Shown here: positions 1 through 64,000 of the stretch, piece after piece | How the letters are laid out: the number at the start of each line of letters is the position of its first letter | How positions within the stretch are numbered: the first letter of the stretch is position 1 | Source of the DNA: an uncultured bacterium | GTDB lineage: Bacteria; Patescibacteriota; Minisyncoccia; Phycocordibacterales; GWA1-40-21 | NCBI GenBank assembly: GCA_963798465.1 | Contig: CAWCTC010000001.1 | Location: forward strand, 260,315 to 324,314 | Length of the DNA: 64,000 nucleotides | Direction of reading: 5' to 3' | Made by a program: the position numbers and the translations under genes | Notes under the pieces: model-generated | The model's input: the letters and a program-made list of their open reading frames with translations, nothing else | What the model was told of the DNA's origin: nothing | Databases searched by the model: none

Positions 1-81
1 GTAATATTGGTAGAGAAAAAGTTAGCCACCAGTATTTTATTAGATATTTCATAAGAATATTGTATCATTTGTTAGAGTATA

Positions 82-126
82 AACAATATAAAGGGCGGCC
101 GCTTTGCGGCCGCCCTTTATATTGTT
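82..126. terminator. GC-rich stem-loop terminator 3' of rplT (bidirectional)
   Basis: Perfect 20-nt inverted repeat AACAATATAAAGGGCGGCCG / CGGCCGCCCTTTATATTGTT around a 5-nt centre. A/T runs on both sides, 15 nt beyond the rplT stop. Confidence 0.7.
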
Positions 127-140
127 TTAATTAATTTTTC

Positions 141-485
141 TTATTTAGCCTGAGCCATTATTCTCTTGAAAGTTTCTGGATTTGTCTGAGCGATAGATGA
201 AAGCATTTTTCTATCTATTTCTATTTTATTTTTCTTTAAAGCTCCGATGAATTTGCTGTATGTTGAACCGTTTTCTCTGAGTATCGCGTTGATTCTTACA
301 TTCCACAATCTTCTGAAATCTCCTTTTTTGTCTCTTCTGTGCGCGAAAGCGTTTGCTCCTGCATGCATAATCGCTTCAATAGCTGAAGCTTCTTTGCTTC
401 TTCTGTTCAAACGAAAGCCTTTGACTTGTTTAAGGACATTTCTTCTTGTTTTTGTTTTTAGTACGCCTCTCTTAACTCTTGTCAT
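141..485 (-). CDS. rplT: 50S ribosomal protein L20 (bL20)
   Basis: 114-aa ORF MTRVKRGV..KTRRNVLKQVKGF..RRLWNVRINA matches the conserved bL20 sequence. Canonical infC-rpmI-rplT order. Confidence 0.97.
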   Translation of the reverse strand: MTRVKRGVLKTKTRRNVLKQVKGFRLNRRSKEASAIEAIMHAGANAFAHRRDKKGDFRRLWNVRINAILRENGSTYSKFIGALKKNKIEIDRKMLSSIAQTNPETFKRIMAQAK

Positions 486-517
486 TGTATTTTGGTATTA
501 GTCTTTTAAAATGAAAC

Positions 518-715
518 TTATTTAAACATTCCTCCGAGGAATCTTGATTTTGCCTTGTTGCTGAAATGAACCTGCATCGTTCTTTTTTTATTTTGCTTTT
601 TACTTCCGCTTTCTTTTGCATTGAAATGGTTCTGGCCGGCTTTTCTGCCGATGATTTTTCCATTTTTGGTGACTTTCAATCTTTTCGTAAATGATTTGTT
701 TGTTTTTGTCGACAT
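518..715 (-). CDS. rpmI: 50S ribosomal protein L35 (bL35)
   Basis: 65-aa Lys-rich ORF MSTKTNKSFTKRLKVTKNGKI.. lying between infC and rplT. Confidence 0.93.
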   Translation of the reverse strand: MSTKTNKSFTKRLKVTKNGKIIGRKAGQNHFNAKESGSKKQNKKRTMQVHFSNKAKSRFLGGMFK

Positions 716-742
716 ATATTTATATTATTTATATTTTCTGAA

Positions 743-1258
743 TTATTTTTTTGCTTTTTCTATGGTTATTGTCAGTCCTTTCGGTCCTCTTTGAGGAGCT
801 TCAGCGACTTTGTATTCTTCCGTAATAAGTTTCAAAAGTCTTTCTAATCTTTCATTGAGGAAATTTTTATCTAAGTATTTCGCTCTTCCTGAAAGAAATA
901 GGAGAAGTCTCACTCTATGGCCTTCCGAGAGCCACTCTGAAGCTTTTGCAGCTTTCATAATGAGATCGTGCTCGTCCGTCGCTATTTTGACCTGAATACT
1001 CTTTATATCTATGTTTTGAATCTTAGATTTTGAGTCTTTCTGTTTCTTCTTTTCAGTGTACTGAAATTTACCATAATCCATTATTTTTGCAATAGGAGGA
1101 ACGGCATTTGGCGATATTTCTATCAAGTCCAGACCCATTTCTTCCGCTTTTTTCAAGGCATCACTTGCAGATAATATTCCGAGATTTTGTCCATCTTCAG
1201 TGATGACGCGAAGCTCAGGAACTCTTATTTGATGATTTATTCTTACTCTTATATTCAA
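743..1258 (-). CDS. infC: Translation initiation factor IF-3
   Basis: 171 aa with IF-3 N and C domains (IRVPELRVI..DG..LGI; GLDLIEISPNAVPPIAKIMDYGKF). The ORF opens with TTG (reverse complement of caa 1256-1258), in line with the non-ATG starts known for infC. Confidence 0.95.
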   Translation of the reverse strand: MNIRVRINHQIRVPELRVITEDGQNLGILSASDALKKAEEMGLDLIEISPNAVPPIAKIMDYGKFQYTEKKKQKDSKSKIQNIDIKSIQVKIATDEHDLIMKAAKASEWLSEGHRVRLLLFLSGRAKYLDKNFLNERLERLLKLITEEYKVAEAPQRGPKGLTITIEKAKK

Positions 1259-1397
1259 AGTATTGTATTTTAAATAATTTACCCGATTAAACTTTTCATT
1301 TAGCCTAATTTAAACTTAATATATAGAAACCATGATAACAAATATTTATGTTAACTGACTTTCTTACAAAAGTTTGACGGGTGATTATGAAAGCTAT

Positions 1398-2021
1398 TTA
1401 TAGCATATTTTCCTTTTCATGGCAACAGATTATTTCAGAGAACATGAAGCAGATCGAGCCGAGAATTATTCCGGCAATGACATCTGAAGTCCAGTGAACC
1501 GAAAGATAAATCCTGCTGAAAGCTACGAGCGGAAATACTATTGAAGTCGTCCAGATGAATATTGTTTTTGAAAAACTTTTTTTCATATTTGGAGCCAGCA
1601 ATAATATTGAAGACAGAAGGAAAACTGTAGCTATGGTGGCATGATCGCTTGGAAAACTAAAACCCTGTTCTACAAGATGTATGCTTTCCGGGCGAATTCT
1701 TTGCACGAAAAATTTTACTGTTTCCGGAAGTAGGATTCCCAAAGAGGTCGCGACTGTGAAAATATAAAAATAAAATTTATCCTTTAAAAACAGAAATAAT
1801 CCGAAAATCAGGAAAATTGCGAAACCTTCGTATGGGTTGCATACTTTTGTAATTGAAAGCATCAAATCTGAAATGGAAGGGGACTGATGATTTGCGAAAA
1901 AGTTTCTAATGACAATATCCAGATGAAGGACAAAGTAATTTGCATTTGCGACGAGAAAAGCGATTGTCAGAAATAACAGTATCAATATGCTCAAAATAAT
2001 TGCTTTGGTTTTTGTTTTCAT
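1398..2021 (-). CDS. PAP2-family membrane phosphatase (undecaprenyl-diphosphatase/PgpB-like)
   Basis: 207 aa, multi-TM. Carries the PAP2 motifs KFFVQRIRP (KX6RP), PSDH and SRIYLSVHWTSD (SRX5HX3D). Confidence 0.85.
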   Translation of the reverse strand: MKTKTKAIILSILILLFLTIAFLVANANYFVLHLDIVIRNFFANHQSPSISDLMLSITKVCNPYEGFAIFLIFGLFLFLKDKFYFYIFTVATSLGILLPETVKFFVQRIRPESIHLVEQGFSFPSDHATIATVFLLSSILLLAPNMKKSFSKTIFIWTTSIVFPLVAFSRIYLSVHWTSDVIAGIILGSICFMFSEIICCHEKENML

Positions 2022-2054
2022 TGCATTTTATTTTAGCATATAAAATCTTAGATT

Positions 2055-2572
2055 TTCCCCGATGCTCTGCATCGGTCCACATGCTATAGTTGGCTAATGC
2101 AACATATACGTAAGAAGCACAACGTTTCTCTAATCATTTACCACCTAGTTTGTCCATCGAAGTATAGAAGAGAAATTTTTTCTGAAGGGGTTTCAACCAC
2201 TCTCAAACAGACTTGTTTGGAATTGGGTAATAGATATGAAATCAATTTTCTAGAAATTGGTACAGATGATAACCATGTACACTTTCTAATACAGGCAATT
2301 CCAAACATGTCTGTGACTAGTATTGTAAAAATAATCAAAAGTATTACAGCAAAGCAAATATACAAATATCACCCCGAAGTAAAAAAATTTCTCTGGGGCG
2401 GAAACATTTGGACTGCGGGTTATTATGTAAATACGGTAGGACAATATGGAGATTTGAAAATGATACAGAACTATGTAAAAAAACAAGGATTATCAAACTA
2501 CAAACAATTACACATACAACTTCCATATTGTCCGCATGACGAATACCTCGTCAGCTCTGCTGCGAGGTAGTT
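2055..2572 (+). mobile_element. IS200/IS605-family insertion sequence (tnpA only)
   Basis: A Y1 transposase gene is bracketed by subterminal hairpins sharing a TCT loop. Left hairpin CCGATGC-TCT-GCATCGG (2059-2075); right hairpin ACCTCGTCAGC-TCT-GCTGCGAGGT (2545-2568, one bulge). No long terminal inverted repeats, as expected for this family. Confidence 0.75.
2097..2570 (+). CDS. tnpA: IS200/IS605-family Y1 (HUH) transposase TnpA
   Basis: 157 aa. HUH motif HVHFL and the catalytic-Tyr region WTAGYYVNTVG. Confidence 0.9.
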   Translation: MQHIRKKHNVSLIIYHLVCPSKYRREIFSEGVSTTLKQTCLELGNRYEINFLEIGTDDNHVHFLIQAIPNMSVTSIVKIIKSITAKQIYKYHPEVKKFLWGGNIWTAGYYVNTVGQYGDLKMIQNYVKKQGLSNYKQLHIQLPYCPHDEYLVSSAAR

Positions 2573-2645
2573 TATTTTAAAGAAACATGACAAAGAAAAA
2601 CCCGGAAGCAAAAACTTCTGGGTTTTTAATTTTCTCTGAGCTTTC

Positions 2646-2882
2646 CTATCTGCGCCAGTGCCTGTACTGTCCGTAATTTCTCACAGTATATCTGCAATTA
2701 TGAATATAATGCGGATAACTGTTGTAATAGTAATTTTCGGGCAAGTACACGGGCGCCTGTTCCTCGACAATCACACTATTTTCATTTTCATAAGCGCTGT
2801 CGGGGACAACGAGAAGAAAAGAACATCCTGTCGCCAAAAAGGCTAAGACAAACGCAAACAAGAGAAACATTATTTTTTTCAT
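2646..2882 (-). CDS. Small putative lipoprotein, unknown function
   Basis: 78 aa. Signal peptide with lipobox LATGC, Tyr/Asn-rich mature part. A hairpin at 2596-2626 follows the stop. Confidence 0.55.
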   Translation of the reverse strand: MKKIMFLLFAFVLAFLATGCSFLLVVPDSAYENENSVIVEEQAPVYLPENYYYNSYPHYIHNCRYTVRNYGQYRHWRR

Positions 2883-2972
2883 GTTTTTCCCTCCTTTTTT
2901 TGAACTTTGTATTTCTGAATATAAGAGTATAGGAAGGGGAAATGGTTGTCAATCTGAATATTAATACAATTT

Positions 2973-2999
2973 AAAAACCACCTAAAAAGGTGGTTTTTA
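2973..2999. terminator. Stem-loop AAAAACCACC-N6-GGTGGTTTTT
   Basis: 10-nt inverted repeat with A/T runs in a non-coding stretch. May mark the left edge of the accessory region. Confidence 0.45.
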
Positions 3000-3262
3000 A
3001 AATGTGGACATAAGGCGTAAAACACTAAGTCAGCTAAAAGACTACCTCTTAAGGTTTTGGAACTACTATAATTCGAGTATAAATCTACAAAAAGCCCTTG
3101 AAAATGGCTGATATTTTGATCTAGAAAGGTACACAAATAGGGTATTTAATGGTTATTATTGGCTATAAAATGCTAAATTTGACATAAAAATGTCTAAAAA
3201 TAGACTTGACATATAATTTCACATAGACTATACTCTAATTATAACAATAATTTGTTAAAATT

Positions 3263-4498
3263 ATGATAACAAAAACAAGAGTTGGTAATTATTATTCTAT
3301 AGGTAAGGAGATAGAGTTAGAGTTTTTAAAAGGTGGTTCAAAAAAAGAGGACGGGTATTTTCTCTACAAAAATAATGAGAAAGTATCATTAATAAATGGT
3401 TTTTTTGGAGCAAATGCAAGTGGAAAAACTAATTTACTGAGATCAATGGTTGGTCTTATTAGGATAATGTATACGGCATATTCTCCACAGGGTATTTATC
3501 CTATGCAGGGTGTTGTTGGAGAAGTTAAGTTGTGCGAGCCAAATGCACATAAAGATTTTAAAGATAAGCCTACAAAATTGGGAGCCGATTTTTTGTTTGG
3601 TAATAATTACTATACTTATAATTTGGAAATTAAAAATGGGAACGATATAGCAAAAGAAGAGCTTTATCTCACCACTCTTAATGTGAAATCTGCAAAGCCA
3701 AAGATGGTTTTTAACCGAGTAAATTCAGTTATTACTTTTGGCCCTGAGTATAAAGAATATGAAACATATTCGATGAACATAACAATTCAAAAACACCAGA
3801 CATTTATTTCCCACCTGATTAATTTGGGAGCGAAGTTGGTTGGCGATTTCATTAACAATAGAAACTCGTTCTTTCTAAAGAATGATGGGACTGATTCAAT
3901 GCTACCGCCACAAATCGCTGTTTTAACTAGAGCTTTTGCTTTGAATTCTCTTGATAAAGAGAAAAAAGATGAATTCTTAAAAACAACCAAAGATATTATG
4001 AGCTGTTTTGATGATTCTATTGATGATTTGAAAGTTAATACTGAAAATAATAGTATATCTATTAAAGTTGCACATAAAAACTTCTTAAAGACTATTGATA
4101 TACAGCAAGAGTCAGCAGGAACAAGAGAATTATTTTGTTATATCTATGACATATTAAGTACTATTAAAAAAGGAGGTGTTGTAGTATACGATGAAATAAA
4201 TAGATATTATCATCCAGATGTAGAAGTTGCTCTAATTTCAATTTTCAAAAATCCAGAATTTAACACAAAAAATGCACAGTTATTTTTTGCTTCACATAAC
4301 CATGAGACTTTTGATTTGTTGGAGTTAGATCAGGCGTATATTATAGAAAAAATAGACTCATGTTCTTCCGTATATAAATTATCAGAAATTGAAAATTTAA
4401 AGAAAAGAGATAGTTTAAAGAAAAAATACAGGCTTGGTATGCTTGGAGGGGTTCCTGATGCAACGACTCTCGATTATAAACTTAAGCAACTCCTATAA
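3263..4498 (+). CDS. AAA_21/ABC-like ATPase, AbiLi/RloA-type (defence-associated)
   Basis: 411 aa. Walker A GANASGKT, Walker B-like VVVYDEI, FASHNHE near the C-terminus. The stop overlaps the next start (TAATG). Confidence 0.75.
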   Translation: MITKTRVGNYYSIGKEIELEFLKGGSKKEDGYFLYKNNEKVSLINGFFGANASGKTNLLRSMVGLIRIMYTAYSPQGIYPMQGVVGEVKLCEPNAHKDFKDKPTKLGADFLFGNNYYTYNLEIKNGNDIAKEELYLTTLNVKSAKPKMVFNRVNSVITFGPEYKEYETYSMNITIQKHQTFISHLINLGAKLVGDFINNRNSFFLKNDGTDSMLPPQIAVLTRAFALNSLDKEKKDEFLKTTKDIMSCFDDSIDDLKVNTENNSISIKVAHKNFLKTIDIQQESAGTRELFCYIYDILSTIKKGGVVVYDEINRYYHPDVEVALISIFKNPEFNTKNAQLFFASHNHETFDLLELDQAYIIEKIDSCSSVYKLSEIENLKKRDSLKKKYRLGMLGGVPDATTLDYKLKQLL

Positions 4499-5034
4499 TG
4501 AGTCGATTGGCAATACATAAACAAAGAGACACAGTAATCACTTTCTGTGAGGGAGAAGCGGAACTACAACTTTTTGCTTTTTTGAAAAGCCAATACTCAA
4601 ATAAAAAAGTAACTTTTAAAGCAATTAATCTTAAGGGTGTTGCCGATCTAATTTCCTTTAAGAGGAAATATAATAAACAGATGAAGAGTCAGGGTCTTAA
4701 ACCCAAGAAAGATTTTGCTAATGTTAGGTATTTATTTATCATTGATAATGATTTGATAGATTCAGACAAAATAATAGCCTTTTTGAAGACATCAGGACAT
4801 CTAGTTCAGGAGCTTGAACCAAATGCGGAAGGTTTGATGTTAGGTCTAGCAGGACAAAGTCAGGGAAATAACCTTAAAACAGATGTATTTAGAAAAAAGT
4901 GTAAAGAAAATTTCAAAAATCAATTTAATTGCGATGCGCATCAATTAAAAGAATCGAAATTTAAAGAGATCTTTAATAGCGAAACTATTTTAAAGAATAA
5001 ATTACCTGTTCTACACAGTTTATTCAAAGCATGA
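4498..5034 (+). CDS. RloB/AbiLii-like (Toprim-type) protein, partner of the ATPase
   Basis: 178 aa. N-terminal VITFCEGEAELQLF resembles the RloB ...CEGExTE..YF motif, and LFIIDNDLID supplies a DxD-type acidic motif. Translationally coupled to the upstream ATPase. Confidence 0.6.
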   Translation: MSRLAIHKQRDTVITFCEGEAELQLFAFLKSQYSNKKVTFKAINLKGVADLISFKRKYNKQMKSQGLKPKKDFANVRYLFIIDNDLIDSDKIIAFLKTSGHLVQELEPNAEGLMLGLAGQSQGNNLKTDVFRKKCKENFKNQFNCDAHQLKESKFKEIFNSETILKNKLPVLHSLFKA

Positions 5035-5105
5035 TTTGTGCTCATCGTTATCATTATTTCAGGTTACTAAAAATGCCATTGATTTAGTAAAAGTAAACGA
5101 ACTTA

Positions 5106-5786
5106 ATGAAGTACCATCATAAAAAAATGAATATGATATGTTTTGACAAGGCTGAATTAAGAGCTATTTTTGAAGCACCTTCCAGGAAACAGTTGAGAGA
5201 AACTGTATTGAAAGACGGACATATGCCGATAGAGCTTCTTCTTGATGAAACAAAAATGCGAGAAATTGCTGAAAAGATTAAAATTATTAATGATAAAGAG
5301 GAAAATGAAATTTTCTGTGCATTGTACGTGTTTCCCGAGTTTTACAAAAAGGAAAGCAAAATTTGTTTTCTATTGAAAGATGGTATCGATCCCCGAAAAG
5401 AGCAAATTGATTCTCTGAAAAAATTAAAGATTTCTTTAAAAGAAAATGATTTGACCGATTTCTTGCTCTGGCATGATGATGGCGTTAGGGCTTATCAATT
5501 AAAATCATATAGAGGAAAAACTGAGATTAACGACTTTTTGAAATTTCTTGAAGAAAAATTATTGCACTACAGCAATGATCTTGGAGAGACTAATCTATTG
5601 ATTAATTTACAATCTGAAGGTGATCTGACGGGTGATTTTTTTCAAGATGTTCATGAAAAATTAAAAAAACTTAAAGTAAGAGGTACGGGTCACGTTATTA
5701 TTTCATATAACGAAGAAAATAAGTTTGATGTAATGGTTACCGTATATCCAATCCTTGGAACAACTAGAATTCCACAAAAATCATGA
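5106..5786 (+). CDS. Hypothetical protein (226 aa), coupled to the downstream HEPN-motif protein
   Basis: Long ORF with no motif I can assign. Its stop overlaps the next start (ATGA at 5783-5786). An 8-bp hairpin TTACTAAA..TTTAGTAA lies upstream at 5064-5090. Confidence 0.6.
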   Translation: MKYHHKKMNMICFDKAELRAIFEAPSRKQLRETVLKDGHMPIELLLDETKMREIAEKIKIINDKEENEIFCALYVFPEFYKKESKICFLLKDGIDPRKEQIDSLKKLKISLKENDLTDFLLWHDDGVRAYQLKSYRGKTEINDFLKFLEEKLLHYSNDLGETNLLINLQSEGDLTGDFFQDVHEKLKKLKVRGTGHVIISYNEENKFDVMVTVYPILGTTRIPQKS

Positions 5787-7573
5787 TTAGAAAAGAATTA
5801 AAAGATTATCTTGATCAGCTAGAAACTGAAATTAAACCAATTGAGGAATTCAATCTTGGAGAAAAGATTTCAGAAATTCTAGATACAAAAAATGTAAAGA
5901 TTACTGACAAGGAGGAATTAGCCGAATATATTGCTTTTGAGTTTTTGGCTGATTATTCAAATAAAGAAAGTGGTTGGGGTACTTATTATGGCCCTATGAT
6001 GGTTTGGAAAACGAAAGAGAGCGGTTTCATTGAATTTCCGAGTATTAAACAGGTTGATAAAGAAACTTTAGTTTATTGGGAAAAAAGAGCAGGTGAATGC
6101 AAACACCCAATTTTAATATATCGCTATGCTGACTTAGTTTTTGATTTTGGACCAAAAGTTCTTAATAAAGGGATTGATTTTAAGATAGCGCAAAAAGTTA
6201 TAGATTCTGGAATAGAAGTTTGTACCGCTGGTTTAGATGATGGTTTAGGGTGTAAATCAAAACTCGAACGCTGTTTGCGTTTAGCGGTTCAAATTAATGA
6301 TAGTGTAAGAATAGAAAAACTAAAGACAGTTATTATTGAAACTGAGATTAAATATGCGGAAGATGATAAACCTGGTCTCTGGGGTTATGCATTTCAATGG
6401 TTAGTTTTTGATAAGACTGGAAAGATAATTTTATCTGATATTGAAAAAACAAAATTATTAAATGATCTCGAGGATCGTCTAAAGAGATTGATGGCAATGG
6501 ACACCATAGATTCTTGGCGTGTTGAGTGTGCGGTCAAATTACTTGCACCATATTACTCAATGAATCACGACGAAATTAATCTTAAAAGAGTCCTAGATGA
6601 CCTTGAATCTTCATATAGAAAAGATACATATGCTAATTCTGATGGAATGTTAATTAGTAATTACCTTGAGAAATTTATTGATATATATCTGGATTATTCT
6701 GCTTTCGAGTTTGCAAAAAAGGCACGTGAAAGGATAGTAAACGAATTGAGTAATCTGGGTGAACGTGGTAAGTTTGCGATGCAAGAAATTTCTACAGAAG
6801 TAACAATTAAGAATGAAGATGTTGATAAATTTATCAAAACTATATTTGGTGAAAATGATTCTAGTGTGTTAGAAAAAGTTATAGCAAGAATTGTAACTCA
6901 GTTTATTCCTCGTAAAAAAGCGGTAGAGACACAACTTAATAATTTAGCTAAGGATCATCCACTTACGTATTTAGTTAGTCATACTTTGTCTTCTGAAGAT
7001 GGCTACCCGATTACTAAATTTGGTTCAATTGATGAAGATTATGACAAACATTTGTTAGAGAATTTTTCCCATAACCTTCATTATCAAACCATGTTTTTAA
7101 AGGTTGTATCGGATAAGTTTTCGAAGACATATACACCAGAACAAATCACTGAATATATTCTTCTGTCCCCAGTTTTTAGAATTGAAGACAAAGAATATAT
7201 TTTAAAAATATTTAAATCACTTTCAGAAAAAGATTATTTAACTGTGTGTTGTTTAAGTATCCCACTAATTGAAGATTCGGTTAGAAATCTTTACCGTATT
7301 AATAATCAGACATATATTAAAGCAAATAATTTTGATGGCTATGATGTTATGAATCTAGATACACTTTTAGGAAGAGGTCTTATAAGAAATATTTTTCAGA
7401 CAATGGGTGATGATGTAGAATATTATTTGAAAGTATTATTAACTGAGAGAATCGGTTGGAATTTAAGAAACAATTTTGCTCACGGAATTAATAAAAAATT
7501 ATTTATGGATGAATCTGTAGCAGATCGTCTGGTCCATGTATTATTTTGTCTTTCTATGATTAGAAAAAAATAA
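5783..7573 (+). CDS. Large hypothetical protein with C-terminal Rx4H HEPN-type motif (DUF4209-like layout)
   Basis: 596 aa. The C-terminal ..ERIGWNLRNNFAHGINKK..ADRLVHVLFCL contains R-N-N-F-A-H (Rx4H). The rest is unassignable by eye. Confidence 0.6.
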   Translation: MIRKELKDYLDQLETEIKPIEEFNLGEKISEILDTKNVKITDKEELAEYIAFEFLADYSNKESGWGTYYGPMMVWKTKESGFIEFPSIKQVDKETLVYWEKRAGECKHPILIYRYADLVFDFGPKVLNKGIDFKIAQKVIDSGIEVCTAGLDDGLGCKSKLERCLRLAVQINDSVRIEKLKTVIIETEIKYAEDDKPGLWGYAFQWLVFDKTGKIILSDIEKTKLLNDLEDRLKRLMAMDTIDSWRVECAVKLLAPYYSMNHDEINLKRVLDDLESSYRKDTYANSDGMLISNYLEKFIDIYLDYSAFEFAKKARERIVNELSNLGERGKFAMQEISTEVTIKNEDVDKFIKTIFGENDSSVLEKVIARIVTQFIPRKKAVETQLNNLAKDHPLTYLVSHTLSSEDGYPITKFGSIDEDYDKHLLENFSHNLHYQTMFLKVVSDKFSKTYTPEQITEYILLSPVFRIEDKEYILKIFKSLSEKDYLTVCCLSIPLIEDSVRNLYRINNQTYIKANNFDGYDVMNLDTLLGRGLIRNIFQTMGDDVEYYLKVLLTERIGWNLRNNFAHGINKKLFMDESVADRLVHVLFCLSMIRKK

Positions 7574-7616
7574 TCATAGTACACATAGGGTTGGCTAAAT
7601 CAGAAGAAGTTAATTT

Positions 7617-7812
7617 TTTACATTATATTTTTATATGATATAATACTGGTACAACTGAATAAGAAAGTAATCTAAACTAGTAAGTAATTACTGGCATGAT
7701 GAAAAGAAAGTCGTATAAGGCATAAAAAACCCATCATGGGGTCGCCTTATACGCTATATCGGGAAACTGGTATAAGTGGCTTCGGCCACTACCCGTGATG
7801 GGCTTTTTGTTT
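7617..7812 (+). promoter_or_regulatory. Promoter plus structured leader or small RNA with alternative pairings and a terminator-like end
   Basis: TTTACA (7617-7622), 16-nt spacer, then TGaTATAAT (7636-7644). Downstream, CGTATAAGGC (7712-7721) and GTATAAG (7771-7777) can each pair with GCCTTATACG (7744-7753). There is a GTGGC-TTCG-GCCAC hairpin (7778-7791). CCCATCATGGG (7730-7740) can pair with CCCGTGATGGG (7793-7803), which is followed by CTTTTTGTTT. Confidence 0.4.
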
Positions 7813-7858
7813 ATAAAAACTCATCATAGGTAATTATCAGTTTTAATAAACAAAAAGT

Positions 7859-8101
7859 ATGAAAGATTCTATTTGTACAACGTGTGGTTATGTAGGAAAG
7901 CCAATCAAGCTTGTTAAGGGGAGTTTTGCTATCGAGTTGTTTCTTTGGCTCTGTTTCTTTGTTCCAGGCTTTATTTACTCTATTTGGAGATTAACAAGCA
8001 AGATAGATGTTTGCCCTAAGTGTAAAAATCCCAACATGATCCCCATTGACTCTCCTGTGGGACAAAAGCTTGTTGGAGAACACCAACATCCCAAGGCTTA
8101 A
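7859..8101 (+). CDS. LITAF-like zinc-ribbon membrane protein
   Basis: 80 aa. CTTC knuckle, a hydrophobic helix (AIELFLWLCFFVPGFIYSIW), then a CPKC knuckle. This is the split zinc ribbon with embedded membrane segment typical of LITAF/SIMPLE-like domains. Confidence 0.55.
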   Translation: MKDSICTTCGYVGKPIKLVKGSFAIELFLWLCFFVPGFIYSIWRLTSKIDVCPKCKNPNMIPIDSPVGQKLVGEHQHPKA

Positions 8102-8145
8102 TAGGGTACTTGCATAAATTATACATATATGTATAATTCTCTATT

Positions 8146-8976
8146 ATGAATAATTTAGATAATTTAATAGACCTGATAGGTGAAAACGATATCGTTATTA
8201 AGGGTGTTTCTAGTGAATACCAAAAGCCAGAATTTGCTGACAGAATAAAATCTTTTTTTCGTGAAAAAAGATTCACCGTTAAAGATACAGGTGTCTCATA
8301 CCGAATGATAAATCACTGGAAAGATGTGGGGATCATTCCCGACTCTTGTTTTGATGATAAGAATCAAGATTGGGCAAAGTTCAACCTTGTGGAGCTATTG
8401 TGGCTAAAGGTAGCCAATGAATTAAGATCTTTTGGTTTACCTTTAGAAAAAATAAAGAGAGTTAAAAAAGATATTTTAATTTGGAATGAGAAACAACAAA
8501 CTTACCTAGATTTTGAGTACAGGATATACCTTTCTATAACTACTAAATCTGACCTGTTTTTATTTATCGAATCTGATGGATCTACTCAGATTCAGAGTCT
8601 TAATTTTTTCATTTTTATGAAAAATATTTTAAATAGTTTTGGGTGGAATTTTCCGAAGATGATACTGATTTCTATGAAAGATTTAGTTAAAGACTATGTC
8701 TTTATGGTTGAACGACCAGATGATATTTTATCTATCTCAAAACCAGAGATGGAGTTATTAAACAAGATAAGACTTGGAACAGGTAATAAAATTACTGTTC
8801 ATAAAAAGGATAGAAAAATATCTGATATTCTTACGTCTGATTTTATGACAGAGAATATCGATATATCAAAAGTCATGAAAAATTTAAAGGAGGAAGGTGG
8901 TAATACTGAGGTAGTTCTAAAATTAAATAATGGTAATCCAGAGTTTTTAGAGGTAAAGAGGAAAAAAAGAGTGTAG
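8146..8976 (+). CDS. Hypothetical protein with N-terminal MerR/excisionase-like HTH
   Basis: 276 aa. RFTVKDTGVSYRMINHWKDVGII resembles the MerR/HTH_17 helix-turn-helix. The remainder is unknown. Confidence 0.4.
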   Translation: MNNLDNLIDLIGENDIVIKGVSSEYQKPEFADRIKSFFREKRFTVKDTGVSYRMINHWKDVGIIPDSCFDDKNQDWAKFNLVELLWLKVANELRSFGLPLEKIKRVKKDILIWNEKQQTYLDFEYRIYLSITTKSDLFLFIESDGSTQIQSLNFFIFMKNILNSFGWNFPKMILISMKDLVKDYVFMVERPDDILSISKPEMELLNKIRLGTGNKITVHKKDRKISDILTSDFMTENIDISKVMKNLKEEGGNTEVVLKLNNGNPEFLEVKRKKRV

Positions 8977-9073
8977 GTGTATCTTGCCATCAACGATACG
9001 GTTGGGGTAATTTAAAAAAAAGAGATGTTTGCTATCAATAAAACAATTGGAGCTTAGTCGCAAAAACATATGA

Positions 9074-9244
9074 GTGAAAATAACAAAAGAAGAATATCGA
9101 AAGATATCGGGAGACTATTTTTCCCCAGACTCTCTAGTAGAGAGAAAAATCGAGTATCTAACGGCTTTTTGTAAAAATATCATAAAGGCTGAAATAGAGA
9201 GGTATCGTGAGTCTTTGAAGCAAAATAAGGCTGTTAAGGGCTAA
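9074..9244 (+). CDS. Possible small ORF (56 aa, GTG start) upstream of the recombinase
   Basis: Open frame MKITKEEYRKISGDYF...KQNKAVKG, below the ORF-track cutoff. No homology recognised, so only weakly supported. Confidence 0.2.
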   Translation: MKITKEEYRKISGDYFSPDSLVERKIEYLTAFCKNIIKAEIERYRESLKQNKAVKG

Positions 9245-9270
9245 AATTAGCCCTAAAAGGAGTTATTACA

Positions 9271-9360
9271 ACAATACGCGCGCGTGGGAAGGGAGTTTTG
9301 CGATAAATACGCGCGGGTGAGGGAGTTTCGCCACCAATACACGCGGGCGCGCTAGACTAA
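9271..9360 (+). repeat. Three GC-rich direct repeats (AATACGCGCGGGTG-GGGAGTTT-GC) immediately 5' of the recombinase gene
   Basis: Copies start at about 9273, 9306 and 9346, the last truncated. They are strikingly GC-rich compared with their surroundings. Copy 1 contains the palindrome ACGCGCGCGT. Confidence 0.6.
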
Positions 9361-10971
9361 GTGTTCAATCTTGATAACTTTATGATTAAGACAAAAATTA
9401 AACAGAATAATCCAAATAACCCCTATGAAGAGAGGACGGGTCTTGTTTATGTCCGTGTATCAAGTAAACGACAGGAGACCCAAGGAACTGGTTTACAGAG
9501 CCAAGAGGGGCGTTGTATTAAGGAACTAGAGTTAATGAAAGTTCCATATAAAGAAACCTTTCCCGATAGTTATTCAGGCGGAGGTGATTTTATGCTAAGA
9601 CCAGCGATGAGAGATATGATCGCGTATATAGATGCACACCCATACGAAAAATTCATCGTAGTATTTGATGATATTTCACGCTTTGCCCGTGATGTCGTTT
9701 ATCACATTAAACTTAGAGAGGTGTTTAGATCTCGTGATGTAATGTTAAAGTGTTTGAATTATAGCTTTGATGAAAGCGATGAAGGTTGGTATTCAGAGTT
9801 AATTCTTTCAGGAAAGGCGGAGTTAGACAGAAGACAGAATCGTAGACAAGTCATACAAAAACAAAAATCACGCCTTGAATTAGGATACTGGTCATTTGCG
9901 TCTAGAAAGCCTTATAAGATGACTAAAGACCCATTGCATGGCAATATACTCAAATTACAATATCCAGAGGCAGGTTGGCTCAAGGAAGCAATGGAAGGAT
10001 TTGCGGATGGTAGATTTATTAGAAAAATTGATGCTTGCAAATTTCTTCTCAAGAAAGGCTATTGGAAAAAACAATCTGTAGAAAAATATATAGATAATTT
10101 TTCTCTTTTATGTAAAGACGCCTTATTTGCTGGATACATCGAATATCCTGAATGGGAAGTAGAGAGGCGAAAAGGACATCATGAAGCCCTTATATCACTT
10201 GAAACATATAATCTTATTCAAAAACGTTTAAGGAATGAGGGTCTAGGAAAAAGAATTCGTGTAGATATATCGAAAGATTTTCCACTTAGGGGTTTATCTC
10301 TTTGTGCATATTGTAGTAAGCCCCTCACTGGTGCTTGGTCAAAGGGCAGGAAACAAAAACATCCATATTATTTTTGTCAGAATAAAATTTGCTTATACAA
10401 AGGAAAAGCTATTCGTAAAAAAGATATAGAAGAGAGTTTTGATAATTTACTTAAAAAACAGATTCTTAAAGGAAAAGCAGAGGTAGTCCTGAAAAGAGTT
10501 TTTGATTCTGAATGGATGGAAGAAATATCTAACTTAGAACTCTCCCAACATACCCAAGTAAAAAATAAAAAAGATCTTGAAGACCAACTTAGTGAATTGG
10601 TAAAGTTGTCTACGCGGGCCAAAGATCAATCAATTCGAAATGCTTATGAAAGGGAGATGAGGGATGTATCAGATAAGATCATTCAAATTGAGGATGATTT
10701 TCTACCTAATTTTGATACTAAGGTTCCTTATCGAACGGCTCTTGATAAAGCTACAGGTTTATTGAAAAGTCCTTATAAAGTATGGAAGGATCTTGATGTG
10801 ATAGAGCAACATAGTCTATTCTATTTTATTTTTGACACAAAAATACCCTATGACATAAAAGAAGGCTATCGAACCGATAGTATTCCAACTGCCATAAGGC
10901 TTTTTGAGGAATTTGCGACTGCAAATTCCTGTGATGTGGAGATGGGCGGAATCGAACCGCCGTGCAAATGA
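9361..10971 (+). CDS. Large serine recombinase (resolvase/invertase N-domain + recombinase + zinc-ribbon domains)
   Basis: 536 aa. GLVYVRVSSKRQ catalytic-Ser motif, Cys cluster CAYCSKPLTG...YYFCQNKIC, C-terminal coiled-coil-like region. GTG start (alternative ATG at 9382). The last codons are antisense to the tmRNA 3' end. Confidence 0.9.
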   Translation: MFNLDNFMIKTKIKQNNPNNPYEERTGLVYVRVSSKRQETQGTGLQSQEGRCIKELELMKVPYKETFPDSYSGGGDFMLRPAMRDMIAYIDAHPYEKFIVVFDDISRFARDVVYHIKLREVFRSRDVMLKCLNYSFDESDEGWYSELILSGKAELDRRQNRRQVIQKQKSRLELGYWSFASRKPYKMTKDPLHGNILKLQYPEAGWLKEAMEGFADGRFIRKIDACKFLLKKGYWKKQSVEKYIDNFSLLCKDALFAGYIEYPEWEVERRKGHHEALISLETYNLIQKRLRNEGLGKRIRVDISKDFPLRGLSLCAYCSKPLTGAWSKGRKQKHPYYFCQNKICLYKGKAIRKKDIEESFDNLLKKQILKGKAEVVLKRVFDSEWMEEISNLELSQHTQVKNKKDLEDQLSELVKLSTRAKDQSIRNAYEREMRDVSDKIIQIEDDFLPNFDTKVPYRTALDKATGLLKSPYKVWKDLDVIEQHSLFYFIFDTKIPYDIKEGYRTDSIPTAIRLFEEFATANSCDVEMGGIEPPCK

Positions 10972-11341
10972 TTGTTCCAGATATTTCTACAAAGTTTAGT
11001 TGATTTTATTTTGTCTTGCGACAAATTTAAGATTATGAACTTTAAAAAAACAAAATATTCATAATCCGATTCTCTTATTTCATTTTGCGCCGAGAAATCG
11101 CAAAATATATTCTGAAAATATTACACTTCAGACCACCGCTCAGAATCAGTGGGTGAAATGTCGCTTAGGCTAAAGCGTAAGCGAAAGTAGGAGTTGACCT
11201 CCAAAAATGGAGAAACAATACTCGCTACTTTTTGTGAAATGTTATTAGCATTTACATTTTCCTTGATAGATTTAGGAGTTCACAAGGTTGCTCTACTTTG
11301 CATATAAGAAACGGGACCAATTGTCTAGGCCGATCATCCCC
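10937..11341 (-). ncRNA. ssrA: tmRNA (SsrA)
   Basis: 5' end GGGGATGATCGGCCTAGAC. 3' end GGCGGTTCGATTCCGCCCATCTCCA. The acceptor pairs GGGGATG with CATCTCC, including a G3-U wobble (Ala identity). An internal reading frame ..ACT TTC GCT TAC GCT TTA GCC TAA (T-F-A-Y-A-L-A-stop, 11165-11188) resembles canonical tags. smpB lies next door. CCA is not encoded. Confidence 0.85.
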
Positions 11342-11346
11342 GTTGT

Positions 11347-11402
11347 CAGTATACTGTATTCAGTATTCTGTATACAGTATAACAATGCATAGTATACAGT
11401 AT
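11347..11402. repeat. Heptamer tract CAGTATA/CTGTATT x5 plus an extra AGTATACAGTAT, just 5' of ssrA
   Basis: cagtata ctgtatt cagtatt ctgtata cagtata runs contiguously over 11347-11381. On the minus strand a TATACT hexamer lies 7 nt upstream of the tmRNA 5' G. Confidence 0.5.
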
Positions 11403-11413
11403 TTATTATATAA

Positions 11414-11773
11414 TTATTTATCTATTGCAGATTTTATTATTCCAGATATTAATTTTGAACTTTGCTCAATCATTAAATCAAGTTCTTTGTAATCATTATC
11501 TGTTATATATCCTAAGTCTCTTGCTGTAATAAGCTGGCTCTGAAGTTCTGAAAGGGAACCTTTGGATATTGTATAAAACTGCACCTTATCTTTTTTAGTA
11601 TTTCTACTAAAACCTTCCGCTATATTGGAAGTAATTGATACAGATGATCTTCTAATTTGATCTGCTAGCGCAAATTTTTCTTCGTTCGGTAGTTTCTTTA
11701 ATATCTTGTAGACATTTAAAACTAACTCGTGAGATTTTTGCCAAGCGATTAAATTTGTAAAATTTTGTATCAT
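11414..11773 (-). CDS. Four-helix-bundle protein (23S rRNA intervening-sequence protein / Avd-like family)
   Basis: 119 aa. ..LIAWQKSHELVLNVYK...FALADQIRRSSVSITSNIAEGFSR...KGSLSELQSQL matches this family's conserved pattern. Confidence 0.85.
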   Translation of the reverse strand: MIQNFTNLIAWQKSHELVLNVYKILKKLPNEEKFALADQIRRSSVSITSNIAEGFSRNTKKDKVQFYTISKGSLSELQSQLITARDLGYITDNDYKELDLMIEQSSKLISGIIKSAIDK

Positions 11774-11797
11774 TTTTTATATACTAAATACTGTATA

Positions 11798-12247
11798 CTA
11801 TATATTTGATTTCAATGTTCTATCTATTTCTCTATCAGATTCGCGTTTCTTGATTGATTCGCGTTTGTCTGTTTTCTTTTTTCCTCTTGCAAGACCAAGT
11901 TCTACCTTAATCTTGTGGCCCATATTATACACTGAAAGTGCAACTATTGTCAAATTTTGTTTTTCTTTTCCAGCGAGATATTCAAGTTCTTTTTTTGTAA
12001 GCAAAAGCTTGCGATTTCTTCTTTCGTCATAATCTTTTGGTGTATTTTTCGGCTGAAGAGAAACTATTGCCGAGCCGATAAGAAATGCTTCGCCTCCGCG
12101 TATGACAGCATAGGCGCCATCCAAAGTCATTCTTCCTGCTCGAACAGCTTTGACTTCAATGCCGAGCAGCTGAATTCCTGCCGTGATTTTTTCAAGGATT
12201 TCATAATTGAAATATGCTTTTCTATTTTCCGCGAATTTGGCTGACAT
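11798..12247 (-). CDS. smpB: SsrA-binding protein SmpB
   Basis: 149 aa. NRKAYFNYEILEK..AGIQLLGIEVKA.R.G and the basic C-terminal tail are typical SmpB. Confidence 0.95.
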   Translation of the reverse strand: MSAKFAENRKAYFNYEILEKITAGIQLLGIEVKAVRAGRMTLDGAYAVIRGGEAFLIGSAIVSLQPKNTPKDYDERRNRKLLLTKKELEYLAGKEKQNLTIVALSVYNMGHKIKVELGLARGKKKTDKRESIKKRESDREIDRTLKSNI

Positions 12248-12304
12248 GACATCATCTTAGCAGATATTTTAGAAATCTGAAATCTGTGTTATATTACACT
12301 ATCT

Positions 12305-14276
12305 ATGGATATATTAAACAATAAAAAACCACCAAATAAGAAGTCATCGAATAATAAGAACAAAAACCAGAATGCAAAAGGCAATCCTCTGAATCTTTTC
12401 ACGAAGATAGCAAATGCGATCCTGATAATTCTTTTCATTTCAATTTTGTATTCCGTTATTTTTACCGGAGGAAGCAAGCCGCAGCAGATTTCAATTTCAC
12501 AGCTTGCCAATGATGTTTCATCCGGACTTGTAAAAAGCATCGATGTGCAAGGAGATAATCTTACAATCACTTACAATGCAACCGGAACGGCGACAAGCAC
12601 CGCAAGTACGACAGTAACCGCAGCACCAATAACAAAAACATCTAAAAAAGAAGAAGGTGTTGCTTTGAGCAGAAACTTTACAATTACAAAGTTTCCGCAA
12701 GACGCGCTTGACAAGGTCAATATAACTATTGAAAGCGATACCGGTTTTAGCTATTGGTTTATGAATCTTGCGCCATTTTTGATTCCGCTGATTTTTATCG
12801 GAATATTTATCTGGATAATCATGAGACAGATGAAAGGAGCAGGAGTGCAAGCGATGTCTTTTGGACAATCAAAAGCCAGAATAATTTTGCCGACAGATAA
12901 AAAACAAAGAGTGACTTTTGCCGATGTTGCCGGCGCAAAAGAAGCAAAAGAAGAGTTGACGGAAGTCGTGGACTTTTTGAAAAATCCGAAAAAGTTTCTT
13001 GATATCGGCGCAAAAATTCCGAAAGGAATACTTTTGCTTATGGGCGCGCCGGGAACAGGAAAAACTTTGCTCGCAAGAGCTGTCGCCGGGGAAGCCGGAG
13101 TCGCATTTTTCTCAATTTCCGGTTCTGAATTCGTGGAAATGTTTGTCGGAGTCGGAGCAAGCCGAGTCCGAGATTTATTCAAGATGGCAAAAAATACTGC
13201 GCCGGCAATTATTTTTATTGATGAAATAGATGCTGTCGGAAGAGTGCGCGGCGGTGGAATGGGCGGAGGAAATGACGAAAGAGAACAGACTTTGAACCAG
13301 ATTCTTGTCGAGATGGACGGCTTCGAGCCGAATGAAAAAGTTATTGTCATGGCCGCAACAAACAGACCAGATGTTCTTGATCCTGCACTTTTGAGACCGG
13401 GAAGATTTGATAGAAGAGTTGTTATAGATTTGCCGGACAGAGACGACAGAGAAGCGATTTTGAAAGTACATTCAAAAGAAAAACCATTTGCGGAAGATGT
13501 AAATTTGAGAACTATTGCCGAGAGAACGCCAGGATTTTCCGGAGCAGATTTATATTCACTCATGAACGAAGGCGCGATTCTTGCAGCTCGAGAAGGAAGA
13601 CAAAAAGTTTCTCAGTTTGATCTTGATTCGCTCAATTGAAAAAGTTATGATGGGGCCTGAAAGAAAAAGTCATATCCTTTCAAAAAAAGAAAAAGAAATT
13701 ACTGCATATCACGAAGCGGGACACGCGCTTGTTTCTTCAGTTCTTCCATTCGCCGATCCAGTTCATAAGATTTCAATTATTGCTCGCGGACGAGCCGGCG
13801 GATACACTTTGCATTTGCCTTTTGAAGACAAAAGATTGCAATCAAAGAAAGAATTTATGGATGATATTGCAGTGTCGCTTGGCGGATATGTTACGGAGAA
13901 AATGGTTTTCGGCGATATCACAACCGGTCCTTCAAATGATTTGCAAGTTTCAACGGCTCTTGCGCGAGATATGGTTACAAAATACGGAATGTCGGAAAAA
14001 TTGGGACCGGTGGCGCTTGAAGGCGAAGGCGGAAGAGCGATGTTCGGCAACGGAGTGAATGACAAAGAATATTCGGATAAAATAAATGCGGAAATTGATG
14101 CAGAAGTTTCGGCAATAATGAATGGCAATATGAAAAGAGCGGAAAAAATAATCACGGATCATAGAAAAGCTCTTGATGCGATTGCAAAAAGATTGATTGA
14201 AACGGAAACGATTGAAAGGGAAGAGTTTGAAAAGATTCTTTTGGCAAATGGAATTAATGCCGAAGAAAAAAGATGA
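12305..14276 (+). pseudogene. ftsH: ATP-dependent zinc metalloprotease FtsH, split by an apparent 1-nt insertion (possibly a sequencing artefact)
   Basis: ORF 12305-13639 carries the TM segments and the AAA module ([30 protein letters not shown]). ORF 13581-14276 carries the HEAGHA zinc site. The frames join in GATCTTGATTCG (13619-13630). Removing one base gives ..KVSQFDL(D/I)[11 protein letters not shown].., which is colinear with FtsH. Confidence 0.93.
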
Positions 14277-14302
14277 GGTAAAAATTATAAAATAGATTAC
14301 AA

Positions 14303-14332
14303 AAGGGCGGCCGCTGAAAGCGGCCGCCCTTA
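14303..14332. terminator. GC-rich hairpin terminator after ftsH
   Basis: AAGGGCGGCCGC-TGAAA-GCGGCCGCCCTT followed by ATTT. Same GGGCGGCCGC core as the hairpin at 82-126. Confidence 0.75.
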
Positions 14333-14336
14333 TTTG

Positions 14337-14379
14337 GTCTAAAGTTTTTATTATCCTTTAGATAATAAAAACTTTAGAC
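14337..14379. repeat. Perfect 19-bp AT-rich inverted repeat
   Basis: GTCTAAAGTTTTTATTATC-cttta-GATAATAAAAACTTTAGAC, immediately after the terminator. Confidence 0.8.
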
Positions 14380-14416
14380 ATGATTTTTGTGGTACAAAAA
14401 TCAATTCTGCGGAATC

Positions 14417-14446
14417 ACGTCGCACGAGTCCTTATGGTGCGACGCA
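14417..14446. repeat. REP-like hairpin CGTCGCAC-N11-GTGCGACG (family shared with 36274-36324)
   Basis: The reverse complement GCGTCGCACCATAAGGACTCGTGCGACGTGATT aligns with GCGTCGCATTATAAGGACGGTTATGCGACGTAACT at 36.3 kb. Confidence 0.6.
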
Positions 14447-14453
14447 ATTAAAT

Positions 14454-15674
14454 TTACCTTGCAATTTTTATTGTTCCACTTGCAATTTCAGCTTTAACAT
14501 CATCATTTGCTGTAGCACTTTTTGACAAAGAATTTAATATCATTTGAGAATTTGTCGCGTTCATAAGCGAAGCTTGTTCATGTAAGATTGAGAAAGGAAA
14601 CAGCTGATAATCGGCGGAATTTTTATCAAGCAAAATTTTTACGGCAAGACCTTGCGAAGTTGGACCCATTGAATTTTGATCGAAAATAAAATTTCCGATT
14701 GAATAGAAAATCGGCTTGCCATTGTAAATTTCTATCGGCTCGATGACATGCGGATGCATTCCAATGACAGCGTCTGCGCCGGCGTCGATAAATTTATGTG
14801 CGACAGTTTGCTGAGCCGGCGTGGAAGTCGGGCTGTATTCAACTCCCCAATGAGGATAAACAATTAAAAATGAAACCTGGCTTCGCAAATTTTTAATTGT
14901 TGAAATAACATTGTCCAAACCTTGATATGAAAATTCGTTGTAAGCTACAAAGCCGATTTTTTCTCCGTTAATTTCTTGCACGTAAGGATGAATGTCAATA
15001 TTTGAAGGATCGCCGAAATAATTTAATCCGGCAAGTGTGATTGAAGTCGTGGATTGCGCCAGACCTGCTTCGCCGAAGTTTAGCGAGTGATTATTTGCTT
15101 GTCCGAGAAGTGTGAAGCCTAGATTTTTTAAAACGGGAAGCATAAGAGGGTCAAAAGTGAATTCAAGCGGAGCATTTTGCACGTCGAGTGTTTTTGAATC
15201 AAATGAAGAAAAAATTCCTTCGGCATTTGCAACGACGATATCATTGCCGGAGATAAAATCTTTTATATTTTCAAATGGATATTCTTGTCCTTTTGCGTTT
15301 ATTTTTGCGCGTACTTGTCGATCTAGCATCATGTCGCCGAAAAGCAAAATTTTTGTCTGTTTGATATGCGAAGCTGGAACAAATGAAACATCAGCAGAAG
15401 CAATTTGCGTTTGATTACATTGAATCACAAAAAAACCGAGTGCTAGCGTGAAAAATAAGCTGAATAAATTAAAAACAATGAATTGACTGCGTTTGATTGG
15501 TCCGTTAAATAATTCTAAGGAGTTTGTTTTTTTTGAAACATTGCAAAACGAATAAGCCGATTCAATTTTTTCCATTGTCCAGTTGCACTCTAGGAGTTCG
15601 TCTCTGATTGATTCAAATGAATACCCGCGTTTTAATTTTTCGCTGATGTAGATTATAAGTTGTCTGTTGTCCAT
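14454..15674 (-). CDS. CapA/PGA_cap-family metallophosphatase-like protein, membrane anchored
   Basis: 406 aa with an N-terminal TM segment. LFGDMMLDR, ANNHSLNFG, YPHWGVEY and GMHPHVIEPIE match the CapA-family motif order. Confidence 0.8.
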   Translation of the reverse strand: MDNRQLIIYISEKLKRGYSFESIRDELLECNWTMEKIESAYSFCNVSKKTNSLELFNGPIKRSQFIVFNLFSLFFTLALGFFVIQCNQTQIASADVSFVPASHIKQTKILLFGDMMLDRQVRAKINAKGQEYPFENIKDFISGNDIVVANAEGIFSSFDSKTLDVQNAPLEFTFDPLMLPVLKNLGFTLLGQANNHSLNFGEAGLAQSTTSITLAGLNYFGDPSNIDIHPYVQEINGEKIGFVAYNEFSYQGLDNVISTIKNLRSQVSFLIVYPHWGVEYSPTSTPAQQTVAHKFIDAGADAVIGMHPHVIEPIEIYNGKPIFYSIGNFIFDQNSMGPTSQGLAVKILLDKNSADYQLFPFSILHEQASLMNATNSQMILNSLSKSATANDDVKAEIASGTIKIAR

Positions 15675-16051
15675 GAAGTGGGGAATTAGATGTTATCTCA
15701 GTTGATATTTTAACTTTAATTTTGAAGGAGGGCAACAATTTTTATTGTAGTCACAGATAATTTTCTGCTGAAAATTTGCGCGAGCTTTGCACTTGATTTG
15801 CTAACTCACTTCGTTCATAAGAAAATCTACGCCCCGCCTCGCGCCGTCGTGCTCCGTCTCGTACATGTAGCCCATTATTTAATTGTCTAGATTCGGCTAT
15901 TACATAGCCAGGTATTTTTCAATCTTATATATCATTTAGATGAATTTGTAGTCAAAAATAATTTCCTCGTCGACACTCGGAAATTTTTTCGACCCTGCCT
16001 CGTCTGTTTTGCTTGCTAGCAAAACATGACTCCGGCTCGTACATGTATAAG

Positions 16052-16078
16052 AAAAACGCGGAGCAGTCCGCGTTTTTC
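16052..16078. terminator. Hairpin AACGCGGA-GCAG-TCCGCGTT with T/A runs, 3' of tRNA-Ile
   Basis: 8-bp GC-rich stem flanked by AAAAA and TTTTT, 9 nt beyond the tRNA 3' end. Confidence 0.65.
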
Positions 16079-16086
16079 TATCGATG

Positions 16087-16160
16087 TACGCCCGCCTAGA
16101 TTCGAACTAGGGACCCCGAAGGTATAAGCTTCGTGCTCTAACCAGCTGAGCTACGGGCGT
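16087..16160 (-). tRNA. tRNA-Ile (anticodon UAU)
   Basis: The reverse complement folds as ACGCCCG-TA-GCTC-AGCTGGTTA-GAGC-A-CGAAG-CTTATAC-CTTCG-GGGTC-CCTAG-TTCGAAT-CTAGG-CGGGCGT-A. The anticodon loop C-T-TAT-A-C gives UAU. CCA is not encoded. Confidence 0.8.
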
Positions 16161-16194
16161 ATGTATGAGATATTATCGTAAAAAATGGCTTTTA

Positions 16195-16286
16195 GCAATT
16201 ATCAGCGACGTAGAGCGAGAGAAATTAAAAGTAATCTTTTAATTTCTGAGCCGAGGAGTCTGATATAAGAGCGAAGCTGCTTCTAT
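16195..16286 (+). repeat. Structured ~85-nt repeat, copy A (family with 46327-46424 and 46446-46512)
   Basis: ..ATCAG-CGACGTAGAGCGAGAG-AAATTAAAAG-TAAT-CTTTTAATTT-CTGAGCCGAGGAG-TCTGAT.. This copy overlaps the last ~20 codons and the stop of recG. Confidence 0.7.
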
Positions 16287-18448
16287 TCAAAATGTATTTC
16301 GTCCATTTTTCTATGCAGAAAGTTTTTCGTTTATCAAGAGGGAATTTTGAAAGAGTTTCATCTTGGGACAAAAAATATTCTGCTTCAGCTCGTGCGGCTT
16401 CCACCATTTTTAAATTTCTTATTGCTTCCATGCCGATATCAGAGATTCCCCATTGTTTGTTTCCGGAAAGTTCGCCTGGTCCACGAAGTTTCAAATCAAA
16501 TTCGGCAAGTTCAAAACCATTTGAAGAATTTTTAAATGCTTTGAGTCTAAGCAAAGTTTTTTCAGTTTTTGTTTCCGCAAAAACATAACAATATGCTTGA
16601 TGATTGCTTCTGATGACGCGTCCGCGAAGCTGGTGAAGCTGGGCGAGTCCAAATCTTTCCGCTCCTTCAATAATTATCACAGTTGCATTCGGAACATTTA
16701 CTCCGACTTCGACGACAGAAGTTGCGACAAGAATTTTTATTTTTCCGGATTTGAAATCATTCATCACTTTTTCTTTTTCGCCTTGCAGCATTTTGGAATG
16801 AAGAATTCCAATTTCATAATTTTGAAAAACATCTCGTTTCAATCTTTCAGCTTCTTCTTTTACGGACTTTGCAATAACAGCTTGTTCTTTTGCCGGATCG
16901 GGTTCATTTATTCTTGGACAAATCACATAAGCTTGTCTGCCTTCTGCCAGTAAATTTTTTATTTTTGTATAAGTATTTTCTCGTTCGTCCGGCAAAACAA
17001 TTTCGGTGATAATCGGTTTTCTTCCGAGAGGCATCTGATCAAGCAAAGTCAAATCCAAATCTCCGTAAATAGTTAGTGCTAAAGTGCGGGGAATCGGCGT
17101 TGCAGTCATCGAAAGAAGATGCGGATTCAACCCTTCTTTTCTTGTTATTTTTTGTCTTTGTGCAGTTCCGAAGCGATGCTGTTCATCGATTATAGAATAT
17201 GCCAAATGCTTGAATTTTACGGATTTTTGAATAAGCGCATGCGTTCCGATAAGAATCGGAATTTCGCCATTTGCAACCCATTTCAAAAGCTGAGTCTTGG
17301 AAATTTTGGTCCATTCTTTTGGATTTGTTTTTGAAGGAAATTTTCTGCATTCTTTTCCGGTGATGAGTCCAACATTTATTTTTAAGTAAGTAAAATATTC
17401 TATGAAAGATTCAAAATGCTGTTTTGCCAGAATTTCAGTCGGTGCCATATAAGCGACTTGAAGATTTCCGAAATTTTGTCCTTTTGGTTTTGAAGTGATG
17501 ATTGCAAATGCAGTTGCTGCAGCGACTGCTGTTTTTCCTGAACCGACATCTCCTTCAAGCAGACGCGACATTGCATGTCCGCTTCTGAAATCGATCATTA
17601 TTTGTTCAATGGCTTTATTTTGCGCTTCTGTCGGTGCGAATGGAAATCTTTCAACGAACTGCTCGATATCTTTCGGAGTTTTTTCAATAACATAAGAAGG
17701 ATTTTTATTCCAAAGAATTTTATCTCTTTTTTTCTGCAAGTTGAATGAAAAAAACTTCCTCAAATGCGAATCTTTTTCTTGCAGAAATCGCATCGCTCTT
17801 GTTTTTGCGGAGTGTGAATCCAGACAAGCGCGGTTTTTAAAGTCGGAAGATTGTAGGTTGTCCAGAATATATTCCGGAATCGGATCTTTTATATTGTCCA
17901 AAATTCCTGAACTGAAAATCTTTTTGTATTGCATGATAAAACCAATTTGAAGTGATGCCTTGGCTTTCCGGATAAACAGGATAAAGAGAATGAGCCTCGC
18001 CGTCTTCTCCAAAAAGAGAATCGCCGACGCCGATCGGTAGCTTTACGATCGTTTCTATTTTCGGATTTGATAAATAAAGTTCGCCGCGTCTGTCAGAAAC
18101 TTTTCCGTCGGCTCGGACAAAAGCATCTTCATGAATCATTTTTGCAATGTACGGCTGATGGAACCAAACAGCTTTTATTTTTCCGGATTCATCTTCAATC
18201 CAAGCTTCGGACATCGGAATTTTGCTTTTGAAACCTTTGCTTGTTTTAAGTTTCGTGATTTTTCCAAAGATTACGGCGCTTTCTCCTTCAATCAAGCTGC
18301 CGATATTTTTTTTCTCGGAAGTGTCGCCATATCTGACGGGGAAATGATAAAGCAAATCGCCCACGGTTTTAATACCGAGCTTTTTCAAGGCTATTTTCTG
18401 CGATTCCTGCAGGCGGAAATTGTTTTCAATCTGTGAATTCAAATCCAT
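16225..18448 (-). pseudogene. recG: ATP-dependent DNA helicase RecG, split by one extra base in an A5 run (possibly an artefact)
   Basis: ORF 17837-18448 encodes the wedge domain. ORF 16225-18012 encodes the helicase core (GDVGSGKT, IIDEQHRFG, QLHQLRGRVIR). The frames meet at CAAAAAG on the coding strand (T-run 17921-17925). With A4 the reading is ..WFYHAIQKIFSSGILDN.. Confidence 0.92.
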
Positions 18449-18587
18449 TTACCCGAGAAAATTTTTGCCAATAAAAATTGTTTGTTGCGACTTTTTCATA
18501 ACGGTATTATATCACGGTCATCTATTTATATGATTTTTGCTTGTTAAGTCAATTTTTAACAAACGTTGGCAAAAACTTTAGCGGGTG
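18449..18587 (-). mobile_element. ORF-less derivative (MITE-like) of the GIY-YIG cassette, copy 4, abutting the recG start
   Basis: Reads on the minus strand as CACCCGCTAAAGTTTTTGCCAACG ... GTGATATAAT ... TTATTGGCAAAAATTTTCTCGGGTAA-ATG(recG). Near-identical along its length to the copy at 60161-60301. Confidence 0.7.
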
Positions 18588-18629
18588 AATTGTAGCAAAA
18601 ATAGGCGGAATTTTCGCGGAAAGACAATT

Positions 18630-18706
18630 GTCATTCCCGTGAAGACGGGAATCCAGAATTAATTAAATTTTTAGTAAACCTAAATTCCCGCCTACGCGAG
18701 AATGAC
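18630..18706. mobile_element. Nested-hairpin MITE-like element (GTCATTCCCG..CGGGAAT .. ATTCCCG..GAGAATGAC)
   Basis: Terminal inverted repeats GTCATTCCCG/CGAGAATGAC, each arm itself a hairpin (ATTCCCGTGAAGACGGGAAT). Second copy at 53340-53405. Confidence 0.65.
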
Positions 18707-18760
18707 AAATATTTTTCATTCATGTTATAATATTCACATTAATAAATAATTTATTTAATT

Positions 18761-19270
18761 ATGGCTTTAACCACATTGGATATAATCTTGAGAATGTCGA
18801 CGGCTATAGGTCTCGGCATGGTTCTGGGTCTTGAAAGAACTCTCGCGGGAAAAACCGCTGGAATGAGAACTTACAGCATGATTACTTTGGGTTCGACTAT
18901 TTTTATTCTTATTTCAGAAATAATTATTTCTACTTTATCAAATCCATTAATAGCCAGCCCGCTTGCTATCGCTACTTCTGTTGTAAGCGGTATCGGATTT
19001 ATCGGAGCCGGTTTGATTATTTTTCAAGGAAATAAAATCAGTGGACTTACGACAGCTGCAGGACTTTGGGTTGCAGCCGGAGTAGGAATGGCTTGCGGCT
19101 TCGGCCTTTATACTTTGGCGACAATAGCGACGATTGGCGCTATGATAATCTTTACTATAATGTGGTTTATTGAAGATATTTTGAAAAAATATTCTTATAG
19201 TTTGGAAAAAAGCAGAATTAAAGTTCATGAAAAACTTTCAGAGCTTGATTCCAGTGAAAAAAATGAATAA
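18761..19270 (+). CDS. MgtC/SapB-family membrane protein
   Basis: 169 aa. LRMSTAIGLGMVLGLERTLAGKTAGMRTYSMITLGS is the conserved MgtC N-terminal signature. Confidence 0.8.
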   Translation: MALTTLDIILRMSTAIGLGMVLGLERTLAGKTAGMRTYSMITLGSTIFILISEIIISTLSNPLIASPLAIATSVVSGIGFIGAGLIIFQGNKISGLTTAAGLWVAAGVGMACGFGLYTLATIATIGAMIIFTIMWFIEDILKKYSYSLEKSRIKVHEKLSELDSSEKNE

Positions 19271-19277
19271 AAAATAA

Positions 19278-19302
19278 AAAAAACCGCTTCAGGCGGTTTT
19301 TT
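19278..19302. terminator. Hairpin AAAAACCGC-TTCAG-GCGGTTTTTT
   Basis: Short GC stem with flanking A and T runs, 10 nt after the mgtC-like stop. Confidence 0.65.
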
Positions 19303-19380
19303 ATTAGAAAATAAAGAGCAAAGCGACTATATTTTCTTGTATCCTATAAACATTTAAAAATTGAATTGATGTTTATAGGG

Positions 19381-20782
19381 TTATTTTAATTTTTTGATTA
19401 AAACGTTGAATTTTTCTCCGCGATCGAATTCATTCTTGAATTTTTCAAAGCTTTTTGAGGAAGGGGAGAAAAGCAGTGTCGATTTGCCTTTCAGTTTTTT
19501 TATTTTTTCAAAAGCGGATACGACGCACTCTTCTAAAGTATTTTTGACGGATATTTTTGAAATGTCAGCCAATTTTTCCAATTCGATAAGCATTTTTTTT
19601 GTCGCACTTCCCTCAAACATAATTATATTTTTAAGCGGAATATAATTTACTAAAGTTTTTGCCCAATCTTCGTATTCAAGTCCAGCATCGGTTCCGCCGG
19701 CAATCAGAATGCAATTTTCAGAGCCAAAACGCTCGATTGCTGCCATTCCACCTTCCGGTGAAGTTGCTGAAGTATCGTTTATTATCTTCGTATTTTTGAA
19801 ATTTGCCACAATTTCTTGTCTGTATTTTACTTGTGGAATTGTTTTAATTCTTTTTTGAATGTCAGAAAATTTTTCTTCGGAAAGATAAGCGGCTAAAACA
19901 GATGAAAGTAAATTTGCGACGTTATGCTTGCCCCAGATTTCATTGAAATCTTTTATTTCTAGAATTTTTTCTGGTGTTTTTGTTTTGGTCTGCAAGAACA
20001 TACTTTTATCTTGATAATAAATTCCATTAATATTTTTCGGCAGTTTGTTCATCGAAAAAAACCAGATTTCAGCTTTTGGATTTTGTTTCAGAAAAAAATT
20101 TGTCCATTCGTTATCAAAATTTAAAATTAATTTATTATTTTTTGTCTGATTCTTAAAAATATTTGCTTTTGCCAGTGCATAATTTTCCAAAGTACCGTGG
20201 CGATTCAGATGATCGACAAAAATATTCGTTATGAGCAGAAATGCATGGAATGGAATCGAATCTTTCAAGTTGAAAAGAGGGAATTTCGTTCACGACAATC
20301 TTGTATTTTTTGTTTTTTGTTTTCGGAAGTATTTCGAGTGGCGGTTGAGTCGAGGAATTTCCTGCGATTATCGATTTTCCCCCAATCAGATGTGCAGTCC
20401 AATTTGTCACGGTAGTTTTTCCTCTCGTTCCTGTGATTGCGATTATCGGTTTTGGACAATTTTCGTAAAATATTCTGGCTTCATTATAAATCGGCTTGCC
20501 GAGTTTTTCTGCAAGCAAAACAAGCGGATTATTTTTGGGAACAGCTTGATTGATAACAATAATATCTTCATCCGAAACAATTTTTTCGTCAGAATTTTCA
20601 AAAAAATAATTTACTTTGCCTTTTATTTTTTTTATTGAATCTTTAAAAAATTCTTTCGGTTTTGAATCTGTAATTGAAAGTTTTGCACCCTGTTTCAGAA
20701 GCCAATTTGCCGTGGTGACTCCGCCTCCAAGAATTCCAAGTCCGATAAGCAAAACTTTTTTATTTTTAAATTCGCTTTTCAT
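19381..20782 (-). pseudogene. murD: UDP-N-acetylmuramoylalanine--D-glutamate ligase MurD, split by one extra base (possibly an artefact)
   Basis: The N-terminal ORF (20153-20782) has KKVLLIGLGILGGG and AITGTRGKTT. The C-terminal ORF (19381-20268) has ITNIFVDHLNRHG and the C-terminal domain. The frames meet in GATTCGATTCCATTCCATG (coding strand, about 20235-20255). Confidence 0.88.
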
Positions 20783-20839
20783 ATAAAAAATTTCGTCGCT
20801 AAAAAACTGTTATAAATTAAGCATATCATGTATGCTCAT

Positions 20840-20933
<94 letters not shown>

Positions 20934-21133
20934 AAATCTAGCTGACTTTCAAAAGATTAACATATTTTTTCGTATTATTCTAGTTATTTATTGCACCTAT
21001 TTATAAGTCGGCAGCGTATTAACCTGTGAGCAAATATGAGGTGACTTCCTAACCCATATTTTATTATTAGATTAATTAATTGCGAACCGGCCGGGTTGTG
21101 AAAAATCTGGCCGGACAAGCAAAAACAAAAAAT

Positions 21134-21937
21134 ATGAAGAATAAAATTTTAGCAAGCGTAGTAGCTTTATCAGCGGTAGTCGGTTTGGCTTTTGCAGGAT
21201 CAGTTTCTGCTGCGGTCGCTCCACAAAATTGGGGAGGACAAAGAGGTGCAGGACAAGGTCAATTTACAAAAGGTGCAAGACCAGAGATGCCGGGAGTTTT
21301 TGGAACAGTTTCTACAATCAGCGGAACAACTCTTACGGTAACAAGCAAAGGTTTTGGATCAAGCACAGTAGCAACAACTTATACAGTTGATGCAAGCAAT
21401 GCAACTGTCATGGATAAAGGCGCAACAAGCACATTATCATCAATTGCAGTTGGAAATTCTATAATGGTTTCAGGAACAGTCAGCGGAACTTCAGTGACAG
21501 CGACAAAAATAAATGTCGGAATGGGCAATATAGGTTTTGGCGGAGCAGGAATGGGTGGAAGAAATGCTTCATCAACTGCGAATAGAATTCCTAGAAATGC
21601 ATCATCAACAAATATGATGGTAGGAAACGGACAGCCGATAATCGGAGGAACAGTTTCTGCAATCAGCGGAACGACAATCACAATTACAAATAAAGGAAAC
21701 ATAACTTACACAATCGATGCTTCAAGTGCAACAGTCACGAAAGGAAATAGTTCATCATCAGTTTCAAATATTGCGGTCGGAGATTCAGTTTTGGTTCAGG
21801 GAACTATAAACGGAACATCAGTGACTGCAACAACCATCACGGATCAAGCTCCAGCAAAAGCAACAAATAGCAAACCATCAATCGGAGGATTTTTTGGAGG
21901 AATTGGAAACTTTTTCTCAAAATTGTTCGGGTTCTAA
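21134..21937 (+). CDS. Secreted repeat protein (DUF5666-like repeats)
   Basis: Signal peptide MKNKILASVVALSAVVGLAFAGSVSA. Contains two or three repeats of G(T)VS.ISGTT(L/I)T(V/I)T...TYT(V/I)DAS.ATV....S.....IAVG(D/N)S(V/I).V.GT..GTSVTAT.I. The ATG at 21134 is preferred over the upstream non-ATG (TTG at 21080) start listed in the ORF track. Confidence 0.65.
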   Translation: MKNKILASVVALSAVVGLAFAGSVSAAVAPQNWGGQRGAGQGQFTKGARPEMPGVFGTVSTISGTTLTVTSKGFGSSTVATTYTVDASNATVMDKGATSTLSSIAVGNSIMVSGTVSGTSVTATKINVGMGNIGFGGAGMGGRNASSTANRIPRNASSTNMMVGNGQPIIGGTVSAISGTTITITNKGNITYTIDASSATVTKGNSSSSVSNIAVGDSVLVQGTINGTSVTATTITDQAPAKATNSKPSIGGFFGGIGNFFSKLFGF

Positions 21938-21961
21938 ATTTATAAACTAATATAATAAAAT

Positions 21962-21994
21962 AAAAAGGGTTTTCGCTTTGCGAAAACCCTTTTT
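21962..21994. terminator. Hairpin AAAAGGGTTTTCGC-TTT-GCGAAAACCCTTTT
   Basis: Perfect 14-bp stem with A/T runs, 25 nt after the stop. Confidence 0.75.
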
Positions 21995-23516
21995 ATTTTG
22001 CGAAAAAGCAAGTAATTACAACGTTTTTTTTATTTTTTTAAAAAACGTATATTTTTCCTATCTAAAACGGAAAAAATCATTGCGTTGTCATAATTATTGT
22101 TCTATAATTGGGTTTGTAAAAGAGTTGCGCAGTTTAGAAGTACAGCTGGTTTTTTTGTTAGGGAATATATAGTCCGTTTAAAATGTACGCATACAATTTT
22201 TTAAAAAAACAGTCTTTTTAGGGCTATGTTCAGTAGCGCTGTTATTTTGCTTTTCGGTGACGAATGTTTTTGCTGCAGGAGTTCCTACTATTTTGAGTTT
22301 TCAAGGAAGGCTTACGGATTCTTCCGGCAATCTTTTAGGAGGTTCAGGAACAAATTATTATTTTAAATTTTCCATCTGGAATAACTCGACTATCGGTTTA
22401 GGGTCACAGCTTTGGCCTGCAGTCGCTCCGTCAGTTTTTTCTACGGCAGTACGACAAGGAGTTTTTAATGTAAATATCGGAGACACTTCAGCGGGATATC
22501 CCGATGTCTTGGATTATAATTTCAATACGAGTGTTCCAGTTTATTTGCAGATAGAAGTTTCTTCCGATGGAATAAATTTCCAAACTCTCGGTCCGAGACA
22601 AGAAATCACGGCATCCGCATTCGCCCAATTATCCGGAGCTGTGAGTGGAACGGGACAATCTTCTTTCGGAACAACGACTCCGATAAATAATTCCGTTGTC
22701 AGTATAGTTTCAACTTCAACAAATTCCACTGCGCTTACGATAAGAGGCTTGGTCGGACAAATTGCAAATCTTTTTCAGGTTCAAAATTCTTCGGGTGCGA
22801 ATGTATTTTCAATCGATAATAACGGTTCAATAATTTCGAGTGGAACAATTGTTGCAACAAATATTTCCGGGACTTCAACTGGAATAAATACCGGCGACGA
22901 ATCTTCATCATCAATCAGAACAAAACTCGGAGCCGCATCATCGACAAATGACGGATATCTTTCAGCAGGAGATTGGACGAATTTCAACAGCAAAGTTTCA
23001 GGAACAGGGAATACTGGCGAACTTTCATATTGGACTGACTCAAACACCTTGGCAAGTATCGGCCCTGGAATTGACGGAATGTTTTTGAGAGCTTCATCAA
23101 CTTCTCCAACAGGTTTTGATTGGACTTTAGCAAGCAGCAGTGGAGGTTCTGGCGTTTGGGGAGCAATTACAGGAACTCTTTCAAATCAAACAGATTTACA
23201 AAATGCCCTTGATGCAAAACTTTCCACGACTTCAGCGGCGGCAATTTATTTGAGTCAAATTTCAGCATCATCGACTTATGTTTCTTTTGATTATGCAACA
23301 AATACTTTTGCGACAATTTCTTCTCTCGGCTCATATGCCACAACCGGAGCACTTTCAAATTATTACTTGGCTTCAAATCCATCAAACTACATTTCAAATA
23401 TTTCCGGACAGAATCTTGCAACCGCCGACAATTCAATTTCCGGCTTCATCACCGCAACTGCTCTCATTCCATATCTTTCCACCACATCCGCCGCTTCAAC
23501 ATATCTTCCTCTTTCA

Positions 23517-25406
23517 GCTTCAACATCTCTTGCATATATTCCTCTCGCATCAAGTTCAATCTTCCTTTCAACAACTTCCGCATCAGCCCTATATGTTTCC
23601 ACTTCATCTCTTGCAAGCACTCTGCTCGGATATCTTTCAACAACATCGGCATCAGCAAATTACGTTTCAACTTCATCTCTGACTTCAACTCTCGCTTCAT
23701 ATCTGACTACTGCATCTTCAACTGCGACATATCTCACGATCCTATCCGCCGCTTCAACATATCTTCCTCTTTCAGCTTCAACATCTCTTGCATATATTCC
23801 ATTTGCATCTTCATCTTTGTATTTATTGAATAGCGCTTCAACATCTCTTGCATATATTCCTCTCGCATCAAGTTCAATCTTCCTTTCAACAACTTCCGCA
23901 TCAGCCCTATATGTTTCCACTTCATCTCTTGCAAGCACTCTGCTCGGATATCTTTCAACAACATCGGCATCAGCAAATTACGTTTCAACTTCATCTCTGA
24001 CTTCAACTCTCGCTTCATATCTGACTACTGCATCTTCAACTGCGACATATCTCACGATCCTATCCGCCGCTTCAACATATCTTCCTCTTTCAGCTTCAAC
24101 ATCTCTTGCATATATTCCATTTGCATCTTCATCTTTGTATTTATTGAATAGCGCTTCAACATCTCTTGCATATATTCCTCTCGCATCAAGTTCAATCTTC
24201 CTTTCAACAACTTCCGCATCAGCCCTATATGTTTCCACTTCATCTCTTGCAAGCACTCTGCTCGGATATCTTTCAACAACATCGGCATCAGCAAATTACG
24301 TTTCAACTTCATCTCTGACTTCAACTCTCGCTTCATATCTGACTACTGCATCTTCAACTGCGACATATCTCACGATCCTATCCGCCGCTTCAACATATCT
24401 TCCTCTTTCAGCTTCAACATCTCTTGCATATATTCCATTTGCATCTTCATCTTTGTATTTATTGAATAGCGCTTCAACATCTCTTGCATATATTCCTCTC
24501 GCATCAAGTTCAATCTTCCTTTCAACAACTTCCGCATCAGCCCTATATGTTTCCACTTCATCTCTTGCAAGCACTCTGCTCGGATATCTTTCAACAACAT
24601 CGGCATCAGCAAATTACGTTTCAACTTCATCTCTGACTTCAACTCTCGCTTCATATCTGACTACTGCATCTTCAACTGCGACATATCTCACGATCCTATC
24701 CGCCGCTTCAACATATCTTCCTCTTTCAGCTTCAACATCTCTTGCATATATTCCATTTGCATCTTCATCTTTGTATTTATTGAATAGCGCTTCAACATCT
24801 CTTGCATATATTCCTCTCGCATCAAGTTCAATCTTCCTTTCAACAACTTCCGCATCAGCCCTATATGTTTCCACTTCATCTCTTGCAAGCACTCTGCTCG
24901 GATATCTTTCAACAACATCGGCATCAGCAAATTACGTTTCAACTTCATCTCTGACTTCAACTCTCGCTTCATATCTGACTACTGCATCTTCAACTGCGAC
25001 ATATCTCACGATCCTATCCGCCGCTTCAACATATCTTCCTCTTTCAGCTTCAACATCTCTTGCATATATTCCATTTGCATCTTCATCTTTGTATTTATTG
25101 AATAGCGCTTCAACATCTCTTGCATATATTCCTCTCGCATCAAGTTCAATCTTCCTTTCAACAACTTCCGCATCAGCCCTATATGTTTCCACTTCATCTC
25201 TTGCAAGCACTCTGCTCGGATATCTTTCAACAACATCGGCATCAGCAAATTACGTTTCAACTTCATCTCTGACTTCAACTCTCGCTTCATATCTGACTAC
25301 TGCATCTTCAACTGCGACATATCTCACGATCCTATCCGCCGCTTCAACATATCTTCCTCTTTCAGCTTCAACATCTCTTGCATATATTCCATTTGCATCT
25401 TCATCT
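23517..25406 (+). repeat. Tandem repeat, 318-bp unit x ~5.9, apparently 100% identical, in-frame (106 aa)
   Basis: Unit starts fall at 23517, 23835, 24153, 24471, 24789 and 25107. The identical antisense shadow ORFs spaced 318 nt apart in the ORF track confirm perfect identity. Confidence 0.95.
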
Positions 25407-25965
25407 CTCTACTATCTCAACTCAAACCCAGCAGGCTATATCACTTCCACTTCAACTGCATTCATTCCATTTGCATCAAGTTCTCTTTATCTTCTAAATT
25501 CAGCCAGCACAAGTTTGGCATATATTCCGATAGCATCTTCTTCATTATTTGCAACTTCGGGAACACTTTTGAGCTATATGACTTACAGTTATGCTTCTTC
25601 CACCTATGCAAGCACGACTTATGTCAATAATACATTTTTGAAATTATCTGCTTCAACATCTCTTGCTTATATTCCATTTGCATCTTCATCTCTCTACTAT
25701 CTCAACTCAAACCCAGCAGGCTATATCACTTCCACTTCAACTGCATTCATTCCATTTGCATCAAGTTCTCTTTATCTTCTAAATTCAGCCAGCACAAGTT
25801 TGGCATATATTCCGATAGCATCTTCTTCATTATTTGCAACTTCGGGAACACTTTTGAGCTATATGACTTACAGTTATGCTTCTTCCACCTATGCAAGCAC
25901 GACTTATGTCAATAATACATTTTTGAAATTATCTGCTTCAACATCTCTTGCTTATATTCCATCGG
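25366..25965 (+). repeat. Tandem repeat, 285-bp unit x ~2 (95 aa) inside the giant gene
   Basis: TCATCTCTCTACTATCTCAACTCAAACCC recurs at 25401 and 25686. The protein segment ASTSLAYIPFASSSLYYLNSNPAGYITS...NNTFLKLS is duplicated. Confidence 0.9.
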
Positions 25966-28469
25966 CCAGCTCGTCTTTGTATCTTTTAGTTTCTGCTAGC
26001 ACTTCATTGCCTTATATTCCTTTCGCTTCTTCAAGTTTGTATGCAACAGGAACAAACTACTGGTCTGCAAATGGAAATAATATTTATAATAATAATATAG
26101 GAACTGTTGGCATCGGAACTACAACGGCATCTGATTTGCTAGGCATTGAAGGTGGTGGCTTAGGTATTTATGCTCCTAGCACTAATGCAGCAAAATTTGC
26201 TGGAAATATAGAACCTGGCGATGGCGACCTTCTTGTAACTACCGGCAGGTCTTTAACCATTATGTCAAATGTCAATAGTTCAATCACTCCTGTTTTTGAA
26301 GCCAGTGTTACAGGCGGTGTATCTATTGGTTCGTATGTGAATAGTGTAAATATGTATTCTGTGCCAGCAAATAGTCTTATCCTTCCTGGAAGCATCGGTA
26401 TAGGAACTTCAACTCCTTCGCAAGCTCTGACAGTTATTGGAAATATTGCTTTGTCAGGAGCGATTTTTGACAGCACGAACGCTTCGGGAACTGCGGGAAT
26501 GGTTTTATCTAGCACTGGAACATCTACTTTGTGGATTCCTGCGCCATCAGGTTCATCCCAGTGGACAACAAATGGAACTTCAATTTATTATAATGGGGGG
26601 AAATGTCGGAATAGGAACAACAACACCCATAGCAGCTTTGGCTATTGCTAGCGCAACTGATACCCCATATGTTCTTGCAGTATACGGAGGCAATGGAAGT
26701 TCAACAGCAGGAAGTTCAGTTATTATGAATACTGGCAACGGCGGTCAAGTCGGTTTAGTCGGAGCACCCGGTGGAAATTTCTCATTCACAACCGGAATCG
26801 GAGGTTCTGCCGTCTCAGGCGAATCATCTGGTGCAAATGGAGGTGATTTTCTAGTTACAACAGCTGCTGGAGGTAATTCAACAGGACATCAAGCAGGTGG
26901 ACGAGGAGGCAACATGACAATTTTACTTGGCAATGGAGGTACTGGTTATGGCGGAGGAATCGGAGGATCATACTCAGTTACTGCAGGCAATGGTAATACT
27001 GGAACTTCCAATGGAGCTGGTGGAAGTATAAATCTTATCGCAGGAAATTCTCCTGGCGGAATTTCTGGCAATATAGTTTTGACTCCAGGCAATAATGGAA
27101 CAAATGCAACCGGCAGCGTAATAATTTCAACTCTGGCAGGACTCGGCAGTGTCGTCACACTCGGAGCAAATGGAGCTCTTACCGCTATTTCTTCAACCTC
27201 ACTATCAAGCTTATATGTAAGTCCAAGCCATGTGGATAATCTTGCGTATAGATATAACACTATTCCTTTGAATCAATCCGTCACAAATATTTCTATTATA
27301 TCTACCACTACTGTTGCACAGGTTGCAAACTACGGAGCATGGGACGGCCAACATTTATGGGTATCACAATTTGCTGCACATTCAATTACAGAACTGAATG
27401 AAAATGGAGTTGTCATGGCCACTTATACTTTTGCAAGCAGTATTGAACCAATTCAGTTGGCATACGATGGAAGATATATTTGGGTAGCCAGCGCGGATAC
27501 ATATGGAAATTTGATAAAGTTCGATCCAACAACAGGAGCTTCATCTACGACTCTTATGAATCCAGGAGGCACAGGCTCTGGCGGTATCCAAGGAATTCTT
27601 TGGGATGGAAGCAAATTGTGGATAGGTCTTGCAGCTTTGAATGATGTTTTGAGATTTAATACTATAACTGGATCAGTTGAGGCAACATCCACAGGAGATA
27701 CAAACGTAAACGGTTTGGCCATGATGGATATTCCTGAAAACGGAGGAGTGACAAGATATATTTTTGCGGCTTGTTCTAACTTCATAGCAAAAATAAAGGG
27801 AAGCACCATGGTCTCATCACTTATTGGTACTCCATCAAACACATACCGTATAGCGACAGACGGAGATTTTCTTTATGGAGCTTCTTATTTGGCAAGTTCA
27901 ACAGATGCAACTGTAGAAAAATATGATGCAAGAAGCGGTACAAAAATTGTAAGTTGGAATTCCGGAACTCTTCTGAACACAATTGCATTTGATGGAAGAT
28001 ATATCTGGGTATCGGGAGATGATCAAACCACAACCGTTCATGACAGAACTTCAGGAGCTATTGTTGCATCTATTCCAAATAGCGGAAAATCCGATCTTAT
28101 TTTTGATGGTACATATATGTGGAGTATTAGCAGTGCGGGCTTTGTGAGGAAATTAGGTATCGGTGAACAAATGGGCAATTTAAAAGTTGCACAGGGCATG
28201 AGTTTGATGGATGAGAACAATAATGTAGGACTCCTTCTCTTGGCAACTTCTACCGGTAGTAGCTATATGATGAGTAATTTTGGAATTGGGACAACTTCGC
28301 CGACCGCACCTCTCACTGTTACAAATTCGACAACGACTGGCGTGCTAGTTTCCATTTCTTCTCCGAATGCTCTGGCCACAACAGGCAGTTTGCTTTCTTT
28401 GGCGGCAGATGGCGCGACGACTCCAACAGGTGTTATGACTTTGAGCGCGAATGGTTTAACTTCTGGAAA

Positions 28470-29215
28470 TGGTCTTTCTATATCCACAACAAATACTGCT
28501 CAAACAGGTTCATCGCTTCAAGTCACTACCGGTTCAACTGGTCAGCCAACAAACGGTCTCGTCTTCTTCAACTTTGCCGGAGCTAGAACAACTGCAGGAG
28601 CAGCATTCAAGATTACAGATGTTTCAACCACAGTTGCAACAACAACTCAAATTACTGCAGATGCTCTTACATCCGGCGCGGCTCTCAGCATTTCAGCTGC
28701 TGGATTAACTACTGGAACAGGTCTTGGAATATTTACTGCAGCTGCTACTCAGACAGGTCCTTCGCTTTTTGTGAAAACAGCTGGAACAAGCGCACCAACA
28801 AACGGTCTCGTCTTCTTCAACTTTGCCGGAGCTAGAACAACTGCAGGAGCAGCATTCCAGATTACAGATGTTTCAACCACAGTTGCAACAACAACTCAAA
28901 TTACTGCAGATGCTCTTACATCCGGCGCGGCTCTCAGCATTTCAGCTGCTGGATTAACTACTGGAACAGGTCTTGGAATATTTACTGCAGCTGCTACTCA
29001 GACAGGACCTTCACTGCTCGTCAGCACAGCTGGAACAAGCGCACCAACAAACGGTCTCGTCTTCTTCAACTTTGCCGGAGCTAGAACAACTGCAGGAGCA
29101 GCATTCCAGATTACAGATGTTTCAACCACAGTTGCAACAACAACTCAAATTACTGCAAATGCTCTTACATCGCGGCTCTCAGCATTTCAGCTGCTGGATT
29201 AACTACTGGAACAGG
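28470..29215 (+). repeat. Tandem repeat, 249-bp unit x ~3 (83 aa) inside the giant gene
   Basis: CCAACAAACGGTCTCGTCTTCTTCAACTTTGCC occurs at 28546, 28795 and 29044. The last copy carries a 4-nt deletion and 1-nt insertions relative to the others. Confidence 0.9.
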
Positions 29216-30969
29216 TCTTTGGAATATTTACTGCAGCTGCTACTCAGACAGGCTGCTGGTACCGGATTACAAGTTACGGATAGCTCAACGGGTCTTGCTA
29301 CTGCTCTCGGTGTTACTGCTTCCTCTAACCTTACAGGTTTCGGAGAAGTTATAACCATGCTTGGAAGCAGGTCAGCAGGTTCTGCACTTTTGATAAATGC
29401 AAGTTCAAGCAATGCATCTTCAACAACTGCTTCAGCTGGTATTACAATTGAATTGCCTGCAGTAGGAAATGGCGGTCTGCGTTATATTCGTTTTGCAAAT
29501 GCTGCCGGTACTGAAATCGGAGCAATCGTAAACCCTGCTTCTGCCGGTACTTCAGTGGCTTTATATACAACTTCAGATAAAAGATTAAAAACAAATGTGG
29601 AGGAAACACACTATGATCTTGCCGACCTTATGAAAATACAAGCTGTTGATTTCAATTGGATTTCTGACAACTCTCCCGATACAGGTTTTATTGCTCAGGA
29701 TCTTTACAATATTTATCCGAATGCAGTTATGAAGGGAGATAATGGAACGGATCCTTATATTCCCGGAGTGACAAATACTTGGTCTGTAGATTACAGCAAA
29801 CTCACTCCGCTTCTTGTTAAAAGCGTTCAAGATTTGAATAATAATTTCATTGCATCGACGACTGCGCTTGAATCAAGTTCATCGGCTGATGAAAATAATA
29901 TTTCAATGCTTGAAGCCAGCTCATCTGCCGACGAATTAGGAATATCAATTCTTGAAGCAAGTTCGTCCATTGATGAAACAAATATAAATCAGATAAATAA
30001 TATTCTTTCTCAATTCTTCGATGCTTCATCATCCGCTCTTTCGATAAATAATATCGATGCGGGAGTTCAGATTGTAACTCCGAAAATTACGGCGAACGGT
30101 TTGACAGTCGATACTATTTCTTCAATCAATGATGCGATTAATTTTGAAAACGATGCGATTTTCTTCGGCAGACCATACTTCAATAGCGATACCGCGGGAT
30201 TTGCGGTCATAAAAGCCGGACAGCAATCCGTCGATGTGACATTTGATAATCCTTATCTTGATGATCCTATAGTCAGCGCGACCATCACGATGGATAATTC
30301 CGGAAATTCTGTCGATGATACCGCCGCAGTGGAAGATATATTCAATAGTAATATCCAATATTTAGTTGCGGACAAAACAACGGCAGGATTTACGATTGTC
30401 TTGAACAAGCCGGCTGTCCGCGATACGACATTCAGCTGGATTGCGCTTGCAGTTAAAAATGCAAAAACATTTGGCACTCCTTCGGAAGATGTGACACAGC
30501 AAGATGAATCGACATCTACATCATCGCAAGATGTTTCAACTTCATCCGATGATTCATCATCAAACAATGCAACTTCAACTGCAACGACGACTGATGATAG
30601 TTCAGTTGCAAGCAGCACTCCGCAAGATACGACTCCGCCAGTGATTACAATCAATGGTGACAATCCAGTTTCAATAAATGTCGGCGATACTTACACAGAT
30701 GCCGGAGCAGTCGCTACGGATAATGTTGATGGAACAGATACTGTTACAGCATCGGGAACAGTTGATACGACAACTGCCGGCACATACACAATTACTTATT
30801 CGGCAACTGATACAGCAGAAAATACTGCGACTGAAACCAGAATTGTAAATGTCGCAGCAGTTTCAGAAGGAGATGATGCAACAAGCACAGCAACGACGAC
30901 TTCAGATTAGTAAATAGCTTTGTAAGGTTTTTCTGTTTTTATAAATATGTTAGAATAATTCGATAAAAA

Positions 30970-31980
30970 ATGAAAGAAATTGAGTCTGCAAAAAAAGTTC
31001 CATTATTTTGGAAAAAGTATCATATTGTCTGGATTTCCGGCACTTTTTTTGCAGGTGCAATTGTCGTATTTATTTTGAACTATTTTATTAATTTGCCATC
31101 CATAGCTACAAGTGCCGATGTTAGAATAAATGATACCAGCTACACATATATCAATCCGCTTCTTGAATGTGATAGCGGAAGTTCAATTTCTCAAGGACTT
31201 AATTCATTCAAAAACAGTATGCAAAGCTACGTTGATGAACTTACTGAAAGTAAAAAGGCTGATTTCATTTCAATATATTTTAGAGACATGAATAATGGAC
31301 CATGGTTCGGTATAAATGAGAATGCAGAATTTTATCCCGCATCACTTCTCAAAGTGCCGATTGCCATGGCTTATTTTGAACAATTTGAATCAAATCCCGG
31401 ATTGCTGTCTCAGAAAATCACATTTACTAAAAGCATCAATCAAGATGTCGAATATTTCAAATCATCTACGATAAAACTCGGACAAACATATTCAATAAAA
31501 GATCTTATCAGCGCGATGCTAGTCAATTCTGATAATGATGCGCTTGATCTTCTTGTGACGAATTTTGCCGCGAATAATGTCGATACTCAGGATACATTTA
31601 AATATCTGAATGTTAACATTTCATCAGACGGCATGATCACTGTGCAACAGTATGCGACATTTTTCAGAATATTATTCAACTCATCATATCTTGATTATGA
31701 TGATTCGGAAAAATTACTTTCAATGCTCGCAGAATCGACTTTCACTCAAGGATTGCGCGCAGGCGTGCCAGCAAATATTCCGGTGGCGCATAAATTCGGA
31801 GAGAGATGGTCATACACAGACCCGGAAAAAGAACTTCATGATTGTGGAATCATATATTATCCAAATCACCCGTATCTTCTTTGCGTCATGACGAAGGGAA
31901 CAAATCTTGATGACATGGCTGGTGCGATTTCCGACATATCGAAATTTGTTTATAATGAAGTAAATAAACAGCTTAATTAA
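30970..31980 (+). CDS. Membrane-anchored serine hydrolase, class A beta-lactamase/PBP-like
   Basis: 336 aa with an N-terminal TM segment. SxxK (PASLLKV), SDN (VNSDNDALD) and a KTG-like HKFGE occur in the canonical order. Confidence 0.75.
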   Translation: MKEIESAKKVPLFWKKYHIVWISGTFFAGAIVVFILNYFINLPSIATSADVRINDTSYTYINPLLECDSGSSISQGLNSFKNSMQSYVDELTESKKADFISIYFRDMNNGPWFGINENAEFYPASLLKVPIAMAYFEQFESNPGLLSQKITFTKSINQDVEYFKSSTIKLGQTYSIKDLISAMLVNSDNDALDLLVTNFAANNVDTQDTFKYLNVNISSDGMITVQQYATFFRILFNSSYLDYDDSEKLLSMLAESTFTQGLRAGVPANIPVAHKFGERWSYTDPEKELHDCGIIYYPNHPYLLCVMTKGTNLDDMAGAISDISKFVYNEVNKQLN

Positions 31981-32078
31981 AAACGAAGTTTGTGCAGGCT
32001 GTTAGTTATTCCTTTCATAAGTAAGCCTTATAATATATAATATAAGGCAATAATTATCAGGTTGTTAATGTATAAAAA

Positions 32079-32468
32079 ATGGACACGAAAAATAAAAAAA
32101 TATTTTGGAAAATTTTAATTCCCTGGATGCTTTTTGTCTTAGCTATTTTAGCTGATGGATATTTTGTATATAAAATATATGTAGTAAAGGCGGGAAATTC
32201 TCAAAACTCTGCTCAAACAGAAGCGACAAATATAATAAATGAAGTTGGCAAGCTCATTGTCCTTCCAACCGGCGAAACTCCGACAATAGCAACAGTTACG
32301 GATCTTTCGCAGCTGAAAGATCAGCCGTTTTTTACAAATGCAAAAGTCGGCGACGATGTTCTCATCTATTCTCAGGCGCAAAAAGCGATTTTATACGATC
32401 CGTCTTTGAATAAAATCGTGGAGATTGCTCCTATCAGCGGCAACAGCACTTCATCACCATCGTTATAG
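32079..32468 (+). CDS. Hypothetical membrane-anchored protein
   Basis: 129 aa with a single N-terminal TM segment. No motif recognised. Confidence 0.5.
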   Translation: MDTKNKKIFWKILIPWMLFVLAILADGYFVYKIYVVKAGNSQNSAQTEATNIINEVGKLIVLPTGETPTIATVTDLSQLKDQPFFTNAKVGDDVLIYSQAQKAILYDPSLNKIVEIAPISGNSTSSPSL

Positions 32469-32499
32469 TTGCAATAGATAATCATAGTTTTTAATATAA

Positions 32500-33894
32500 A
32501 TGAATAAGTTGCGACAAAAAATAAAATCGATTATTTATCTTATAAGTTTTACTGCAATTTTTTTTGCGCTTTTTCATTTTGCATCTTTCGCTCAGGAATA
32601 CAGCTCATCAAATTATAAAATTTCAAATCCGGTGATTACTTCCGGCGGAGGATATTCTTCTTCCGCAAATTTCGGATTGCAAAGTTCAATCGGGCAGATA
32701 GGAATCGGAACAAGTTCTTCCGCAAGTTTCGGATTGAATGCCGGATTTTTATATTTTCCTTATGTAACGACTCCAGCGATTTCTGCGACTGCGGGAAACG
32801 GCCAGGTTTCTCTTTCTTGGACGGCTGCGAACGGAATTCTTGGTTGGACTGCGAGCGGATATGATATAGGTTATTCGACAGTTTCCGGCGGTCCATATAC
32901 TTTCGGTTCATCTCTTGGAAATGTTTTGTCTGCAGTTCAAGGGGGTTTGAATAATGGCACGACATATTATTTTGTCGTCAGAGTTGAAGACGCTTTTCAA
33001 AATATTATTGCAATTTCTTCGCAAGTTTCAGCAACTCCGTCAGCTCCATCAATTTGCACCGATCATTCCGCAACAAATTATGGCGGAGCTCTTCCTTGCA
33101 CATATCCATCTGGCGGTGGCGGAGGAGGAGGCGGTGGTGGCGGAAGTTCTGCACCGCAAACCGGCGTAATTTTTTCAGGAAGAGCATATCCGCTAAGCAA
33201 TGTCAGCGTGCTTGAAGACGGTCAGCTCGCGGTCACGACAATCGCCGATCCGAATGCAAATTTTAATATTTCTCTTTTGGGACTTTCAGCGGGAAATTAT
33301 ACATTTTCAGTTTACGGTGAAGATTCCGAAGGAAGGCGTTCTTCTCTTTTTTCATTTCCAGTTTTTATAACATACGGCGTTGTCACAAATATCGGCGGAA
33401 TTTTCATAGCGCCGACAATTGCCGTCGATAAAAGCGAAGTCAAGAAAGGAGACAATATAGCGATTTTCGGACAGTCTGCATCTCAAGCAAATATAATAAT
33501 TTCCGTTCATTCCGCTCAGGAAGTTTTTGCCACGACTTCATCGGATAAAAATGGAATTTATCTTTACAATTTTGATACATCGCAGATAGATTATGGAGAG
33601 CACAATACTCAATCAAAAGCCGCCGTCGATGACTCAATATCCGATTACAGCGATTCAGTTGCATTCAATGTTGGAACGGAAAATATAACTGCACCGGTGT
33701 CAAAACAATGTCCGATGAAAGGGGATTTGAACGGCGATTGCAAAGTGGATCTTGTGGATTTTTCTATCGCTGCGTATTGGTATAAACAGCCGCTCAGCGA
33801 TGCGTTTAAAAAAATAGAAAAAGCGGAACTCAATGGCGATGGAAAAGTCGATCTTGTCGACTTCAGCATCATGGCATACTACTGGACAGGATAA
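32500..33894 (+). CDS. Secreted dockerin-containing protein (FN3-like + poly-Gly linker + Ig-like + C-terminal type I dockerin)
   Basis: 464 aa with a signal peptide. The C-terminus has two EF-hand-like segments, GDLNGDCKVDLVDFSIAAYWY and AELNGDGKVDLVDFSIMAYYW. A G11 linker is encoded at about 33.12-33.15 kb. Confidence 0.75.
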   Translation: MNKLRQKIKSIIYLISFTAIFFALFHFASFAQEYSSSNYKISNPVITSGGGYSSSANFGLQSSIGQIGIGTSSSASFGLNAGFLYFPYVTTPAISATAGNGQVSLSWTAANGILGWTASGYDIGYSTVSGGPYTFGSSLGNVLSAVQGGLNNGTTYYFVVRVEDAFQNIIAISSQVSATPSAPSICTDHSATNYGGALPCTYPSGGGGGGGGGGGSSAPQTGVIFSGRAYPLSNVSVLEDGQLAVTTIADPNANFNISLLGLSAGNYTFSVYGEDSEGRRSSLFSFPVFITYGVVTNIGGIFIAPTIAVDKSEVKKGDNIAIFGQSASQANIIISVHSAQEVFATTSSDKNGIYLYNFDTSQIDYGEHNTQSKAAVDDSISDYSDSVAFNVGTENITAPVSKQCPMKGDLNGDCKVDLVDFSIAAYWYKQPLSDAFKKIEKAELNGDGKVDLVDFSIMAYYWTG

Positions 33895-33915
33895 ATTAAT
33901 ATATTGAAATATTAA

Positions 33916-35370
33916 ATGAAAATTAAAAATAAAAAGGGATCAAATAATAGATTAATCCAAAAAATATTTGGGAAATTTGTTAAGCTCTCATTTTTTCTGA
34001 TATTATTGTTATCATTTTTTTTACCTTTCGCTTCAAGAGCTCAGCAATCTGTTTCTGTTGATGCATCAACACTGATTCCAAAATCAATACTTTTTCTTTC
34101 TCCGAGTGCAGCGACTATTTTAGAAGGATCTACAATAGACATACCTGTTTTTATAAATACTGAAGGCAATAGCATAAATACTGTGCACTTGAGTGTAAAT
34201 TTCGATCCGACGAAAATGATAATCACGAGTCCATCGAATGCCAATTCAATCATAGGCATCTATGTCGATCCGCCGACATTTTCAAATACTGAAGGTACTA
34301 TGGAATTGTCAGGTGTCATACCAAACGGAATAACCACAGGGAGTGGCTTGATCACGACAATAACTTTCAAAGCCATTTCTAGTGGGCAAGCTAGTGTAGC
34401 AATCTCTGATTCGTCTAAAGTTTTAGCAAACGATGGACAAGGGACTGAAGTAAAAACTCAATTTGGCACAGGAGTTTATACCATTATTCCTCAATCTCCC
34501 GGCGGCCCGACTGTTTTTTCAGAAACGCATCCATTTCAAGACCAGTGGTATAACAATAACAGCCCTCAAGTGGCCTGGAATAAAGATCCTGGGGTTACGG
34601 ATTTTAGCTATAATCTTGACGATAAGCCGTTCACTGTCCCAGACAATGATATGGATAGCACAAATACGTCCATGGCTTATGAAAATTTATCAGATGGAAT
34701 ATGGTATTTCCATATTAAAGAAAAAAAAGAGGGAGTCTGGGGATTGACTACCAATTTTACCATTCGCATAGATACGTCGTCTCCAGCCGCATTTAAACCG
34801 GAGGTTTCTTTTTTGACATCTTCAAGTTCAAGACAGGTTCTCGTGTCGTTCTTTACCACTGATTCTTTGTCGGGTCTTGATTATTATGAAGTCGGAATTG
34901 TACCAAAAAGCGGAACGAATGAATCGCCAGCTTTTGTTCAGACATCCAGTCCTTATCAATTTTCACTTCAATCCTCTGAAGACGTAAGAGTAATCGTAAG
35001 AGCATTTGACAGAGCGGGAAATTCAATAGATGAATCGGTTGATGTCAATTCTCCGTCGGATATAGTCACTTTTTTTGAGCAGAATTTTATTATAATAATT
35101 TTATTGCTCATTTTGCTAATTGATTTTCTTTTTGGACACAAAATTATTCCGCATATCGGAAGAATTGTTAAAGCAGTTGAGAAAGAGGAAAAAGAAGAAA
35201 AACTTTCAGAAAATAAAAAAGAAAGCTATGATATAGCTGAAACGAAGATAAATTCAAGCGGTCCATCGAAAATGAGCAAGGTGGAGTTTGATTCAGAAAC
35301 TCAAAAACCAGAGATGTCGATTAAAAAAGATGAAATAATAAATACGCAAAATCCAACAGAAATAAAATGA
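33916..35370 (+). CDS. Cohesin-domain surface protein, C-terminal TM anchor
   Basis: 484 aa. After the signal peptide comes a cohesin-like module (ATILEGSTIDIPVFINTEGNSINTVHLSVNFDP...ITTITFKAISSGQASVAIS..VLANDGQGTEV). A shared WYN..P...W...GIWYFHIK...IRIDTSSP module follows, then a TM segment and a Lys/Glu-rich tail. Confidence 0.7.
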   Translation: MKIKNKKGSNNRLIQKIFGKFVKLSFFLILLLSFFLPFASRAQQSVSVDASTLIPKSILFLSPSAATILEGSTIDIPVFINTEGNSINTVHLSVNFDPTKMIITSPSNANSIIGIYVDPPTFSNTEGTMELSGVIPNGITTGSGLITTITFKAISSGQASVAISDSSKVLANDGQGTEVKTQFGTGVYTIIPQSPGGPTVFSETHPFQDQWYNNNSPQVAWNKDPGVTDFSYNLDDKPFTVPDNDMDSTNTSMAYENLSDGIWYFHIKEKKEGVWGLTTNFTIRIDTSSPAAFKPEVSFLTSSSSRQVLVSFFTTDSLSGLDYYEVGIVPKSGTNESPAFVQTSSPYQFSLQSSEDVRVIVRAFDRAGNSIDESVDVNSPSDIVTFFEQNFIIIILLLILLIDFLFGHKIIPHIGRIVKAVEKEEKEEKLSENKKESYDIAETKINSSGPSKMSKVEFDSETQKPEMSIKKDEIINTQNPTEIK

Positions 35371-36263
35371 AACTAAAATTAAACATAATTAAATATTTTT
35401 TGTTAATCACGGCAGTTTTTTTTGCTGCTCCGGTTTTTGCATCCCAGTTTTCATTTGATACGCCGAACGGAGTTGTACAGGTCGGCGGACAACTTGAAGT
35501 TGATTTGAATATAAATACCGACAAGGAAAGCATAAATGCGGTGGAAGGGAATATTATTTTTTCGACCAGCACTTTGGATTTGTCAGAAATAAGAGACGGA
35601 AATTCGATTGTCAATTTCTGGGTGAATAAGCCGGCGAACGAAAACGGAATAGTTTCTTTTTCCGGAATTACGCCGGGAGGATTTGTTTTGGACAAAGGAT
35701 TGATATTGTCTTTGATTTTTATGGCGAAAAAAGAAGGCGATGCAACTATCGAAATTAAAAATGCCAGCGCGCTTGAAAATGACGGAAAGGGAACGGCTTC
35801 AAGCTTGCAAACATCGGATTTGAATATAGAAGTCGCCAGTTCAAGTCAAAATCTGCCGAATCAAAATCTGGCAATCAGTGACAATACTCCACCGGAAAAT
35901 TTCAAGCCGGAAGTTGCGCGGGATTCGAATCTTTTCAATGGCAAATGGTTTGCAGTTTTTGTCGCGCAGGATAAAGGTTCGGGAATCGCAAAATACGAAA
36001 TTAAAGAATCAAAGTTCAATATTTTTGATTTTTCAAAATGGAATGATGCGACGAGCCCGTATGTTCTCTCCGATCAGAAATTACAGAGCTATATATTTGT
36101 AAAGGCCATAGATAATTCAGGCAATGAGAGAATTGTAAAATTATCGCCGGAAAATCCGATTCCTTGGTATGAAAATATCGAAGATTGGTTTATAATTGCA
36201 GTGGTTATTGCAATAGTTGCATTGATATATTTCTTTTCAAAAAAGAAAGTGTATCGCGCTTAA
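35367..36263 (+). CDS. Cohesin-domain surface protein, C-terminal TM anchor
   Basis: 298 aa. GGQLEVDLNINTDKESINAVEGNIIFS...LILSLIFMAKKEGDATIEIKNASALENDGKGT. The start overlaps the previous stop (ATGA). Confidence 0.7.
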   Translation: MKLKLNIIKYFLLITAVFFAAPVFASQFSFDTPNGVVQVGGQLEVDLNINTDKESINAVEGNIIFSTSTLDLSEIRDGNSIVNFWVNKPANENGIVSFSGITPGGFVLDKGLILSLIFMAKKEGDATIEIKNASALENDGKGTASSLQTSDLNIEVASSSQNLPNQNLAISDNTPPENFKPEVARDSNLFNGKWFAVFVAQDKGSGIAKYEIKESKFNIFDFSKWNDATSPYVLSDQKLQSYIFVKAIDNSGNERIVKLSPENPIPWYENIEDWFIIAVVIAIVALIYFFSKKKVYRA

Positions 36264-36273
36264 AGGATGATTG

Positions 36274-36324
36274 TGCGACGTGATTTTGTAACTGCGTCGC
36301 ATTATAAGGACGGTTATGCGACGT
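36274..36324. repeat. REP-like triple-arm element TGCGACG..GCGTCGCA..TGCGACG
   Basis: TGCGACG-tgattttgtaact-GCGTCGCA-ttataaggacggtta-TGCGACG. Related to 14417-14446 on the opposite strand. Confidence 0.6.
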
Positions 36325-36347
36325 AACTTCGCTAAGTTAAAAAATTA

Positions 36348-38135
36348 ATGAAATCATTTAAAGAATTAAAATCAACAATGAATTCTCATGATTGTTTTGG
36401 TATAAAATTTGCCAAAATAGTTTCTTTGTTTGCTTTTATGTTTTTATTTTTCGGCTTGGCAAATATTTCCTCGGCAGCAACGCTTATTTTCTCTCCATCA
36501 ACCGGATCCTACAATGAAGGTTCATATTTTACCGTGAGTGTGATGGTTGCAAGTCCGGATAAAGTCATGAATGCAGCTTCTGGTGTGATTTCTTTCCCAA
36601 CCGATTTATTGTCAGTGTCTTCCATATCTCAAACCGGTTCAATTTTTAATGTTTGGCCTATTGCACCGACTTATTCCAATACAGCAGGCACCATTAGCTT
36701 TCAAGGAGTTGTTTTGCCACCGTGGTATACAGGTGCGTCAGGAAAATTAATCACGATTACTTTCAAAGCAAAATCACAAGGCACTGCAAATTTATCTTTT
36801 ACTTCGGGTTCAGTTCTCGCAGCTGATGGAATGGGAACGGATATTACATCTTCTTTGGGAACTGCTGCATATCAAATCTCGGAAGCAAGCGGAGAGACAC
36901 CTGTAACAATGCCGCCTGCGGAAGTTAGCGGAGTTCCAAACGCTCCTGTAATTACTTCAGACACTGACCCCGATCAAACTAAATGGTATGCCGATAGTGA
37001 TGCGGATTTTTCTTGGACACTGACGAAAGATATTACGGGAGACAGTTTGCTTATAGATCACAATCCAAATTCTTCGCCGACTGTTTTATATAATCCGCCG
37101 ATAAATTCAAAACAAATTACAAATTTGGATGACGGAGTTTGGTATTTTCATGCACAATCGGAAAATGCCAGCGGCTGGGGAGACGTCGGCACATATAAAG
37201 TTCAGATAGATACGACTAAGCCGGCAAATTTTGATATTACGGAAATTGAAAGAACTGACCCGACGGATCCGAATGCAAAATTCACTTTTAATGCCATGGA
37301 TGTTACTTCGGGAATAGATCACTACGAAGTTCAAATAGATAATAATCCCGCAGAAATTTGGACAGATGATGGAAGCCATATTTATACGGCTCCTGCGGAA
37401 GAAGGAGGAACTCACACTCTTATTGCAAAAGCTTTTGATAAGGCTGGTAATTTCTTGGCAAATTCTGTTCAGTTTACAATACAGCCATTGGAAGCTCCTG
37501 TGATTACGAATTATCCAACGGAAATAAATAGCGGAGACATCCTTACTATAAATGGAACATCGAAATATCCAAATTCTGAGGCAGATTTGTTTTTGCAAAA
37601 TGAAAATGGCACAACACAAACTTATACTTCAAAGACCGATAGTGATGGAAATTTCACCGCGATTTCTGATAATAGATTAAAGACCGGTTTATATACAGTT
37701 TGGATGGGAATCACAGATAGCAGAGGAGCAAAAAGTACGCCAAGTGAAAAGGTTACGATAAATGTCAAATCACCGGCATTTATTACAATAGGAACTTTGG
37801 CTGTGAATTTTCTCGCTGTAATGATTCCTCTCATCGCACTGATTCTCTTGCTGATATTCTTGCTTTGGTACGCATGGAGAAAATTCTTTATTATCGGAGA
37901 TAAATTAAAGAAAGAAACTCGTGAAGCAGAAGATGCACTTCATAAAGCTTTTGATTTGCTGAAAGAAAGTGTTCAAGAGCAAGTCAGTGTTTTGGAAAAA
38001 GTCAAAAACAAACGACAGCTTACCGAAGAAGAGGAAAGAATAAATAGACACCTTAAAAAAGATCTTGAAGATGCAGAGTCATATATAAGGAAGGAAATTG
38101 AAGATATAGAAGATTTGGTGAATAAGAAAAGATAA
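36348..38135 (+). CDS. Cohesin-domain surface protein with Ig-like repeats, TM anchor and cytoplasmic coiled-coil tail
   Basis: 595 aa. ATLIFSPSTGSYNEGSYFTVSVMVAS...LITITFKAKSQGTANLSFTSGSVLAADGMGTDI, then the shared WY..DGVWYFHAQ..VQIDTTKP module, then a TM segment. ATG 36378 is an alternative start. Confidence 0.7.
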   Translation: MKSFKELKSTMNSHDCFGIKFAKIVSLFAFMFLFFGLANISSAATLIFSPSTGSYNEGSYFTVSVMVASPDKVMNAASGVISFPTDLLSVSSISQTGSIFNVWPIAPTYSNTAGTISFQGVVLPPWYTGASGKLITITFKAKSQGTANLSFTSGSVLAADGMGTDITSSLGTAAYQISEASGETPVTMPPAEVSGVPNAPVITSDTDPDQTKWYADSDADFSWTLTKDITGDSLLIDHNPNSSPTVLYNPPINSKQITNLDDGVWYFHAQSENASGWGDVGTYKVQIDTTKPANFDITEIERTDPTDPNAKFTFNAMDVTSGIDHYEVQIDNNPAEIWTDDGSHIYTAPAEEGGTHTLIAKAFDKAGNFLANSVQFTIQPLEAPVITNYPTEINSGDILTINGTSKYPNSEADLFLQNENGTTQTYTSKTDSDGNFTAISDNRLKTGLYTVWMGITDSRGAKSTPSEKVTINVKSPAFITIGTLAVNFLAVMIPLIALILLLIFLLWYAWRKFFIIGDKLKKETREAEDALHKAFDLLKESVQEQVSVLEKVKNKRQLTEEEERINRHLKKDLEDAESYIRKEIEDIEDLVNKKR

Positions 38136-38143
38136 AAAATAAA

Positions 38144-38180
38144 AATAAAGGGGCGGCCGCTTCGCGGCCGCCCCTTTATT
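38144..38180. terminator. Bidirectional GC-rich hairpin terminator (GGGGCGGCCGC-TTC-GCGGCCGCCCC)
   Basis: AATAAAGGGGCGGCCGC-TTC-GCGGCCGCCCCTTTATT lies between convergent genes. Confidence 0.8.
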
Positions 38181-38184
38181 TTTA

Positions 38185-38841
38185 TTAATGTGCGATTGAA
38201 AATCCGATTACTTTTTTTGCACCGGCGTCTTTTAAAGTTTTTGAAGCTTCATTCATCGTGGTTCCTGTTGTGATGACATCGTCTATCAAAATTATATTCC
38301 TATTTTTTATTTTTTTCTCGTCGGCAGAAAAACAATCTTTAAGATTTTTCAATCTTTCATTCCTGTTTTTCAAGTCTGATTGATGCGGAGTTTCTTTTAT
38401 TTTTATCAATGCATCGCATGAAATATTAAAATTTTTCCCGCCATCAATTTTAAATATTTCTTTCGCCAGAAGTTCGCTCTGGTTGTATCCGCGTTTTTTT
38501 AAATTATTATTATGCATCGGGATTGGAATCAGCAGGGGATTGTCAAAATTTGCAAAAGCCGTTTCGTCGGAGAGATTTTCCAAAATGAATTCGTGCATGA
38601 GCCCAGACAATTTTTTTGTCATCCCGTAATTTTTTTCATATTTTATCATCCAGATTGCTTTTCTCATTATCCTATTTTTATATAGGAATAAGGCTTTATA
38701 TTTACTGTTTTTAATTTCATATGCTTCAGGAATCGAGTCAATCATGTCTGCCGAATTCATATTTTCCATTTCTATCGCTTCAATATCTTTTGGAAAAAAT
38801 AAATCCAGAATTTTGTCCATAAAACCTTTTAATTTATCCAT
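38185..38841 (-). CDS. comF: ComF-family phosphoribosyltransferase-like protein
   Basis: 218 aa. IPIPMHNNNLKKRGYNQSELLA and the PRTase loop NIILIDDVITTGTTM. Confidence 0.8.
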   Translation of the reverse strand: MDKLKGFMDKILDLFFPKDIEAIEMENMNSADMIDSIPEAYEIKNSKYKALFLYKNRIMRKAIWMIKYEKNYGMTKKLSGLMHEFILENLSDETAFANFDNPLLIPIPMHNNNLKKRGYNQSELLAKEIFKIDGGKNFNISCDALIKIKETPHQSDLKNRNERLKNLKDCFSADEKKIKNRNIILIDDVITTGTTMNEASKTLKDAGAKKVIGFSIAH

Positions 38842-38928
38842 ATTTTTTGTTGAATGAGTTATTTTATGTGTTATAATAACACGGAAAGAACGCAGAGCGA
38901 ATTAATTGCGCGCAATTTTTTATATATC

Positions 38929-40044
38929 ATGTCCAATCCAATTTCAGATTTATTTAATTCTTTTTTCTCTCCTAAAGATACGAGAGTGCTCGGTATTGAT
39001 GTTGGCTCCTCGTCAGTCAAAGTGGTTCAGCTGAAAAAACAAAATGGAAAAGCCGTGCTTGAAACTTACGGCGAAATAGCACTTGGTCCGTATGCCGGCA
39101 CAGATCTTGAAAGAGCCACAGTGCTTTCCGCGGATAAATTATCCGAAGCTATAAAAGATCTTCTGAAAGAATCGAACACTACGACTTTGAACAGCGGGTT
39201 GTCTATTCCTATTGCATCAAGTTTTGTCGTCTTCATAAAGTTGCCGACTTCCGAAGAAAAGAATTTTGCCGAAATGGTGCCGATTGAAGCGAGAAAATAT
39301 ATTCCGATTCCGATTTCTGAAGTGACTCTGGATTGGTGGGCGATGCCAAAAGATGAAAATACAGTTTCAGAATTTCAAAATGGACAGAAAGTTGAAGATG
39401 ATAATATGACCGACATATTGCTCGTTGTCATAAGCAACGATGCGTTGAGCAAAAACAAAGAAATACAAAAATTGGCGGGATTGCAGACGACTTTTTCCGA
39501 AGTGGAAATTTTCAGTTGTATGAGAGCTGCGATAGAGCCGACAATTGATCCGCAAGTCATAATGGATCTCGGTGCAGGCAGCACGAAAGTTTTTGTCGTT
39601 GAAAGAGGAATATTGAAAGCATCGCACGTTATTAATCGAGGCTCTCAAGACATAACGCTGTCAATATCAAAATCAATGAATATAACTTTTGACGAAGCCG
39701 AGAAAATAAAAATCCAGCAGGGAATTATAAGTTCAGCAAAAGACAATATTTCAGAAGTATCTTCAATAACCGTCGATTATATTTTGTCGGAAACTGGACG
39801 CTTCATATTGAACTATTATAAAAAATCAAGCAAAAAAATAAGCAAAATAGTTCTGACTGGCGGAGGATCTTTACTTAAAGGTCTCAGGGAAAAATCTCAG
39901 AATTCTTTTGAAACTACAGTCGAGGTGGCCAATCCCTTTTCCAAGGTGGAATACCCAGCTTTTTTGGATGAGGTGTTGAAGACTGCCGGTCCGGAATTTA
40001 CTGTTGCTATAGGAATAGCGATAAGGAAGCTGCAGGAATTATAA
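38929..40044 (+). CDS. pilM: Type IV pilus assembly protein PilM (actin-like ATPase fold)
   Basis: VLGIDVGSSSVKVVQLKK..., DLGAGSTKV and a C-terminal LTGGGSLLKGL. ATG 38929 is preferred over the 38854 extension. Confidence 0.85.
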   Translation: MSNPISDLFNSFFSPKDTRVLGIDVGSSSVKVVQLKKQNGKAVLETYGEIALGPYAGTDLERATVLSADKLSEAIKDLLKESNTTTLNSGLSIPIASSFVVFIKLPTSEEKNFAEMVPIEARKYIPIPISEVTLDWWAMPKDENTVSEFQNGQKVEDDNMTDILLVVISNDALSKNKEIQKLAGLQTTFSEVEIFSCMRAAIEPTIDPQVIMDLGAGSTKVFVVERGILKASHVINRGSQDITLSISKSMNITFDEAEKIKIQQGIISSAKDNISEVSSITVDYILSETGRFILNYYKKSSKKISKIVLTGGGSLLKGLREKSQNSFETTVEVANPFSKVEYPAFLDEVLKTAGPEFTVAIGIAIRKLQEL

Positions 40045-40090
40045 TCAACATTGTATTGTTTTTATTTTTTGATGTATAATATACGAAGAA

Positions 40091-40738
40091 ATGGAACCAA
40101 AATATCAAACATCTTTCATACCCAAAAAACCCATTAGTCCAGTTGCACAACAGAAGAGAGTTTCTGTCGGGATAAACCTATTTTTGCTTATATCAATAGT
40201 CATGTTTTTAGTTTCTTTGGGATTGGCCGGCTATGTATTTTTGGAAAAGAATATTTTAATCCAAAAAATAAATCAGGATCAAAGCACGATATCAACTGAT
40301 AAAAACAGTTTTACGGCGGATTCCAATACTATTGAAAGCTTGGTTGAACTCGATTCAAGAATAAATGTTTCCAACACTTTGCTCGCTCAGCACATCGCAG
40401 TTTCGCCGATTTTTGGTGCTTTCATACAGCCAGCAACTCTTCAGTCCGTAAGATTCAACGATTTCACTTTTAATTATGCAGGCAAAGATGCAACTGGTGC
40501 AAGCAAGATATCTATAACCATGGATGGCACGGCGAGAGATTGGCAGACAATTGCTTCTCAAGCTGATGAATTCGGACTTCCTGATTGGAAAAATATAATA
40601 AGCGAGCCGACGATTTCAAACTTAACCCAAAATGCCGATAACACAGTTTCATTCCAGTTTACAGCTTATGTAAATCCTGCATTTTTAGTTTACGGAAGCA
40701 ATTCAACAAGCAACGCGACAAATAATTCAACAAATTAA
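40091..40738 (+). CDS. PilN-like bitopic pilus assembly protein
   Basis: 215 aa with a short cytoplasmic N-terminus and one TM segment. Sits directly after pilM. Assigned mainly by position. Confidence 0.45.
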   Translation: MEPKYQTSFIPKKPISPVAQQKRVSVGINLFLLISIVMFLVSLGLAGYVFLEKNILIQKINQDQSTISTDKNSFTADSNTIESLVELDSRINVSNTLLAQHIAVSPIFGAFIQPATLQSVRFNDFTFNYAGKDATGASKISITMDGTARDWQTIASQADEFGLPDWKNIISEPTISNLTQNADNTVSFQFTAYVNPAFLVYGSNSTSNATNNSTN

Positions 40739-40740
40739 TT

Positions 40741-41316
40741 ATGGACTTTATATTACCAATCATTTTAATAATATCTTCATTCGCAGTATTTTTCGGATAC
40801 GTTGATCCGAATTATAAAGGACCTGCAAATCAAAGCACTACATCTTATCAGCAAGATGGTGTCGTATTTTTAAAAAGCGAACTGGCTCAATATGACAGCG
40901 TATTGAATTCTTCAACACAGATCGTATCTCAGAGAGATGCACTTGTTGCAAAGAAGAATACGATTTCAGATGCAGATGAAGCAAGATTGGAAACGCTTTT
41001 ACCAAGCAATATAGACAATATAAGACTTATTATAGAAATAAGTGATATCGCACAGGCAAGAAATTTGAAGGCAGAAAATATTTCTGTCGGCAATATGACT
41101 CAGAGCACGAGCAATACGATCGGCCAAAATTCAAGCCTTTATGGAACTTTATCTCTGACATTTACAGTGACTGCAACATATAATGACTTCTTGAATCTAT
41201 TGCAGGATTTGGAAAACAATCTCAGATTGCTTGATGTGACGAATATCAGTTTCCATTCTACAGACAGCGGATTCTATGACTTTACTGTAACCTTTAATAC
41301 TTATTGGCTGAAATAA
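40741..41316 (+). CDS. PilO-like bitopic pilus assembly protein
   Basis: 191 aa with an N-terminal TM segment and a coiled-coil region. Assigned by position in the pilMNO order. Confidence 0.4.
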   Translation: MDFILPIILIISSFAVFFGYVDPNYKGPANQSTTSYQQDGVVFLKSELAQYDSVLNSSTQIVSQRDALVAKKNTISDADEARLETLLPSNIDNIRLIIEISDIAQARNLKAENISVGNMTQSTSNTIGQNSSLYGTLSLTFTVTATYNDFLNLLQDLENNLRLLDVTNISFHSTDSGFYDFTVTFNTYWLK

Positions 41317-41335
41317 TTTTTTAATTAAAACCAAA

Positions 41336-41680
41336 ATGAAAAATAATATTATAATAATAATATTGGTGATAGTCATCGGAGCAGTGGCGTTTTGGTATTT
41401 GGGAAAAGATCAAACCAATAACGGTTCATCGCTTTCTGTTACGGCTCAGACATCAAATTCTGCCGATGCCGAATATATCTATAACATTTTACAGCAGATG
41501 GCTCAGGTCAAGCTCGATGATTCAATTTTTTCAAATCCTAATTTTCAAGGTTTAAAAGATAACACAGCAACATTTCCTCCACAGGCTGCTGGCAGACCAA
41601 ATCCATTTTCTAAAACGGGAACGGACACGGTCATTCCTGGTCAGTCAACTCAATCTTTAAGTTCGTCTTCCGTAAATTAG
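41336..41680 (+). CDS. Hypothetical bitopic protein in the pilus cluster
   Basis: 114 aa with an N-terminal TM segment and a Ser-rich C-terminus. Confidence 0.45.
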   Translation: MKNNIIIIILVIVIGAVAFWYLGKDQTNNGSSLSVTAQTSNSADAEYIYNILQQMAQVKLDDSIFSNPNFQGLKDNTATFPPQAAGRPNPFSKTGTDTVIPGQSTQSLSSSSVN

Positions 41681-41693
41681 GATAATTTAAAAT

Positions 41694-43415
41694 ATGAATA
41701 TATTAGAAAATCTTGTTAGTAAGAATATAATAAGCAAAGGAGACTCAACAAAGATAGAAAAGCAGGCAAGCAGTACTGGCAAACCAATAGAAGAAGTTTT
41801 GGAAGATGTTGGTGTCCCGGCTCAAACTATCCTTGATGTAAAAGGGGAATATTATAATGTTCCTCCGATGAATTTGGAAAATTATAATGTTCCTCTTTCT
41901 ATTTTAAAATATATTTCTGAAGATGCCGCGTCTCACTATAAATTTATTCCACTGTCTGTAAAAGATGGTGTTCTTGAAATTGGAATGACAGATCCGGATA
42001 ATATAGAAGCGAGAGATGCGCTCACATTTATAATAAGCAAGCTGAATATGCCTTATAAAATCTATGTTATTACCGAAAAAGATTTTAAAAAAGTATTAGG
42101 CACATACAATGGTCTTTCCGGCGAAGTTAATAAAGCTTTGACTGAACTCAATACGGATTTGGACAAAGATTTGGAAGATATAGAAATTGTAAAAGATCAG
42201 AATTCAAGTTTCGGAAAGATAGAAACAAAAATCGTAGAGGATGCTCCCGTCACGAAGATTGTTGCAACAATATTGCGATACGCTGTGGAAGGAAATGCTT
42301 CGGACGTCCACATTGAAAATATGAAAGACAAAGTCAGAGTGAGATTCAGGGTTGATGGAATATTAAATACAAGCCTCGTGCTTCCCGCGGAAGTCGATCA
42401 AGCCGTGGTTGCAAGAATCAAAATTCTTTCAAACATGAAGCTTGATGAAAAAAGAAAACCTCAGGATGGACGTTTCTCCGCAAAAATAGAAGGAAGAAGA
42501 ATAGACTTCAGAGTCTCGACTTTCCCCACATATTATGGAGAGAAAGTCGTTATGAGAATTTTGGATCAAGAAAAAGGAATCAAACCTCTTGATCAGATGG
42601 GTTTGTCTGATAAATATTTAAAAATGGTCAGGTATGCGATGACACGACCATACGGAATGATACTTATTTCAGGTCCGACAGGAAGCGGAAAAACCACGAC
42701 GCTTTACGCGATGCTTGAAGAAATAAACAAGGATGAAAAAAATGTTTTGAGTTTGGAAGATCCTATTGAATATAATATCGACGGAGTCAGCCAGTCGCAA
42801 GTTTTTCCGGAAATCGGATATGATTTTGCAAATGGACTCAGGACTACTTTGAGACAAGACCCAGATGTCATCATGGTCGGAGAAATCAGAGATAAAGAAA
42901 CCGCTCAGCTTGCGGTTCAAGCTGCTCTTACCGGACACTTGGTGCTTTCAACAATTCACACGAATAATGCATGCGGAGTCGTTCCAAGACTTATAGACAT
43001 GGGAGTCGATCCTTATCTTATTGCTCCGACGCTCATACTTACGATGGGACAGAGATTGCTGAGAACAATTTGTCCTGGAACAGGAAAGTCAATTCCAATA
43101 GAAGGAAGTATAAAAGCAATGATAGACAAAGAATTTGCAGATTTGCCGGAGGAATTCAGGAGTGAAATTCCCAAGGTTTCTGATATGCTTGAAATTGAAG
43201 TTACGCCTCAATGTCCGACTGGAACAAGAGGAAGAATTGCAGTTTTTGAAATGTTCAAGATGAGCAAAGAAATCGAACAGGTCATATTGCATAATCCTGA
43301 AGAGTCTGAAGTCCTTAAAGCGGCCAGAAAAGAAGGTTTTATCACAATGAAAGAAGATGCGATAATAAAAGCCATGGAGAAACTTATTCCATTCGAGGAA
43401 ATTAATGAATTATAA
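41694..43415 (+). CDS. pilB: Type IV pilus assembly ATPase PilB/GspE
   Basis: 573 aa. N-terminal GSPII-like domain, Walker A GPTGSGKTTT, Asp box, Walker B DPDVIMVGEIRD, His box TGHLVLSTIHTN, and a CPxxG..C..CP tetracysteine region. Confidence 0.93.
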   Translation: MNILENLVSKNIISKGDSTKIEKQASSTGKPIEEVLEDVGVPAQTILDVKGEYYNVPPMNLENYNVPLSILKYISEDAASHYKFIPLSVKDGVLEIGMTDPDNIEARDALTFIISKLNMPYKIYVITEKDFKKVLGTYNGLSGEVNKALTELNTDLDKDLEDIEIVKDQNSSFGKIETKIVEDAPVTKIVATILRYAVEGNASDVHIENMKDKVRVRFRVDGILNTSLVLPAEVDQAVVARIKILSNMKLDEKRKPQDGRFSAKIEGRRIDFRVSTFPTYYGEKVVMRILDQEKGIKPLDQMGLSDKYLKMVRYAMTRPYGMILISGPTGSGKTTTLYAMLEEINKDEKNVLSLEDPIEYNIDGVSQSQVFPEIGYDFANGLRTTLRQDPDVIMVGEIRDKETAQLAVQAALTGHLVLSTIHTNNACGVVPRLIDMGVDPYLIAPTLILTMGQRLLRTICPGTGKSIPIEGSIKAMIDKEFADLPEEFRSEIPKVSDMLEIEVTPQCPTGTRGRIAVFEMFKMSKEIEQVILHNPEESEVLKAARKEGFITMKEDAIIKAMEKLIPFEEINEL

Positions 43416-43507
43416 AAAAATATCAGCTTGTTGCTGTATAAAATAAAACATTTTTGTTGTATAATTGTCGCAAGGAATTAAAAAAAATAATTTTCAAAAA
43501 TATTTAT

Positions 43508-43610
43508 CCCGTTAAAAATTCAGACCAAGCCAAATATGAAAATAGAATCAAATTAGAAAGTTAAAAATAAAAGTCGCAATAAATTATTAATATTAAAATT
43601 TTGTACTGGG
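43508..43610 (+). repeat. Possible degenerate fifth copy of the GIY-YIG cassette ends, abutting the pilT start
   Basis: CCCGTTAAAAATTCAGACCAAGCCAAAT at the left and AAAATTTTGTACTGGG-ATG at the right resemble the CCCGTTAAAGTTTTTGCCAAT / AAAATTTTCTCGGGTAAAC-ATG ends. The similarity is weak. Confidence 0.3.
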
Positions 43611-44672
43611 ATGGATTACAAAAATGAACTCAGTGATTTGATAAAGACAGTTTTTCAGGAAGGAGCTTCCGATCTGCATTTGTCTGAAGGAAAGAAACCC
43701 ACGATAAGAGTTTCAGGAATGCTTTTGCCTTTGGTCAAACGGGATGTAATCGGCAAAGAAATGATAATCGGAATTCTTTCGGAACTTGTAACCAAGGAAA
43801 ACAGAGAATACTTTTTGAAAAACAAAGAGCTAGATTTTTCATACGGCATGGACAATGGCGAGAGATTCAGAGGTAATGCGTATTTTCAGCAGGGAATGAT
43901 AAGCATCGCACTGAGACTTATTCCTAAAAATATCAGAGGACTCTCTGAGCTCAATCTTCCGGATGTTCTTAAATCTTTTACGGACAAGCCGCAAGGTTTT
44001 TTCTTAGTTGTCGGTCCAGTTGGACATGGAAAAACCACGACACTCGCAGCCATGATAGAAAACATAAATGAAACCAGAGCTGAACATATAATTACAATCG
44101 AGGATCCTATAGAATATATTTACGAACCGAAAAAATCTATCATAGATCAAAGAGAAGTCAGAACAGATACCGAAGATTTCGGAACAGCTATGAAAAGCAT
44201 GTTCAGAGAAGATGTAAACGTCGCACTCATCGGCGAGATGAGAGGATATGAGACGATTGCCACTGCCGTCACCGCAGCTGAAACGGGACATTTGGTTTTT
44301 TCGACTCTTCACACAAACGGTGCTGCGCAGACTGTCAGCAGAATTATAGATTCATTCCCAGCGGAACAGCAAGGACAGATAAGAATACAGCTTGCCGGAA
44401 GCTTGACTGGAATTTTTTCACAGAGGCTTATTCCAAGAATTTCCGGAGGATTGATTCCAGCATATGAACTTTTGATAAATAATAATGCAGTTTCAAATCT
44501 TATAAGAGAAAACAGAATACATGAAATAAGTTCCGTGATAGAAACATCTTCTCAAGAAGGAATGATAGACATGAATAGATGTCTGGCGGAAATGGTTCAA
44601 AGAGGAGAAATTACCGTTGAGAGCGCGTATCTTTACGCTACGGATTCGAAGATTTTGGAAAAAATGATGTAA
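43611..44672 (+). CDS. pilT: Twitching-motility (retraction) ATPase PilT
   Basis: 353 aa. GASDLHL, Walker A GPVGHGKTTT, IITIEDPIEY, GEMRG, TGHLVFSTLHTN. Confidence 0.93.
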   Translation: MDYKNELSDLIKTVFQEGASDLHLSEGKKPTIRVSGMLLPLVKRDVIGKEMIIGILSELVTKENREYFLKNKELDFSYGMDNGERFRGNAYFQQGMISIALRLIPKNIRGLSELNLPDVLKSFTDKPQGFFLVVGPVGHGKTTTLAAMIENINETRAEHIITIEDPIEYIYEPKKSIIDQREVRTDTEDFGTAMKSMFREDVNVALIGEMRGYETIATAVTAAETGHLVFSTLHTNGAAQTVSRIIDSFPAEQQGQIRIQLAGSLTGIFSQRLIPRISGGLIPAYELLINNNAVSNLIRENRIHEISSVIETSSQEGMIDMNRCLAEMVQRGEITVESAYLYATDSKILEKMM

Positions 44673-44882
44673 CACCCGTTAAAGTTTTTGCCAATGTATT
44701 GTGCAAGTGAGTGAGAATAAAAATTAGTGATAAAGATAATTATTTAAGATATAATATAAGCACAATACTAAAAAAGTTGTTATAATATTGAAAAATTTTA
44801 CAAAATGACCAAGTATCTTAGACAAAGTAATATGGAGAAAGTCGCCCATAACTTTTTTATTGGCAAAAATTTTCTCGGGTAA
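44673..44882 (+). mobile_element. ORF-less derivative of the GIY-YIG cassette, copy 1, exactly filling the pilT-pilC gap
   Basis: Begins directly after the pilT stop with CACCCGTTAAAGTTTTTGCCAATG and ends TTATTGGCAAAAATTTTCTCGGGTAA-ATG(pilC). The interior keeps a decayed ORF start (ATTGTGCAAG versus ATTATGCAAT) and a TGTTATAAT box. Confidence 0.7.
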
Positions 44883-46091
44883 ATGACATTTAAATATAAA
44901 GCAATAGATTCAAGCGGTTCAACGAAAGATGGAGTCGTTGAAGCAATAAATATAGATGTAGCCATAGATGCCTTGCAAAAAAGGGGCTTATCTATTGTTT
45001 CAATAAAACCTGAAGAAGAAAGCGGAAGCGGTTTGCTGACAAACATTACAATGTTTGACAGAGTATCAAACAAAGATGTTGTCATACTTTCAAGGCAGAT
45101 GGCGACTTTGTTCACAGCCCAAGTTTCAGCTCTGCGAGTTTTTCAGCTTTTGGCGATGCAATCAGAAAGTTCTCTTTTGAGAAGACAATTGAAAGGCGTT
45201 GTCGACGATCTTCAAGCTGGAAATAATATTTCGGCTGCTTTGGAAAAATATCCAAAAACATTTTCTCCTTTTTATATAAACATGGTCAAAGCTGGAGAAG
45301 AATCTGGAAAACTTGATCAGACTTTCATGTATCTGGCGGATTATCTGGACAGGACTTATGAAGTCACTTCAAAAGTTTCCACTGCTCTTATCTATCCGGC
45401 ATTTATTGTTTTCACTTTTGTTGTCGTTATGATTCTCATGCTCACTGTTGTCATTCCGAAAATCAGCACAATTTTAACTCAGTCTGGCGGATCAGTTCCA
45501 GTTTATACTCAAGTGGTCTTAGCGCTATCTAGTTTCTTTGTCAGCTATGGCGTTTTCCTTCTTGTTGCGCTTATCATCGGAGGTTTTTTCCTTTGGAGAT
45601 ATTTGCAGACTGACAGCGGAAAACTTTCTCTCGACCATCTGAAAATTACGACTCCGTTCATAAAAAATCTTTATTCAAAACTTTATCTTTCAAGAATTGC
45701 AGACAATATGAACACGATGCTGATCTCTGGAATTCCGATGGTAAGAGGTTTGGATTTAACATCTTCCGTGGTGGACAATGTGGTTTATAAAAATCTTCTG
45801 ACCCAAACAGTTGAAGATGTAAAAGCAGGAAGCTCAGTTTCAGCAGCGCTTGAAAAACATCCTGAGATTCCGGGAATTTTCGTCCAGATGGTAAAGATAG
45901 GAGAGGAAACCGGACAGCTTGGAAATATTTTGAAAACTTTGGCAGATTTTTACAGAAGAGAAGTTACAAATTCCATCGACGCGCTTGTCAGCCTTATTGA
46001 GCCGGTGATGATCGTGCTTTTGGGTGTTGGAGTCGCGTTTCTTCTCGCTGCAGTTCTTATACCTATTTACAGCATTTCTGCTGGAATGTAA
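44883..46091 (+). CDS. pilC: Type IV pilus platform protein PilC/GspF
   Basis: 402 aa. Two GspF repeats (..LSRQMATLF.AQVS...; ..ISGIPMVRGLDL..), three TM segments, and GEE(S/T)G motifs. Confidence 0.92.
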   Translation: MTFKYKAIDSSGSTKDGVVEAINIDVAIDALQKRGLSIVSIKPEEESGSGLLTNITMFDRVSNKDVVILSRQMATLFTAQVSALRVFQLLAMQSESSLLRRQLKGVVDDLQAGNNISAALEKYPKTFSPFYINMVKAGEESGKLDQTFMYLADYLDRTYEVTSKVSTALIYPAFIVFTFVVVMILMLTVVIPKISTILTQSGGSVPVYTQVVLALSSFFVSYGVFLLVALIIGGFFLWRYLQTDSGKLSLDHLKITTPFIKNLYSKLYLSRIADNMNTMLISGIPMVRGLDLTSSVVDNVVYKNLLTQTVEDVKAGSSVSAALEKHPEIPGIFVQMVKIGEETGQLGNILKTLADFYRREVTNSIDALVSLIEPVMIVLLGVGVAFLLAAVLIPIYSISAGM

Positions 46092-46110
46092 TACAAAATT
46101 AAATTATTTA

Positions 46111-46157
46111 AAAATACAGGGAGGTTTTCGCTACGCGAAAACCTCCCTGTATTTTTA
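46111..46157. terminator. Hairpin AAAATACAGGGAGGTTTTCGC-TAC-GCGAAAACCTCCCTGTATTTT
   Basis: Perfect long stem 20 nt after the pilC stop. Confidence 0.8.
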
Positions 46158-46326
46158 ATGTCAAATTATAACTTTTTTGACTTATCAACACATGCTCTTT
46201 TCACATATTTATCTAAAAAGTTGTATAATTGCGGGGTAAGCTTGAATTCCGAAAGGAATCAGAAGTATTTTTTATTGGAAGTATTCTTACCTTGAGCAAG
46301 TTGAAGATGGCCAAACGAAAGTACAA

Positions 46327-46424
46327 GCAATTTATCGCCGACGTAGAGCGAGAGAAATAAAAAAGTAATCTTTTTTGTTTCCGAGCTGAGGAGGGCGATA
46401 TAAGAGCTAGAAGCTGCTTTTATT
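46327..46424 (+). repeat. Structured ~85-nt repeat, copy B
   Basis: ..ATCGCC-GACGTAGAGCGAGAG-AAATAAAAAAG-TAAT-CTTTTTTGTTT-CCGAGCTGAGGAG-GGCGAT.. Its flanks (GCAATTTATC.. and ..ATATAAGAGC.AGAAGCTGCTT.TATT) are shared with copy A. Confidence 0.7.
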
Positions 46425-46445
46425 AGTGTTATTAAATTGATTTTT

Positions 46446-46512
46446 AACGCCGACGTAGAGCGAATGAAATGAGAAAGTAATCTTTATCATTTCTGAGCCG
46501 AGGAAGGCGTAA
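46446..46512 (+). repeat. Structured ~85-nt repeat, copy C
   Basis: AACGCC-GACGTAGAGCGAATG-AAATGAGAAAG-TAAT-CTTTATCATTT-CTGAGCCGAGGAA-GGCGT, 34 nt upstream of the pilin gene. Confidence 0.7.
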
Positions 46513-46545
46513 AGATTTCAATATCTTATCGATAAAAATTTAATT

Positions 46546-46971
46546 ATGAAAATGAAAAAAGGTTTTACATTGATCGAACTTTTGGTGGTTATCGCCATCA
46601 TCGGTATTCTTTCATCAGTCGTTTTGGCTTCTCTAAACTCAGCAAGATCAAAAGGTGCAGATGCCGCAGTCCAATCAGGATTGAGCAACTTCCAAGCTCA
46701 AGCAGCTTTGTATTATAATAATGGTCAGACATATGGTACGTCTGCAGATTGTACTACAGGGGGAGTATTTATAGATCCACAAGGCGCAAGTATCATTGCA
46801 AATGTTAAATCAAATGCAAGCGGACAAAGTATTACATGTAATGCTGCCAGTACGACGTATGCCGTTGTAGCAAAATTATCAACAGCAGGAAGTTATTGGT
46901 GTGTAGATAGCAACGGTAATACCGGTGCTACAGCCTCTTCAACAATTGCTTCAGACGGCCTTTGTAAGTAA
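46546..46971 (+). CDS. pilA: Type IV pilin (probable major pilin)
   Basis: 141 aa. Class III signal MKMKKG|FTLIELLVVIAIIGILSSVVLASL, with Cys residues near the C-terminus (CVDSNG...GLCK). Confidence 0.88.
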   Translation: MKMKKGFTLIELLVVIAIIGILSSVVLASLNSARSKGADAAVQSGLSNFQAQAALYYNNGQTYGTSADCTTGGVFIDPQGASIIANVKSNASGQSITCNAASTTYAVVAKLSTAGSYWCVDSNGNTGATASSTIASDGLCK

Positions 46972-46995
46972 AATTTGTATTTTGTTTTAATTTGA

Positions 46996-47021
46996 AAAAC
47001 GCCCATCTCGGGCGTTTTTCT
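46996..47021. terminator. Hairpin AAAAACGCCC-ATCTC-GGGCGTTTTT
   Basis: GC stem followed by a T-run, 25 nt after the pilin stop. Confidence 0.75.
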
Positions 47022-47262
47022 TTTCTTTCCCAGAACCCCGCCCGAAGCATCCCCTAGATAAGGGCATTTTCAGAACTTTGGAGGGCGGGGGTTAGAAAGT
47101 ACTACCATGTTCACTAAACGTGATTTATATATATTCATGAGAATTAGTAATTAAATAGTATTCTCATGCTTTAAAAGGAAACCCCGGGCGCAGCGTAGCG
47201 GAGCCCGGGGAGGAGGTCATTGTCTAAAAACATTTTCTTTTTGTTTTAAAAAAGTTATAATT

Positions 47263-47562
47263 AATCCGTTAAAGTTTTTGCTAACGCATTATGCAATATC
47301 TATATGTATTACAAAGTAAGAAAAATGGCGAATTATATACAGGTTGTACCAAAGATATAAAAAATAGATTAATATTGCATAATGCCAAAAAAGTTACGTC
47401 GACGAAAAAAAGCGCGCCATTTGCACTTATATACTATGAAGCTTACATAAATAGCAAAGACGCGTATAATAGAGAAAAATATATGAAAACACAATATGGT
47501 AGAAATTATATCAAAAAGGTCCTAAGTAACTTTTTTATTAGCAAAAATTTTCTCGGATAAAC
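47263..47562 (+). mobile_element. GIY-YIG cassette, ORF-bearing copy (copy 2), abutting the start of the second pilin gene
   Basis: Left end AATCCGTTAAAGTTTTTGCTAACG, right end TTATTAGCAAAAATTTTCTCGGATAAAC-ATG. Two substitutions in the left arm (C to T twice) are matched by G to A changes in the right arm relative to copies 1, 3 and 4. Confidence 0.7.
47291..47560 (+). CDS. GIY-YIG nuclease-family protein (short, UPF0213/YhbQ-like)
   Basis: 89 aa. YLYVLQS..GELYTGCT.DIKNRL..H... then YYE and N..REK..K, matching the GIY-(x10)-YxG, R and E/N motif order. Confidence 0.85.
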   Translation: MQYLYVLQSKKNGELYTGCTKDIKNRLILHNAKKVTSTKKSAPFALIYYEAYINSKDAYNREKYMKTQYGRNYIKKVLSNFFISKNFLG

Positions 47563-48114
47563 ATGAATATTTCCAGCAAATCAAAAGGTTTTACTCTCAT
47601 TGAAATAATCGTTGTCATCGGCATCATGGCGGTTCTCACAGCCATTATTTATTCTTCATTTGATTCATCAAGAGCGACGAGCAGAGACCAAAAAAGAGTT
47701 TCCGATATCAGCGCGATTCAGCTTGCACTTGAACAATATTTTCAGCAGAATGGAGTTTATCCGATGCAGTTGGCCAGCCTTGTTCCAACTTATATTGCTG
47801 CAATACCCACTCCTCCAACCAATAGTGAATCTTCTTATCAAGAAAATTATTTTCCTATGGCAAAAGTTCCTGGACCAGACAACTCACATTCTTGCGTGTC
47901 GTATCAATTATGGACTAAATTCGAATTAAATAATTCATATTTAAATTCAAAAAAGGGTTTTGATTCAACTCGCGTTGCAGATCCAAAAGGTTTGAAAACT
48001 TTCGATGGTTTTTATGAATGTGTTTCTCTTGGGAATAATCATTATGGAGCGCAAATAGATGCAGACCCAACAACTAATTCTGCAGCCAAATTAATCTACG
48101 ACGTAATGCCATAA
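47563..48114 (+). CDS. Type IV pilin-like protein
   Basis: 183 aa. KSKG|FTLIEIIVVIGIMAVLTAIIYSSF prepilin signal. Confidence 0.85.
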   Translation: MNISSKSKGFTLIEIIVVIGIMAVLTAIIYSSFDSSRATSRDQKRVSDISAIQLALEQYFQQNGVYPMQLASLVPTYIAAIPTPPTNSESSYQENYFPMAKVPGPDNSHSCVSYQLWTKFELNNSYLNSKKGFDSTRVADPKGLKTFDGFYECVSLGNNHYGAQIDADPTTNSAAKLIYDVMP

Positions 48115-48124
48115 TTTAATCAGA

Positions 48125-48919
48125 ATGTTATTTTTAAACTTATTAATTTTATTTATATTGGGCACGATTATCGGCAGTTTTTTAAATGTCGTCGTTTTGA
48201 GATATAACACCGGTTTGTCTTTTGTCACCGGCAGGTCAAAATGTTTTTCTTGCGGAAAAGATTTGCATTGGTACGAGCTTCTTCCGCTTTTCAGTTTTCT
48301 CATGCTTGGCGGAAAATGTTTGAAATGCAAAAGCAAAATTTCGCTTCAATATCCGATAGTAGAATTTTTGACAGGCGCGATTTTTGCCGGAATATTTTTT
48401 GTATTCGGCATGGTTCCGATGCTTCCGCTTTATCTTCTCATCGCTTCGCTTCTCGTTGCGATGTCAGTTTATGATTTCAAGCACAAAATAATTCCAGACG
48501 GAATGGTCTATTCTTTTATCGCGCTTTCTTTTGTTGTTTTGCTTTTAACTCATCCTTTGAGCCAGCTTTTTGGCTGGCCTTTGTCGTTTGATTTGCTTTC
48601 AGGTCCGATGCTTTTTGCTTTCTTCGCTTTTTTCTGGCTTATTTCAGGAGGGAAATGGATGGGCTTTGGCGATGCAAAGCTTGCTCTCGGCGTCGGCTGG
48701 CTTTTGGGTTTTTCCGGCGGAGTTTTTGCCATCATGATTGCTTTTTGGATAGGCGCGATTTGGAGTATAATATTGATAATGTTGCAGCAAATAAAAATCG
48801 CCAATTTCAAGCTTTCTTTCAAAAGCGAAATACCGTTTGCGCCGTTCATAATCCTTTCCGTTTTCATCCAGATTTTCACTTCATGGAATATTCAAAGTCT
48901 AATTTATTTTTTGCACTGA
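48125..48919 (+). CDS. pilD: Prepilin peptidase (A24 family) PilD
   Basis: 264 aa, multi-TM. Cys pairs CFSCGKDL...CLKCKSKI, and active-site Asp contexts VYDFKHKIIPD and GFGDAKLALGVG. Confidence 0.9.
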   Translation: MLFLNLLILFILGTIIGSFLNVVVLRYNTGLSFVTGRSKCFSCGKDLHWYELLPLFSFLMLGGKCLKCKSKISLQYPIVEFLTGAIFAGIFFVFGMVPMLPLYLLIASLLVAMSVYDFKHKIIPDGMVYSFIALSFVVLLLTHPLSQLFGWPLSFDLLSGPMLFAFFAFFWLISGGKWMGFGDAKLALGVGWLLGFSGGVFAIMIAFWIGAIWSIILIMLQQIKIANFKLSFKSEIPFAPFIILSVFIQIFTSWNIQSLIYFLH

Positions 48920-48935
48920 TATTTAAAAATATAAA

Positions 48936-49613
48936 ATGAACTTTTTCAAAAAAAACGATAAAAAAAATATGTTTAGGAATAAAAAGGGAGGTTTTACTTT
49001 GATCGAGCTTCTTGTCGTGCTGGTTATTTTTGTTGTGCTCACTGGAGTCGTGCTTGTCAATCAGAACAGCTTCAACAATTCCGAGCTTCTGAATAATTTT
49101 ACATACGACGTCGCGCTTACTTTGAAACAAGCACAGACTTATGCGGTCAATGTGCAGGAAAATGTTTTAGGTTCTTTCAGCTCAAGCTATGGAGTTTTTT
49201 TTAATATCGGTTCGTCTGCGGGAGGCAGCAATACAAATTTCATTCTTTTTAATGATTTGGTGAGCAACAATATATATGATGATGAATTGAGTGCACAAGG
49301 TTCATCTATAAATTCCGGAGATGTTACAATTTGCCCGACTACAAATTCCGAATGTGTTCAAAAATACAGCATGACAAACGGACTTTATATATCAAAGATT
49401 TGTGTTACCAGCACTACCAATCCAAGTGTGGATTGTAGTGTAAATCAACTTTCGATTCTTTTTACAAGGCCGAATCCCAGCGCTTACATATATGATTTAG
49501 ATAATTCCTCACCGACTCTTGAAAATAGTGCAACAATAACTTTATCTTCCGCAAAAGGTGCGACTTCAAGCGTCGTTATAACAGGCACTGGCCAGATATA
49601 TGTTCAAAAATAA
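48936..49613 (+). CDS. Minor pilin/pseudopilin
   Basis: 225 aa. KKGG|FTLIELLVVLVIFVVLTGVVLV prepilin signal. Confidence 0.8.
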   Translation: MNFFKKNDKKNMFRNKKGGFTLIELLVVLVIFVVLTGVVLVNQNSFNNSELLNNFTYDVALTLKQAQTYAVNVQENVLGSFSSSYGVFFNIGSSAGGSNTNFILFNDLVSNNIYDDELSAQGSSINSGDVTICPTTNSECVQKYSMTNGLYISKICVTSTTNPSVDCSVNQLSILFTRPNPSAYIYDLDNSSPTLENSATITLSSAKGATSSVVITGTGQIYVQK

Positions 49614-49625
49614 AATCAAAAGCAA

Positions 49626-49781
49626 ATGAAAAAAATCGCGCAAAATAAAAATATAAAAATAAAATCTGCCGGCGGCTTCACTCTCATCGAAATGCTCGTC
49701 GCGACAGCCGTCTTCATGTCCGTCATGACAGTCGCCGTTTCAGCTTTGATAACAATAATAAATGCAGACAAACAATCTTGA
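49626..49781 (+). pseudogene. Truncated pseudopilin gene (51 codons)
   Basis: MKKIAQNKNIKIKSAGG|FTLIEMLVATAVFMSVMTVAVSALITIINADKQS-stop. Only the N-terminal helix remains. Locally GC-richer than its neighbours. Confidence 0.65.
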
Positions 49782-50859
49782 TATAGACGGTCTAAATATG
49801 CTTGAGAATTTTGTCAGCAAGAGCAACAAAGCATTTTTGATAGTTTCTCATGACAGAGCATTTTTGGATAAAATCGTGACTAAAATAATTGAGATTGATA
49901 TTGAAACAAAATCATCATTTATTTATGAAGGCAATTATTCAAATTATGCAGAAGAGCGTGAAGCAAAAATAGAACGTCAGTGGAAAGAATATAATGATAA
50001 AGTTGAAAAGACTGAAAAATTTAATATTAATATAGATCAAAAATCTACTTGGCTTCTCGATATAGAATCAGTCAAAAAGGGTAAAAAGCGCAAAGAAGAT
50101 TATAATAATGGAAAGGATGTAAATTATAAAAATGCTGACGGAAAAGCTGCCAGACGAATTAAAGTAATGAAAAACAGGCTTGAAAAATATAAGGAAAATT
50201 CAAGCGATATAACAAAACCAAAATATGATTTGCCTTTGCAAGTAGTTTTTGAGAACGAGCGAGGCAGTACAAAAGTATTTGATTTAAAAAATCTTGAAAA
50301 GAAAATGGGCAAAAGAAAAATCGGTCCAATAAATTTGTGCATTCAATATGGCGATAGACTTCATGTAGTAGGTAAGAATGGAACTGGAAAAACAACTTTG
50401 CTGAAAATGCTTATGGGGGAGTTGAAGGCGGATTCAGGAATTATTGAAAAAGGAGAAAATTTAATAATAGGATATATTTCTCAAGAAAGATGGCTGAACA
50501 GACCGAATAAAAAAGTGATTGAAGAATTTTTGGAAACGACAAAAATCTCTGAATCAAATGCAAGAAAGTTATTGAATAGATTTAGGATTACGACTGAAGA
50601 TGTTAAAAAACATGTTTCATTAATAAGTCCCGGAGAATATTCTCGATTGATAATCGCTGAGCTCGTCGCGATAAAACCGAATTGCATAATTCTTGACGAA
50701 CCGAGCAATCACCTCGATTTAGAAGTTATTGAAGAATTGGAAAATGGATTAAAAGAATACAAAGGTACACTTATCGTTGTAAGTCATGATAGGTATTTTG
50801 TGGAAAAAATAAAACTAAATAAAACTTATGATTTGAATATAAATTCATTTAAACTATAA
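49765..50859 (+). pseudogene. 5'-truncated ABC-F-type ATPase (first ABC domain lost up to its D-loop)
   Basis: Homology starts at ..TNNLDIDGLNMLENF...FLIVSHDRAFLD, which is the end of ABC domain 1 (no Walker A1 or signature). A linker and a complete domain 2 follow (GKNGTGKTTLLK, ISPGEYSR, ILDEPSNHLD, VSHDRYF). Confidence 0.75.
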
Positions 50860-50896
50860 ATTAGCTGTCCAATAAAAAATATTGTACAATTGTCAG

Positions 50897-51442
50897 ATGG
50901 ATTTTGAAATAAAAGTAAATGATAAATTATCTTTAAAAATACCAAGACTTGAAGACTCCAAGGAAATTTTTGATATTGTTGATAAAGACAGAAAACATCT
51001 TAGAGAATGGCTAATTTGGGTAGATAAAACCATTTCTCCCAAAGATATAGAAGCCAATACTGCTGAAAGAATTGAAAAATTTGATAAAAAAGAAGCCGCC
51101 GCATTTTATGCATATTATGAAAAACAATGGATTGCGTCTGTCGGATATATAAGTTTGGATAATATAAATAAAAAAGGTGAGATTGGATATTGGATTAGTT
51201 CCGATTTTGAAGGTAAAGGATTAATGACGGAGTGTGTAAAAGCTTGTATTAAATATGGATTTGAAGAACTTAATCTTAATCGAATAGTGATTAAATGTGC
51301 CGATAAAAATCTAAAAAGTGCAGCTATACCAAAAAGACTCGGATTTACTTTTGAAGGAACACTGAGGCAAGATCATTTTATAGCTGGAATTTATAGTGAC
51401 ACTCTCGTGTTTAGTTTGTTAAAAAACGAATGGAAACAATAA
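50897..51442 (+). CDS. GNAT-family N-acetyltransferase (RimJ/RimL-like)
   Basis: 181 aa from ATG 50897. ..GEIGYWISSDFEGKGLMTE..., NLNRIVIKCADKNLKSAAIPKRLGFTFEGTLR. Confidence 0.8.
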   Translation: MDFEIKVNDKLSLKIPRLEDSKEIFDIVDKDRKHLREWLIWVDKTISPKDIEANTAERIEKFDKKEAAAFYAYYEKQWIASVGYISLDNINKKGEIGYWISSDFEGKGLMTECVKACIKYGFEELNLNRIVIKCADKNLKSAAIPKRLGFTFEGTLRQDHFIAGIYSDTLVFSLLKNEWKQ

Positions 51443-51840
51443 ATATCATCAATAAAAAAAAGGGAATCTCAAAAGCAAAGCTCAGAAACCTTCTTTTGAA
51501 ATGGAAGAAAAAACTTTGTATGAAAGATTGGAAGATTGATTTGAAAATTGTGGATTTTGAAAGAAAAGACAATTATCGCCAGAGCGGAGATTTTATCGCT
51601 GATCCAAAAAATAAAACAGCAACAATCCTTATGACATGGAATCCATGGCGCGGAGACGAAGAATACACGCTCGTGCACGAACTTATCCATGTTTTGATTT
51701 ATGATTATGATAAATATAGTGAAAATATGATTTTGAAAAAATATAAGAAATTTGGCAAAGAGTATGATTTATATATGGAAAAATTGGAAAACACCGTTCA
51801 TAATTTGACTAGAATTTTTCTGGGTAGAACGGATAGATAA
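51430..51840 (+). CDS. Hypothetical small protein with HExxH motif
   Basis: 136 aa. TLVHELIHVLIYDY contains HELIH (HExxH). Overlaps the GNAT gene by 13 nt. Confidence 0.45.
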   Translation: METINIINKKKGISKAKLRNLLLKWKKKLCMKDWKIDLKIVDFERKDNYRQSGDFIADPKNKTATILMTWNPWRGDEEYTLVHELIHVLIYDYDKYSENMILKKYKKFGKEYDLYMEKLENTVHNLTRIFLGRTDR

Positions 51841-51930
51841 AAAAGAAATAATTTTTTATTTTCTATTTGATATAGGCCGTTATTAATGTATAATTTATCT
51901 AATCGGCTTCAGATTGCCGAGCAAAATAGA

Positions 51931-53268
51931 ATGAGCAATAATAAATACATAAATCCTGAATTGTCGAGCGGTTTTCGGGATTATTTGCCGGAAAATATGA
52001 TGGTCCGCCAGGCGATGTGCGACAAAATCAAAACTGTTTTTGAACGTTTTGGTTTTTTGCCGCTGGACACTCCGGGAATTGAAAGAAAAGAAGTTTTGAC
52101 CGGCGGAGATGAAAATTTTAGCAAACAAATATTCAATGTGAACTTGCATGAAGAAAAAGACGAGTTGGCTCTGCGTTTTGACCTGACCGTTCCGCTTGCC
52201 AGAGTTGTTTCGCTTTATTCAGAAGAGCTTCCGAAGCCATTTAAAAGATATCAGGTGGGAAATGTTTGGAGAGGCGAAAGGGCTCAAGCAGGACGATTCA
52301 AAGAATTCATGCAGTTTGATGCGGATATTGTCGGCTCGGGAAGATTGATTGCCGATGCGGAAATTATTGCGCTCATGTATGAGACGATGAATTCTCTCGG
52401 ATTGAAAAATTTCCTCATAAAAATAAATAATAGAAAAATATTGAATGGGCTTGCCGATTTTGTCGGCTATGAAAAAAAATCAAACGCGGATGTTCTGCGA
52501 ATAATAGACAAGATGGATAAAATCGGCTGGGAAGGAGTGGAGAAAGAATTGACCGACTCGGTAAAGCTCGATAAAGAACAGACTAAAAAATTGAAAGAGT
52601 TTTTGGATCTTCGTGCAGAGTCGTCCGAGAAAATTTTGACTGAAGCCTCCGGCTTGATGAAAAAATCCGAAGAAGCGACAGAAGGAATAAAAGAACTTGA
52701 AGAAATAATTGCAGATTTGAAAGCTCTCGGCGTGCCTGAAAAATATTATCGGGTTGATCTTTCTGTTGCACGCGGACTTGGATATTATACCGGTCCGGTT
52801 TTTGAAACTATTTTGACGGATTTGCCGGGAATCGGAAGTGTTATGTCGGGCGGAAGATATGATGATTTGGTTTCTCGTTTCAGCGTGCAAAATCTTCCAT
52901 CAGTCGGAGCTTCTGTCGGCGTGGACAGACTTTTTGCCGCGATGGAAAAACTCGGAATGATAAAAAAGAAAAAAACTCTTGTAAAAGCAGTTGTGCTAAA
53001 TTTTGACAAGGAAGCCGAAGATTATTGCCTAAAAATAGTCGCGGAACTTAGAAAGAGCGGAATCGATTCTGAAATTTATCTTGGAAAAGAAATAAATTTG
53101 AAAGGCCAGCTTGCTTATGCTCTAACTCAGGAAATTCCAGTAGTTTTGATTGCAGGAGAAAAAGAAAAGAAAACCCAGACCGTGCAGATTAAAGATGTTG
53201 TAAAACGAACGCAGGAAGAAGCGCCTTTTATAGATATTGTTGAAACTGTGGAAAAAATACTTTCATAA
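51931..53268 (+). CDS. hisS: Histidine--tRNA ligase
   Basis: GFRDYLP, class II motif 2 YQVGNVWRGERAQAGRFKEFMQFDADIVG, motif 3 GGRYDDLV, and a C-terminal anticodon-binding domain. ATG 51931 is preferred. Confidence 0.92.
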   Translation: MSNNKYINPELSSGFRDYLPENMMVRQAMCDKIKTVFERFGFLPLDTPGIERKEVLTGGDENFSKQIFNVNLHEEKDELALRFDLTVPLARVVSLYSEELPKPFKRYQVGNVWRGERAQAGRFKEFMQFDADIVGSGRLIADAEIIALMYETMNSLGLKNFLIKINNRKILNGLADFVGYEKKSNADVLRIIDKMDKIGWEGVEKELTDSVKLDKEQTKKLKEFLDLRAESSEKILTEASGLMKKSEEATEGIKELEEIIADLKALGVPEKYYRVDLSVARGLGYYTGPVFETILTDLPGIGSVMSGGRYDDLVSRFSVQNLPSVGASVGVDRLFAAMEKLGMIKKKKTLVKAVVLNFDKEAEDYCLKIVAELRKSGIDSEIYLGKEINLKGQLAYALTQEIPVVLIAGEKEKKTQTVQIKDVVKRTQEEAPFIDIVETVEKILS

Positions 53269-53272
53269 GATA

Positions 53273-53304
53273 GGGGCGGCCATGAAGTGGCCGCCCTATT
53301 TTTT
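53273..53304. terminator. Hairpin GGGCGGCCA-TGAAG-TGGCCGCCC + TATTTTTT
   Basis: 9-bp GC stem and a T-run, 5 nt after the hisS stop. Confidence 0.8.
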
Positions 53305-53339
53305 ATCTACTTTTGAAGATTATGTTCAATAAAAGAATT

Positions 53340-53405
53340 GTCATTCCCGCGAAGGCGGGAATCTAGGTTATATATATTATGGATTCCCGCCTTCGCGGGA
53401 ATGAC
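53340..53405. mobile_element. Nested-hairpin MITE-like element, copy 2 (perfect)
   Basis: GTCATTCCCGCGAAGGCGGGAATC-taggttatatatattatg-GATTCCCGCCTTCGCGGGAATGAC. Confidence 0.7.
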
Positions 53406-53523
53406 ACAATACTTGAATTGTTTTTTATTCCGAACTAAAGTCTAAAATAAAACTGCATGCTACAGCAGGTATTAGTTTATTATGTCGTATTTCATTTGAA
53501 TATATTGTATAATATGACATATT

Positions 53524-54093
53524 ATGCAGAAGGATAATAAAAATAAAAAAACATTTTTAAAAAAATCCAACGCAGGATTTGCTCTGCTTTTTTCGATTCT
53601 TCTCGCGAGTTTTCTCATCAGCTTGGGTATTTCTATTTTTAGCGTTTCCCTGAAAGAAATCCAGATTACAACATCGGAAAGAGATTCCGAGGATGCGTAT
53701 TATGCCGCGGATTCTGCGAGAGAATGTGCGATTTATTCTGATATAAGATCGGGACTTTTTCCCGCCTGTTTCAGTAGTGATTGCTCTGTAAATTCTTTAA
53801 ATGAAACACCAAATTCTTTTGATGTAACACTTTTAATTCCTATACAAGTTACTTGCAATAACATTACAAGTTCTTTGCAATTCACGCGTGATAGAGCCAC
53901 TACTACAACTGATATTATTCAAAATTTTTTCCAGGCATCCTCAACTTCATCATCGACTCCAGCTTCCGATATAAGAATAACCAAAACATGGGATGCAACA
54001 AATCAAAAAGTTGATACGACAATAGAAACTTGGGGACATAATACAGAAATTATTGGAAGAAGAATCGAGAGAGGATTGGAATTCACATATTAA
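53524..54093 (+). CDS. PilX-like / minor-pilin-like protein
   Basis: 189 aa. KKSNAG|FALLFSILLASFLISLGISIF resembles the PilX N-terminal hydrophobic segment. Several Cys residues in the mature part. Confidence 0.45.
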   Translation: MQKDNKNKKTFLKKSNAGFALLFSILLASFLISLGISIFSVSLKEIQITTSERDSEDAYYAADSARECAIYSDIRSGLFPACFSSDCSVNSLNETPNSFDVTLLIPIQVTCNNITSSLQFTRDRATTTTDIIQNFFQASSTSSSTPASDIRITKTWDATNQKVDTTIETWGHNTEIIGRRIERGLEFTY

Positions 54094-54146
54094 TTTAATA
54101 TGCCTAACCCCGCAACGAATTTTTTAAGAACATTTTTTTGTTTTAA

Positions 54147-56261
<2,115 letters not shown>

Positions 56262-56262
56262 C

Positions 56263-56841
56263 ATGTGGAAATATATTGTAATTTTGGGTGCGATAGTCCA
56301 GCTCTCTGGAATTTTTTATTATATAAAAGATGTTATAAAAGGCCGTGCAAAACCGAATAAAGTCACTTGGCTTCTGTGGAGCATCGCTCCGCTTATCGGA
56401 AGTTTTGCTGCGTATTCTGCCGGTGTCAGATGGGCAGTCTTGCCGGTTTTTATGTCCGGATTTGCGCCTCTTTTAGTTTTTATTTTTTCTCTTTTCAGTA
56501 AAAAATCATATTGGAAGATTGGAAAATTCGATTATGTCTGCGGAATATTTTCCATACTTGCTTTGATACTCTGGACTGTCACTTCAGAAGCGTTTGTTGC
56601 AATAATATTTGCAATTATCAGCGATTTTTCTGCCGGAATTATAACTTTGAAAAAAGCTTGGCTATATCCGGAAACAGAAACTCAGGCGCCATATTCGACA
56701 GGAATTTTCAGTGCTCTGACAAGTTTTTTTGCGATAACGATTTGGACGCCGGCGAATTTTTTATTTCCAGCATATTTGGTTTTCATGAATGGATTGATTT
56801 TGTTTGCAATATATAGAAAAAAAATATTCTGGAAGGAATAA
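56263..56841 (+). CDS. Hypothetical polytopic membrane protein
   Basis: 192 aa from ATG 56263 with about 6 TM helices. The long upstream extension in the ORF track overlaps ligA out of frame and is discounted. Confidence 0.6.
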   Translation: MWKYIVILGAIVQLSGIFYYIKDVIKGRAKPNKVTWLLWSIAPLIGSFAAYSAGVRWAVLPVFMSGFAPLLVFIFSLFSKKSYWKIGKFDYVCGIFSILALILWTVTSEAFVAIIFAIISDFSAGIITLKKAWLYPETETQAPYSTGIFSALTSFFAITIWTPANFLFPAYLVFMNGLILFAIYRKKIFWKE

Positions 56842-56845
56842 AAAT

Positions 56846-56876
56846 GGGCGGCAAGCGAAGCTTGCCGCCCTTTTTT
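56846..56876. terminator. Bidirectional hairpin GGGCGGCAAGC-GAA-GCTTGCCGCCC
   Basis: 11-bp stem flanked by AAAAA and TTTTTT, between convergent genes. Confidence 0.8.
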
Positions 56877-56887
56877 ATTCATATTTT

Positions 56888-57175
56888 TTAAAGTGAATGC
56901 ATATGGAATGACGCTGTTGACTGAATACCTTCCGGATGAAACTGCGTATTGTGAACTTGATTTCCTTTTATTTGAAACCATGGATTTGCCTGTACGCCGG
57001 ATTCGTGATGTTCCGTTGTATAAACTTTTCCACCTTCTATTTTAAAATCGGGCAGAACGCTTGCTCCCTGAGGATTGTATATCGTTCTAAAAACTTGATT
57101 GTTACGGACTTCATACATTGGTTTTGCACTGTGTATTTCTTGCCCGTATTTTGCGTCGAATAAAAAGTTTGCCAT
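56888..57175 (-). CDS. Hypothetical small protein with three internal repeats
   Basis: 95 aa. The pattern (V/I)xxNQVxxTxxxPxG recurs: EVRNNQVFRTIYNPQG, KIEGGKVYTTEHHESG, QIKGNQVHNTQFHPEG. Confidence 0.5.
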   Translation of the reverse strand: MANFLFDAKYGQEIHSAKPMYEVRNNQVFRTIYNPQGASVLPDFKIEGGKVYTTEHHESGVQANPWFQIKGNQVHNTQFHPEGIQSTASFHMHSL

Positions 57176-57290
57176 GTTTGATTGAAATTATTTTGATTTA
57201 TAAATCCGACTTTGACGGAGAAAATTTTAAGCTTCTTGTTTAATATTGTCTATGATATAATTTGTCCATTAATAAATTAACAAATAAATC

Positions 57291-58343
57291 ATGCTGGACA
57301 AAATTTTCAAGACTATGCTTATATTTGTGCCGATTGCAGTCATCGCACACATATACAATTTTTCACCGCTAGTTATCTTTATTGTTTCTGCAATCGCAAT
57401 TATACCACTTGCAAAATATATTGGCGAGGCAACGGAAGAGCTTTCTGTCTATACCGGCCCGGCTCTCGGCGGTTTGTTGAATGCGACATTTGGCAACGCA
57501 ACTGAATTAATTATTGGCATACTTGCTTTGCAGGCCGGCTTGATAGATGTTGTTAAAGCTTCAATCACAGGTTCAATTATTGGAAATCTACTTCTAGTTT
57601 TGGGTTCGGCAATATTTTTCGGCGGAATAAATAAAAAAGAACAGAAGTTCAATGCAACTGCCGCGCAAGCCAGCGGTTCAACATTGCTTTTGGCAATTAT
57701 TGCGCTCGTTATTCCGGCGATTTTTCTTCAAACTACATCAGGCGCTTCCAGCATATCGCTGGTTGAAAAGTTAAGCATTATTGTCGCCATCATCATGATT
57801 GTTTCTTACATGGCAAACTTAATTTTTTCATTATATACGCACAAACATTTATATACTGAAGATGTGGGAAAAAATGAAGCTAAATGGAGCATAAAAAAAA
57901 GCATAATCATACTTCTTGTTTCAACAATAGCAGTCGCATTCATGAGCGATTATTTAGTCGGAACCATTCAGCCGCTTGTCACGAATTTTGGCTGGACTCA
58001 GCTTTTCATCGGTGTGATTTTTGTAGCGATAATCGGAAATGCTGCAGAGCATACTTCGGCGATTACTATGGCTGTAAAAGGCAAGATGGATTTAGCTCTT
58101 CAAGTCGCTATCGGTTCAGCGACGCAAATGGCGATGCTTGTTGCGCCAGTGCTTGTTCTTGTAAGTTTATTTTTCCAAACGCAGATGAATCTAGTTTTCA
58201 GCACTTTTGAACTTGTCGCGATGATATTTTCTGTTTTTGTGGTTAATGCCATTATTGAAGATGGTTCAAGCAATTGGTTCGAAGGATTTCAGCTTTTGGC
58301 GGCGTATATCATCATGGCGGTTGCATTTTTCTTTCATCCTTAA
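57291..58343 (+). CDS. cax: Ca2+/H+ antiporter (CaCA family)
   Basis: 350 aa with about 11 TM segments. The paired alpha-repeat motifs are GNATELIIGILAL and GNAAEHTSAITMA. Confidence 0.88.
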   Translation: MLDKIFKTMLIFVPIAVIAHIYNFSPLVIFIVSAIAIIPLAKYIGEATEELSVYTGPALGGLLNATFGNATELIIGILALQAGLIDVVKASITGSIIGNLLLVLGSAIFFGGINKKEQKFNATAAQASGSTLLLAIIALVIPAIFLQTTSGASSISLVEKLSIIVAIIMIVSYMANLIFSLYTHKHLYTEDVGKNEAKWSIKKSIIILLVSTIAVAFMSDYLVGTIQPLVTNFGWTQLFIGVIFVAIIGNAAEHTSAITMAVKGKMDLALQVAIGSATQMAMLVAPVLVLVSLFFQTQMNLVFSTFELVAMIFSVFVVNAIIEDGSSNWFEGFQLLAAYIIMAVAFFFHP

Positions 58344-58359
58344 AATAATTAAAAAGAAA

Positions 58360-58396
58360 ACGGGGCGGTTCGCGGAGCGAACCGCCCCGTTTTCTT
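58360..58396. terminator. Hairpin ACGGGGCGGTTCGC-GGA-GCGAACCGCCCCGT + TTTC
   Basis: 14-bp perfect stem, 17 nt after the stop. Confidence 0.8.
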
Positions 58397-58424
58397 TTTC
58401 TTTCGAAAATGCTATATTATTTCT

Positions 58425-58688
58425 ATGTTAGAAATTAAAGATATCGAAAAACTTGCCAAGCTTGCAAGAATTGAACTCACAAATGAAGAAAAAGAAAAAC
58501 TTCTTAAAGAAGTTGATCCGATTTTGGGCTATGTTGCACAGCTGAAAGAAGTTGTTTCTTCTGTCAGCGAAGGGAAAGTGGCCGGAGAGCTTAGAAATAT
58601 CATGAGAGAAGATGAAAATCCTACAAAGACCGGAAAAAATACGAAAGACATTGTTGCCGATATGCCGGATTCACAAAAGATTATCTGA
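58425..58688 (+). CDS. gatC: Asp/Glu-tRNA(Asn/Gln) amidotransferase subunit C
   Basis: 87 aa. I..IEKLAKLARIELT.EEKEKL..E...IL.YV.QL is the GatC pattern. Sits directly upstream of gatA. Confidence 0.9.
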   Translation: MLEIKDIEKLAKLARIELTNEEKEKLLKEVDPILGYVAQLKEVVSSVSEGKVAGELRNIMREDENPTKTGKNTKDIVADMPDSQKII

Positions 58689-58712
58689 AAGTTAAAAAGA
58701 TTTTATAAAAAT

Positions 58713-60144
58713 ATGTCTATTGATTTAAAAAATCTCACAATCAGAAAAGCGCATGAAGCTCTTGTAAAAGGAGATTATTCTGCCGTTGATTTGGCCAAGG
58801 CATATCTTGAACAAATAAAAAAAACAGAAAAAGATATTCACGCGTATCTTGAAGTTTTCGACGATGTGATTGATCAGGCAAAAGTTGCCGACGAAATATT
58901 AAAAAGCGGAAAAGCAACTTTGCTCACAGGTATTCCGATTGCAGTGAAAGATAATATTTTAATCAAAGGAAGAATCGCATCTTCTGCTTCAAAAATTTTG
59001 GAAAATTATAAAGCGACTTATGATGCCACCGTCATTGAAAAATTAAAAAAAGAAGGAGTGGTTTTTATCGGCAGGACAAATATGGATGAATTTGCCATGG
59101 GCGGTTCCACGGAAAATTCTGCATATGGTCCGACAAAAAATCCATTTGATTTGGAAAGAGTTCCGGGCGGTTCTTCGGGCGGTTCGGCAGCAGCTGTCGC
59201 ATCGGATGAAGCTCTTGTCGCACTCGGTTCAGATACCGGAGGTTCAATCCGACAGCCGGCAAGCTTTTGCGGACTTGTCGGACTCAAGCCGACATATGGA
59301 GCGGTTTCAAGATACGGAGTCATGGCCATGGGTTCATCGCTTGACCAGATCGGAACGTTCGGAAAAACTGCCGATGATGCCGAAATACTTTTCAATGCAA
59401 TCAAAGGTAACGACAAAATGGACAGCACGACTTTGCCGGATAAAAAAATTGAAGAAAATTTTTCCGGTAAAGAAATTAAAAATCGGAGTGCCTAGAGATT
59501 TTTTAAATATCGGCGGAATAGATGCGGATGTCGTGAAAAATTTCAAAGAATCCTTGGAAAAATTAAAAAAACTCGGACATGAAATCATAGATATCAAATT
59601 GCCGAATTTGAAATATTCTTTGGCGGTTTATTATGTGATTGTTCCAGCTGAAGTTTCCTCAAACATGGCGCGTTTTGACGGCATGAGATACGGAAAAAGA
59701 GTTTCCGGTGCAAACGGAATAGAAGATTATTTTCTTTCAAGGCAAGCCGGACTTGGCAGGGAAGTTAAAAGAAGAATTATTCTCGGAACTTATGTTTTAT
59801 CGTCAGGATATTACGATGCATATTACAACAAAGCGAATATTGTTCGTGAAATAATTAAAGAAGATTACAAAGTTGCGTTTAAGGATGTGGATATAATCGC
59901 GACCCCGACAGCTCCGAATGTTGCGTTTAAAATCGGCGAGAAAGTCGATGATCCTCTGCAAATGTATCTTGAAGATATTTTTACTGTGCCGATAAATCTT
60001 GCTGGAGTTCCGGGAATTTCTGTTCCATCAGGAATAAAAAAAATCGGCGAAAAGGATTTGCCGATAGGAATTCAGTTTGTTGCTGATCATGGAAGGGAAG
60101 ACAAGCTTTTTGCCATAAGCAAGGATTTCTTGGGAGAAAAATAA
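58713..60144 (+). pseudogene. gatA: Glu/Asp-tRNA amidotransferase subunit A, split by one extra base in an A5 run (possibly an artefact)
   Basis: ORF 58713-59495 carries the amidase signature [27 protein letters not shown] 59086-60144 continues with ..KIGVPRDF... The frames meet at ATTAAAAATCGG (A-run 59478-59482). With A4 the reading is ..[13 protein letters not shown].. Confidence 0.92.
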
Positions 60145-60160
60145 TTTAAGTGATATAATT

Positions 60161-60301
60161 CACCCGTTAAAGTTTTTGCCAATGTTTGTTAAAAATTGTC
60201 TAAATAATTAAAGTCTTAATTTTAACGATTGTGATATAATACAGTTGTATGATAAAGTCGAAACAAACAATTTTTATTGGCAAAAATTTTCTCGGGTAAA
60301 C
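60161..60301 (+). mobile_element. ORF-less derivative of the GIY-YIG cassette, copy 3, abutting the start at 60302
   Basis: CACCCGTTAAAGTTTTTGCCAATG ... GTGATATAAT ... TTATTGGCAAAAATTTTCTCGGGTAAAC-ATG. Colinear with copy 4. Confidence 0.7.
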
Positions 60302-60967
60302 ATGTCTGCTGAATTTAAAAAACCATCATCTAGCGAATCTACTTCATTTTTTAGCGGTTTGGGAGCTTTTGAAATATTCATTGGCGGAGTGATTGTTTTC
60401 GGTCTTATTGTTGAAGCAATCAATCATGCTTCTTATTTTTATAATAAATGGTCGGCTTTTTTTAAGGCAGTGCCTTATTATCTTATAAATGCTTTTGCGA
60501 ACTACGCAGTTTTTGCTTTCTTTTTGTCCATAGTTTTATTCATCCTCCTTATTGTTTATATAATAAGAGAACAGGAAATAAGAAAAAAATTAATGAGCAG
60601 AGTCCTTCCGAAAGGTGGCGAAGTGGAATCAAAGCCGGAAGATTCAGTCATAGAAAATCCAAAATGGAAACTTGTCGAGGATCATATAGATTCTGAAGAT
60701 GCGAATAAATGGAAGCTTGCAATAATCGAAGCCGATATAATTTTGAGCGAACTTTTAGACAGTCTGCATCTGCCTGGAGAAGGTGTTGGTGAAAAATTAA
60801 AAAGCGTGGAACAAAGTGATTTCAATCACATAGAAGAAGCTTGGGAAGCTCACAAAATAAGAAATGCGATTGCTCATCAGGGCTCGGATTTTTTACTTAC
60901 ACAAAGAGAAGCGAAAAGAGTTGTAAGATTATACAAATCTGTTTTTGAAGAATTTGGAATAATTTGA
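60302..60967 (+). CDS. Membrane-anchored hypothetical protein with C-terminal Rx4H-containing helical domain
   Basis: 222 aa from ATG 60302 (the 60245 TTG extension lies inside the repeat element). Three TM segments, then ..WKLAIIEADIILSELL...EEAWEAHKIRNAIAHQG.., which includes R-N-A-I-A-H. Confidence 0.55.
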   Translation: MSAEFKKPSSSESTSFFSGLGAFEIFIGGVIVFGLIVEAINHASYFYNKWSAFFKAVPYYLINAFANYAVFAFFLSIVLFILLIVYIIREQEIRKKLMSRVLPKGGEVESKPEDSVIENPKWKLVEDHIDSEDANKWKLAIIEADIILSELLDSLHLPGEGVGEKLKSVEQSDFNHIEEAWEAHKIRNAIAHQGSDFLLTQREAKRVVRLYKSVFEEFGII

Positions 60968-60987
60968 AAATAAACCAAAAAAAATAA

Positions 60988-61019
60988 AACTGTGCGGCCT
61001 CCTTCGTGGCCGCACAGTT
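60988..61019. terminator. Hairpin AACTGTGCGGCC-N8-GGCCGCACAGTT
   Basis: 12-bp stem 20 nt after the stop. An A-run lies upstream, but there is no clear T-run downstream. Confidence 0.5.
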
Positions 61020-61053
61020 GCATATATGATTTTTTTGTTGTAATATCTATTTT

Positions 61054-61124
61054 AGCGGGGTAGAGTAACAGTAATTCGCGAGGCTCATAACCTTGAGACG
61101 CCCGTGCAAATCGGGCCCCCGCAA
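61054..61124 (+). tRNA. Atypical tRNA (anticodon CAU) with initiator-like features
   Basis: Folds as AGCGGGG-TA-GAGT-AACAGTA-ATTC-G-CGAGG-CTCATAA-CCTTG-AGAC-GCCCG-TGCAAAT-CGGGC-CCCCGCA-A. It has a 1:72 A/A mismatch and an A11:U24 pair. The 7-nt D-loop lacks GG, and the T-loop reads T-G-C instead of T-T-C. Only 71 nt long. Confidence 0.5.
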
Positions 61125-61224
61125 CACGAAAAATAAAAAACCGCCTTTGAGTAGGCGATTTTTTATTTGTTTTTATTCAAAAAAATGTTATATTAATTCG
61201 GCTTTTGTGACAATAGAAAAACAT

Positions 61225-61298
61225 GTCGACGTAGCTCAGTTGGCTAGAGCATAGCACTCATAAAGCTAAGGTCGGTGGTTCGATTCCACCCGTCGACA
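61225..61298 (+). tRNA. tRNA with anticodon CAU (elongator Met or Ile2; not distinguishable by eye)
   Basis: GTCGACG-TA-GCTC-AGTTGGCTA-GAGC-A-TAGCA-CTCATAA-AGCTA-AGGTC-GGTGG-TTCGATT-CCACC-CGTCGAC-A. CCA is not encoded. Followed by a 13-bp hairpin (61301-61329). Confidence 0.85.
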
Positions 61299-61329
61299 CA
61301 ATGACAAAAACTGTTTCAGTTTTTGTCAT

Positions 61330-61444
61330 GTCGACGAGAAAGCAGTTGACTGCTTTCGTGGTGGAATTGAAAGACTTTTCCTTATCGAACGAATTGAGAT
61401 GGAAAAGTACCTGGCGACGTCGTCGCCGATTCCACCCGTCGACA
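61330..61444 (+). ncRNA. tRNA-mimic foldback element X1 (acceptor and T-stem of the preceding tRNA-CAU, no anticodon arm, ~70-nt insert in the T-loop)
   Basis: GTCGACG-A-[GAAAGCAG-TTGA-CTGCTTTC]-GT-GGTGGAATTG-AAA-[GACTTTTCC-19 nt-GGAAAAGTAC]-CT-[GGCGAC-GTC-GTCGCC]-GATTCCACC-CGTCGAC-A. The last 19 nt are identical to the tRNA 3' end. Confidence 0.45.
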
Positions 61445-61501
61445 CATTGCGAAAGATTGTAGAAATATTATTTTTCTGTTATTCTTTCGCTTGTTAATAA
61501 T

Positions 61502-61575
61502 GCGATCGTAGCTCATTTGGTTAGAGCGCTCCCCTGTCACGGGAGAGGTAGTGGGTTCGAATCCCATCGGTCGCG
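61502..61575 (+). tRNA. tRNA-Asp (anticodon GUC)
   Basis: GCGATCG-TA-GCTC-ATTTGGTTA-GAGC-G-CTCCC-CTGTCAC-GGGAG-AGGTA-GTGGG-TTCGAAT-CCCAT-CGGTCGC-G. Confidence 0.9.
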
Positions 61576-61613
61576 CAAAATAAAAAATTGCTGAAAGGCG
61601 ATTTTTATTTTGC

Positions 61614-61762
61614 GCGACCGAAGCAAGCAAACTGCTTTGCTTGCGTTGGGATTCGAACAGCGGAACGATATTTTTTCAGCAGAAAAAATGAGTGAGCTGG
61701 TGCCCAGACTTTTCTGAGCGACGGCGAAGAAAAAGTCGAGGGAGAAATTCCCATCGGTCGCG
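61614..61762 (+). ncRNA. tRNA-mimic foldback element X3 (acceptor/T-stem of tRNA-Asp)
   Basis: GCGACCG-A-[GCAAGCAAA-CTGC-TTTGCTTGC]-GT-TGGGA...[ATTTTTTC-AGCA-GAAAAAAT]...[GACTTTTCT-12 nt-AGAAAAAGTC]...TCCCA-T-CGGTCGC-G. Preceded and followed by the same ~45-nt spacer CAAAATAAAAAATTGCTGAAAGGCGATTTT. Confidence 0.4.
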
Positions 61763-61797
61763 CAAAATAAAAAATTGCTGAAAGGCGATTTTATTAT

Positions 61798-61889
61798 GCG
61801 ACCGATGGGGTTCGAAAGACTTTTCCGTATCGAACGAAGTGAGATGGAAAAGTATCTGCCGATACAGTCGGCGAATCTCATCAATCGCC
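61798..61889 (+). ncRNA. tRNA-mimic foldback element X2
   Basis: GCGACCG-ATGGGGTTCG-AAA-[GACTTTTCC-19 nt-GGAAAAGTAT]-CT-[GCCGA-TACAG-TCGGC]-GAATCTCAT-CAATCGC-C. The core is shared with X1. The small hairpin has a different sequence but keeps its pairing. Confidence 0.4.
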
Positions 61890-62047
61890 AACAGATTACT
61901 ATTATCAACAGACTATTTTTTAACAGCTAGGAACTGCGATTTTTGGGCGTTAAAAATCTATACATAGCAATTATTATTTGTTATAATTTATATGACGTTT
62001 TTGGGAAAGAAAACGGGTTTTTATGTAATCGTTTTTTAATTCAAAAA

Positions 62048-64000
62048 ATGATAGTTCCAATGGATAAAAGAATAAGAAGCCATAAGTTTTTTAATATAAA
62101 AACAACTGTTTTTGCTGTCTTTATTTTGTCTATTTTTTCTTTTGCAGGAATTGCATCTGCCGTACTTTATCCTCCAGGAGCAACTTTAAATCCAACATGT
62201 TTACCAACGGATACAAATTGTGATGTTCAACTGATTACAAATGTTTACACGAACGGTCCGCTTTCTGGCACTGGTGCTTCGACTTCTCCGCTTACTATTT
62301 TACAAGCATCAAGCACGTCCGACGGATATCTTTCTTCAACGGATTGGAATATTTTTAATGATAAGTTGTCGACAACAAGCATGGATGCGTATCTTTCAAC
62401 GACATCTGCAGCGGGAACTTATCTTACGCAAGTGCAAGCTGCATTCACATATGTAACACAACCTTGGGTTTACACAAATTTTCCTACATTTACATATGCA
62501 TCCTCAACTTTTGCAACAATTTCTTCTCTGAATGGATATCTTTCAACCACAACTGCCTCAACAACATATTTGAGTTTAGCTGCGGCAACATCAACTTATG
62601 TTTCTTTCAATTATGCCTCAACAACTTATTTAATGTTATCTTCCGCTTCAGCTGATTATGTTTCCACTTCCACTGCGTCTTCAACATACGCAAAACTAGC
62701 CGGTGCAGTCTTTACAGGAAATATTTCAGCTCTAAATTTCTCAGGAACATCCACAGGAGTAAATACCGGAGATGAATCTTCATCAACAATCAGAACAAAA
62801 TTGGGAAGTGCTTCATCAACAAATGATGGATATCTTTTAGCTTCTGATTGGACAATTTTTAATGACAAAGTTTCTACATCTTCGGCAAACTCTCTTTATG
62901 TAACTTATGATTATGCTTCAACAACATTCCCAAGTTTTGAATATGCATCAAATACTTTTCTTACAATTAATAATGCTATAGCGGATTACATTTCCACTTC
63001 AACTCTTTCATCAACTCTCTCTGCGTATCTTTCTACAACATCGGCAGCCACAGATTATGTTTCAACTTCAACTCTGACAAACAATTATCCATCATTCACA
63101 TATGCATCAGGAACATATTACTTCGCATCAAATCCAAGCGGATATATTTCTTCAACAACAAACGCCCTTACAAACTATCCAACTTATAGTTATGCTTCCT
63201 CAACTTTCGCTTTCACAACTTATGTAAATAATAATTTTCCAACATTCACTTATGCCACAAATACTTTTGCAACAATTTCATCTCTGGGTGCCTATCTTTC
63301 AACAACATCCGCTTCCACTACCTACTTGTCAATCGTAAACGCTGCCAACCAATATCCTTCATTTGCATATGCGTCAAACACTTATGCGACATCAGGATCA
63401 ATCGCAAGTTTTGTAACTTACACATATGGAACTTCCACATATCTTTCACAACTTCAAGCTTCAGCTGATTATCTTTCAACATCAACCGCATCAAGCACAT
63501 ACGCAAAACTTTCAGGTGCAGATTTTACAGGTCCTATATCAGCTTCAAACTTCTCCGGAACTTCAACAGGATCAAACTCAGGAGATGTAACTTTAGTAAA
63601 TAATATAAATGGTCTTACAATTTCAGGTCAAGCTTTGACTCTCGGACTTTCAGGAACATCTGCAACAGGAACTCTTTCATCAACCGATTGGAATACATTC
63701 AACAATAAACTTTCTACATCATCTGCATCATCAACATATCTTTCAATTGCAAATGCAACTTCCAGTTACATGACATTTGGTTACGCTTCATCAACTTACG
63801 CTTCGACAACTTGGGTGAGTGCAACATTCATTCCACTTTCAGCTTCAACTTCACTTTCATATATTCCTCTAGCATCTTCTTCACTTTACTATCTCGCATC
63901 AAATCCTGCAGGATATATTTCTTCAACAACTGCATCACTTACAAATTACCCAACTTACTCATATGCCTCAAGTACTTTTGCATCCACCTCATATGTTCTC
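62048..64000 (+). CDS. Second giant S/T/A-rich tail-fibre-like surface protein (5' part; runs off the window)
   Basis: An open frame from ATG 62048 (or 62060) runs to the window edge. It is absent from the ORF track because it has no stop. Signal-like FAVFILSIFSFAGIASA. It shares GTSTG(V/I)NTGDESSS.IRTKLG.ASSTNDGYL...DW..FN.KVS and the Y-x-S repeats with the gene at 22.3 kb. Confidence 0.8.
   Translation, partial: MIVPMDKRIRSHKFFNIKTTVFAVFILSIFSFAGIASAVLYPPGATLNPTCLPTDTNCDVQLITNVYTNGPLSGTGASTSPLTILQASSTSDGYLSSTDWNIFNDKLSTTSMDAYLSTTSAAGTYLTQVQAAFTYVTQPWVYTNFPTFTYASSTFATISSLNGYLSTTTASTTYLSLAAATSTYVSFNYASTTYLMLSSASADYVSTSTASSTYAKLAGAVFTGNISALNFSGTSTGVNTGDESSSTIRTKLGSASSTNDGYLLASDWTIFNDKVSTSSANSLYVTYDYASTTFPSFEYASNTFLTINNAIADYISTSTLSSTLSAYLSTTSAATDYVSTSTLTNNYPSFTYASGTYYFASNPSGYISSTTNALTNYPTYSYASSTFAFTTYVNNNFPTFTYATNTFATISSLGAYLSTTSASTTYLSIVNAANQYPSFAYASNTYATSGSIASFVTYTYGTSTYLSQLQASADYLSTSTASSTYAKLSGADFTGPISASNFSGTSTGSNSGDVTLVNNINGLTISGQALTLGLSGTSATGTLSSTDWNTFNNKLSTSSASSTYLSIANATSSYMTFGYASSTYASTTWVSATFIPLSASTSLSYIPLASSSLYYLASNPAGYISSTTASLTNYPTYSYASSTFASTSYVL

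Follow-up and report, generated by a model that had tools for sequence, protein, structure and literature searches.

The tmRNA gene (ssrA) of this uncultured Patescibacteria genome adjoins a block of accessory genes, raising the question of whether this block is a mobile island, where it begins and which enzyme placed it there. The preliminary description of the window (the whole stretch of 64,000 nucleotides that was analysed) had reported a one-strand, non-housekeeping stretch between core genes, and both observations hold: the eight open reading frames between 3263 and 10971 are all on the + strand and none is housekeeping, and according to the Pfam labels of the syntenic genes the flanks contain rplT-rpmI-infC and PAP2, beside a 78-aa gene, on the left, and ssrA and smpB on the right. 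The features that concern the target, the borders and the recombinase are the following.

2051-2575: IS200 element, with TnpA at 2097-2570 (PF01797, 1.9e-33)
2970-3001, - strand: native intrinsic terminator of the tmRNA (14-pair hairpin, then a T run)
3002-3008, + strand: attL identity core ATGTGGA, left border (blastn vs L083 and sequence check)
3007-3111, + strand: displaced 3' end of the recombinase gene, 34 codons (DIRRKTLSQLKDYLLRFWNYYNSSINLQKALENG) plus stop (homologue C-termini, tail HMM)
9382-10971, + strand: large serine recombinase (LSR), integrated form, 529 aa (Pfam Resolvase 4.2e-13, Zn_ribbon_recom 8.2e-7)
10934-10940, + strand: attR identity core ATGTGGA, right border (blastn vs L083 and sequence check)
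10934-11341, - strand: tmRNA gene (ssrA), integration target (Rfam RF00023, 110.4 bits, model positions 1-374, full length)

The ssrA site was compared with that of relatives whose flanks are 92-99.8% identical to the window. An empty site, previously suggested as a test of the island, is present in four conspecific loci (L083, L085, L088, and L089), where it reads ...GGTGGTTTTTAAAATGTGGAGATGGGCGGAATCG..., i.e., the left and right flanks of the window joined through a single core copy. By blastn, positions 2576-3008 and 10934-11341 of the window abut on L083 with a 7-bp overlap. In L084 and L086 the same site is filled by a different island (island B) with other cargo, an LSR only 40% identical to the one described here and a core, GTGGAGATGG, that overlaps ATGTGGA in GTGGA. 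Since the site is empty or otherwise filled in relatives, these data support the earlier proposal of an accessory island put at the 3' end of the tmRNA gene by a large serine recombinase. The left border, formerly left open within 2571-3262, is now mapped to 3002-3008 by the repeat ATGTGGA and the empty-site alignment. The earlier statement that the tmRNA 3' end has no direct repeat is right for a long repeat, which was searched for at the left side and not found, but not for a short one, as the 7-bp ATGTGGA bounds the island on both sides; a long repeat is absent because the identity core is short (7 bp in this case and 4-17 bp among 38 related islands).

The compositional discontinuity expected for an island exists but the contrast with the host is small (32.3% GC in the island and 30.6% in its cargo half vs 36.9% in the window). 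This modest difference would suit a fixed, vertically inherited accessory region beside ssrA, with a domesticated or inactive recombinase and no mobile island, as would the negative search for a circular form: the attP junction pattern of this exact element gave 0 matches in metagenome contigs, and none of the 949 LSR homologues is an attP-form protein 100% identical to this LSR. Such a reading is nevertheless extremely improbable, given the exactly empty site in close relatives, the different island present there in others, and the 38 related islands with mapped ends, in which unrelated cargo is enclosed by conserved ends. Taken as a whole, the best explanation, with a probability of roughly 0.9, is that 3002-10940 is a 7,932-bp integrative island of an LSR family, carrying the LSR at its right end.

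The homologues of this LSR (949 at E <= 1e-10) include, among the matches listed, 120 proteins with 50-71% identity, the named ones being from Patescibacteria. The best named LSR models in NCBIfam were XisF (7e-19) and CcrB (4.5e-14), and an AlphaFold model of the homologue P0019 matches the structures of serine integrases, Bxb1 and the LI integrase. Across 80 genome loci the LSR gene nearly always runs with its 3' end, at GTGGA, into tmRNA or tRNA-Ala (anticodon ggc, cgc or tgc), tRNA-Leu and tRNA-Ile being rare targets; GTGG is found in nearly all family junctions, mostly as GTGGA. The 38 islands in which both ends were mapped measure 3,276-10,568 bp. The island is a member of a large Patescibacteria family of 3.3-10.6-kb elements targeting tmRNA or tRNA-Ala. 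From the aligned junctions, the crossover is placed inside GTGGA, the complement of the 3'-terminal UCCAC common to tmRNA and tRNA-Ala, and the island's own LSR would insert it among the final nucleotides of ssrA. The reconstructed attP and attB read ..CCTGTGATGTGGACATAAGGCG.. and ..TTTAAAATGTGGAGATGGGCGG.., respectively.

A [TC]GAA[CT] box occurs at offset 18 from GTGG on the tRNA-side arm (B') in 33 of the 38 islands and at offset 23 on the tail-side arm (P') in 26 of them. The tail-side arm of attP imitates the T-arm box of the tRNA with an offset of +5 bp, and an outer box displaced by +5 bp in attP vs attB is typical of LSRs, as known from work on the LI integrase. Because this box recurs in the P' arm with a shift of 5 bp outward, the zinc-ribbon domain of the LSR may be the part that reads the T-arm box (A)TCGAACC.

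The LSR reading frame (ATG at 9382 annotated, GTG at 9361 also possible) ends at 10971 and therefore overlaps the tmRNA 3' end by 38 nt. The strand complementary to the acceptor and T arm of the tmRNA supplies the last 10 residues of this LSR, EMGGIEPPCK, and most homologues have C-termini of the form ..DVEMxGIEPxC... At the far left of the integrated island, the translation of 3007-3111 matches the C-termini of P0019, P0053, P0105, and P0120, which are in the attP or tandem state, and is recognized by a tail HMM (5.4e-20) as a conserved helical peptide (..LKxYLSRFWxYYQSSPxLQKAL..); it is in the LSR frame only in the excised attP form. This HMM located the peptide upstream of the LSR, at the left island end and always on the LSR strand, in 42 loci, and in L001 and the tandem arrays L008, L024, and L027 the LSR reads straight into it. 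In this family attP is situated within the LSR gene. The free circle would hence contain an intact LSR gene spanning attP, predicted to code for a 553-aa protein ending in the conserved 34-residue peptide, and integration would shift the tail codons to the opposite island end and leave an LSR whose last few residues come from the tRNA-like gene. It may be hypothesized that this tail swap alters the activity or directionality of the LSR between the free and integrated states.

The halves of known LSR attP sites are roughly 25 bp long. Conservation of the tail runs for ~100 nt from the crossover, past that length; its F, W, Y, and L residues do not change, and variation is greatest at third codon positions (e.g., Arg AGG vs CGT), with entropies of 0.90, 0.78, and 1.26 at positions 1, 2, and 3. 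In addition, the frame is open in all 42 loci and closed by a stop at nearly the same point, and AlphaFold models the tail as two confident helices (pLDDT 82-86) after a disordered linker. It is thus unlikely that the left-end "tail" is DNA conserved only as the P' arm and that the true LSR C-terminus lies upstream of the crossover, a reading favored by the conserved P' box AAAACATTGAACCGC, with which the first ~8 codons of the tail (..KTLNR..) coincide, and by the divergent overlapping C-termini of Dehalococcoides DsiB, the function of which was doubted by the authors (PMC3146451). Because of that overlap, part of the conservation of the translated tail may reflect a constraint at the DNA level.

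As for the target gene, ssrA is now parted by the island from its terminator at 2970-3001, which in empty-site relatives directly follows the tmRNA 3' end (...TCCACATTTTAAAAACCACCTTTTTAGGTGGTTTTT). The gene is 93.9% identical to that at the empty site, and the mature tmRNA sequence is kept despite the insertion, only the 3' trailer and the terminator being displaced. ARAGORN did not call the tmRNA at 10934-11341, and the tag frame is shifted in this genome relative to its relatives, so that ssrA may not be fully functional here; the shift may, however, be an assembly indel, because the nearby ftsH is likewise split. The IS200 element noted earlier near the left side, confirmed by the TnpA match, is not present in any relative, including the strain with the other island, and is a separate insertion 433 bp outside the island.

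The island consists of a conserved recombination module (LOOT RNA, MerR-type HTH protein, 56-aa protein, and LSR) and replaceable cargo. Besides the LSR, its components are as follows.

3206-3234, + strand: promoter-like site ahead of the cargo operon (TTGACA-17-TATACT, 11/12, consensus match only)
3263-4498, + strand: cargo, AbiLi-like AAA ATPase (PADLOC AbiLi 8.6e-57; Pfam AAA_21 9.6e-18)
4498-5034, + strand: cargo, 178-aa partner of the ATPase (start/stop codons overlap with the ATPase gene)
5106-5786, + strand: cargo, 226-aa protein (overlaps the next gene start by 4 bases)
5783-7573, + strand: cargo, DUF4209-domain protein, candidate defence gene (PADLOC PDC-S39 6.7e-26; Pfam DUF4209 3.8e-10)
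7617-7644, + strand: promoter-like site ahead of LOOT (TTTACA-16-TATAAT, extended -10 TG, 11/12 matches)
7669-7790, + strand: LOOT small RNA gene (Rfam RF03000, 80.1 bits vs gathering score 46.4, full length)
7859-8101, + strand: 80-aa zinc-ribbon membrane protein (two CxxC pairs, one hydrophobic segment)
8146-8976, + strand: MerR-type HTH protein, core module, 276 aa (Pfam MerR_1 9e-6)
9074-9244, + strand: conserved 56-aa protein, core module (tblastn homologues)
9256-9349, + strand: three tandem copies of a ~31-nt GC-rich repeat (repeat family D1) just upstream of the LSR start

By tblastn, at least 30 loci have a MerR-like homologue immediately ahead of the LSR, and 50 have a homologue of the 56-aa protein (..EEYRKILNDxxSSDEQIKKRLxYLEAFCRNII..), usually abutting the LSR start; most relatives have no repeat spacer there. 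The 56-aa protein, which had no family match in Pfam, PHROGs or NCBIfam, is a candidate recombination directionality factor.

In an alignment of 55 copies of the orphan RNA LOOT, fitted to the model, 96.4% of the cells were paired, and 34 of the 35 pairs had changes on both sides. LOOT is inside the island and missing from the empty site, and in 49 of 73 assessable related loci its position is constrained, at 0.4-2.4 kb ahead of the LSR operon. A second LSR family (22-28% identical) is also accompanied by LOOT, typically divergent at ~-187 nt, and in a search begun from LOOT the LSR domains were the commonest neighbors. This evidence suggests that LOOT may act as a regulatory RNA of the recombination module. 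It is quite possible, at somewhat less than even odds, that LOOT stands outside the recombination machinery, either as a cargo or passenger small RNA or as a host RNA gene used or captured by these elements: about a third of the islands have no LOOT, including the two smallest (L023 and L033), its orientation is inconstant (37 opposite to the LSR, 12 the same), about half of the independently found LOOT loci with enough flank have no serine recombinase within 3-4 kb, and a LOOT segment complementary to the att junction was looked for and none found. From the LOOT-less islands and the LSR-less LOOT loci, it follows that LOOT is neither essential nor exclusive to the LSR family.

Whereas the MerR-like and 56-aa genes recur, the cargo genes of this island were found nowhere else in the set. 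They represent two candidate anti-phage systems, AbiLi-like and DUF4209/PDC-S39, as judged from domain matches; the 178-aa protein, restricted to this element within the loci compared, and the 226-aa protein had no match in Pfam, PADLOC, PHROGs or NCBIfam. The 80-aa protein gave only sub-threshold zinc-ribbon matches in Pfam (E 0.013-0.96) and has a homologue in island B. In the 37 mapped islands scanned, the cargo consists mainly of DNA methylases, restriction enzymes, AbiLi, M78/HTH, SocA, and SAVED, and family cargo is mostly restriction-modification, Abi, and toxin-antitoxin.

These gene contents bear on whether the island could be a decayed prophage or phage satellite, with the LSR as a leftover phage integrase. 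The match of the LSR to a PHROG integrase family (6.4e-45), the P4 cII-like domain and M78/HTH pair in island B, and the occurrence of LOOT beside other LSRs would agree with such an origin. However, this island lacks capsid, terminase, portal, tail, and replication genes, none of these ranks among the commonest cargo families in the 37 mapped islands, and all element sizes fall within 3.3-10.6 kb. Moreover, 2.9 million viral contigs contained no close LSR relative (best match 32% identical), vs hundreds at >=50% in cellular and metagenome data. A phage ancestry of this kind is therefore highly unlikely, and an integrative island of an LSR family remains the preferred explanation.

Genes spanning attP are known in other systems, including intP/intX of Myxococcus phage Mx8, Sulfolobus SSV1 and the integration-dependent immunity of mycobacteriophages BPs and Brujita; in these, integration alters the 3' end of a gene, and the proteins made from the free and integrated forms differ in their C-termini and in activity or stability. 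Those cases involve tyrosine integrases or a repressor gene, whereas here the gene is an LSR and the replacement tail comes from a tRNA-like gene. With phage LSRs (Listeria A118/LI integrase, Bxb1, SPbeta-type; PDB 4KIS, 6DNW, 9IU2, 9DXH) this LSR shares the order of catalytic, recombinase, and zinc-ribbon/coiled-coil domains, the short attP-attB identity, and the outer half-site box 5 bp further out in attP, although sequence comparison detects the catalytic domain only (TP901-1, 3.9e-9). Unlike them, it targets the end of a tRNA-like gene instead of a protein-coding gene, has attP in the integrase reading frame and bears an extra conserved C-terminal peptide. As in SCCmec (CcrB/CcrC) and XisF elements, the cassettes are small and carry cargo without transfer genes; the LSR is below the family cut-offs (68 vs 375 bits for XisF, 52 vs 900 bits for CcrB) and, unlike in SCCmec, there is no CcrA-like partner and rlmH is not the target. 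The tyrosine-integrase islands of Islander/TIGER (PMC4383910, PMC7192596) share the tRNA/tmRNA target class and the intact target gene, but this island has neither a tyrosine integrase nor a long displaced piece of tRNA, and its crossover falls at the very 3' end.

The closest precedent, compared via its published description, is that of the Dehalococcoides ssrA islands, which use the LSR DsiB, whose own 3' end overlaps ssrA (McMurdie et al., 2011; PMC3146451); a serine recombinase, previously regarded as the less usual agent at ssrA, is thus not without parallel. Both are small integrative islands at the 3' end of a single-copy tmRNA gene, with a ~540-aa CcrB-like LSR adjoining ssrA, its 3' end always over the att site, and both show tandem arrays, variable cargo and an RNA-like element in the module. 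The Dehalococcoides islands have a direct repeat of 20 bp, against 7 bp in this island and 4-17 bp across its family, and the DsiB module includes a second, small serine recombinase (DsiA), genes of RecF-like, ParB, and Mom type and a tRNA-Gly-like element, all absent here, vs LOOT, the MerR-like protein and the 56-aa protein in this island. The DsiB authors speculated that the integrase is perhaps complete only in the circular form (PMC3146451); its tails were reported as divergent, whereas the tail described here is a conserved peptide, in Patescibacteria hosts with tRNA-Ala as an alternative target.

The preliminary description placed a mobile island at ssrA, and this was borne out by related contigs, which were retrieved by an exact-sequence look-up of the 78-aa protein of the left flank (exact look-ups of SmpB and of the large serine recombinase, LSR, read from its GTG start, matched no record). 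These contigs show three states of the site: empty, occupied by another island or occupied by the island of the window. The empty ssrA site that had been proposed as a check was found at four loci (L083, L085, L088, and L089), where ftsH-smpB-tmRNA-78aa-PAP2-infC-rpmI-rplT follow one another with no intervening genes. At L084 and L086 the same gap is filled by a different island of ~8.4 kb (island B), which encodes a 519-aa LSR and carries HigB, Peptidase_M78, Beta_protein and a P4 cII-like domain, and L087 is the window's own island in an independent assembly. By blastn, positions 2576-3008 (99.8%) and 10934-11341 (93.9%) match adjacent stretches of L083 with a 7-bp overlap; together with the empty-site sequence (...AGGTGGTTTTTAAAATGTGGAGATGGGCGGAATCGAACC...), this therefore delimits an island of 7,932 bp between two copies of ATGTGGA, at 3002-3008 and 10934-10940. 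The empty attB reads ..GGTGGTTTTTAAAATGTGGAGATGGGCGG.. and the reconstructed attP junction ..GCAAATTCCTGTGATGTGGACATAAGGCGTAAAACAC... The junctions of island B have GTGGAGATGG in common, and since the cores of both islands overlap in GTGGA, the crossover must lie within GTGGA. As already noted, no long direct repeat of the tmRNA 3' end is present, its last 25 nt being unmatched at up to three mismatches and 7 bp only being repeated; the left border, which had been left unresolved on that account, is fixed at 3002-3008 by the alignment with L083. The native tmRNA terminator hairpin now lies to the left of the island (2970-3001, - strand). The compositional discontinuity that had been suggested as a further check is modest (32.3% GC in the island vs 36.9% in the window). 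The junction of an excised circle, GATGTGGACATAAGGCGTAAAAC, had 0 matches in metagenome contigs, and the protein collection held no attP-form protein identical to the window LSR. The island is real, and its interpretation as a serine-recombinase element is supported. The features concerned are the following.

2051-2575, IS200 element, with TnpA at 2097-2570
Within the island, + strand, AbiLi-like ATPase (PADLOC AbiLi, 8.6e-57)
Within the island, + strand, 226-aa cargo protein
Within the island, + strand, DUF4209 cargo protein (PADLOC candidate PDC-S39; Pfam DUF4209, 3.8e-10)
Within the island, + strand, 80-aa zinc-ribbon membrane protein
Within the island, + strand, MerR-type HTH protein of 276 aa
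Within the island, + strand, 56-aa ORF
7669-7790, LOOT, a small RNA (Rfam RF03000, 80.1 bits)
9382-10971, + strand, LSR (Resolvase and Zn_ribbon_recom above the Pfam cut-offs)
10934-11341, - strand, tmRNA (ssrA; Rfam, 110 bits, full length)
11342-11809, - strand, cassette of the 23S-rRNA-IVP/four-helix-bundle type, with an ORF at 11414-11773 (PF05635, 6.3e-40)

Eight genes, all on the + strand, were located at 3263-10971 by ORF listing and family scans. The stop of the AbiLi-like ATPase gene is overlapped by the start of a 178-aa partner, to which family scans matched neither AbiLii nor any other model. The DUF4209 protein matches the PDC-S39 models over almost its whole length (6.7e-26 and 1.6e-20) and, as a single protein fitting PDC-S39, is a candidate defence gene. 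Transfer genes are absent from the island.

The flanks consist of core genes, as previously described, with rplT-rpmI-infC, PAP2, the IS200 TnpA and the 78-aa gene on the left and ssrA, the IVP gene, smpB and ftsH on the right; a tRNA-Ile (anticodon TAT) at 16086-16160, a few kb from ssrA, is a conserved neighbour in many relatives. The IS200 element noted near the left side is present but is not part of the island: blastn found it in none of the related contigs, empty-site and island-B alike, and it is therefore unrelated. The IVP cassette separates smpB from the 5' end of ssrA, at the position expected for the tmRNA promoter, and is flanked by repeated TACAGTATA-like motifs. In the relatives this position spans 80 bp only (blastn) and the cassette is absent from all of them; it is an independent insertion beside the same gene. 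The tmRNA at 10934-11341 was not called by ARAGORN, probably because a 1-nt insertion in the region ~11150-11250 shifts its tag frame with respect to the empty-site relatives (tag AKNISSKVASIVSPFMAATPTFAYALA, then a stop codon). Likewise, ftsH (12305-14276) is represented by two overlapping ORFs in the window and by an intact 658-aa gene in the relatives. The tag shift and the ftsH split may be either assembly indels or real decay.

The assignment of the LSR relies on domain and structural comparisons. Its N-terminal catalytic domain matches Pfam Resolvase (4.2e-13) and its zinc ribbon Zn_ribbon_recom (8.2e-7), both above the cut-off, with Recombinase (1.3e-3) slightly under it, and an R-V-S-S motif is invariant among 30 homologues. 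P0019, the homologue encoded at locus L001, matches the TP901-1 catalytic domain (3.9e-9), and its AlphaFold model, with long helices at 365-411 and 415-433, resembles the full-length serine integrase 9dxh (5.4e-13) and Bxb1 (9iu2) as well as the C-terminal domain of LI integrase on DNA (4kis) and 6dnw. Judged from these profiles and from this model, the LSR carries a recombinase and a zinc-ribbon domain with an inserted coiled coil. The best named NCBIfam models are XisF and CcrB, both far under their cut-offs, and Pfam and NCBIfam scans of the island proteins found neither ParB nor Mom, nor a Resolvase domain outside the LSR. The more usual type of tRNA/tmRNA island, moved by a tyrosine integrase, was also considered and was rejected, since no Phage_integrase domain occurs among the island proteins; nor is there a displaced tmRNA fragment of the tyrosine type, as the 25-nt 3' end has no repeat at up to three mismatches. 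A phage origin was set aside as well, because viral contigs contained no close LSR (best, 32% identical).

The right border falls inside the recombinase gene. As the tmRNA spans 10934-11341, the LSR ORF extends 38 nt into its 3' end, and the C-terminus EMGGIEPPCK is encoded by the complement of the tmRNA acceptor and T arm. Homologues were numerous (949 at E <= 1e-10). Full-length identity to the window LSR is 50-71% for the 120 listed, the few named ones belonging to Patescibacteria, and almost all homologue C-termini read ..DVEMxGIEPxC.. or ..DVDPxGxEP.., again the complement of a tRNA-like 3' end. A few (P0019, P0053, P0105, and P0120) lack tRNA-derived residues and end in ..K.LN.LKDYL.RFW.YY.SS..LQKALE.., a peptide of 34 residues referred to here as the tail. 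In L001 the LSR continues straight into the tail, followed by cargo, and in the window the in-frame translation of 3007-3111, right after the left core, is DIRRKTLSQLKDYLLRFWNYYNSSINLQKALENG followed by a stop codon. With a tail HMM, matches at E <= 1e-7 were recovered in 42 loci, 1.7-9 kb upstream of the recombinase gene and in every case on its strand. Pairing of tail matches with junctions mapped both ends of 38 islands, of 3,276-10,568 bp, with identity cores of 4-17 bp (commonest 7, as in the window) that contain GTGG, mostly as GTGGA. In the tail alignment F-W is invariant, Y and L are near-invariant, and nucleotide entropy at codon positions 1, 2, and 3 (0.90, 0.78, and 1.26) fits coding selection. 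In the P0019 model (mean pLDDT 79.6) the crossover is encoded at a disordered linker (514-523) and the tail forms two helices (523-541 and 543-551, pLDDT 82-86). On this evidence the excised form of the window's element would encode 519 + 34 = 553 residues and the integrated form 529. At the level of DNA sequence, these comparisons establish that the LSR gene is split by integration at attP. From the tail swap we infer a functional consequence as well.

Two family islands can stand head to tail at one tmRNA gene (L008, L024, and L027). In these tandem arrays the upstream LSR continues into the tail at the left end of the next island, and since the neighbour restores the tail, an internal copy could be "complete" while integrated.

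A one-genome-per-species scan yielded 80 loci of the family, nearly all in Patescibacteria lineages. ARAGORN placed the LSR 3' end over tmRNA in ~30 of these and over tRNA-Ala (ggc/cgc/tgc) in ~25, with rarer overlaps at tRNA-Leu(cag) in three and tRNA-Ile(tat) in one. The host gene starts with GTGGA(G/C) at nearly every junction, the LSR frame being GAT-GTG-GA. GTGGA reads as the complement of the 3'-terminal UCCAC common to tmRNA and tRNA-Ala, and a link to an alanine-type acceptor would be our own reading of this identity. In the 38 mapped islands the tail-side arm of attP (P') has the consensus GTGGACAta.cg.GtAAaAcATtGAACCGcCT and the tRNA-side arm (B') GTGGAGaTGgggGGAATCGAACCcccG. In 33 of the 38 islands the B' arm carries a [TC]GAA[CT] box at offset 18, and in 26 the P' arm carries it at offset 23; the resulting shift of 5 bp was obtained from the right arms only. 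In LI/A118 integrase sites the zinc-ribbon motif likewise lies 5 bp further out in attP, with which the outward shift in P' agrees. We infer that the LSR may read the universal T-arm box together with an acceptor end of the alanine type, which would explain tmRNA and tRNA-Ala as alternative targets; if true, the attB logic would amount to a compact and portable way of targeting tRNA-like genes.

An inverted repeat, GGAATTTGC-GACT-GCAAATTCC, occupies 10908-10929 inside the 3' end of the LSR, 5 nt from the crossover core and, read on the other strand, ~8 nt past the 3' end of the tmRNA. The hairpin is 74.7% paired, vs 69.6% in shuffles and ~50% when slid, and its covariation is weak, confined to a closer subfamily and entangled with a conserved protein motif. 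It might stand in for the displaced tmRNA trailer hairpin, or it might belong to attP. Another candidate for a replacement tmRNA terminator, a minus-strand hairpin at 10880-10866, was discarded because its palindrome is seemingly not kept in the flanks of relatives.

The family combines a recurring module with variable cargo. With the window proteins as tblastn queries, at least 30 loci were seen to have the MerR-like gene immediately before that of the LSR, in 50 the 56-aa gene adjoins the LSR start, and the four cargo proteins were found, over the related loci, in the window's element only; ORF clustering of 37 mapped islands agrees. Compared with Pfam and PADLOC, 138 cargo proteins were seen to include type I/II methylases, restriction endonucleases, AbiLi/AAA_21, HATPase_c_3, Peptidase_M78 with HTH, SocA/Panacea, SAVED, and Trypsin_2, and the family cargo is therefore mainly defence and toxin-antitoxin. 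Three tandem GC-rich units of ~31 nt (AAGGGAGTTT..ATACGCGCGGGTG), at 9256-9349, separate the 56-aa ORF from the start of the LSR; most related islands lack this spacer, their two genes being directly adjacent. Directionality factors of LSRs (SPbeta, TP901-1, A118) are small proteins of ~60 aa, which makes the 56-aa protein the obvious candidate, by analogy, for such a factor.

The islands are also associated with LOOT, an RNA that, to our knowledge, has neither an assigned organism nor an assigned function. The window copy, of which the preliminary description made no mention, matches the four-hairpin model over positions 1-121, at 80.1 bits against a gathering threshold of 46.4, and is preceded by a strong promoter-like site (7617-7644). 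A covariance model was made from the copies in the window and in L001 and then rebuilt; with it, LOOT was located in 49 of the 73 loci that could be assessed, 381-2,381 nt upstream of where the LSR begins, on the strand opposite to the LSR in 37 and on the same strand in 12; it also occurs in island B and at none of the empty-site loci. Across 55 copies 96.4% of cells are paired, with double changes at 34 of the 35 pairs and many G-U pairs, in an alignment that, being fitted to the model, favours structure.

To avoid the bias of starting from the LSR, metagenome contigs were scanned with a LOOT sequence pattern. All 80 loci obtained were true LOOTs (60-112 bits). One of the 80 adjoins a close relative of the window LSR. 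At a further 26, a distant LSR that shares 22-28% identity with the queries is encoded within 4 kb, as a rule divergently and at about -187 nt. Pfam assigned the 148 nearest neighbours most often to Resolvase, Recombinase, and Zn_ribbon_recom, followed by methylases and nucleases, and about half of the loci with enough flank have no serine recombinase. This survey indicates that LOOT is a frequent, non-obligatory companion of serine-integrase elements in these bacteria. The idea that LOOT guides the enzyme to its att site was rejected, the longest match to the own junction being 7.13 nt vs 6.99 nt in mismatched pairs. With low confidence, LOOT can be regarded as a regulatory RNA linked to the recombinase operon. 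A literature search found no paper linking LOOT to recombinases, and LOOT is not discussed in the main text of the article in which it was introduced.

The distant enzymes (22-28% identical) form a second LSR family among the LOOT-pattern loci L127-L206, for instance at L128, L136, L163, L168, and L185 and at L135, L189, and L206, and are usually divergent, ~190 nt from LOOT. Some of them abut the 3' ends of tRNA-Ser, tRNA-Glu or tRNA-Ala. It may be a general trait of these bacteria that LSR elements insert at tRNA 3' ends.

Altogether, a tentative reading, to which we give a probability of roughly 0.3, is that integration acts as a switch. The full LSR, complete with the conserved helical peptide at its C-terminus, would be encoded by the excised circle alone, the integrated copy would make a tail-swapped enzyme that differs in activity or directionality, possibly read together with the co-transcribed 56-aa protein, LOOT would serve as a dedicated regulatory RNA of Patescibacteria serine-integrase elements and tRNA targeting would be portable.

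The island offers a precise case of gene flow in Patescibacteria, organisms with tiny genomes and few recognised mobile elements, in which small serine-integrase elements carry defence genes to the ends of tmRNA and tRNA-Ala genes. Its att sites and enzyme family constitute a natural experiment in which one and the same integrase either has or lacks a conserved C-terminal peptide, and this comparison bears on the long-standing question of serine-integrase directionality. LOOT, a well-supported structured RNA, gains a genomic context in LSR-bearing integrative elements of Patescibacteria. With repeats of just 4-17 bp, islands of the family escape finders that rely on repeats; they can be recognised by two simple markers, the tail peptide and the GTGGA junction. 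A literature search found no paper on this Patescibacteria LSR-island family.

Genes that span attP and are changed by integration are known from the tyrosine systems Mx8 and SSV1, and a repressor is so affected in BPs/Brujita. A serine-integrase island at ssrA as such is already known, and the nearest precedent is the Dehalococcoides ssrA islands, which form tandem arrays with varied cargo and in which the 3' end of the LSR gene, dsiB, always overlaps the ssrA-derived att site (PMC3146451). The authors of that study speculated that dsiB may be complete in the circular form only (PMC3146451). In both systems the LSR gene adjoins ssrA and overlaps the att site at its 3' end (the window ORF ends 38 nt inside the tmRNA, and the family does the same), and both enzymes have been described as CcrB-like. 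In contrast, DsiB islands have a 20-bp ssrA repeat at the far border where the window island has 7 bp, divergent tails where those of the Patescibacteria family are conserved, no LOOT and a module of six genes (DsiB, the small serine recombinase DsiA, RecF-like, ParB, Mom, and a tRNA-like element), whereas that of the window consists of LOOT, the MerR-like protein, the 56-aa protein, and the LSR. New at the family level are the targeting of tRNA-Ala and tmRNA 3' ends, the C-terminal peptide split off by integration and the association with LOOT.

Follow-up and report, generated by a model that had tools for sequence, protein, structure and literature searches.

Three structured repeats in a Patescibacteria genome are probably gene-less, PATE-like mobile elements

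The window analysed here is a stretch of 64,000 nucleotides from the genome of an uncultured member of the Patescibacteria. It contains recG, a tRNA-Ile gene, a gene predicted to encode a major type IV pilin-like protein, a gene (tnpA) encoding an IS200/IS605-family Y1 (HUH) transposase, and three copies of a short structured element (Table 1). The copies were located by scanning the window, with filters off, with a covariance model (R1) built from 125 homologues. Exactly three copies were recovered in the 64 kb, all on the plus strand, with scores of 69 to 78.5 bits (E-values 4e-18 to 6e-21), while the rest of the window nowhere exceeded 13 bits. A preliminary description of this DNA had pointed to three structured copies at the same loci, which agrees with the scan; the lengths it gave were too short. 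As a unit extends from just after TTAY or TTAA to a terminal (T)TAT, copy 3 includes its 3' hairpin as far as position 46529.

Table 1. Features of the window with positions, strands and supporting details.
Feature	Position	Strand	Details
Left-end hairpin of IS200-like element	2059-2075	+	CCGATGC-TCT-GCATCGG
tnpA, 157-aa IS200/IS605-family Y1 (HUH) transposase	2097-2570	+	Pfam PF01797 Y1_Tnp, E 1.9e-33
Right end of IS200-like element	2537-2582	+	R2 model 46.8 bits
TTAT tetranucleotide	16199-16202	+	abuts copy 1 on the 5' side; target or left cleavage-site motif
Copy 1	16203-16286	+	R1 covariance model 69 bits, E 4e-18
Copy 1, outer stem P1	16201-16205/16260-16264
Copy 1, inner stem P2	16219-16247		loop TAAT
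Copy 1, 5' loop strand	16207-16218		GACGTAGAGCGA
Copy 1, 3' loop strand	16248-16257		GAGCCGAGGA
Copy 1, 3' mini-hairpin domain	16263-16286		ATATAAGAGCGAAGCTGCTTCTAT
Ancestral in-frame recG stop	16283-16285	-	TAG; at the 3' edge of copy 1
Promoter-like site	46200-46229	+	TTCACA-18-TATAAT, 11/12 consensus positions; upstream of copies 2 and 3 and the pilin gene
Copy 2, 5' edge	46332-46335		TTAT
Copy 2	46336-46423	+	R1 78.5 bits, E 6e-21
Copy 2, terminal tetranucleotide	46420-46423		TTAT
Copy 3, 5' edge	46444-46447		TTAA
Copy 3	46448-46529	+	R1 74.7 bits, E 9e-20
Copy 3, 3' edge	46529		end of 3' hairpin AAAGATTTCAATATCTTAT, 16 nt before the pilin ATG
Major type IV pilin-like gene	46546-46971	+	downstream of copies 2 and 3; ORF start MKMKKGFTLIELLVVIAIIGIL

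The common core of the element consists of GACGTAGAGCGA, a hairpin and GAGCYGAGGA, and is closed by an outer stem (P1). In the window the 12-mer GACGTAGAGCGA occurs without mismatch at 16207, 46340 and 46452 and the 10-mer GAGCYGAGGA at 16248, 46383 and 46495; the two show no mutual complementarity. The outer stems of copies 1, 2 and 3 (ATCAG/CTGAT, ATCGCC/GGCGAT and ACGCC/GGCGT) vary in sequence yet stay complementary, as had been described before, and the inner stems (P2) also correspond to the earlier description, with G.U wobbles on the plus strand. The cap AAAG-TAAT-CTTT, previously assigned to all copies, is frequent across the family without being universal. The plus strand of copy 1 is predicted to fold with -25.3 kcal/mol compared to -20.3 kcal/mol for the minus strand, and copy 2 with -34.3 kcal/mol (z -5.2). 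All three window copies are reduced and lack the transposase-type hairpins described below: copies 1 and 2, whose 3' mini-hairpins belong to the same subtype, retain only a central GCGAAGC mini-hairpin and copy 3 only a plain AT hairpin. They may be relics kept by selection, or they may be mobilised via other features.

A protein-coding function of the element was rejected, as the indels between copies are not multiples of three and their reading frames disagree. Terminator-like sites were not called within or next to the window copies, which supports the earlier view that the element is something other than a simple intrinsic terminator. Long forms of the element found elsewhere close with a GC hairpin and CCUUUAUU after it, so that some of them may terminate transcription. 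An independent sRNA gene was likewise rejected, since 126 upstream flanks contain no positional promoter signal and nothing promoter-like precedes copy 1; in general, these flanks also lack an extended target motif.

Further copies and a matching Rfam family had both been proposed as points to look for. The former exist in at least 120 genome stretches: the core was matched in more than 120 among the matches listed, most of which are labelled Patescibacteria, and the fold is present in all but one. The asymmetric, conserved internal loop and the covariation of the stems around it are therefore real, as had been suggested, and reach far beyond the source genome, 22 loop bases being near-invariant across class-level lineages. 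Among 125 sequences P2 is paired to 93% with double changes at all of its 13 pairs, and P1 to 77%, which is an underestimate due to a 1-nt insertion in some copies. The covariation of both stems is strong: cells changed on both sides numbered 433 compared to 108 +/- 10 in shuffles, and slid stem registers all scored far lower. Furthermore, the G/A after GAGCGA covaries with the C/T before GAGC (G-C 107, A-U 12), and P2 contains 61 G.U/U.G compared to 26 A.C/C.A pairs (GT 52 vs AC 15).

An Rfam family was not matched. At the gathering threshold of Rfam 15 nothing overlapped the window copies, and at a permissive threshold the best E-values were about 1 and concerned the hairpin only; for the long forms in 18 loci tRNAs were the sole matches. 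A phage or plasmid origin was rejected based on zero matches of the exact pattern in IMG/VR and only short chance matches in PLSDB and INPHARED. No description of the element was found in the literature on CPR repeats or RNA motifs. It is apparently an undescribed element that is widespread in CPR bacteria. The Patescibacteria, with their streamlined genomes of about 1 Mb, are not usually considered repeat-rich; the density in the window is three copies per 64 kb.

The units are sharply bounded. On the 5' side the positions -8 to -6 are T/T/A in 94-99% of 126 copies and position -5 is Y, while conservation drops sharply upstream of -9; the 3' end is TTTAY. The 5' Y tracks the 3' Y (41 T/T, 13 C/C, 7 discordant; p 5e-8). 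TTAY is the only sequence common to both flanks; a duplication of the base preceding it is not seen consistently. The two insertion sites in the window have the 7-nt flank AGCAATT in common, which is also carried by the empty sites. Paralogues from the same genome may be near-identical over whole units, their homology ending at TTAT...TTTATT (L095/L117, 166 nt; L022/L040, 82 nt; L094/L107, 92 nt), and the variable stems show a mean identity of 0.73 within and 0.54 between genomes. Short subtypes recur between genomes and between loci. In the same-genome pairs L046/L052, L050/L055 and L041/L048 the core is shared and the 3' domains differ, so that these two parts may be separable. Split core versions containing an ORF were not found, and truncated or tandem partial copies are few.

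Filled and empty orthologous sites were detected at both window loci. Copy 1 is placed exactly on the stop codon of recG, antisense to recG and the tRNA-Ile gene. L099 and L201/L202 carry the element at the orthologous position, L203 and L204 have an empty site there, and the comparison of these orthologs sets the boundaries at GCAATTAT^[CAGC...GCTTC]TATTC. The TTAT 5' of copy 1 is present in both empty sites; instead of one TTAY, these show TTAT-TAT and TTAC-TTAC. A comparison of the window with L099 reveals stronger conservation in copy 1 than in the adjoining recG coding sequence. The preliminary description had the element supply the last ~20 codons and the stop of recG, which applies to the mechanical ORF only. 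Compared to L201 the window recG contains a 1-nt insertion (cttGataaacg vs cttataaacg), and due to this upstream frameshift the ORF reads through its normal stop and continues to 16225. In L201 a RecG of 719 aa terminates with ...EIHFE-TAG at the corresponding place, and all 14 close RecG homologues examined end ...IHFE. A recG C-terminus supplied by the element was thus rejected as a frameshift artefact; it is the normal recG stop that coincides with the element boundary.

Copies 2 and 3 form the tandem pair upstream of the major pilin gene that had been noticed before. For a related pilin at L026 a match to the Pfam N_methyl motif was obtained. Pili are a structure thought to be important to the Patescibacteria. 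The promoter-like site upstream of the pair has counterparts in L121 and L010, where a TATAAT-containing motif (aaaagttgtataat / aaaaggtgtataat) occurs at the corresponding place. From this site we infer that copies 2 and 3 would lie in sense orientation within a long 5' leader (~310 nt) of the pilin mRNA, which suggests that the element may influence pilin expression. At the related pilin locus of L010 copy 2 is missing and the empty site reads gcgaaTTAT^TAGTtaattgattttta; the locus is compatible with TTAT^[unit ending in TTAT]^TAGT. Copy 3 is shared with L010, and the two orthologs differ by compensatory changes, namely P1 C-G to U-A and P2 A-U to G-C. In L121, the closest relative, the contig stops exactly at the 5' edge of copy 2. 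The pilC-orthologous loci of relatives (80 loci, 405 kb) contained no copies.

The genomic context of the family does not point to a common partner or target gene. All four gene-orientation contexts occur among 86 copies (35/18/17/16), with a mild sense bias (52:34); 51 of the 86 are co-oriented with the downstream gene and 18, copy 1 included, are antisense to both neighbours. A better preservation of sense than of antisense copies was considered, but their structural integrity does not differ. The clustering of 555 neighbour ORFs all-against-all yielded housekeeping families only, the largest recurrent one having five members. An associated protein gene was therefore rejected, the neighbours being unrelated housekeeping genes. 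The family does not correspond to a riboswitch or cis-regulatory leader either, given that the orientation is not fixed (51/86) and the neighbouring genes are not functionally coherent. In 69 of 105 cases (p 0.0017) the sense strand of the element is the locally G-rich one, a bias of about 2:1 in which the local skew is confounded with gene orientation; it would fit the lagging-strand-template targeting described for IS200/IS605 (PMC3201880, PMC5027513).

Elements of the IS200/IS605 family have no terminal inverted repeats, carry subterminal hairpins and guide sequences at their ends and insert 3' of a tetranucleotide that is external to the element (PMC3201880), and gene-less PATE derivatives that are mobilised in trans are known (PMC10055086). 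The tnpA gene in the window is intact: its product covers the positions 2-121 of 121 of PF01797 and contains the motifs HVHFL (HUH) and GYYV (Tyr). It has 6388 homologues, mostly on contigs of 0.5-2 kb, and represents a candidate for the enzyme mobilising the element in trans. The right end of its IS consists, in this order, of GAATACC, the hairpin CCTCGTCAG-CTCTG-CTGCGAGG, TAG and TTTAT (to 2575). The left end is defective and misses the AATACC guide block of other copies. Five other tnpA-carrying copies have a left flank of TTAT^ or TAAT^, ends with AATACC and a hairpin, and a right end of TTYAT^; the left ends of L205-L209 read TTAT^TCCCAATACC followed by a hairpin.

Similar ends are found in the long forms of the element. 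In full-length members (~165 nt) the 3' domain comprises two blocks of AATACC plus a GC hairpin with a C-T-Y-T-G tip and terminates in TTYAT. The right end of the window IS shares 96.9% identity over 32 nt with the 3' end of the core-bearing L013 and can be aligned with the right ends of the five other tnpA copies and with six further long-form 3' ends. Using a model of the IS right end (R2), 12 of 14 matches in L001-L101 were located at most 110 nt 3' of a core and on the same strand. Judged by its sequence, the 3' domain of full-length members is homologous to the hairpins at both ends, left and right, of IS200/IS605 elements that carry tnpA. The CUUG tetraloop G(CTTG)C, the commonest hairpin tip, was withdrawn as an RNA signature due to the same C-T-Y-T-G tips in the end hairpins of tnpA-carrying IS. 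In the few cases available, with registers set by eye and lineage uncontrolled, the tetranucleotide before the last hairpin is AA(N)A when the terminus is TTAT and AA(N)G when it is TTAC (L036 and L118 tabulated, L086 hand-read). A pairing between the nucleotide at -4 and the second base of TNAT (A:T, G:C, C:G) is seen in IS right ends, again in few cases and with by-eye registers.

A core was absent next to tnpA at all six tnpA genes checked, and no tnpA was detected in 800 kb around 120 core-bearing loci. Co-occurrence of the element and tnpA is shown for this window only, where tnpA adjoins no copy and is bordered by IS-type hairpins, not by cores. The suggestion in the preliminary description of a DNA hairpin recognised by a transposase gains support: the TTAY/TTTAY edges, the IS200/IS605-type end hairpins of full-length relatives and the Y1 gene in the window are in favour of it. 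This support does not extend to the loop itself; the transposase-type hairpins form a separate module which is missing from the window copies. The loop may also act as the protein- or ligand-binding RNA suggested in that description.

Taken together, the three loci presumably represent small (about 82-170 nt), gene-less and non-autonomous PATE-like mobile elements that are mobilised in trans as single-stranded DNA, a reading to which we assign a probability of roughly 0.58. A unit starts directly 3' of TTAY and ends in ...TTTAY. Its 5' module consists of P1 enclosing P2, with near-invariant loop strands and stems drifting by compensatory change, and its 3' module of a hairpin domain of variable size. 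Mobilisation would be carried out by a Y1/HUH transposase such as that encoded in the window, by a single-strand "peel-and-paste" route with insertion 3' of TTAY, so that it would be the folded top strand that is under selection. Within the left-end linker, the P1-P2 module would occupy the stretch from the cleavage site to the first transposase hairpin, with P1 keeping the two ends of the module together. The purine-rich loop is compatible with tandem sheared G.A pairs, K-turn-like or bulged-G-like, in RNA or single-stranded DNA. To our knowledge there is no documented precedent for a structured insert of 75 nt between cleavage site and guide.

Several observations stand against mobilisation as a PATE-like element. 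The window copies and many other short forms lack the transposase-type hairpins, although short subtypes are shared by different genomes and loci. The empty recG sites (TTAT-TAT, TTAC-TTAC) differ from the clean donor joint of a peel-and-paste excision. Furthermore, none of the six tnpA genes has a core beside it, the left end of the window IS is defective, some paralogue pairs share the core only, and the strand bias amounts to only about 2:1.

The element might instead serve the host as a cis-acting structured RNA, e.g. of a K-turn-like type, that stabilises, processes or translationally controls host mRNAs, in the window the pilin leader, with mobility being incidental or historical and the IS-like 3' domain a secondary association. 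Such a role would agree with the excess of G.U over A.C in the stems, the more stable fold of the plus strand, the compensatory differences between the orthologous copies at the pilin locus, the mild sense bias and the conservation of copy 1 beyond that of the adjoining recG. Copies 2 and 3, with a strong promoter-like site before them and the pilin start codon after them, also point in this direction, as does a loop that may be drawn as C-G, 3-nt bulge and G.A, A.G, and the near-invariance of its 22 nucleotides would be unusual in purely selfish DNA. However, folded single-stranded DNA tolerates G.T wobbles and tandem G.A pairs too, and the copies antisense to both neighbours are equally structured; one of these is copy 1, which nothing promoter-like precedes. 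Taking furthermore into account the precisely bounded filled and empty alleles, the lack of an associated gene family, the absence from the 80 orthologous pilC loci and the lack of an Rfam match, a host RNA seems rather unlikely. Another reading regards the P1-P2 module as cargo of an IS200/IS605-type PATE: a novel nucleic-acid motif with a function of its own, housed in the left-end linker, either as a scaffold for a conserved CPR protein or as a folded single-stranded DNA signal for the mobilisation of reduced elements. The scaffold version would involve an RNA-guided or RNA-binding partner like that of an omega-RNA, or a K-turn/L7Ae-like interaction. We regard the cargo reading as speculative and unlikely; if true, single-strand transposons would have a hitherto unrecognised means of carrying a structured module and spreading it through an entire bacterial radiation.

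Two further explanations concern how the element moves. It may be a REP- or bcr1-like repeat that spreads independently of an IS200-type transposase, by TTTAT site-specific recombination or by short-repeat recombination or slippage, its likeness to IS ends being due to secondary PATE insertions beside the core. The mobility of the bcr repeats of B. cereus is associated with TTTAT, possibly duplicated on insertion, bcr1-18 are reported to be structured, and no transposase is known for them; the core-only paralogue pairs and the two TTAY units retained in the empty recG sites would fit, and the conserved 12-mer includes GTAG, the REP tag (PMC3733652). However, hairpins of the right-end type nearly always come joined to a core in the sampled loci, L095 and L117 share core and IS-type domain as a single 166-nt unit, and the tetranucleotide flank and the guide-like covariation obey the rules of IS200/IS605. 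Since, unlike in REPs, the GTAG is also located 6 nt from an AT-rich stem and tnpA is flanked by IS-type hairpins instead of cores, we consider this scenario decidedly improbable. Finally, the element could function as an omega-RNA-like guide scaffold within a PATE, used in trans for homing by a TnpB/IscB-like or other RNA-guided nuclease, in which case the transcript would run to the right-end boundary, the flanking DNA would act as guide and TTAY as adjacent motif. PATEs "often encode omega-RNAs" acted on in trans (PMC10055086), the conserved fold reaches exactly to the right-end boundary, the T-rich TTAY coincides with the transposase target, as do the TAMs of IS605, and AGCAATT is present at both window insertion sites and their empty counterparts. 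Yet no TnpB, IscB or reverse transcriptase was identified among the Pfam-scanned window ORFs and family summaries or the neighbours of 127 copies, the short forms (~85 nt) are below the size of known omega-RNA scaffolds, no Rfam family matched and the upstream flanks in general carry no extended target motif, so that a guide function is considered very improbable.

The family appears to be common in Patescibacteria, and mobilisation as a PATE-like element would tie the Y1 single-strand transposase to a large gene-less derivative family in CPR. The conservation of the 22-nt motif, far stricter than that of the transposase-binding hairpins, implies a presumably highly conserved interaction partner. 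A named family with a covariance model would better the annotation of CPR genomes. The element very probably breaks metagenome assemblies and would account for contig breaks and for spurious ORF extensions as at recG; it could furthermore be used as a marker of strain-level insertion polymorphism.

Among known systems, a classical MITE derived from a DDE element does not correspond to the family, whose only end inverted repeat is the freely varying P1 and which shows no fixed duplication. The TIGR-Tas arrays of CPR, which rely on box C/D, differ in architecture. The elements bcr1-bcr3 of the Bacillus cereus group are similar in being small multicopy intergenic elements (~100-400 bp) with TTTAT-linked mobility, reported secondary structures, locations in UTRs and operons, and no dedicated transposase identified (PMC6542083, PMC6199540, PMC3446304). 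By its description bcr1 is nevertheless set apart as a MITE-like element of one Firmicutes species group, whereas the present family spans a large radiation and has an invariant loop and IS200-type ends. REP/BIME sequences and their RAYTs resemble it as short structured intergenic repeats akin to IS200/IS605 hairpins that are linked to a Y1 HUH enzyme, contain GTAG in a conserved 5' segment and are frequently located at gene 3' ends. However, REPs are GC-rich palindromes of 20-40 nt with GTAG at the foot of the stem, usually arranged as inverted pairs flanking the RAYT gene, whereas the present units of 85-170 nt have AT-rich stems and conserved sequence in an internal loop. The family does not correspond to a REP/RAYT system, given the distance of GTAG from the stem and the IS-type hairpins flanking tnpA.

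A kink-turn consists of a C-stem, a 3-nt bulge and tandem trans sugar-Hoogsteen G.A/A.G pairs, which give a kinked geometry bound by the L7Ae family. By sequence alone the loop resembles this motif, with C13-G68, the bulge GUA, G17.A67, A18.G66 and a following G-C, a second tandem G.A beside P2, and GCGA...GAGC recurring in the central hairpin of the long forms. However, the variants A18->G with C65 and C65->U with A18 suit an alternative register, and a bulged-G motif is equally possible.

The closest likeness is to PATEs. Like these, the family has no ORF and no terminal inverted repeats, appears to be strand-specific and is inserted 3' of a T-rich tetranucleotide; the subterminal hairpins of its full-length members are homologous to those of tnpA-carrying elements, and a Y1 gene is present in the same window. 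It differs from PATEs in an additional P1-closed module of ~75 nt before the first transposase-type hairpin. This module with its near-invariant 22-nt loop is missing from the autonomous copies examined and is retained even in reduced forms without the transposase hairpins, the three window copies among them.

The structured repeat occurs in three + strand copies in the window, with the layout of the preliminary description: an outer stem (P1) encloses two conserved internal-loop strands and an inner stem (P2). The 12-mer GACGTAGAGCGA is found exactly three times, each time followed after 29-31 nt by the 10-mer GAGCYGAGGA. As had been noted there, the outer stems differ in sequence while keeping their complementarity and the AT-rich inner stems differ by compensatory changes; the latter also contain G.U wobbles, which are found on the + strand only. 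The + strand folds are more stable (-25.3, -34.3 and -24.3 kcal/mol for copies 1, 2 and 3) than those of the reverse complements (-20.3, -23.4 and -19.5 kcal/mol). A search of the window with the covariance model of the core (R1) returned exactly these three copies, everything else scoring 13 bits or less.

The family is real and widespread, and apparently undescribed. Scanning 185,579 species genomes for the pattern GACGTAGAGCGA-N24-40-GAGCYGAGGA yielded at least 120 matching stretches. Among the matches listed the fold is present in all but one (L033, a chance match), and most are labelled Patescibacteria (Paceibacteria, Kaiser-, Yonath-, Vogel-, Nomura-, Zambryski-, Doudna-, Komeili-, Buchanan- and Shapirobacteria), a minority carrying other automated bin labels. 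The LOOT RNA and the taxonomy of all relatives retrieved show that the organism of the window is itself a member of the Patescibacteria (CPR). No copy was found in IMG/VR, plasmids or phages, Rfam 15 holds no family for the repeat, and full-text literature searches retrieved no description of it.

Among 125 distinct aligned copies pairing reaches 93% in P2, with both-side changes in 13 of 13 pairs, and 77% in P1; the P1 figure is depressed by an optional 1-nt insertion and so underestimates the true value. Double changes number 433 compared with 108 +/- 10 in shuffles, and all shifted registers of the stems score much lower than the true one. Furthermore, the nucleotide that follows GAGCGA is paired with the one preceding GAGC (G-C in 107 copies, A-U in 12), leaving one bulged nucleotide. 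Of 110 matches in 663 kb of other loci, only about 7 depart from the exact loop sequences, and these by single transitions; thus the 22 loop bases are truly near-invariant and not merely a search artefact. Judged from the sequence, the loop could contain tandem sheared G.A pairs, K-turn-like or bulged-G-like, in RNA or folded DNA alike; two variants, A18 to G (with C65) and C65 to U (with A18), may point to pairing between positions 18 and 65.

The repeat forms a self-contained unit whose 3' domain is modular. Its conserved sequence sets in sharply at (T)TTAY-NNGC. Positions further upstream are at background, therefore the repeat carries no fixed promoter. P1 is always followed by another hairpin domain, which is closed by AGG...CCU (alternatively AAACCG...CGGUUU in GC-rich lineages) and ends in TTTAY. 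The Y of the 5' and 3' tetranucleotides agrees in most cases (41 T/T, 13 C/C, 7 discordant). The 3' domain measures either 15-54 nt or about 93 nt, the long class consisting of two blocks of AAUACC plus a GC hairpin with a CUYUG tip around a GCGA-GC-GAA-GC-GAGC hairpin. Copies 1 and 2 have kept only the central GAGCGAAGC mini-hairpin of this long-form domain, and that of copy 3 is a plain hairpin ending 16 nt before the pilin ATG. In tandem arrangements a complete unit is directly followed by a second core, complete or truncated, some second cores lacking P2 or the 3' loop strand.

Positions of the features in the window (unprefixed) and in retrieved loci (prefixed L)
Feature	Position	Strand	Remarks
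IS200-like insertion sequence	2030-2580		left-end hairpin 2059-2075; right end finishing TTTAT at 2575
tnpA, intact Y1 (HUH) transposase, 157 aa	2097-2567		ORF screen; Pfam Y1_Tnp E 1.9e-33; HVHFL and GYYV motifs
AAA_21/AbiEii-like ATPase	3263-4495		probable island
DUF4209 protein	5783-7570		probable island
LOOT RNA	7669-7790		probable island; 80 bits
Large serine recombinase	9361-10968		probable island; 3' end overlaps tmRNA
tmRNA	10934-11341	-	
Avd-like / 23S-rRNA-IVS protein	11417-11773		after tmRNA
SmpB	11801-12247		after Avd-like / 23S-rRNA-IVS protein
tRNA-Ile	16086-16160	-	
Promoter-like site	46200-46229		11/12 matches
Small stand-alone GIY-YIG nuclease gene, 89 aa	47291-47560	+	Pfam E 4e-14; between two pilin-like genes
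Tandem units	L018 1170-1234		
Tandem units	L046 3368-3416		
Tandem units	L050 16-166		
Tandem units	L115 24-98		

The repeat behaves like mobile DNA. The copies are oriented to the neighbouring ORFs in all four ways (++ 35, -- 18, +- 17, -+ 16), stem integrity is equal in sense and antisense contexts, and a search for a recurrent protein family near the repeat found none. Variable-stem identity averages 0.73 within one genome versus 0.54 between genomes, many same-genome paralogue pairs exceed the 99th percentile, and their homology ends exactly at the TTAT...TTTATT boundaries. L095 and L117 share a 166-nt unit on different contigs with compensatory differences between them. Several same-genome pairs have the core alone in common, therefore it may be possible to separate the core from the IS-type domain.

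Both occupied and empty sites were identified. The copy 2 site is empty in the related pilin locus L010 (...TTAT^TAGT...), where copy 3 is found, differing by compensatory changes. The copy 1 site is filled in L099 and in the recG loci L201/L202, and empty in L203 (GCAATTAT^TATTC) and L204 (GCAATTAC^TTACTC). The closest relative's contig ends exactly at the expected start of copy 2, and the repeat is missing from all 80 metagenome loci orthologous to pilC (405 kb). AGCAATT(T)AT directly precedes copies 1 and 2 (16194-16202 and 46326-46335), and AGCAATT also flanks the matching empty sites in L203 and L010. The upstream flanks of the family as a whole do not show it as a target motif, and its presence here may be due to chance or to an extended target preference particular to one lineage.

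Copy 1 is located between the tRNA-Ile and recG genes and is antisense to both, recG being on the - strand as well. It was inserted on the recG stop codon, which reads TAA-TAA in the empty sites and is a junction-formed TAG in L201. The suggestion that the copy supplies the last ~20 codons of recG does not hold: the RecG homologues examined all end in ...IHFE (14/14), and the 21-codon extension in the window stems from a 1-nt insertion. Upstream of this insertion, which lies near the 3' end, the window recG (16228-18448) is broken as well, into two overlapping ORFs (17837-18448 and 16225-18012), the homologues being a single 719-aa protein; it represents either a pseudogene or assembly/sequencing indels. 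The close relative's locus L201 (3470-3560) holds a second copy of the first ~12 nt of tRNA-Ile, with a ~60-nt insert between it and the intact tRNA; this resembles a scar left by another integration at the tRNA.

Copies 2 and 3 are indeed located upstream of the pilin gene, between the promoter-like site and the ATG at 46546. A strong hairpin with T tract after pilC (46117-46157; CAGGGAGGTTTTCGC-TACG-GCGAAAACCTCCCTG-TATTTTT) looks like the pilC terminator from its sequence; a consensus scan made no call. The GIY-YIG gene and an ORF of ~90 aa directly after pilC in L122 (3817-4090), similar-looking by translation alone, are candidate mobile cassettes of the pilus locus. Elsewhere in the window, positions 2600-11800 probably represent an integrated island abutting the tmRNA gene.

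The left end of the window's IS200-like element lacks the AATACC block present in other copies, so that this copy may be immobile itself, yet a supplier of transposase. Homologues of tnpA number in the thousands and lie mostly on contigs of 0.5-2 kb, the signature of a multicopy IS. Five more tnpA-carrying copies have TTAT^ or TAAT^ as left flank, TCCCAATACC and a hairpin at the left end, and (A/G)ATACC, a hairpin and GG...TT(T/C/G)AT^ at the right end, where the base at position -4 from the foot of the hairpin complements the second base of TNAT. In L207 such a copy splits an FtsJ-type methyltransferase gene (923-2208; fragments 923-1507 and 2005-2208), which indicates recent activity of the IS200-like family.

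The end blocks of the tnpA-carrying elements are the same as those of the long-form 3' domain. The IS right ends align throughout with the 3' ends of the repeat elements, the window IS sharing 96.9% identity over 32 nt with the core-bearing L013 element, and 12 of the 14 matches to the right-end model (R2) in L001-L101 follow a core on its 3' side at no more than 110 nt and share its strand. The last hairpin of long forms is preceded by AA(N)A if the end is TTAT and by AA(N)G if it is TTAC, a tally of few cases with registers assigned by eye and possible lineage effects; the pattern resembles the TTAC/AAAG guide rule known from IS608 (PMC3201880). The element sense strand is the locally G-rich one in 69 of 105 cases, the direction expected for lagging-strand-template insertion, gene orientation confounding this test. 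The C-T-Y-T-G hairpin tips were dropped as RNA tetraloops since the IS hairpins bear the same tips; being common to these, they are more likely transposase-recognition features. None of the six autonomous (tnpA-carrying) copies examined contains the P1-P2 module.

The simplest model is that the repeat is a PATE-like element, i.e. a gene-less, non-autonomous IS200/IS605 derivative. It would consist of TTAY^, the P1-closed conserved module, a linker with the guide, a left-end-type hairpin, a GA hairpin replacing tnpA, a right-end-type hairpin and TTTAY^, and TnpA would move it in trans as single-stranded DNA. This model explains the boundaries and the strand asymmetry, and it explains why terminal inverted repeats are missing, why the repeat occurs regardless of neighbouring genes and promoters, and why its distribution is patchy and assemblies break at it. 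It does not account for the much stricter conservation of the P1-P2 module than of the transposase hairpins, for the absence of this module from the autonomous copies, or for the reduced forms without transposase hairpins, which make widespread subtypes and include the three window copies. The repeat may also act at the RNA level, either through the pilin leader or as omega-RNA-like cargo. Such cargo has been reported for other PATEs (PMC10055086). No TnpB, IscB or reverse transcriptase gene was detected among the window ORFs that were searched one by one against Pfam, nor in the family summaries.

Compared with known systems, the family does not fit the definition of a classical MITE, a REP or a riboswitch, nor any Rfam family, and it is not a simple terminator either, as the preliminary description had argued. 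At the family level it shares several features with IS200/IS605 PATEs, but the window copies lack the hairpins of the latter. The family carries an unusually conserved structured module. The closest known kinds are the IS200/IS605 PATEs, the REP/RAYT system and the bcr1-3 repeats of B. cereus; the last, by their description, resemble the repeat in their association with TTTAT and in having no known mobilisation mechanism.

What the first reader, a model, noticed from the sequence alone, without database searches (positions are those of the whole stretch)
22183..30910. Giant tail-fibre-like surface protein with an internal, not C-terminal, S74-type self-cleaving chaperone motif
Read through the frame breaks, this is a protein of about 2,880 aa. 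In order it has a signal-like N-terminus, a phage-fibre-like motif (GDESSSSIRTKLGAASSTNDGYLSAGDWTNFNSK), hundreds of residues of S/T/A-rich Y-x-S repeats, a Gly-rich segment, a 6-blade-like FDGxYIWV propeller, 83-aa repeats, and then TSDKRLKTNVEE...DFNWISD.

In phage tail spikes and fibres the SD(K/R)RxK-initiated intramolecular chaperone (peptidase S74) is the extreme C-terminus and cleaves itself off. Here about 445 further residues follow, including an Ig-like PPVITINGDNPV...DNVDG domain. Cleavage would therefore release a large second fragment.

The gene sits next to cohesin/dockerin and pilus genes. That fits a host-attachment apparatus of an episymbiont, but this is inference.
Basis: partly seen in the sequence, partly recalled or inferred. 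Interest (0 to 1): 0.55.

Follow-up and report, generated by a model that had tools for sequence, protein, structure and literature searches.

The report
Self-cleaving giant surface fibre of Patescibacteria
This is one ~2,900-residue cell-surface fibre gene of an ultrasmall (Patescibacteria) bacterium in which a phage-type self-cleaving folding domain sits 444 residues before the end, followed by a lectin-like and an Ig-like domain, and this layout proves common across the phylum.

Summary
The three ORFs plus ATG 22183 read as one gene of about 2,908 aa. Homologues in single ORFs span every frame break, and four housekeeping genes in the window (FtsH, RecG, a Mur ligase, an amidase) are split in the same way, so the breaks look like assembly indels.

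Peptidase_S74 is real: Pfam gives 47 bits against a cut-off of 22, and a profile hits solved phage-fibre and MYRF chaperone domains. The Ser2464/Lys2469 dyad is intact, and 444 residues follow the Ser.

- About 135 of those residues are the chaperone domain itself.
- Next comes a well-conserved, confidently modelled β-sandwich ("X"), H-type-lectin-like by fold. It is followed by an S/T linker and a PF16403 Ig-like domain.
- X is a phylum-wide module found near the C-terminus of Patescibacteria fibres. It follows a Peptidase_G2-like (phi29 gp12-type) module in 93 of 158 proteins, S74 in 15, and an unknown third module in at least 13. A syntenic relative has G2-like where this gene has S74.

Cleavage is inferred, not shown. 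An internal S74 domain has a known precedent in eukaryotic MYRF. I rate this a new variant of a known kind, of moderate interest.

The parts
22183..30910 (+). Whole gene for a ~2,908-aa fibre protein, read through three frame-break sites
   Evidence: Single-ORF homologues span all breaks.
22183..22274 (+). Sec-type signal peptide (aa 1-31, MYAYNFFKKTVFLGLCSVALLFCFSVTNVFA|A). Contains frame break 1 in a T6A7 run at ~22197-22209.
   Evidence: This is the only strongly hydrophobic stretch; two windows near aa 1642-1644 barely reach the Kyte-Doolittle 1.6 threshold. P0122 aligns from Met1. Sequence.
22275..22886 (+). Conserved N-terminal module (aa 32-235), with a beta-sandwich at aa ~31-150
   Evidence: 46-71% identical across 104 aligned Patescibacteria proteins, including stand-alone 330-395-aa proteins. 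AF2 pLDDT is ~96. No specific PDB fold relative.
22893..23324 (+).
   Evidence: phrog_25379 'tail protein', E=7e-7. The same motif recurs in the second fibre gene at 62048->64000.
23502..26051 (+). S/L/T/A/Y-rich shaft repeats: 318 nt x5.9 at 23517-25406 (100% identical) and 285 nt x2.1 at 25365-25962
   Evidence: composition.
26052..27252 (+). '(V/I)GIGTTTP'-type and Gly-rich segment (20% Gly). Frame break 2 lies in a G6 run at ~26596-26601.
   Evidence: P0110 and P0114 align across the break.
27280..28167 (+). Propeller-like region with six DGxx[ILMF]W-type motifs; an 85-aa gap suggests a seventh blade
   Evidence: The only other support is a weak Pfam beta-propeller hit. Not verified structurally.
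28546..29252 (+). 83-aa (249-nt) repeats x2.9. The last copy holds frame break 3: three indels within 29170-29252, and 28 aa missing relative to P0121/L003.
29573..29983 (+). Peptidase S74 intramolecular chaperone domain. Predicted scissile bond is Ser2464|Asp2465 (between nt 29575 and 29576); Lys2469 is at 29588-29590.
   Evidence: Pfam 47.3 bits. Ser and Lys are invariant in 15 S74-X proteins. The profile hits 8jov, 6f45, 7dc3 (MYRF) and 3gud. Coordinates.
30023..30478 (+). Domain X (aa 2614-2765): a conserved beta-sandwich with an H-type-lectin-like fold. Motifs: FFGRPYFNSDTAGFA ... GFTIVLNKPA ... FSWIALAVKNAK.
   Evidence: AF2 pLDDT >90 for aa ~2669-2759. Foldseek hits HPA 2ccv (E=2.4e-3), 4q56, 3wmp and 2vm9, and phage 'H-type lectin domain' proteins. 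Found in 158 proteins and 190 genome stretches.
30488..30634 (+). S/T/D-rich low-complexity linker
   Evidence: P/T/S-rich tails follow X in every homologue inspected.
30644..30853 (+). Bacterial surface Ig-like domain (PF16403, formerly DUF5011)
   Evidence: Pfam E=1.6e-19. PDB 2kpn E=2.7e-6. Foldseek.

Best explanation
This is the gene for a secreted, probably trimeric, cell-surface fibre of a Patescibacteria (CPR) bacterium. It is built like a phage tail fibre but encoded in the chromosome.

Shown:
- A Sec-type signal peptide.
- An N-terminal beta-sandwich module that is highly conserved across the phylum.
- A long variable shaft: S/T/Y-rich tandem repeats, a Gly-rich segment, a propeller-like insert and 83-aa repeats.
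- A bona fide Peptidase_S74 intramolecular chaperone domain with an intact Ser2464/Lys2469 dyad.
- After it, a conserved H-type-lectin-like beta-sandwich (X), an S/T-rich linker and an Ig-like domain.

Inferred: as in phage endosialidases and tail fibres and in MYRF, three S74 domains associate, nucleate folding of the preceding fibre, and then cut the chain between Ser2464 and Asp2465. This would yield a ~2,430-aa mature fibre and a ~444-aa C-terminal fragment (chaperone + X + linker + Ig).

Both ends of the protein family are conserved while the middle varies. X follows interchangeable upstream modules: G2-like, S74 or a third type. I therefore think X plus the tail serves the cell's own assembly or tethering, for example by holding three C-termini together at the envelope while the fibre trimerises. 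I do not think it is the host-specific tip. The variable shaft and propeller are the likelier host-contact parts. This last step is speculation.
For: One gene:
- Homologues in a single ORF bridge each break.
- FtsH, RecG, a Mur ligase and an amidase in the same window are split too.

S74:
- Pfam 47.3 bits against a cut-off of 22.
- PHROG tail-fibre families, E down to 5e-22.
- A profile of 15 S74-X proteins hits solved chaperone domains: 8jov 2.7e-16, 6f45 5.9e-12, MYRF 7dc3 1.7e-8, GA-1 3gud.
- Ser and Lys(+5) are invariant across those 15 proteins at 22-87% identity.

Domain X:
- pLDDT >90.
- H-type lectin folds among Foldseek hits.
- Found near the C-terminus of proteins up to 5,152 aa.
- Architecture counts: G2-like-X 93, S74-X 15, third module >=13.
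- In 80 genome loci: 66 with a G2-like hit plus one more seen by eye (L029), and 5 S74-X (L080 carries both arrangements).
- The syntenic locus L002 has G2-like-X-Ig at the same place.
- The G2-like profile aligns to the phi29 gp12 autochaperone from its first residue, D692. Pfam Peptidase_G2 hits 2 of 8 members.

Cellular, not phage:
- Housekeeping and pilus neighbours.
- Among phage genomes, 118 records match only the S74 part and none matches X.

Conserved N-terminal module.
Against: - No direct evidence of cleavage or trimerisation.
- The AF2 monomer model of the S74 part is poor (pLDDT 40-60).
- Break 3 is not a simple homopolymer error: three indels plus a 28-aa gap relative to close relatives. 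This copy could be damaged.
- The H-type lectin assignment rests on modest Foldseek scores (E ~2e-3, TM ~0.56). There is no Pfam H_lectin hit.
- The G2-like assignment for relatives is weak (E ~4e-4 to 6e-4).
- X also follows a third, unidentified module, so 'X follows self-cleaving chaperones' is not general.
- The proposed assembly or tethering role of X has no test behind it.
Confidence: 0.6

Rival explanations
1. S74 acts here only as a trimerisation or folding module. It does not cut, or the cut fragment stays bound. The lectin-like X and Ig domains then form the distal receptor-binding tip of the fibre.
For: - X has the fold of trimeric carbohydrate-binding H-type lectins, and resembles phage proteins annotated 'H-type lectin domain' and 'tail fibre'.
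- Lectin and Ig domains are typical adhesin tips.
- Patescibacteria epibionts need lectin-like and dockerin proteins for growth on hosts (PMC10633639).
Against: - The Ser/Lys dyad is invariant in all 15 S74-X proteins, which suggests that catalysis is retained.
- X is 35-55% identical in 23 aligned homologues, from genomes labelled as many different Patescibacteria lineages. That is unusual for a host-specificity tip.
- X sits behind interchangeable upstream modules.
Confidence: 0.2
2. MYRF-like release switch. X + P/T/S-rich tail + Ig is the cell-wall anchor, and S74 cleavage frees the trimerised fibre from it, so that the fibre is shed or handed to another anchor.
For: - MYRF uses the same domain to release an N-terminal trimer from a C-terminal anchor (PMC3742440); the S74 profile hits MYRF 7dc3.
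- P/T/S-rich tails after X resemble wall-spanning regions.
- A Bacteroidota homologue has S74 followed by a T9SS sorting domain (P0087).
Against: - There is no hydrophobic segment after S74: maximum Kyte-Doolittle value is 0.77.
- No sortase-type (LPXTG) sorting signal was looked for.
- The highly conserved N-terminal module is the more obvious cell-proximal dock.
- X also exists as a stand-alone secreted protein (P0034).
Confidence: 0.12
3. In this genome the gene is a decaying pseudogene. The frame breaks are real mutations and no full-length protein is made.
For: - There are five indels in 8.7 kb.
- Those at 29170-29252 are not in long homopolymers and are accompanied by a 28-aa deletion relative to P0121/L003.
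Against: - Four housekeeping genes (FtsH, RecG, a Mur ligase and an amidase) are broken in the same 64 kb. The FtsH break is also at a non-homopolymer site, so indels are a property of the assembly.
- No premature stops or decay are seen within each frame segment.
- The last ~140 aa are identical to those of the intact orthologue in L003.
Confidence: 0.08
4. It is a prophage, tailocin or contractile-injection-system tail-fibre gene rather than a cellular surface protein.
For: - S74 and fibre motifs are phage hallmarks.
- A serine recombinase, an IS200-like transposase and defence-like genes lie at 2-11 kb.
Against: - No phage structural genes flank it. The neighbours are tRNA-Ser, a Mur ligase, RecG, a beta-lactamase-like gene, dockerin/cohesin proteins and a pilus operon.
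- It has a Sec signal peptide.
- The same N-terminal module occurs as a stand-alone chromosomal gene next to Tat and RecG genes in other genomes.
- X is absent from 50,697 phage genomes.
Confidence: 0.03

Closest known systems
C-terminal intramolecular chaperone domain (Peptidase S74) of phage endosialidases, tail fibres and neck appendages (K1F endoNF, T5/S16 long tail fibres, GA-1 gp12)
   Same: - Same domain by HMM and by profile against solved structures.
- Same S-D-x-R-x-K motif with the Ser/Lys dyad.
- It follows a long repetitive fibre.
   Different: - In phages the domain ends the protein (PHROG profile positions; 69 of 87 homologues have <=30 aa after it).
- Here about 310 further residues with two folded domains follow it.
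- The protein is chromosomal and carries a signal peptide.
MYRF (myelin regulatory factor) intramolecular chaperone auto-processing domain
   Same: - The S74 domain is internal.
- Cleavage separates an N-terminal trimer from a sizeable C-terminal fragment (PMC3742440).
- The profile hits MYRF 7dc3 at 1.7e-8.
   Different: - MYRF is eukaryotic, with an Ndt80-type DNA-binding domain upstream and a transmembrane helix downstream.
- Here there is no hydrophobic segment downstream; the context is extracellular fibre.
phi29 gp12 pre-neck appendage autochaperone (Peptidase_G2) versus GA-1 gp12 (S74)
   Same: - Relatives of this gene, including the syntenic locus L002, carry a G2-like module exactly where this gene has S74.
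- From my own knowledge, the two phage appendage proteins show the same swap of chaperone types.
   Different: - The G2-like assignment is weak (E ~4e-4 to 6e-4).
- In phi29 the module is C-terminal, whereas in Patescibacteria it is followed by X.
H-type lectins (Helix pomatia agglutinin, discoidin II C-domain, SLL-2; Pfam H_lectin)
   Same: - Domain X has a similar small beta-sandwich fold (Foldseek 2ccv, 4q56, 3wmp, 2vm9).
- It also resembles phage proteins named 'H-type lectin domain'.
- From my own knowledge, these lectins are trimeric, which would suit a three-chain fibre.
   Different: - No Pfam H_lectin hit at E<=0.1.
- Scores are modest.
- Sugar binding is untested.
'Tail fiber domain-containing proteins' of Bacteroidota and other bacteria (PF26696 + PF13884)
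   Same: They are cellular proteins that carry the same S74 domain. Their N-terminal PF26696 region was not compared with this protein's N-terminal module.
   Different: - They are short (200-600 aa) with S74 at the end.
- They lack X.
- PF26696 does not hit the N-terminus of this protein.

Membership tests
Peptidase S74 / intramolecular chaperone (PF13884) | Match to the family HMM above the curated cut-off | tested here: met
   47.3 bits against a cut-off of 22, E=2.6e-12, profile positions 1-57 of 58.
Peptidase S74 / intramolecular chaperone (PF13884) | Catalytic Ser and Lys in the S-D-x-R-x-K motif | tested here: met
   S2464-D-K-R-L-K2469. Ser and Lys are invariant in 15 S74-X proteins.
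Peptidase S74 / intramolecular chaperone (PF13884) | Sequence relationship to experimentally solved chaperone domains | tested here: met
   Profile A4: 8jov 2.7e-16, 6f45 5.9e-12, 7dc3 1.7e-8, 3gud 6e-3.
Peptidase S74 / intramolecular chaperone (PF13884) | Position at the extreme C-terminus, as in phage fibres and spikes | tested here: not met
   444 aa follow the Ser. Phage profiles end 10-30 positions after the match.
Peptidase S74 / intramolecular chaperone (PF13884) | Helical C-terminal part of the domain after the beta-rich part | tested here: inconclusive
   AF2 predicts helices at model residues 122-145 and 179-198, but with pLDDT 40-60. A monomer model cannot show the trimer.
Peptidase S74 / intramolecular chaperone (PF13884) | Trimerisation and autoproteolysis | not testable with these tools
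   Needs expression with S2464A and K2469A mutants, or proteomics.
MYRF-type membrane-tethered factors | Transmembrane helix downstream of the S74 domain | tested here: not met
   Maximum Kyte-Doolittle value (19-aa window) after aa 2465 is 0.77.
MYRF-type membrane-tethered factors | Ndt80-type DNA-binding domain upstream | tested here: not met
   No such Pfam hit in the four segments scanned; the central tandem repeats, aa ~551-1180, were not scanned.
H-type lectin (Pfam H_lectin) | Match to the family HMM | tested here: not met
   No hit at E<=0.1 in the C-terminal segment.
H-type lectin (Pfam H_lectin) | Fold similarity to solved H-type lectins | tested here: met
   2ccv E=2.4e-3, TM(target) 0.56; also 4q56, 3wmp, 2vm9. 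BFVD 'H-type lectin domain' proteins at E ~2e-3. The support is modest.
H-type lectin (Pfam H_lectin) | Carbohydrate (GalNAc-type) binding site and binding activity | not tested
   Binding residues were not compared. Needs a trimer model and a glycan array.
Bacterial surface Ig-like domain (PF16403, ex-DUF5011) | Match to the family HMM above the cut-off | tested here: met
   70.2 bits against a cut-off of 27, full-length match 1-71 of 71.
Phage or tailocin tail fibre (virion component) | Encoded within a phage or tail gene cluster | tested here: not met
   Neighbours are housekeeping, dockerin/cohesin and pilus genes. The protein has a signal peptide.
Peptidase_G2 autochaperone (applies to relatives such as L002, not to this gene) | HMM or profile match and the D-x-A-E motif at the start of the module | tested here: inconclusive
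   Pfam PF11962 hits 2 of 8 members, best E=6e-4. The profile hits phi29 gp12 3gqh/6qz9 at E 3.6e-4 to 6e-4 from residue D692. D and E are invariant in 24 sequences.

The most novel reading that the evidence does not exclude
Patescibacteria may have a phylum-wide, undescribed way of building surface fibres. A conserved N-terminal dock and a conserved C-terminal cassette (lectin-like X plus a low-complexity tail) would bracket a hypervariable shaft. Just upstream of X would sit one of several interchangeable self-cleaving phage-type chaperones (S74, G2-like, possibly a third kind). Cleavage would then be an obligatory maturation step that liberates a functional trimeric lectin complex, rather than a discarded folding aid.
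Probability: 0.3. Interest if true: 0.7.

Novelty: new variant of a known kind. Interest (0 to 1): 0.55.

Why it matters
How ultrasmall episymbiotic bacteria recognise and hold on to their hosts is largely unknown beyond type IV pili. This gene belongs to a large family of Patescibacteria fibres: 190 confirmed stretches among one-genome-per-species assemblies, and about 16,600 representative proteins matching the S74-plus-X query. The family reuses phage tail-fibre assembly chemistry inside a cellular, Sec-exported protein.

If the S74 and G2-like modules do cleave, every such fibre produces a second product, a conserved lectin-like fragment of unknown role. That gives a concrete, testable handle: a defined scissile bond, point mutants, and diagnostic peptides for metaproteomics on uncultivated organisms. 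It also extends the MYRF-type use of this domain, as an internal release device, to bacteria.

Tried and rejected
- phmmer of the C-terminal 552 aa against PDB found only the Ig-like domain. A family profile was needed to reach S74 structures.
- Pfam found nothing in the N-terminal 550 aa or in the end-of-repeats/Gly-rich segment (aa ~1180-1700), and only a sub-threshold THOC3 beta-propeller hit in the propeller/83-aa-repeat segment.
- Pfam found no Peptidase_G2 in ten full-length homologues. The G2 link appeared only with trimmed modules and profiles. A larger 24-sequence profile did not improve it.
- The AF2 monomer of the S74 part was low-confidence.
- The N-terminal beta-sandwich model is confident but has no informative structural neighbour: best Foldseek E=9e-3, generic Ig-like domains.
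- My first automatic sub-alignment for domain X was contaminated by misaligned sequences. I rebuilt it from phmmer envelopes.
- Literature searches for this architecture in Patescibacteria found nothing.
- The third pre-X module has no Pfam hit.
- Prophage origin was considered and rejected on gene context.
- Programmed frameshifting was considered and rejected, because housekeeping genes in the window are broken in the same way.

Full report

The region holds three long ORFs in successive frames: 22257-26651, 26437-29202 and 28973-30910. An ATG at 22183 is followed by a signal-peptide-like sequence.

The frame changes lie at three sites:
- a T6A7 run (~22197-22209);
- a G6 run (~26596-26601);
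- the last copy of a 249-nt tandem repeat. Compared with the preceding copy, this copy has a 4-nt deletion, a 1-nt insertion and a further shift, all within 29170-29252.

Joining the frames gives a 2,908-aa protein.

Three lines of evidence say this is one gene with assembly errors.

First, homologues in single ORFs cross every break.
- P0122 (5,152 aa) aligns from its Met1 to reconstructed residue 1 at 59-61% identity.
- P0110 and P0114 align across break 2.
- P0121 aligns across break 3. Relative to it the window lacks 28 residues.

Second, locus L003 is a short-read MAG (Patescibacteria isolate bog_1341) that is 91% identical in the C-terminal region. It carries the orthologue as one open frame of at least 1,006 aa, running through S74 to the same stop. 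Its last ~140 residues are identical to the window's.

Third, four housekeeping genes in the window are split in the same way: FtsH (12305-14276), RecG (16225-18448), a MurD-like ligase (19381-20782) and a GatA-like amidase (58713-60144). One of these breaks is at a non-homopolymer site.

**2. The S74 domain**

- Pfam Peptidase_S74 matches at E=2.6e-12 (47.3 bits against a cut-off of 22), beginning at SDKRLK.
- PHROG tail-fibre families match the same stretch at up to E=5e-22. In those phage profiles the match lies at the very end, for example positions 1442-1548 of 1567.
- A profile of 15 proteins that share the S74-plus-downstream-domain layout hits solved chaperone domains. These are a tail fibre (8jov, 2.7e-16), the phage S16 long tail fibre (6f45, 5.9e-12), MYRF (7dc3, 1.7e-8) and the GA-1 neck appendage (3gud).
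- In that alignment the Ser before Asp and the Lys five residues later are invariant at 22-87% identity.
- In the reconstruction these residues are Ser2464 (nt 29573-29575) and Lys2469. After the Ser come 444 residues.

So the motif is a genuine member of the family by sequence, with its catalytic residues, but it is not at the C-terminus.

**3. What follows S74**

About 135 of the 444 residues are the chaperone domain itself (HMM envelope to ~aa 2600).

Its motifs are FFGRPYFNSDTAGFA, GFTIVLNKPA and FSWIALAVKNAK.
- AlphaFold2 with a 121-sequence alignment models its core at pLDDT >90.
- Apart from matches to the Ig-like domain, the Foldseek hits are H-type lectins: Helix pomatia agglutinin 2ccv (E=2.4e-3, TM 0.56), 4q56, SLL-2 3wmp and discoidin II 2vm9. 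Phage and pyocin fibre tips also appear.
- In BFVD several phage proteins named 'H-type lectin domain' match.
- Pfam's H_lectin model does not hit. I therefore call X H-type-lectin-like by fold only.

After X comes a 49-aa S/T/D-rich linker and a PF16403 Ig-like domain (E=1.6e-19). No hydrophobic segment occurs after S74.

**4. The layout is a family trait**

An exhaustive HMMER search with S74+X against 1.84 billion representative proteins gave about 16,600 hits at E<=1e-3 and 147 at E<=1e-30. X consistently lies 100-250 residues from the C-terminus of large proteins of up to 5,152 aa.

I built HMMs for S74, for X and for a third recurring module, and classified the proteins:

| Module upstream of X | Proteins |
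|---|---|
| Module with DLAENY...LGVVS...ALAGRVPVKV | 93 |
| S74 | 15 |
| ~300-aa module ending ...IDYFRSWQDD, no Pfam hit | at least 13 |
| Upstream region too short, probably truncated | 32 |
| No recognised module | 5 |

The first module is probably a Peptidase_G2-type autochaperone.
- Its profile aligns to the phi29 gp12 C-terminal autochaperone starting at that fragment's first residue, D692 (3gqh, E=3.6e-4; 6qz9, 6e-4).
- Pfam Peptidase_G2 hits 2 of 8 members.
- The D and E of the D-x-A-E motif are invariant in 24 sequences.
- This support is consistent but weak.

A scan of one genome per species found 190 confirmed X-encoding stretches. Nearly all are in MAGs labelled Patescibacteria, Parcubacteria, Paceibacteria, Saccharibacteria and similar. 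Among the 80 loci fetched, 66 had a G2-like hit upstream of X, plus L029 recognised by eye. Five had S74-X; L080 carries both arrangements.

Locus L002 is syntenic with the window: a fragmented giant fibre gene is followed by the same beta-lactamase-like gene and neighbours. However, it has G2-like-X-Ig where the window has S74-X-Ig, while the X-Ig part is 68% identical. The chaperone module has therefore been swapped in front of a conserved cassette.

S74 proteins without X mostly end within 30 residues of the domain (69 of 87). Eighteen have other extensions. One recurrent type is a Cys-loop motif (LCVxDxxGxxTCITKxQLDxLL) plus a P/T-rich tail. A Bacteroidota protein has a T9SS sorting domain there instead.

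GenBank phage genomes (50,697) match only the S74 part and never X.

**5. The rest of the protein**

- Residues 32-235 form a module that is 46-71% identical across 104 aligned Patescibacteria homologues (307 hits at E<=0.001). These include stand-alone 330-395-aa proteins with a different conserved C-terminus (...NENLWVCSGGSCG...EFDEGQ).
- One such gene lies next to TatC/TatA and near RecG and FtsH. In the window, RecG and FtsH lie upstream of the giant gene.
- AF2 models aa ~31-150 as a beta-sandwich at pLDDT ~96, but Foldseek finds no informative relative.
- The middle of the protein has little or no detectable similarity even to family members that share both ends, such as P0122.
- The propeller is plausible from six regularly spaced DGxxLW-type motifs, but it is unverified.

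Both ends of the family are conserved and the shaft is variable.

**6. Mechanism**

Shown:
- signal peptide;
- conserved N-terminal module;
- repetitive shaft;
- true S74 domain with its catalytic dyad;
- conserved lectin-like domain;
- Ig-like domain;
- chromosomal context with dockerin/cohesin proteins and a full type IV pilus operon.

Inferred from the established behaviour of S74 domains in phage proteins and in MYRF (PMC3742440): trimerisation and folding proceed from the C-terminal side, followed by autocleavage at Ser2464|Asp2465. This would release a 444-aa fragment.

My reading that X and the tail serve self-assembly or tethering, rather than host recognition, rests only on two things. 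One is the conservation of X across many lineages. The other is the interchangeability of the modules in front of it. The alternative, that X is the receptor-binding tip, remains open.

**7. Novelty**

- An internal S74 is established for MYRF.
- Cellular 'tail fiber domain-containing proteins' with a terminal S74 are common in databases.
- I found no paper describing S74 or G2-type chaperones in Patescibacteria, or a conserved post-chaperone lectin-like module.
- Work on cultivated Patescibacteria does show that adhesins, lectin-like and dockerin proteins and type IV pili are needed for epibiotic growth (PMC10633639).

I rate the finding a new variant of a known kind, with moderate interest (0.55). 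The main value lies less in this one gene than in the phylum-wide architecture it exposes, and in the simple experiments that could test cleavage.

Noticed in passing
window 62048-64000 (+), runs off the end: A second fibre-type gene. It has a signal peptide (MIVPMDKRIRSHKFFNIKTTVFAVFILSIFSFAGIASA), then S/T/Y-rich repeats. This explains the negative GC skew there.
   Followed up: partly
window 12305-14276, 16225-18448 (-), 19381-20782 (-), 58713-60144: FtsH, RecG, a MurD-like ligase and a GatA-like amidase are each split into two overlapping ORFs by single frame shifts. The assembly evidently carries indel errors throughout.
   Followed up: yes
window 23517-25406: There are 5.9 copies of a 318-nt (106-aa) unit at 100% nucleotide identity. 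This is either a very recent expansion, implying length-variable fibres, or an assembly or polishing effect. The syntenic L002 gene also has long near-identical repeats.
   Followed up: no
L002 (ENA contig_45473) 1-8837; window 30970-35370: The syntenic locus in a relative carries a Peptidase_G2-like module instead of S74 in front of the conserved X-Ig cassette. The downstream beta-lactamase2-like gene and the next few genes are conserved next to the fibre gene in both.
   Followed up: partly
L034, L048, L054, L075; proteins P0027, P0180, P0206 and others: A third module of about 300 aa precedes X in at least 13 proteins. Its motifs are ...GAF(I/M)D..S...EEFN ... RIEVRS...F(W/F).D..SDGI..ECG ... 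IDYFRSWQDD. It has no Pfam match and its nature is unknown.
   Followed up: partly
P0250, P0253, P0256, P0333; loci L083/L084 8001-8990: Many Patescibacteria encode short (330-395 aa) stand-alone proteins with the same N-terminal module as the giant. They have a different, strongly conserved C-terminus (NENLWVCSGGSCG...VMYD...EFDEGQ). In L083 the gene sits next to TatC/TatA and near RecG and FtsH.
   Followed up: partly
L001 8805-9971 and 10001-10762: A 388-aa protein with the N-terminal module is followed, 30 nt later and in another frame, by a 253-aa protein consisting of X plus a P/T/S tail. The pair lies beside pilus genes (T2SSF, N_methyl). It could be a real two-gene version or a frameshift. 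P0034 is a stand-alone X protein with its own signal peptide.
   Followed up: partly
P0014, P0044, P0057, P0128, P0133-P0135, P0141, P0142, P0181, P0006: A second kind of post-S74 extension: an amphipathic stretch, then a Cys-loop motif LC(V/I)xDxxGxxTC(I/V)TKxQLDxLL, then a P/T-rich tail. P0087 (Bacteroidota-type) has S74 followed by a T9SS Por_Secre_tail domain.
   Followed up: no
window 2097-10971: A lower-GC stretch (0.30-0.35) with an IS200-like transposase, an AbiEii-like AAA_21 ATPase, a DUF4209 protein, a MerR-type regulator and a large serine recombinase. It is probably a mobile or defence island, unrelated to the fibre gene.
   Followed up: partly
window 16086-16160 (-): A tRNA-Ile gene with anticodon TAT, which is uncommon in bacteria. 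Most bacteria read AUA with a modified CAT anticodon.
   Followed up: no
window 21957-21999: A 20-bp perfect hairpin flanked by A and T runs (a bidirectional terminator-like site) separates the DUF5666 gene from the fibre gene. No terminator-like site lies between the fibre gene and the beta-lactamase-like gene at 30970.
   Followed up: yes
window 32500-38135 and 38854-49613: Dockerin-like (22.7 bits, just under the cut-off) and cohesin-domain proteins with Ig-like domains lie here. They are followed by a complete type IV pilus set: PilM, PilO, PilB with MshEN, PilT, PilC, three N-methyl pilins and a prepilin peptidase.
   Followed up: yes
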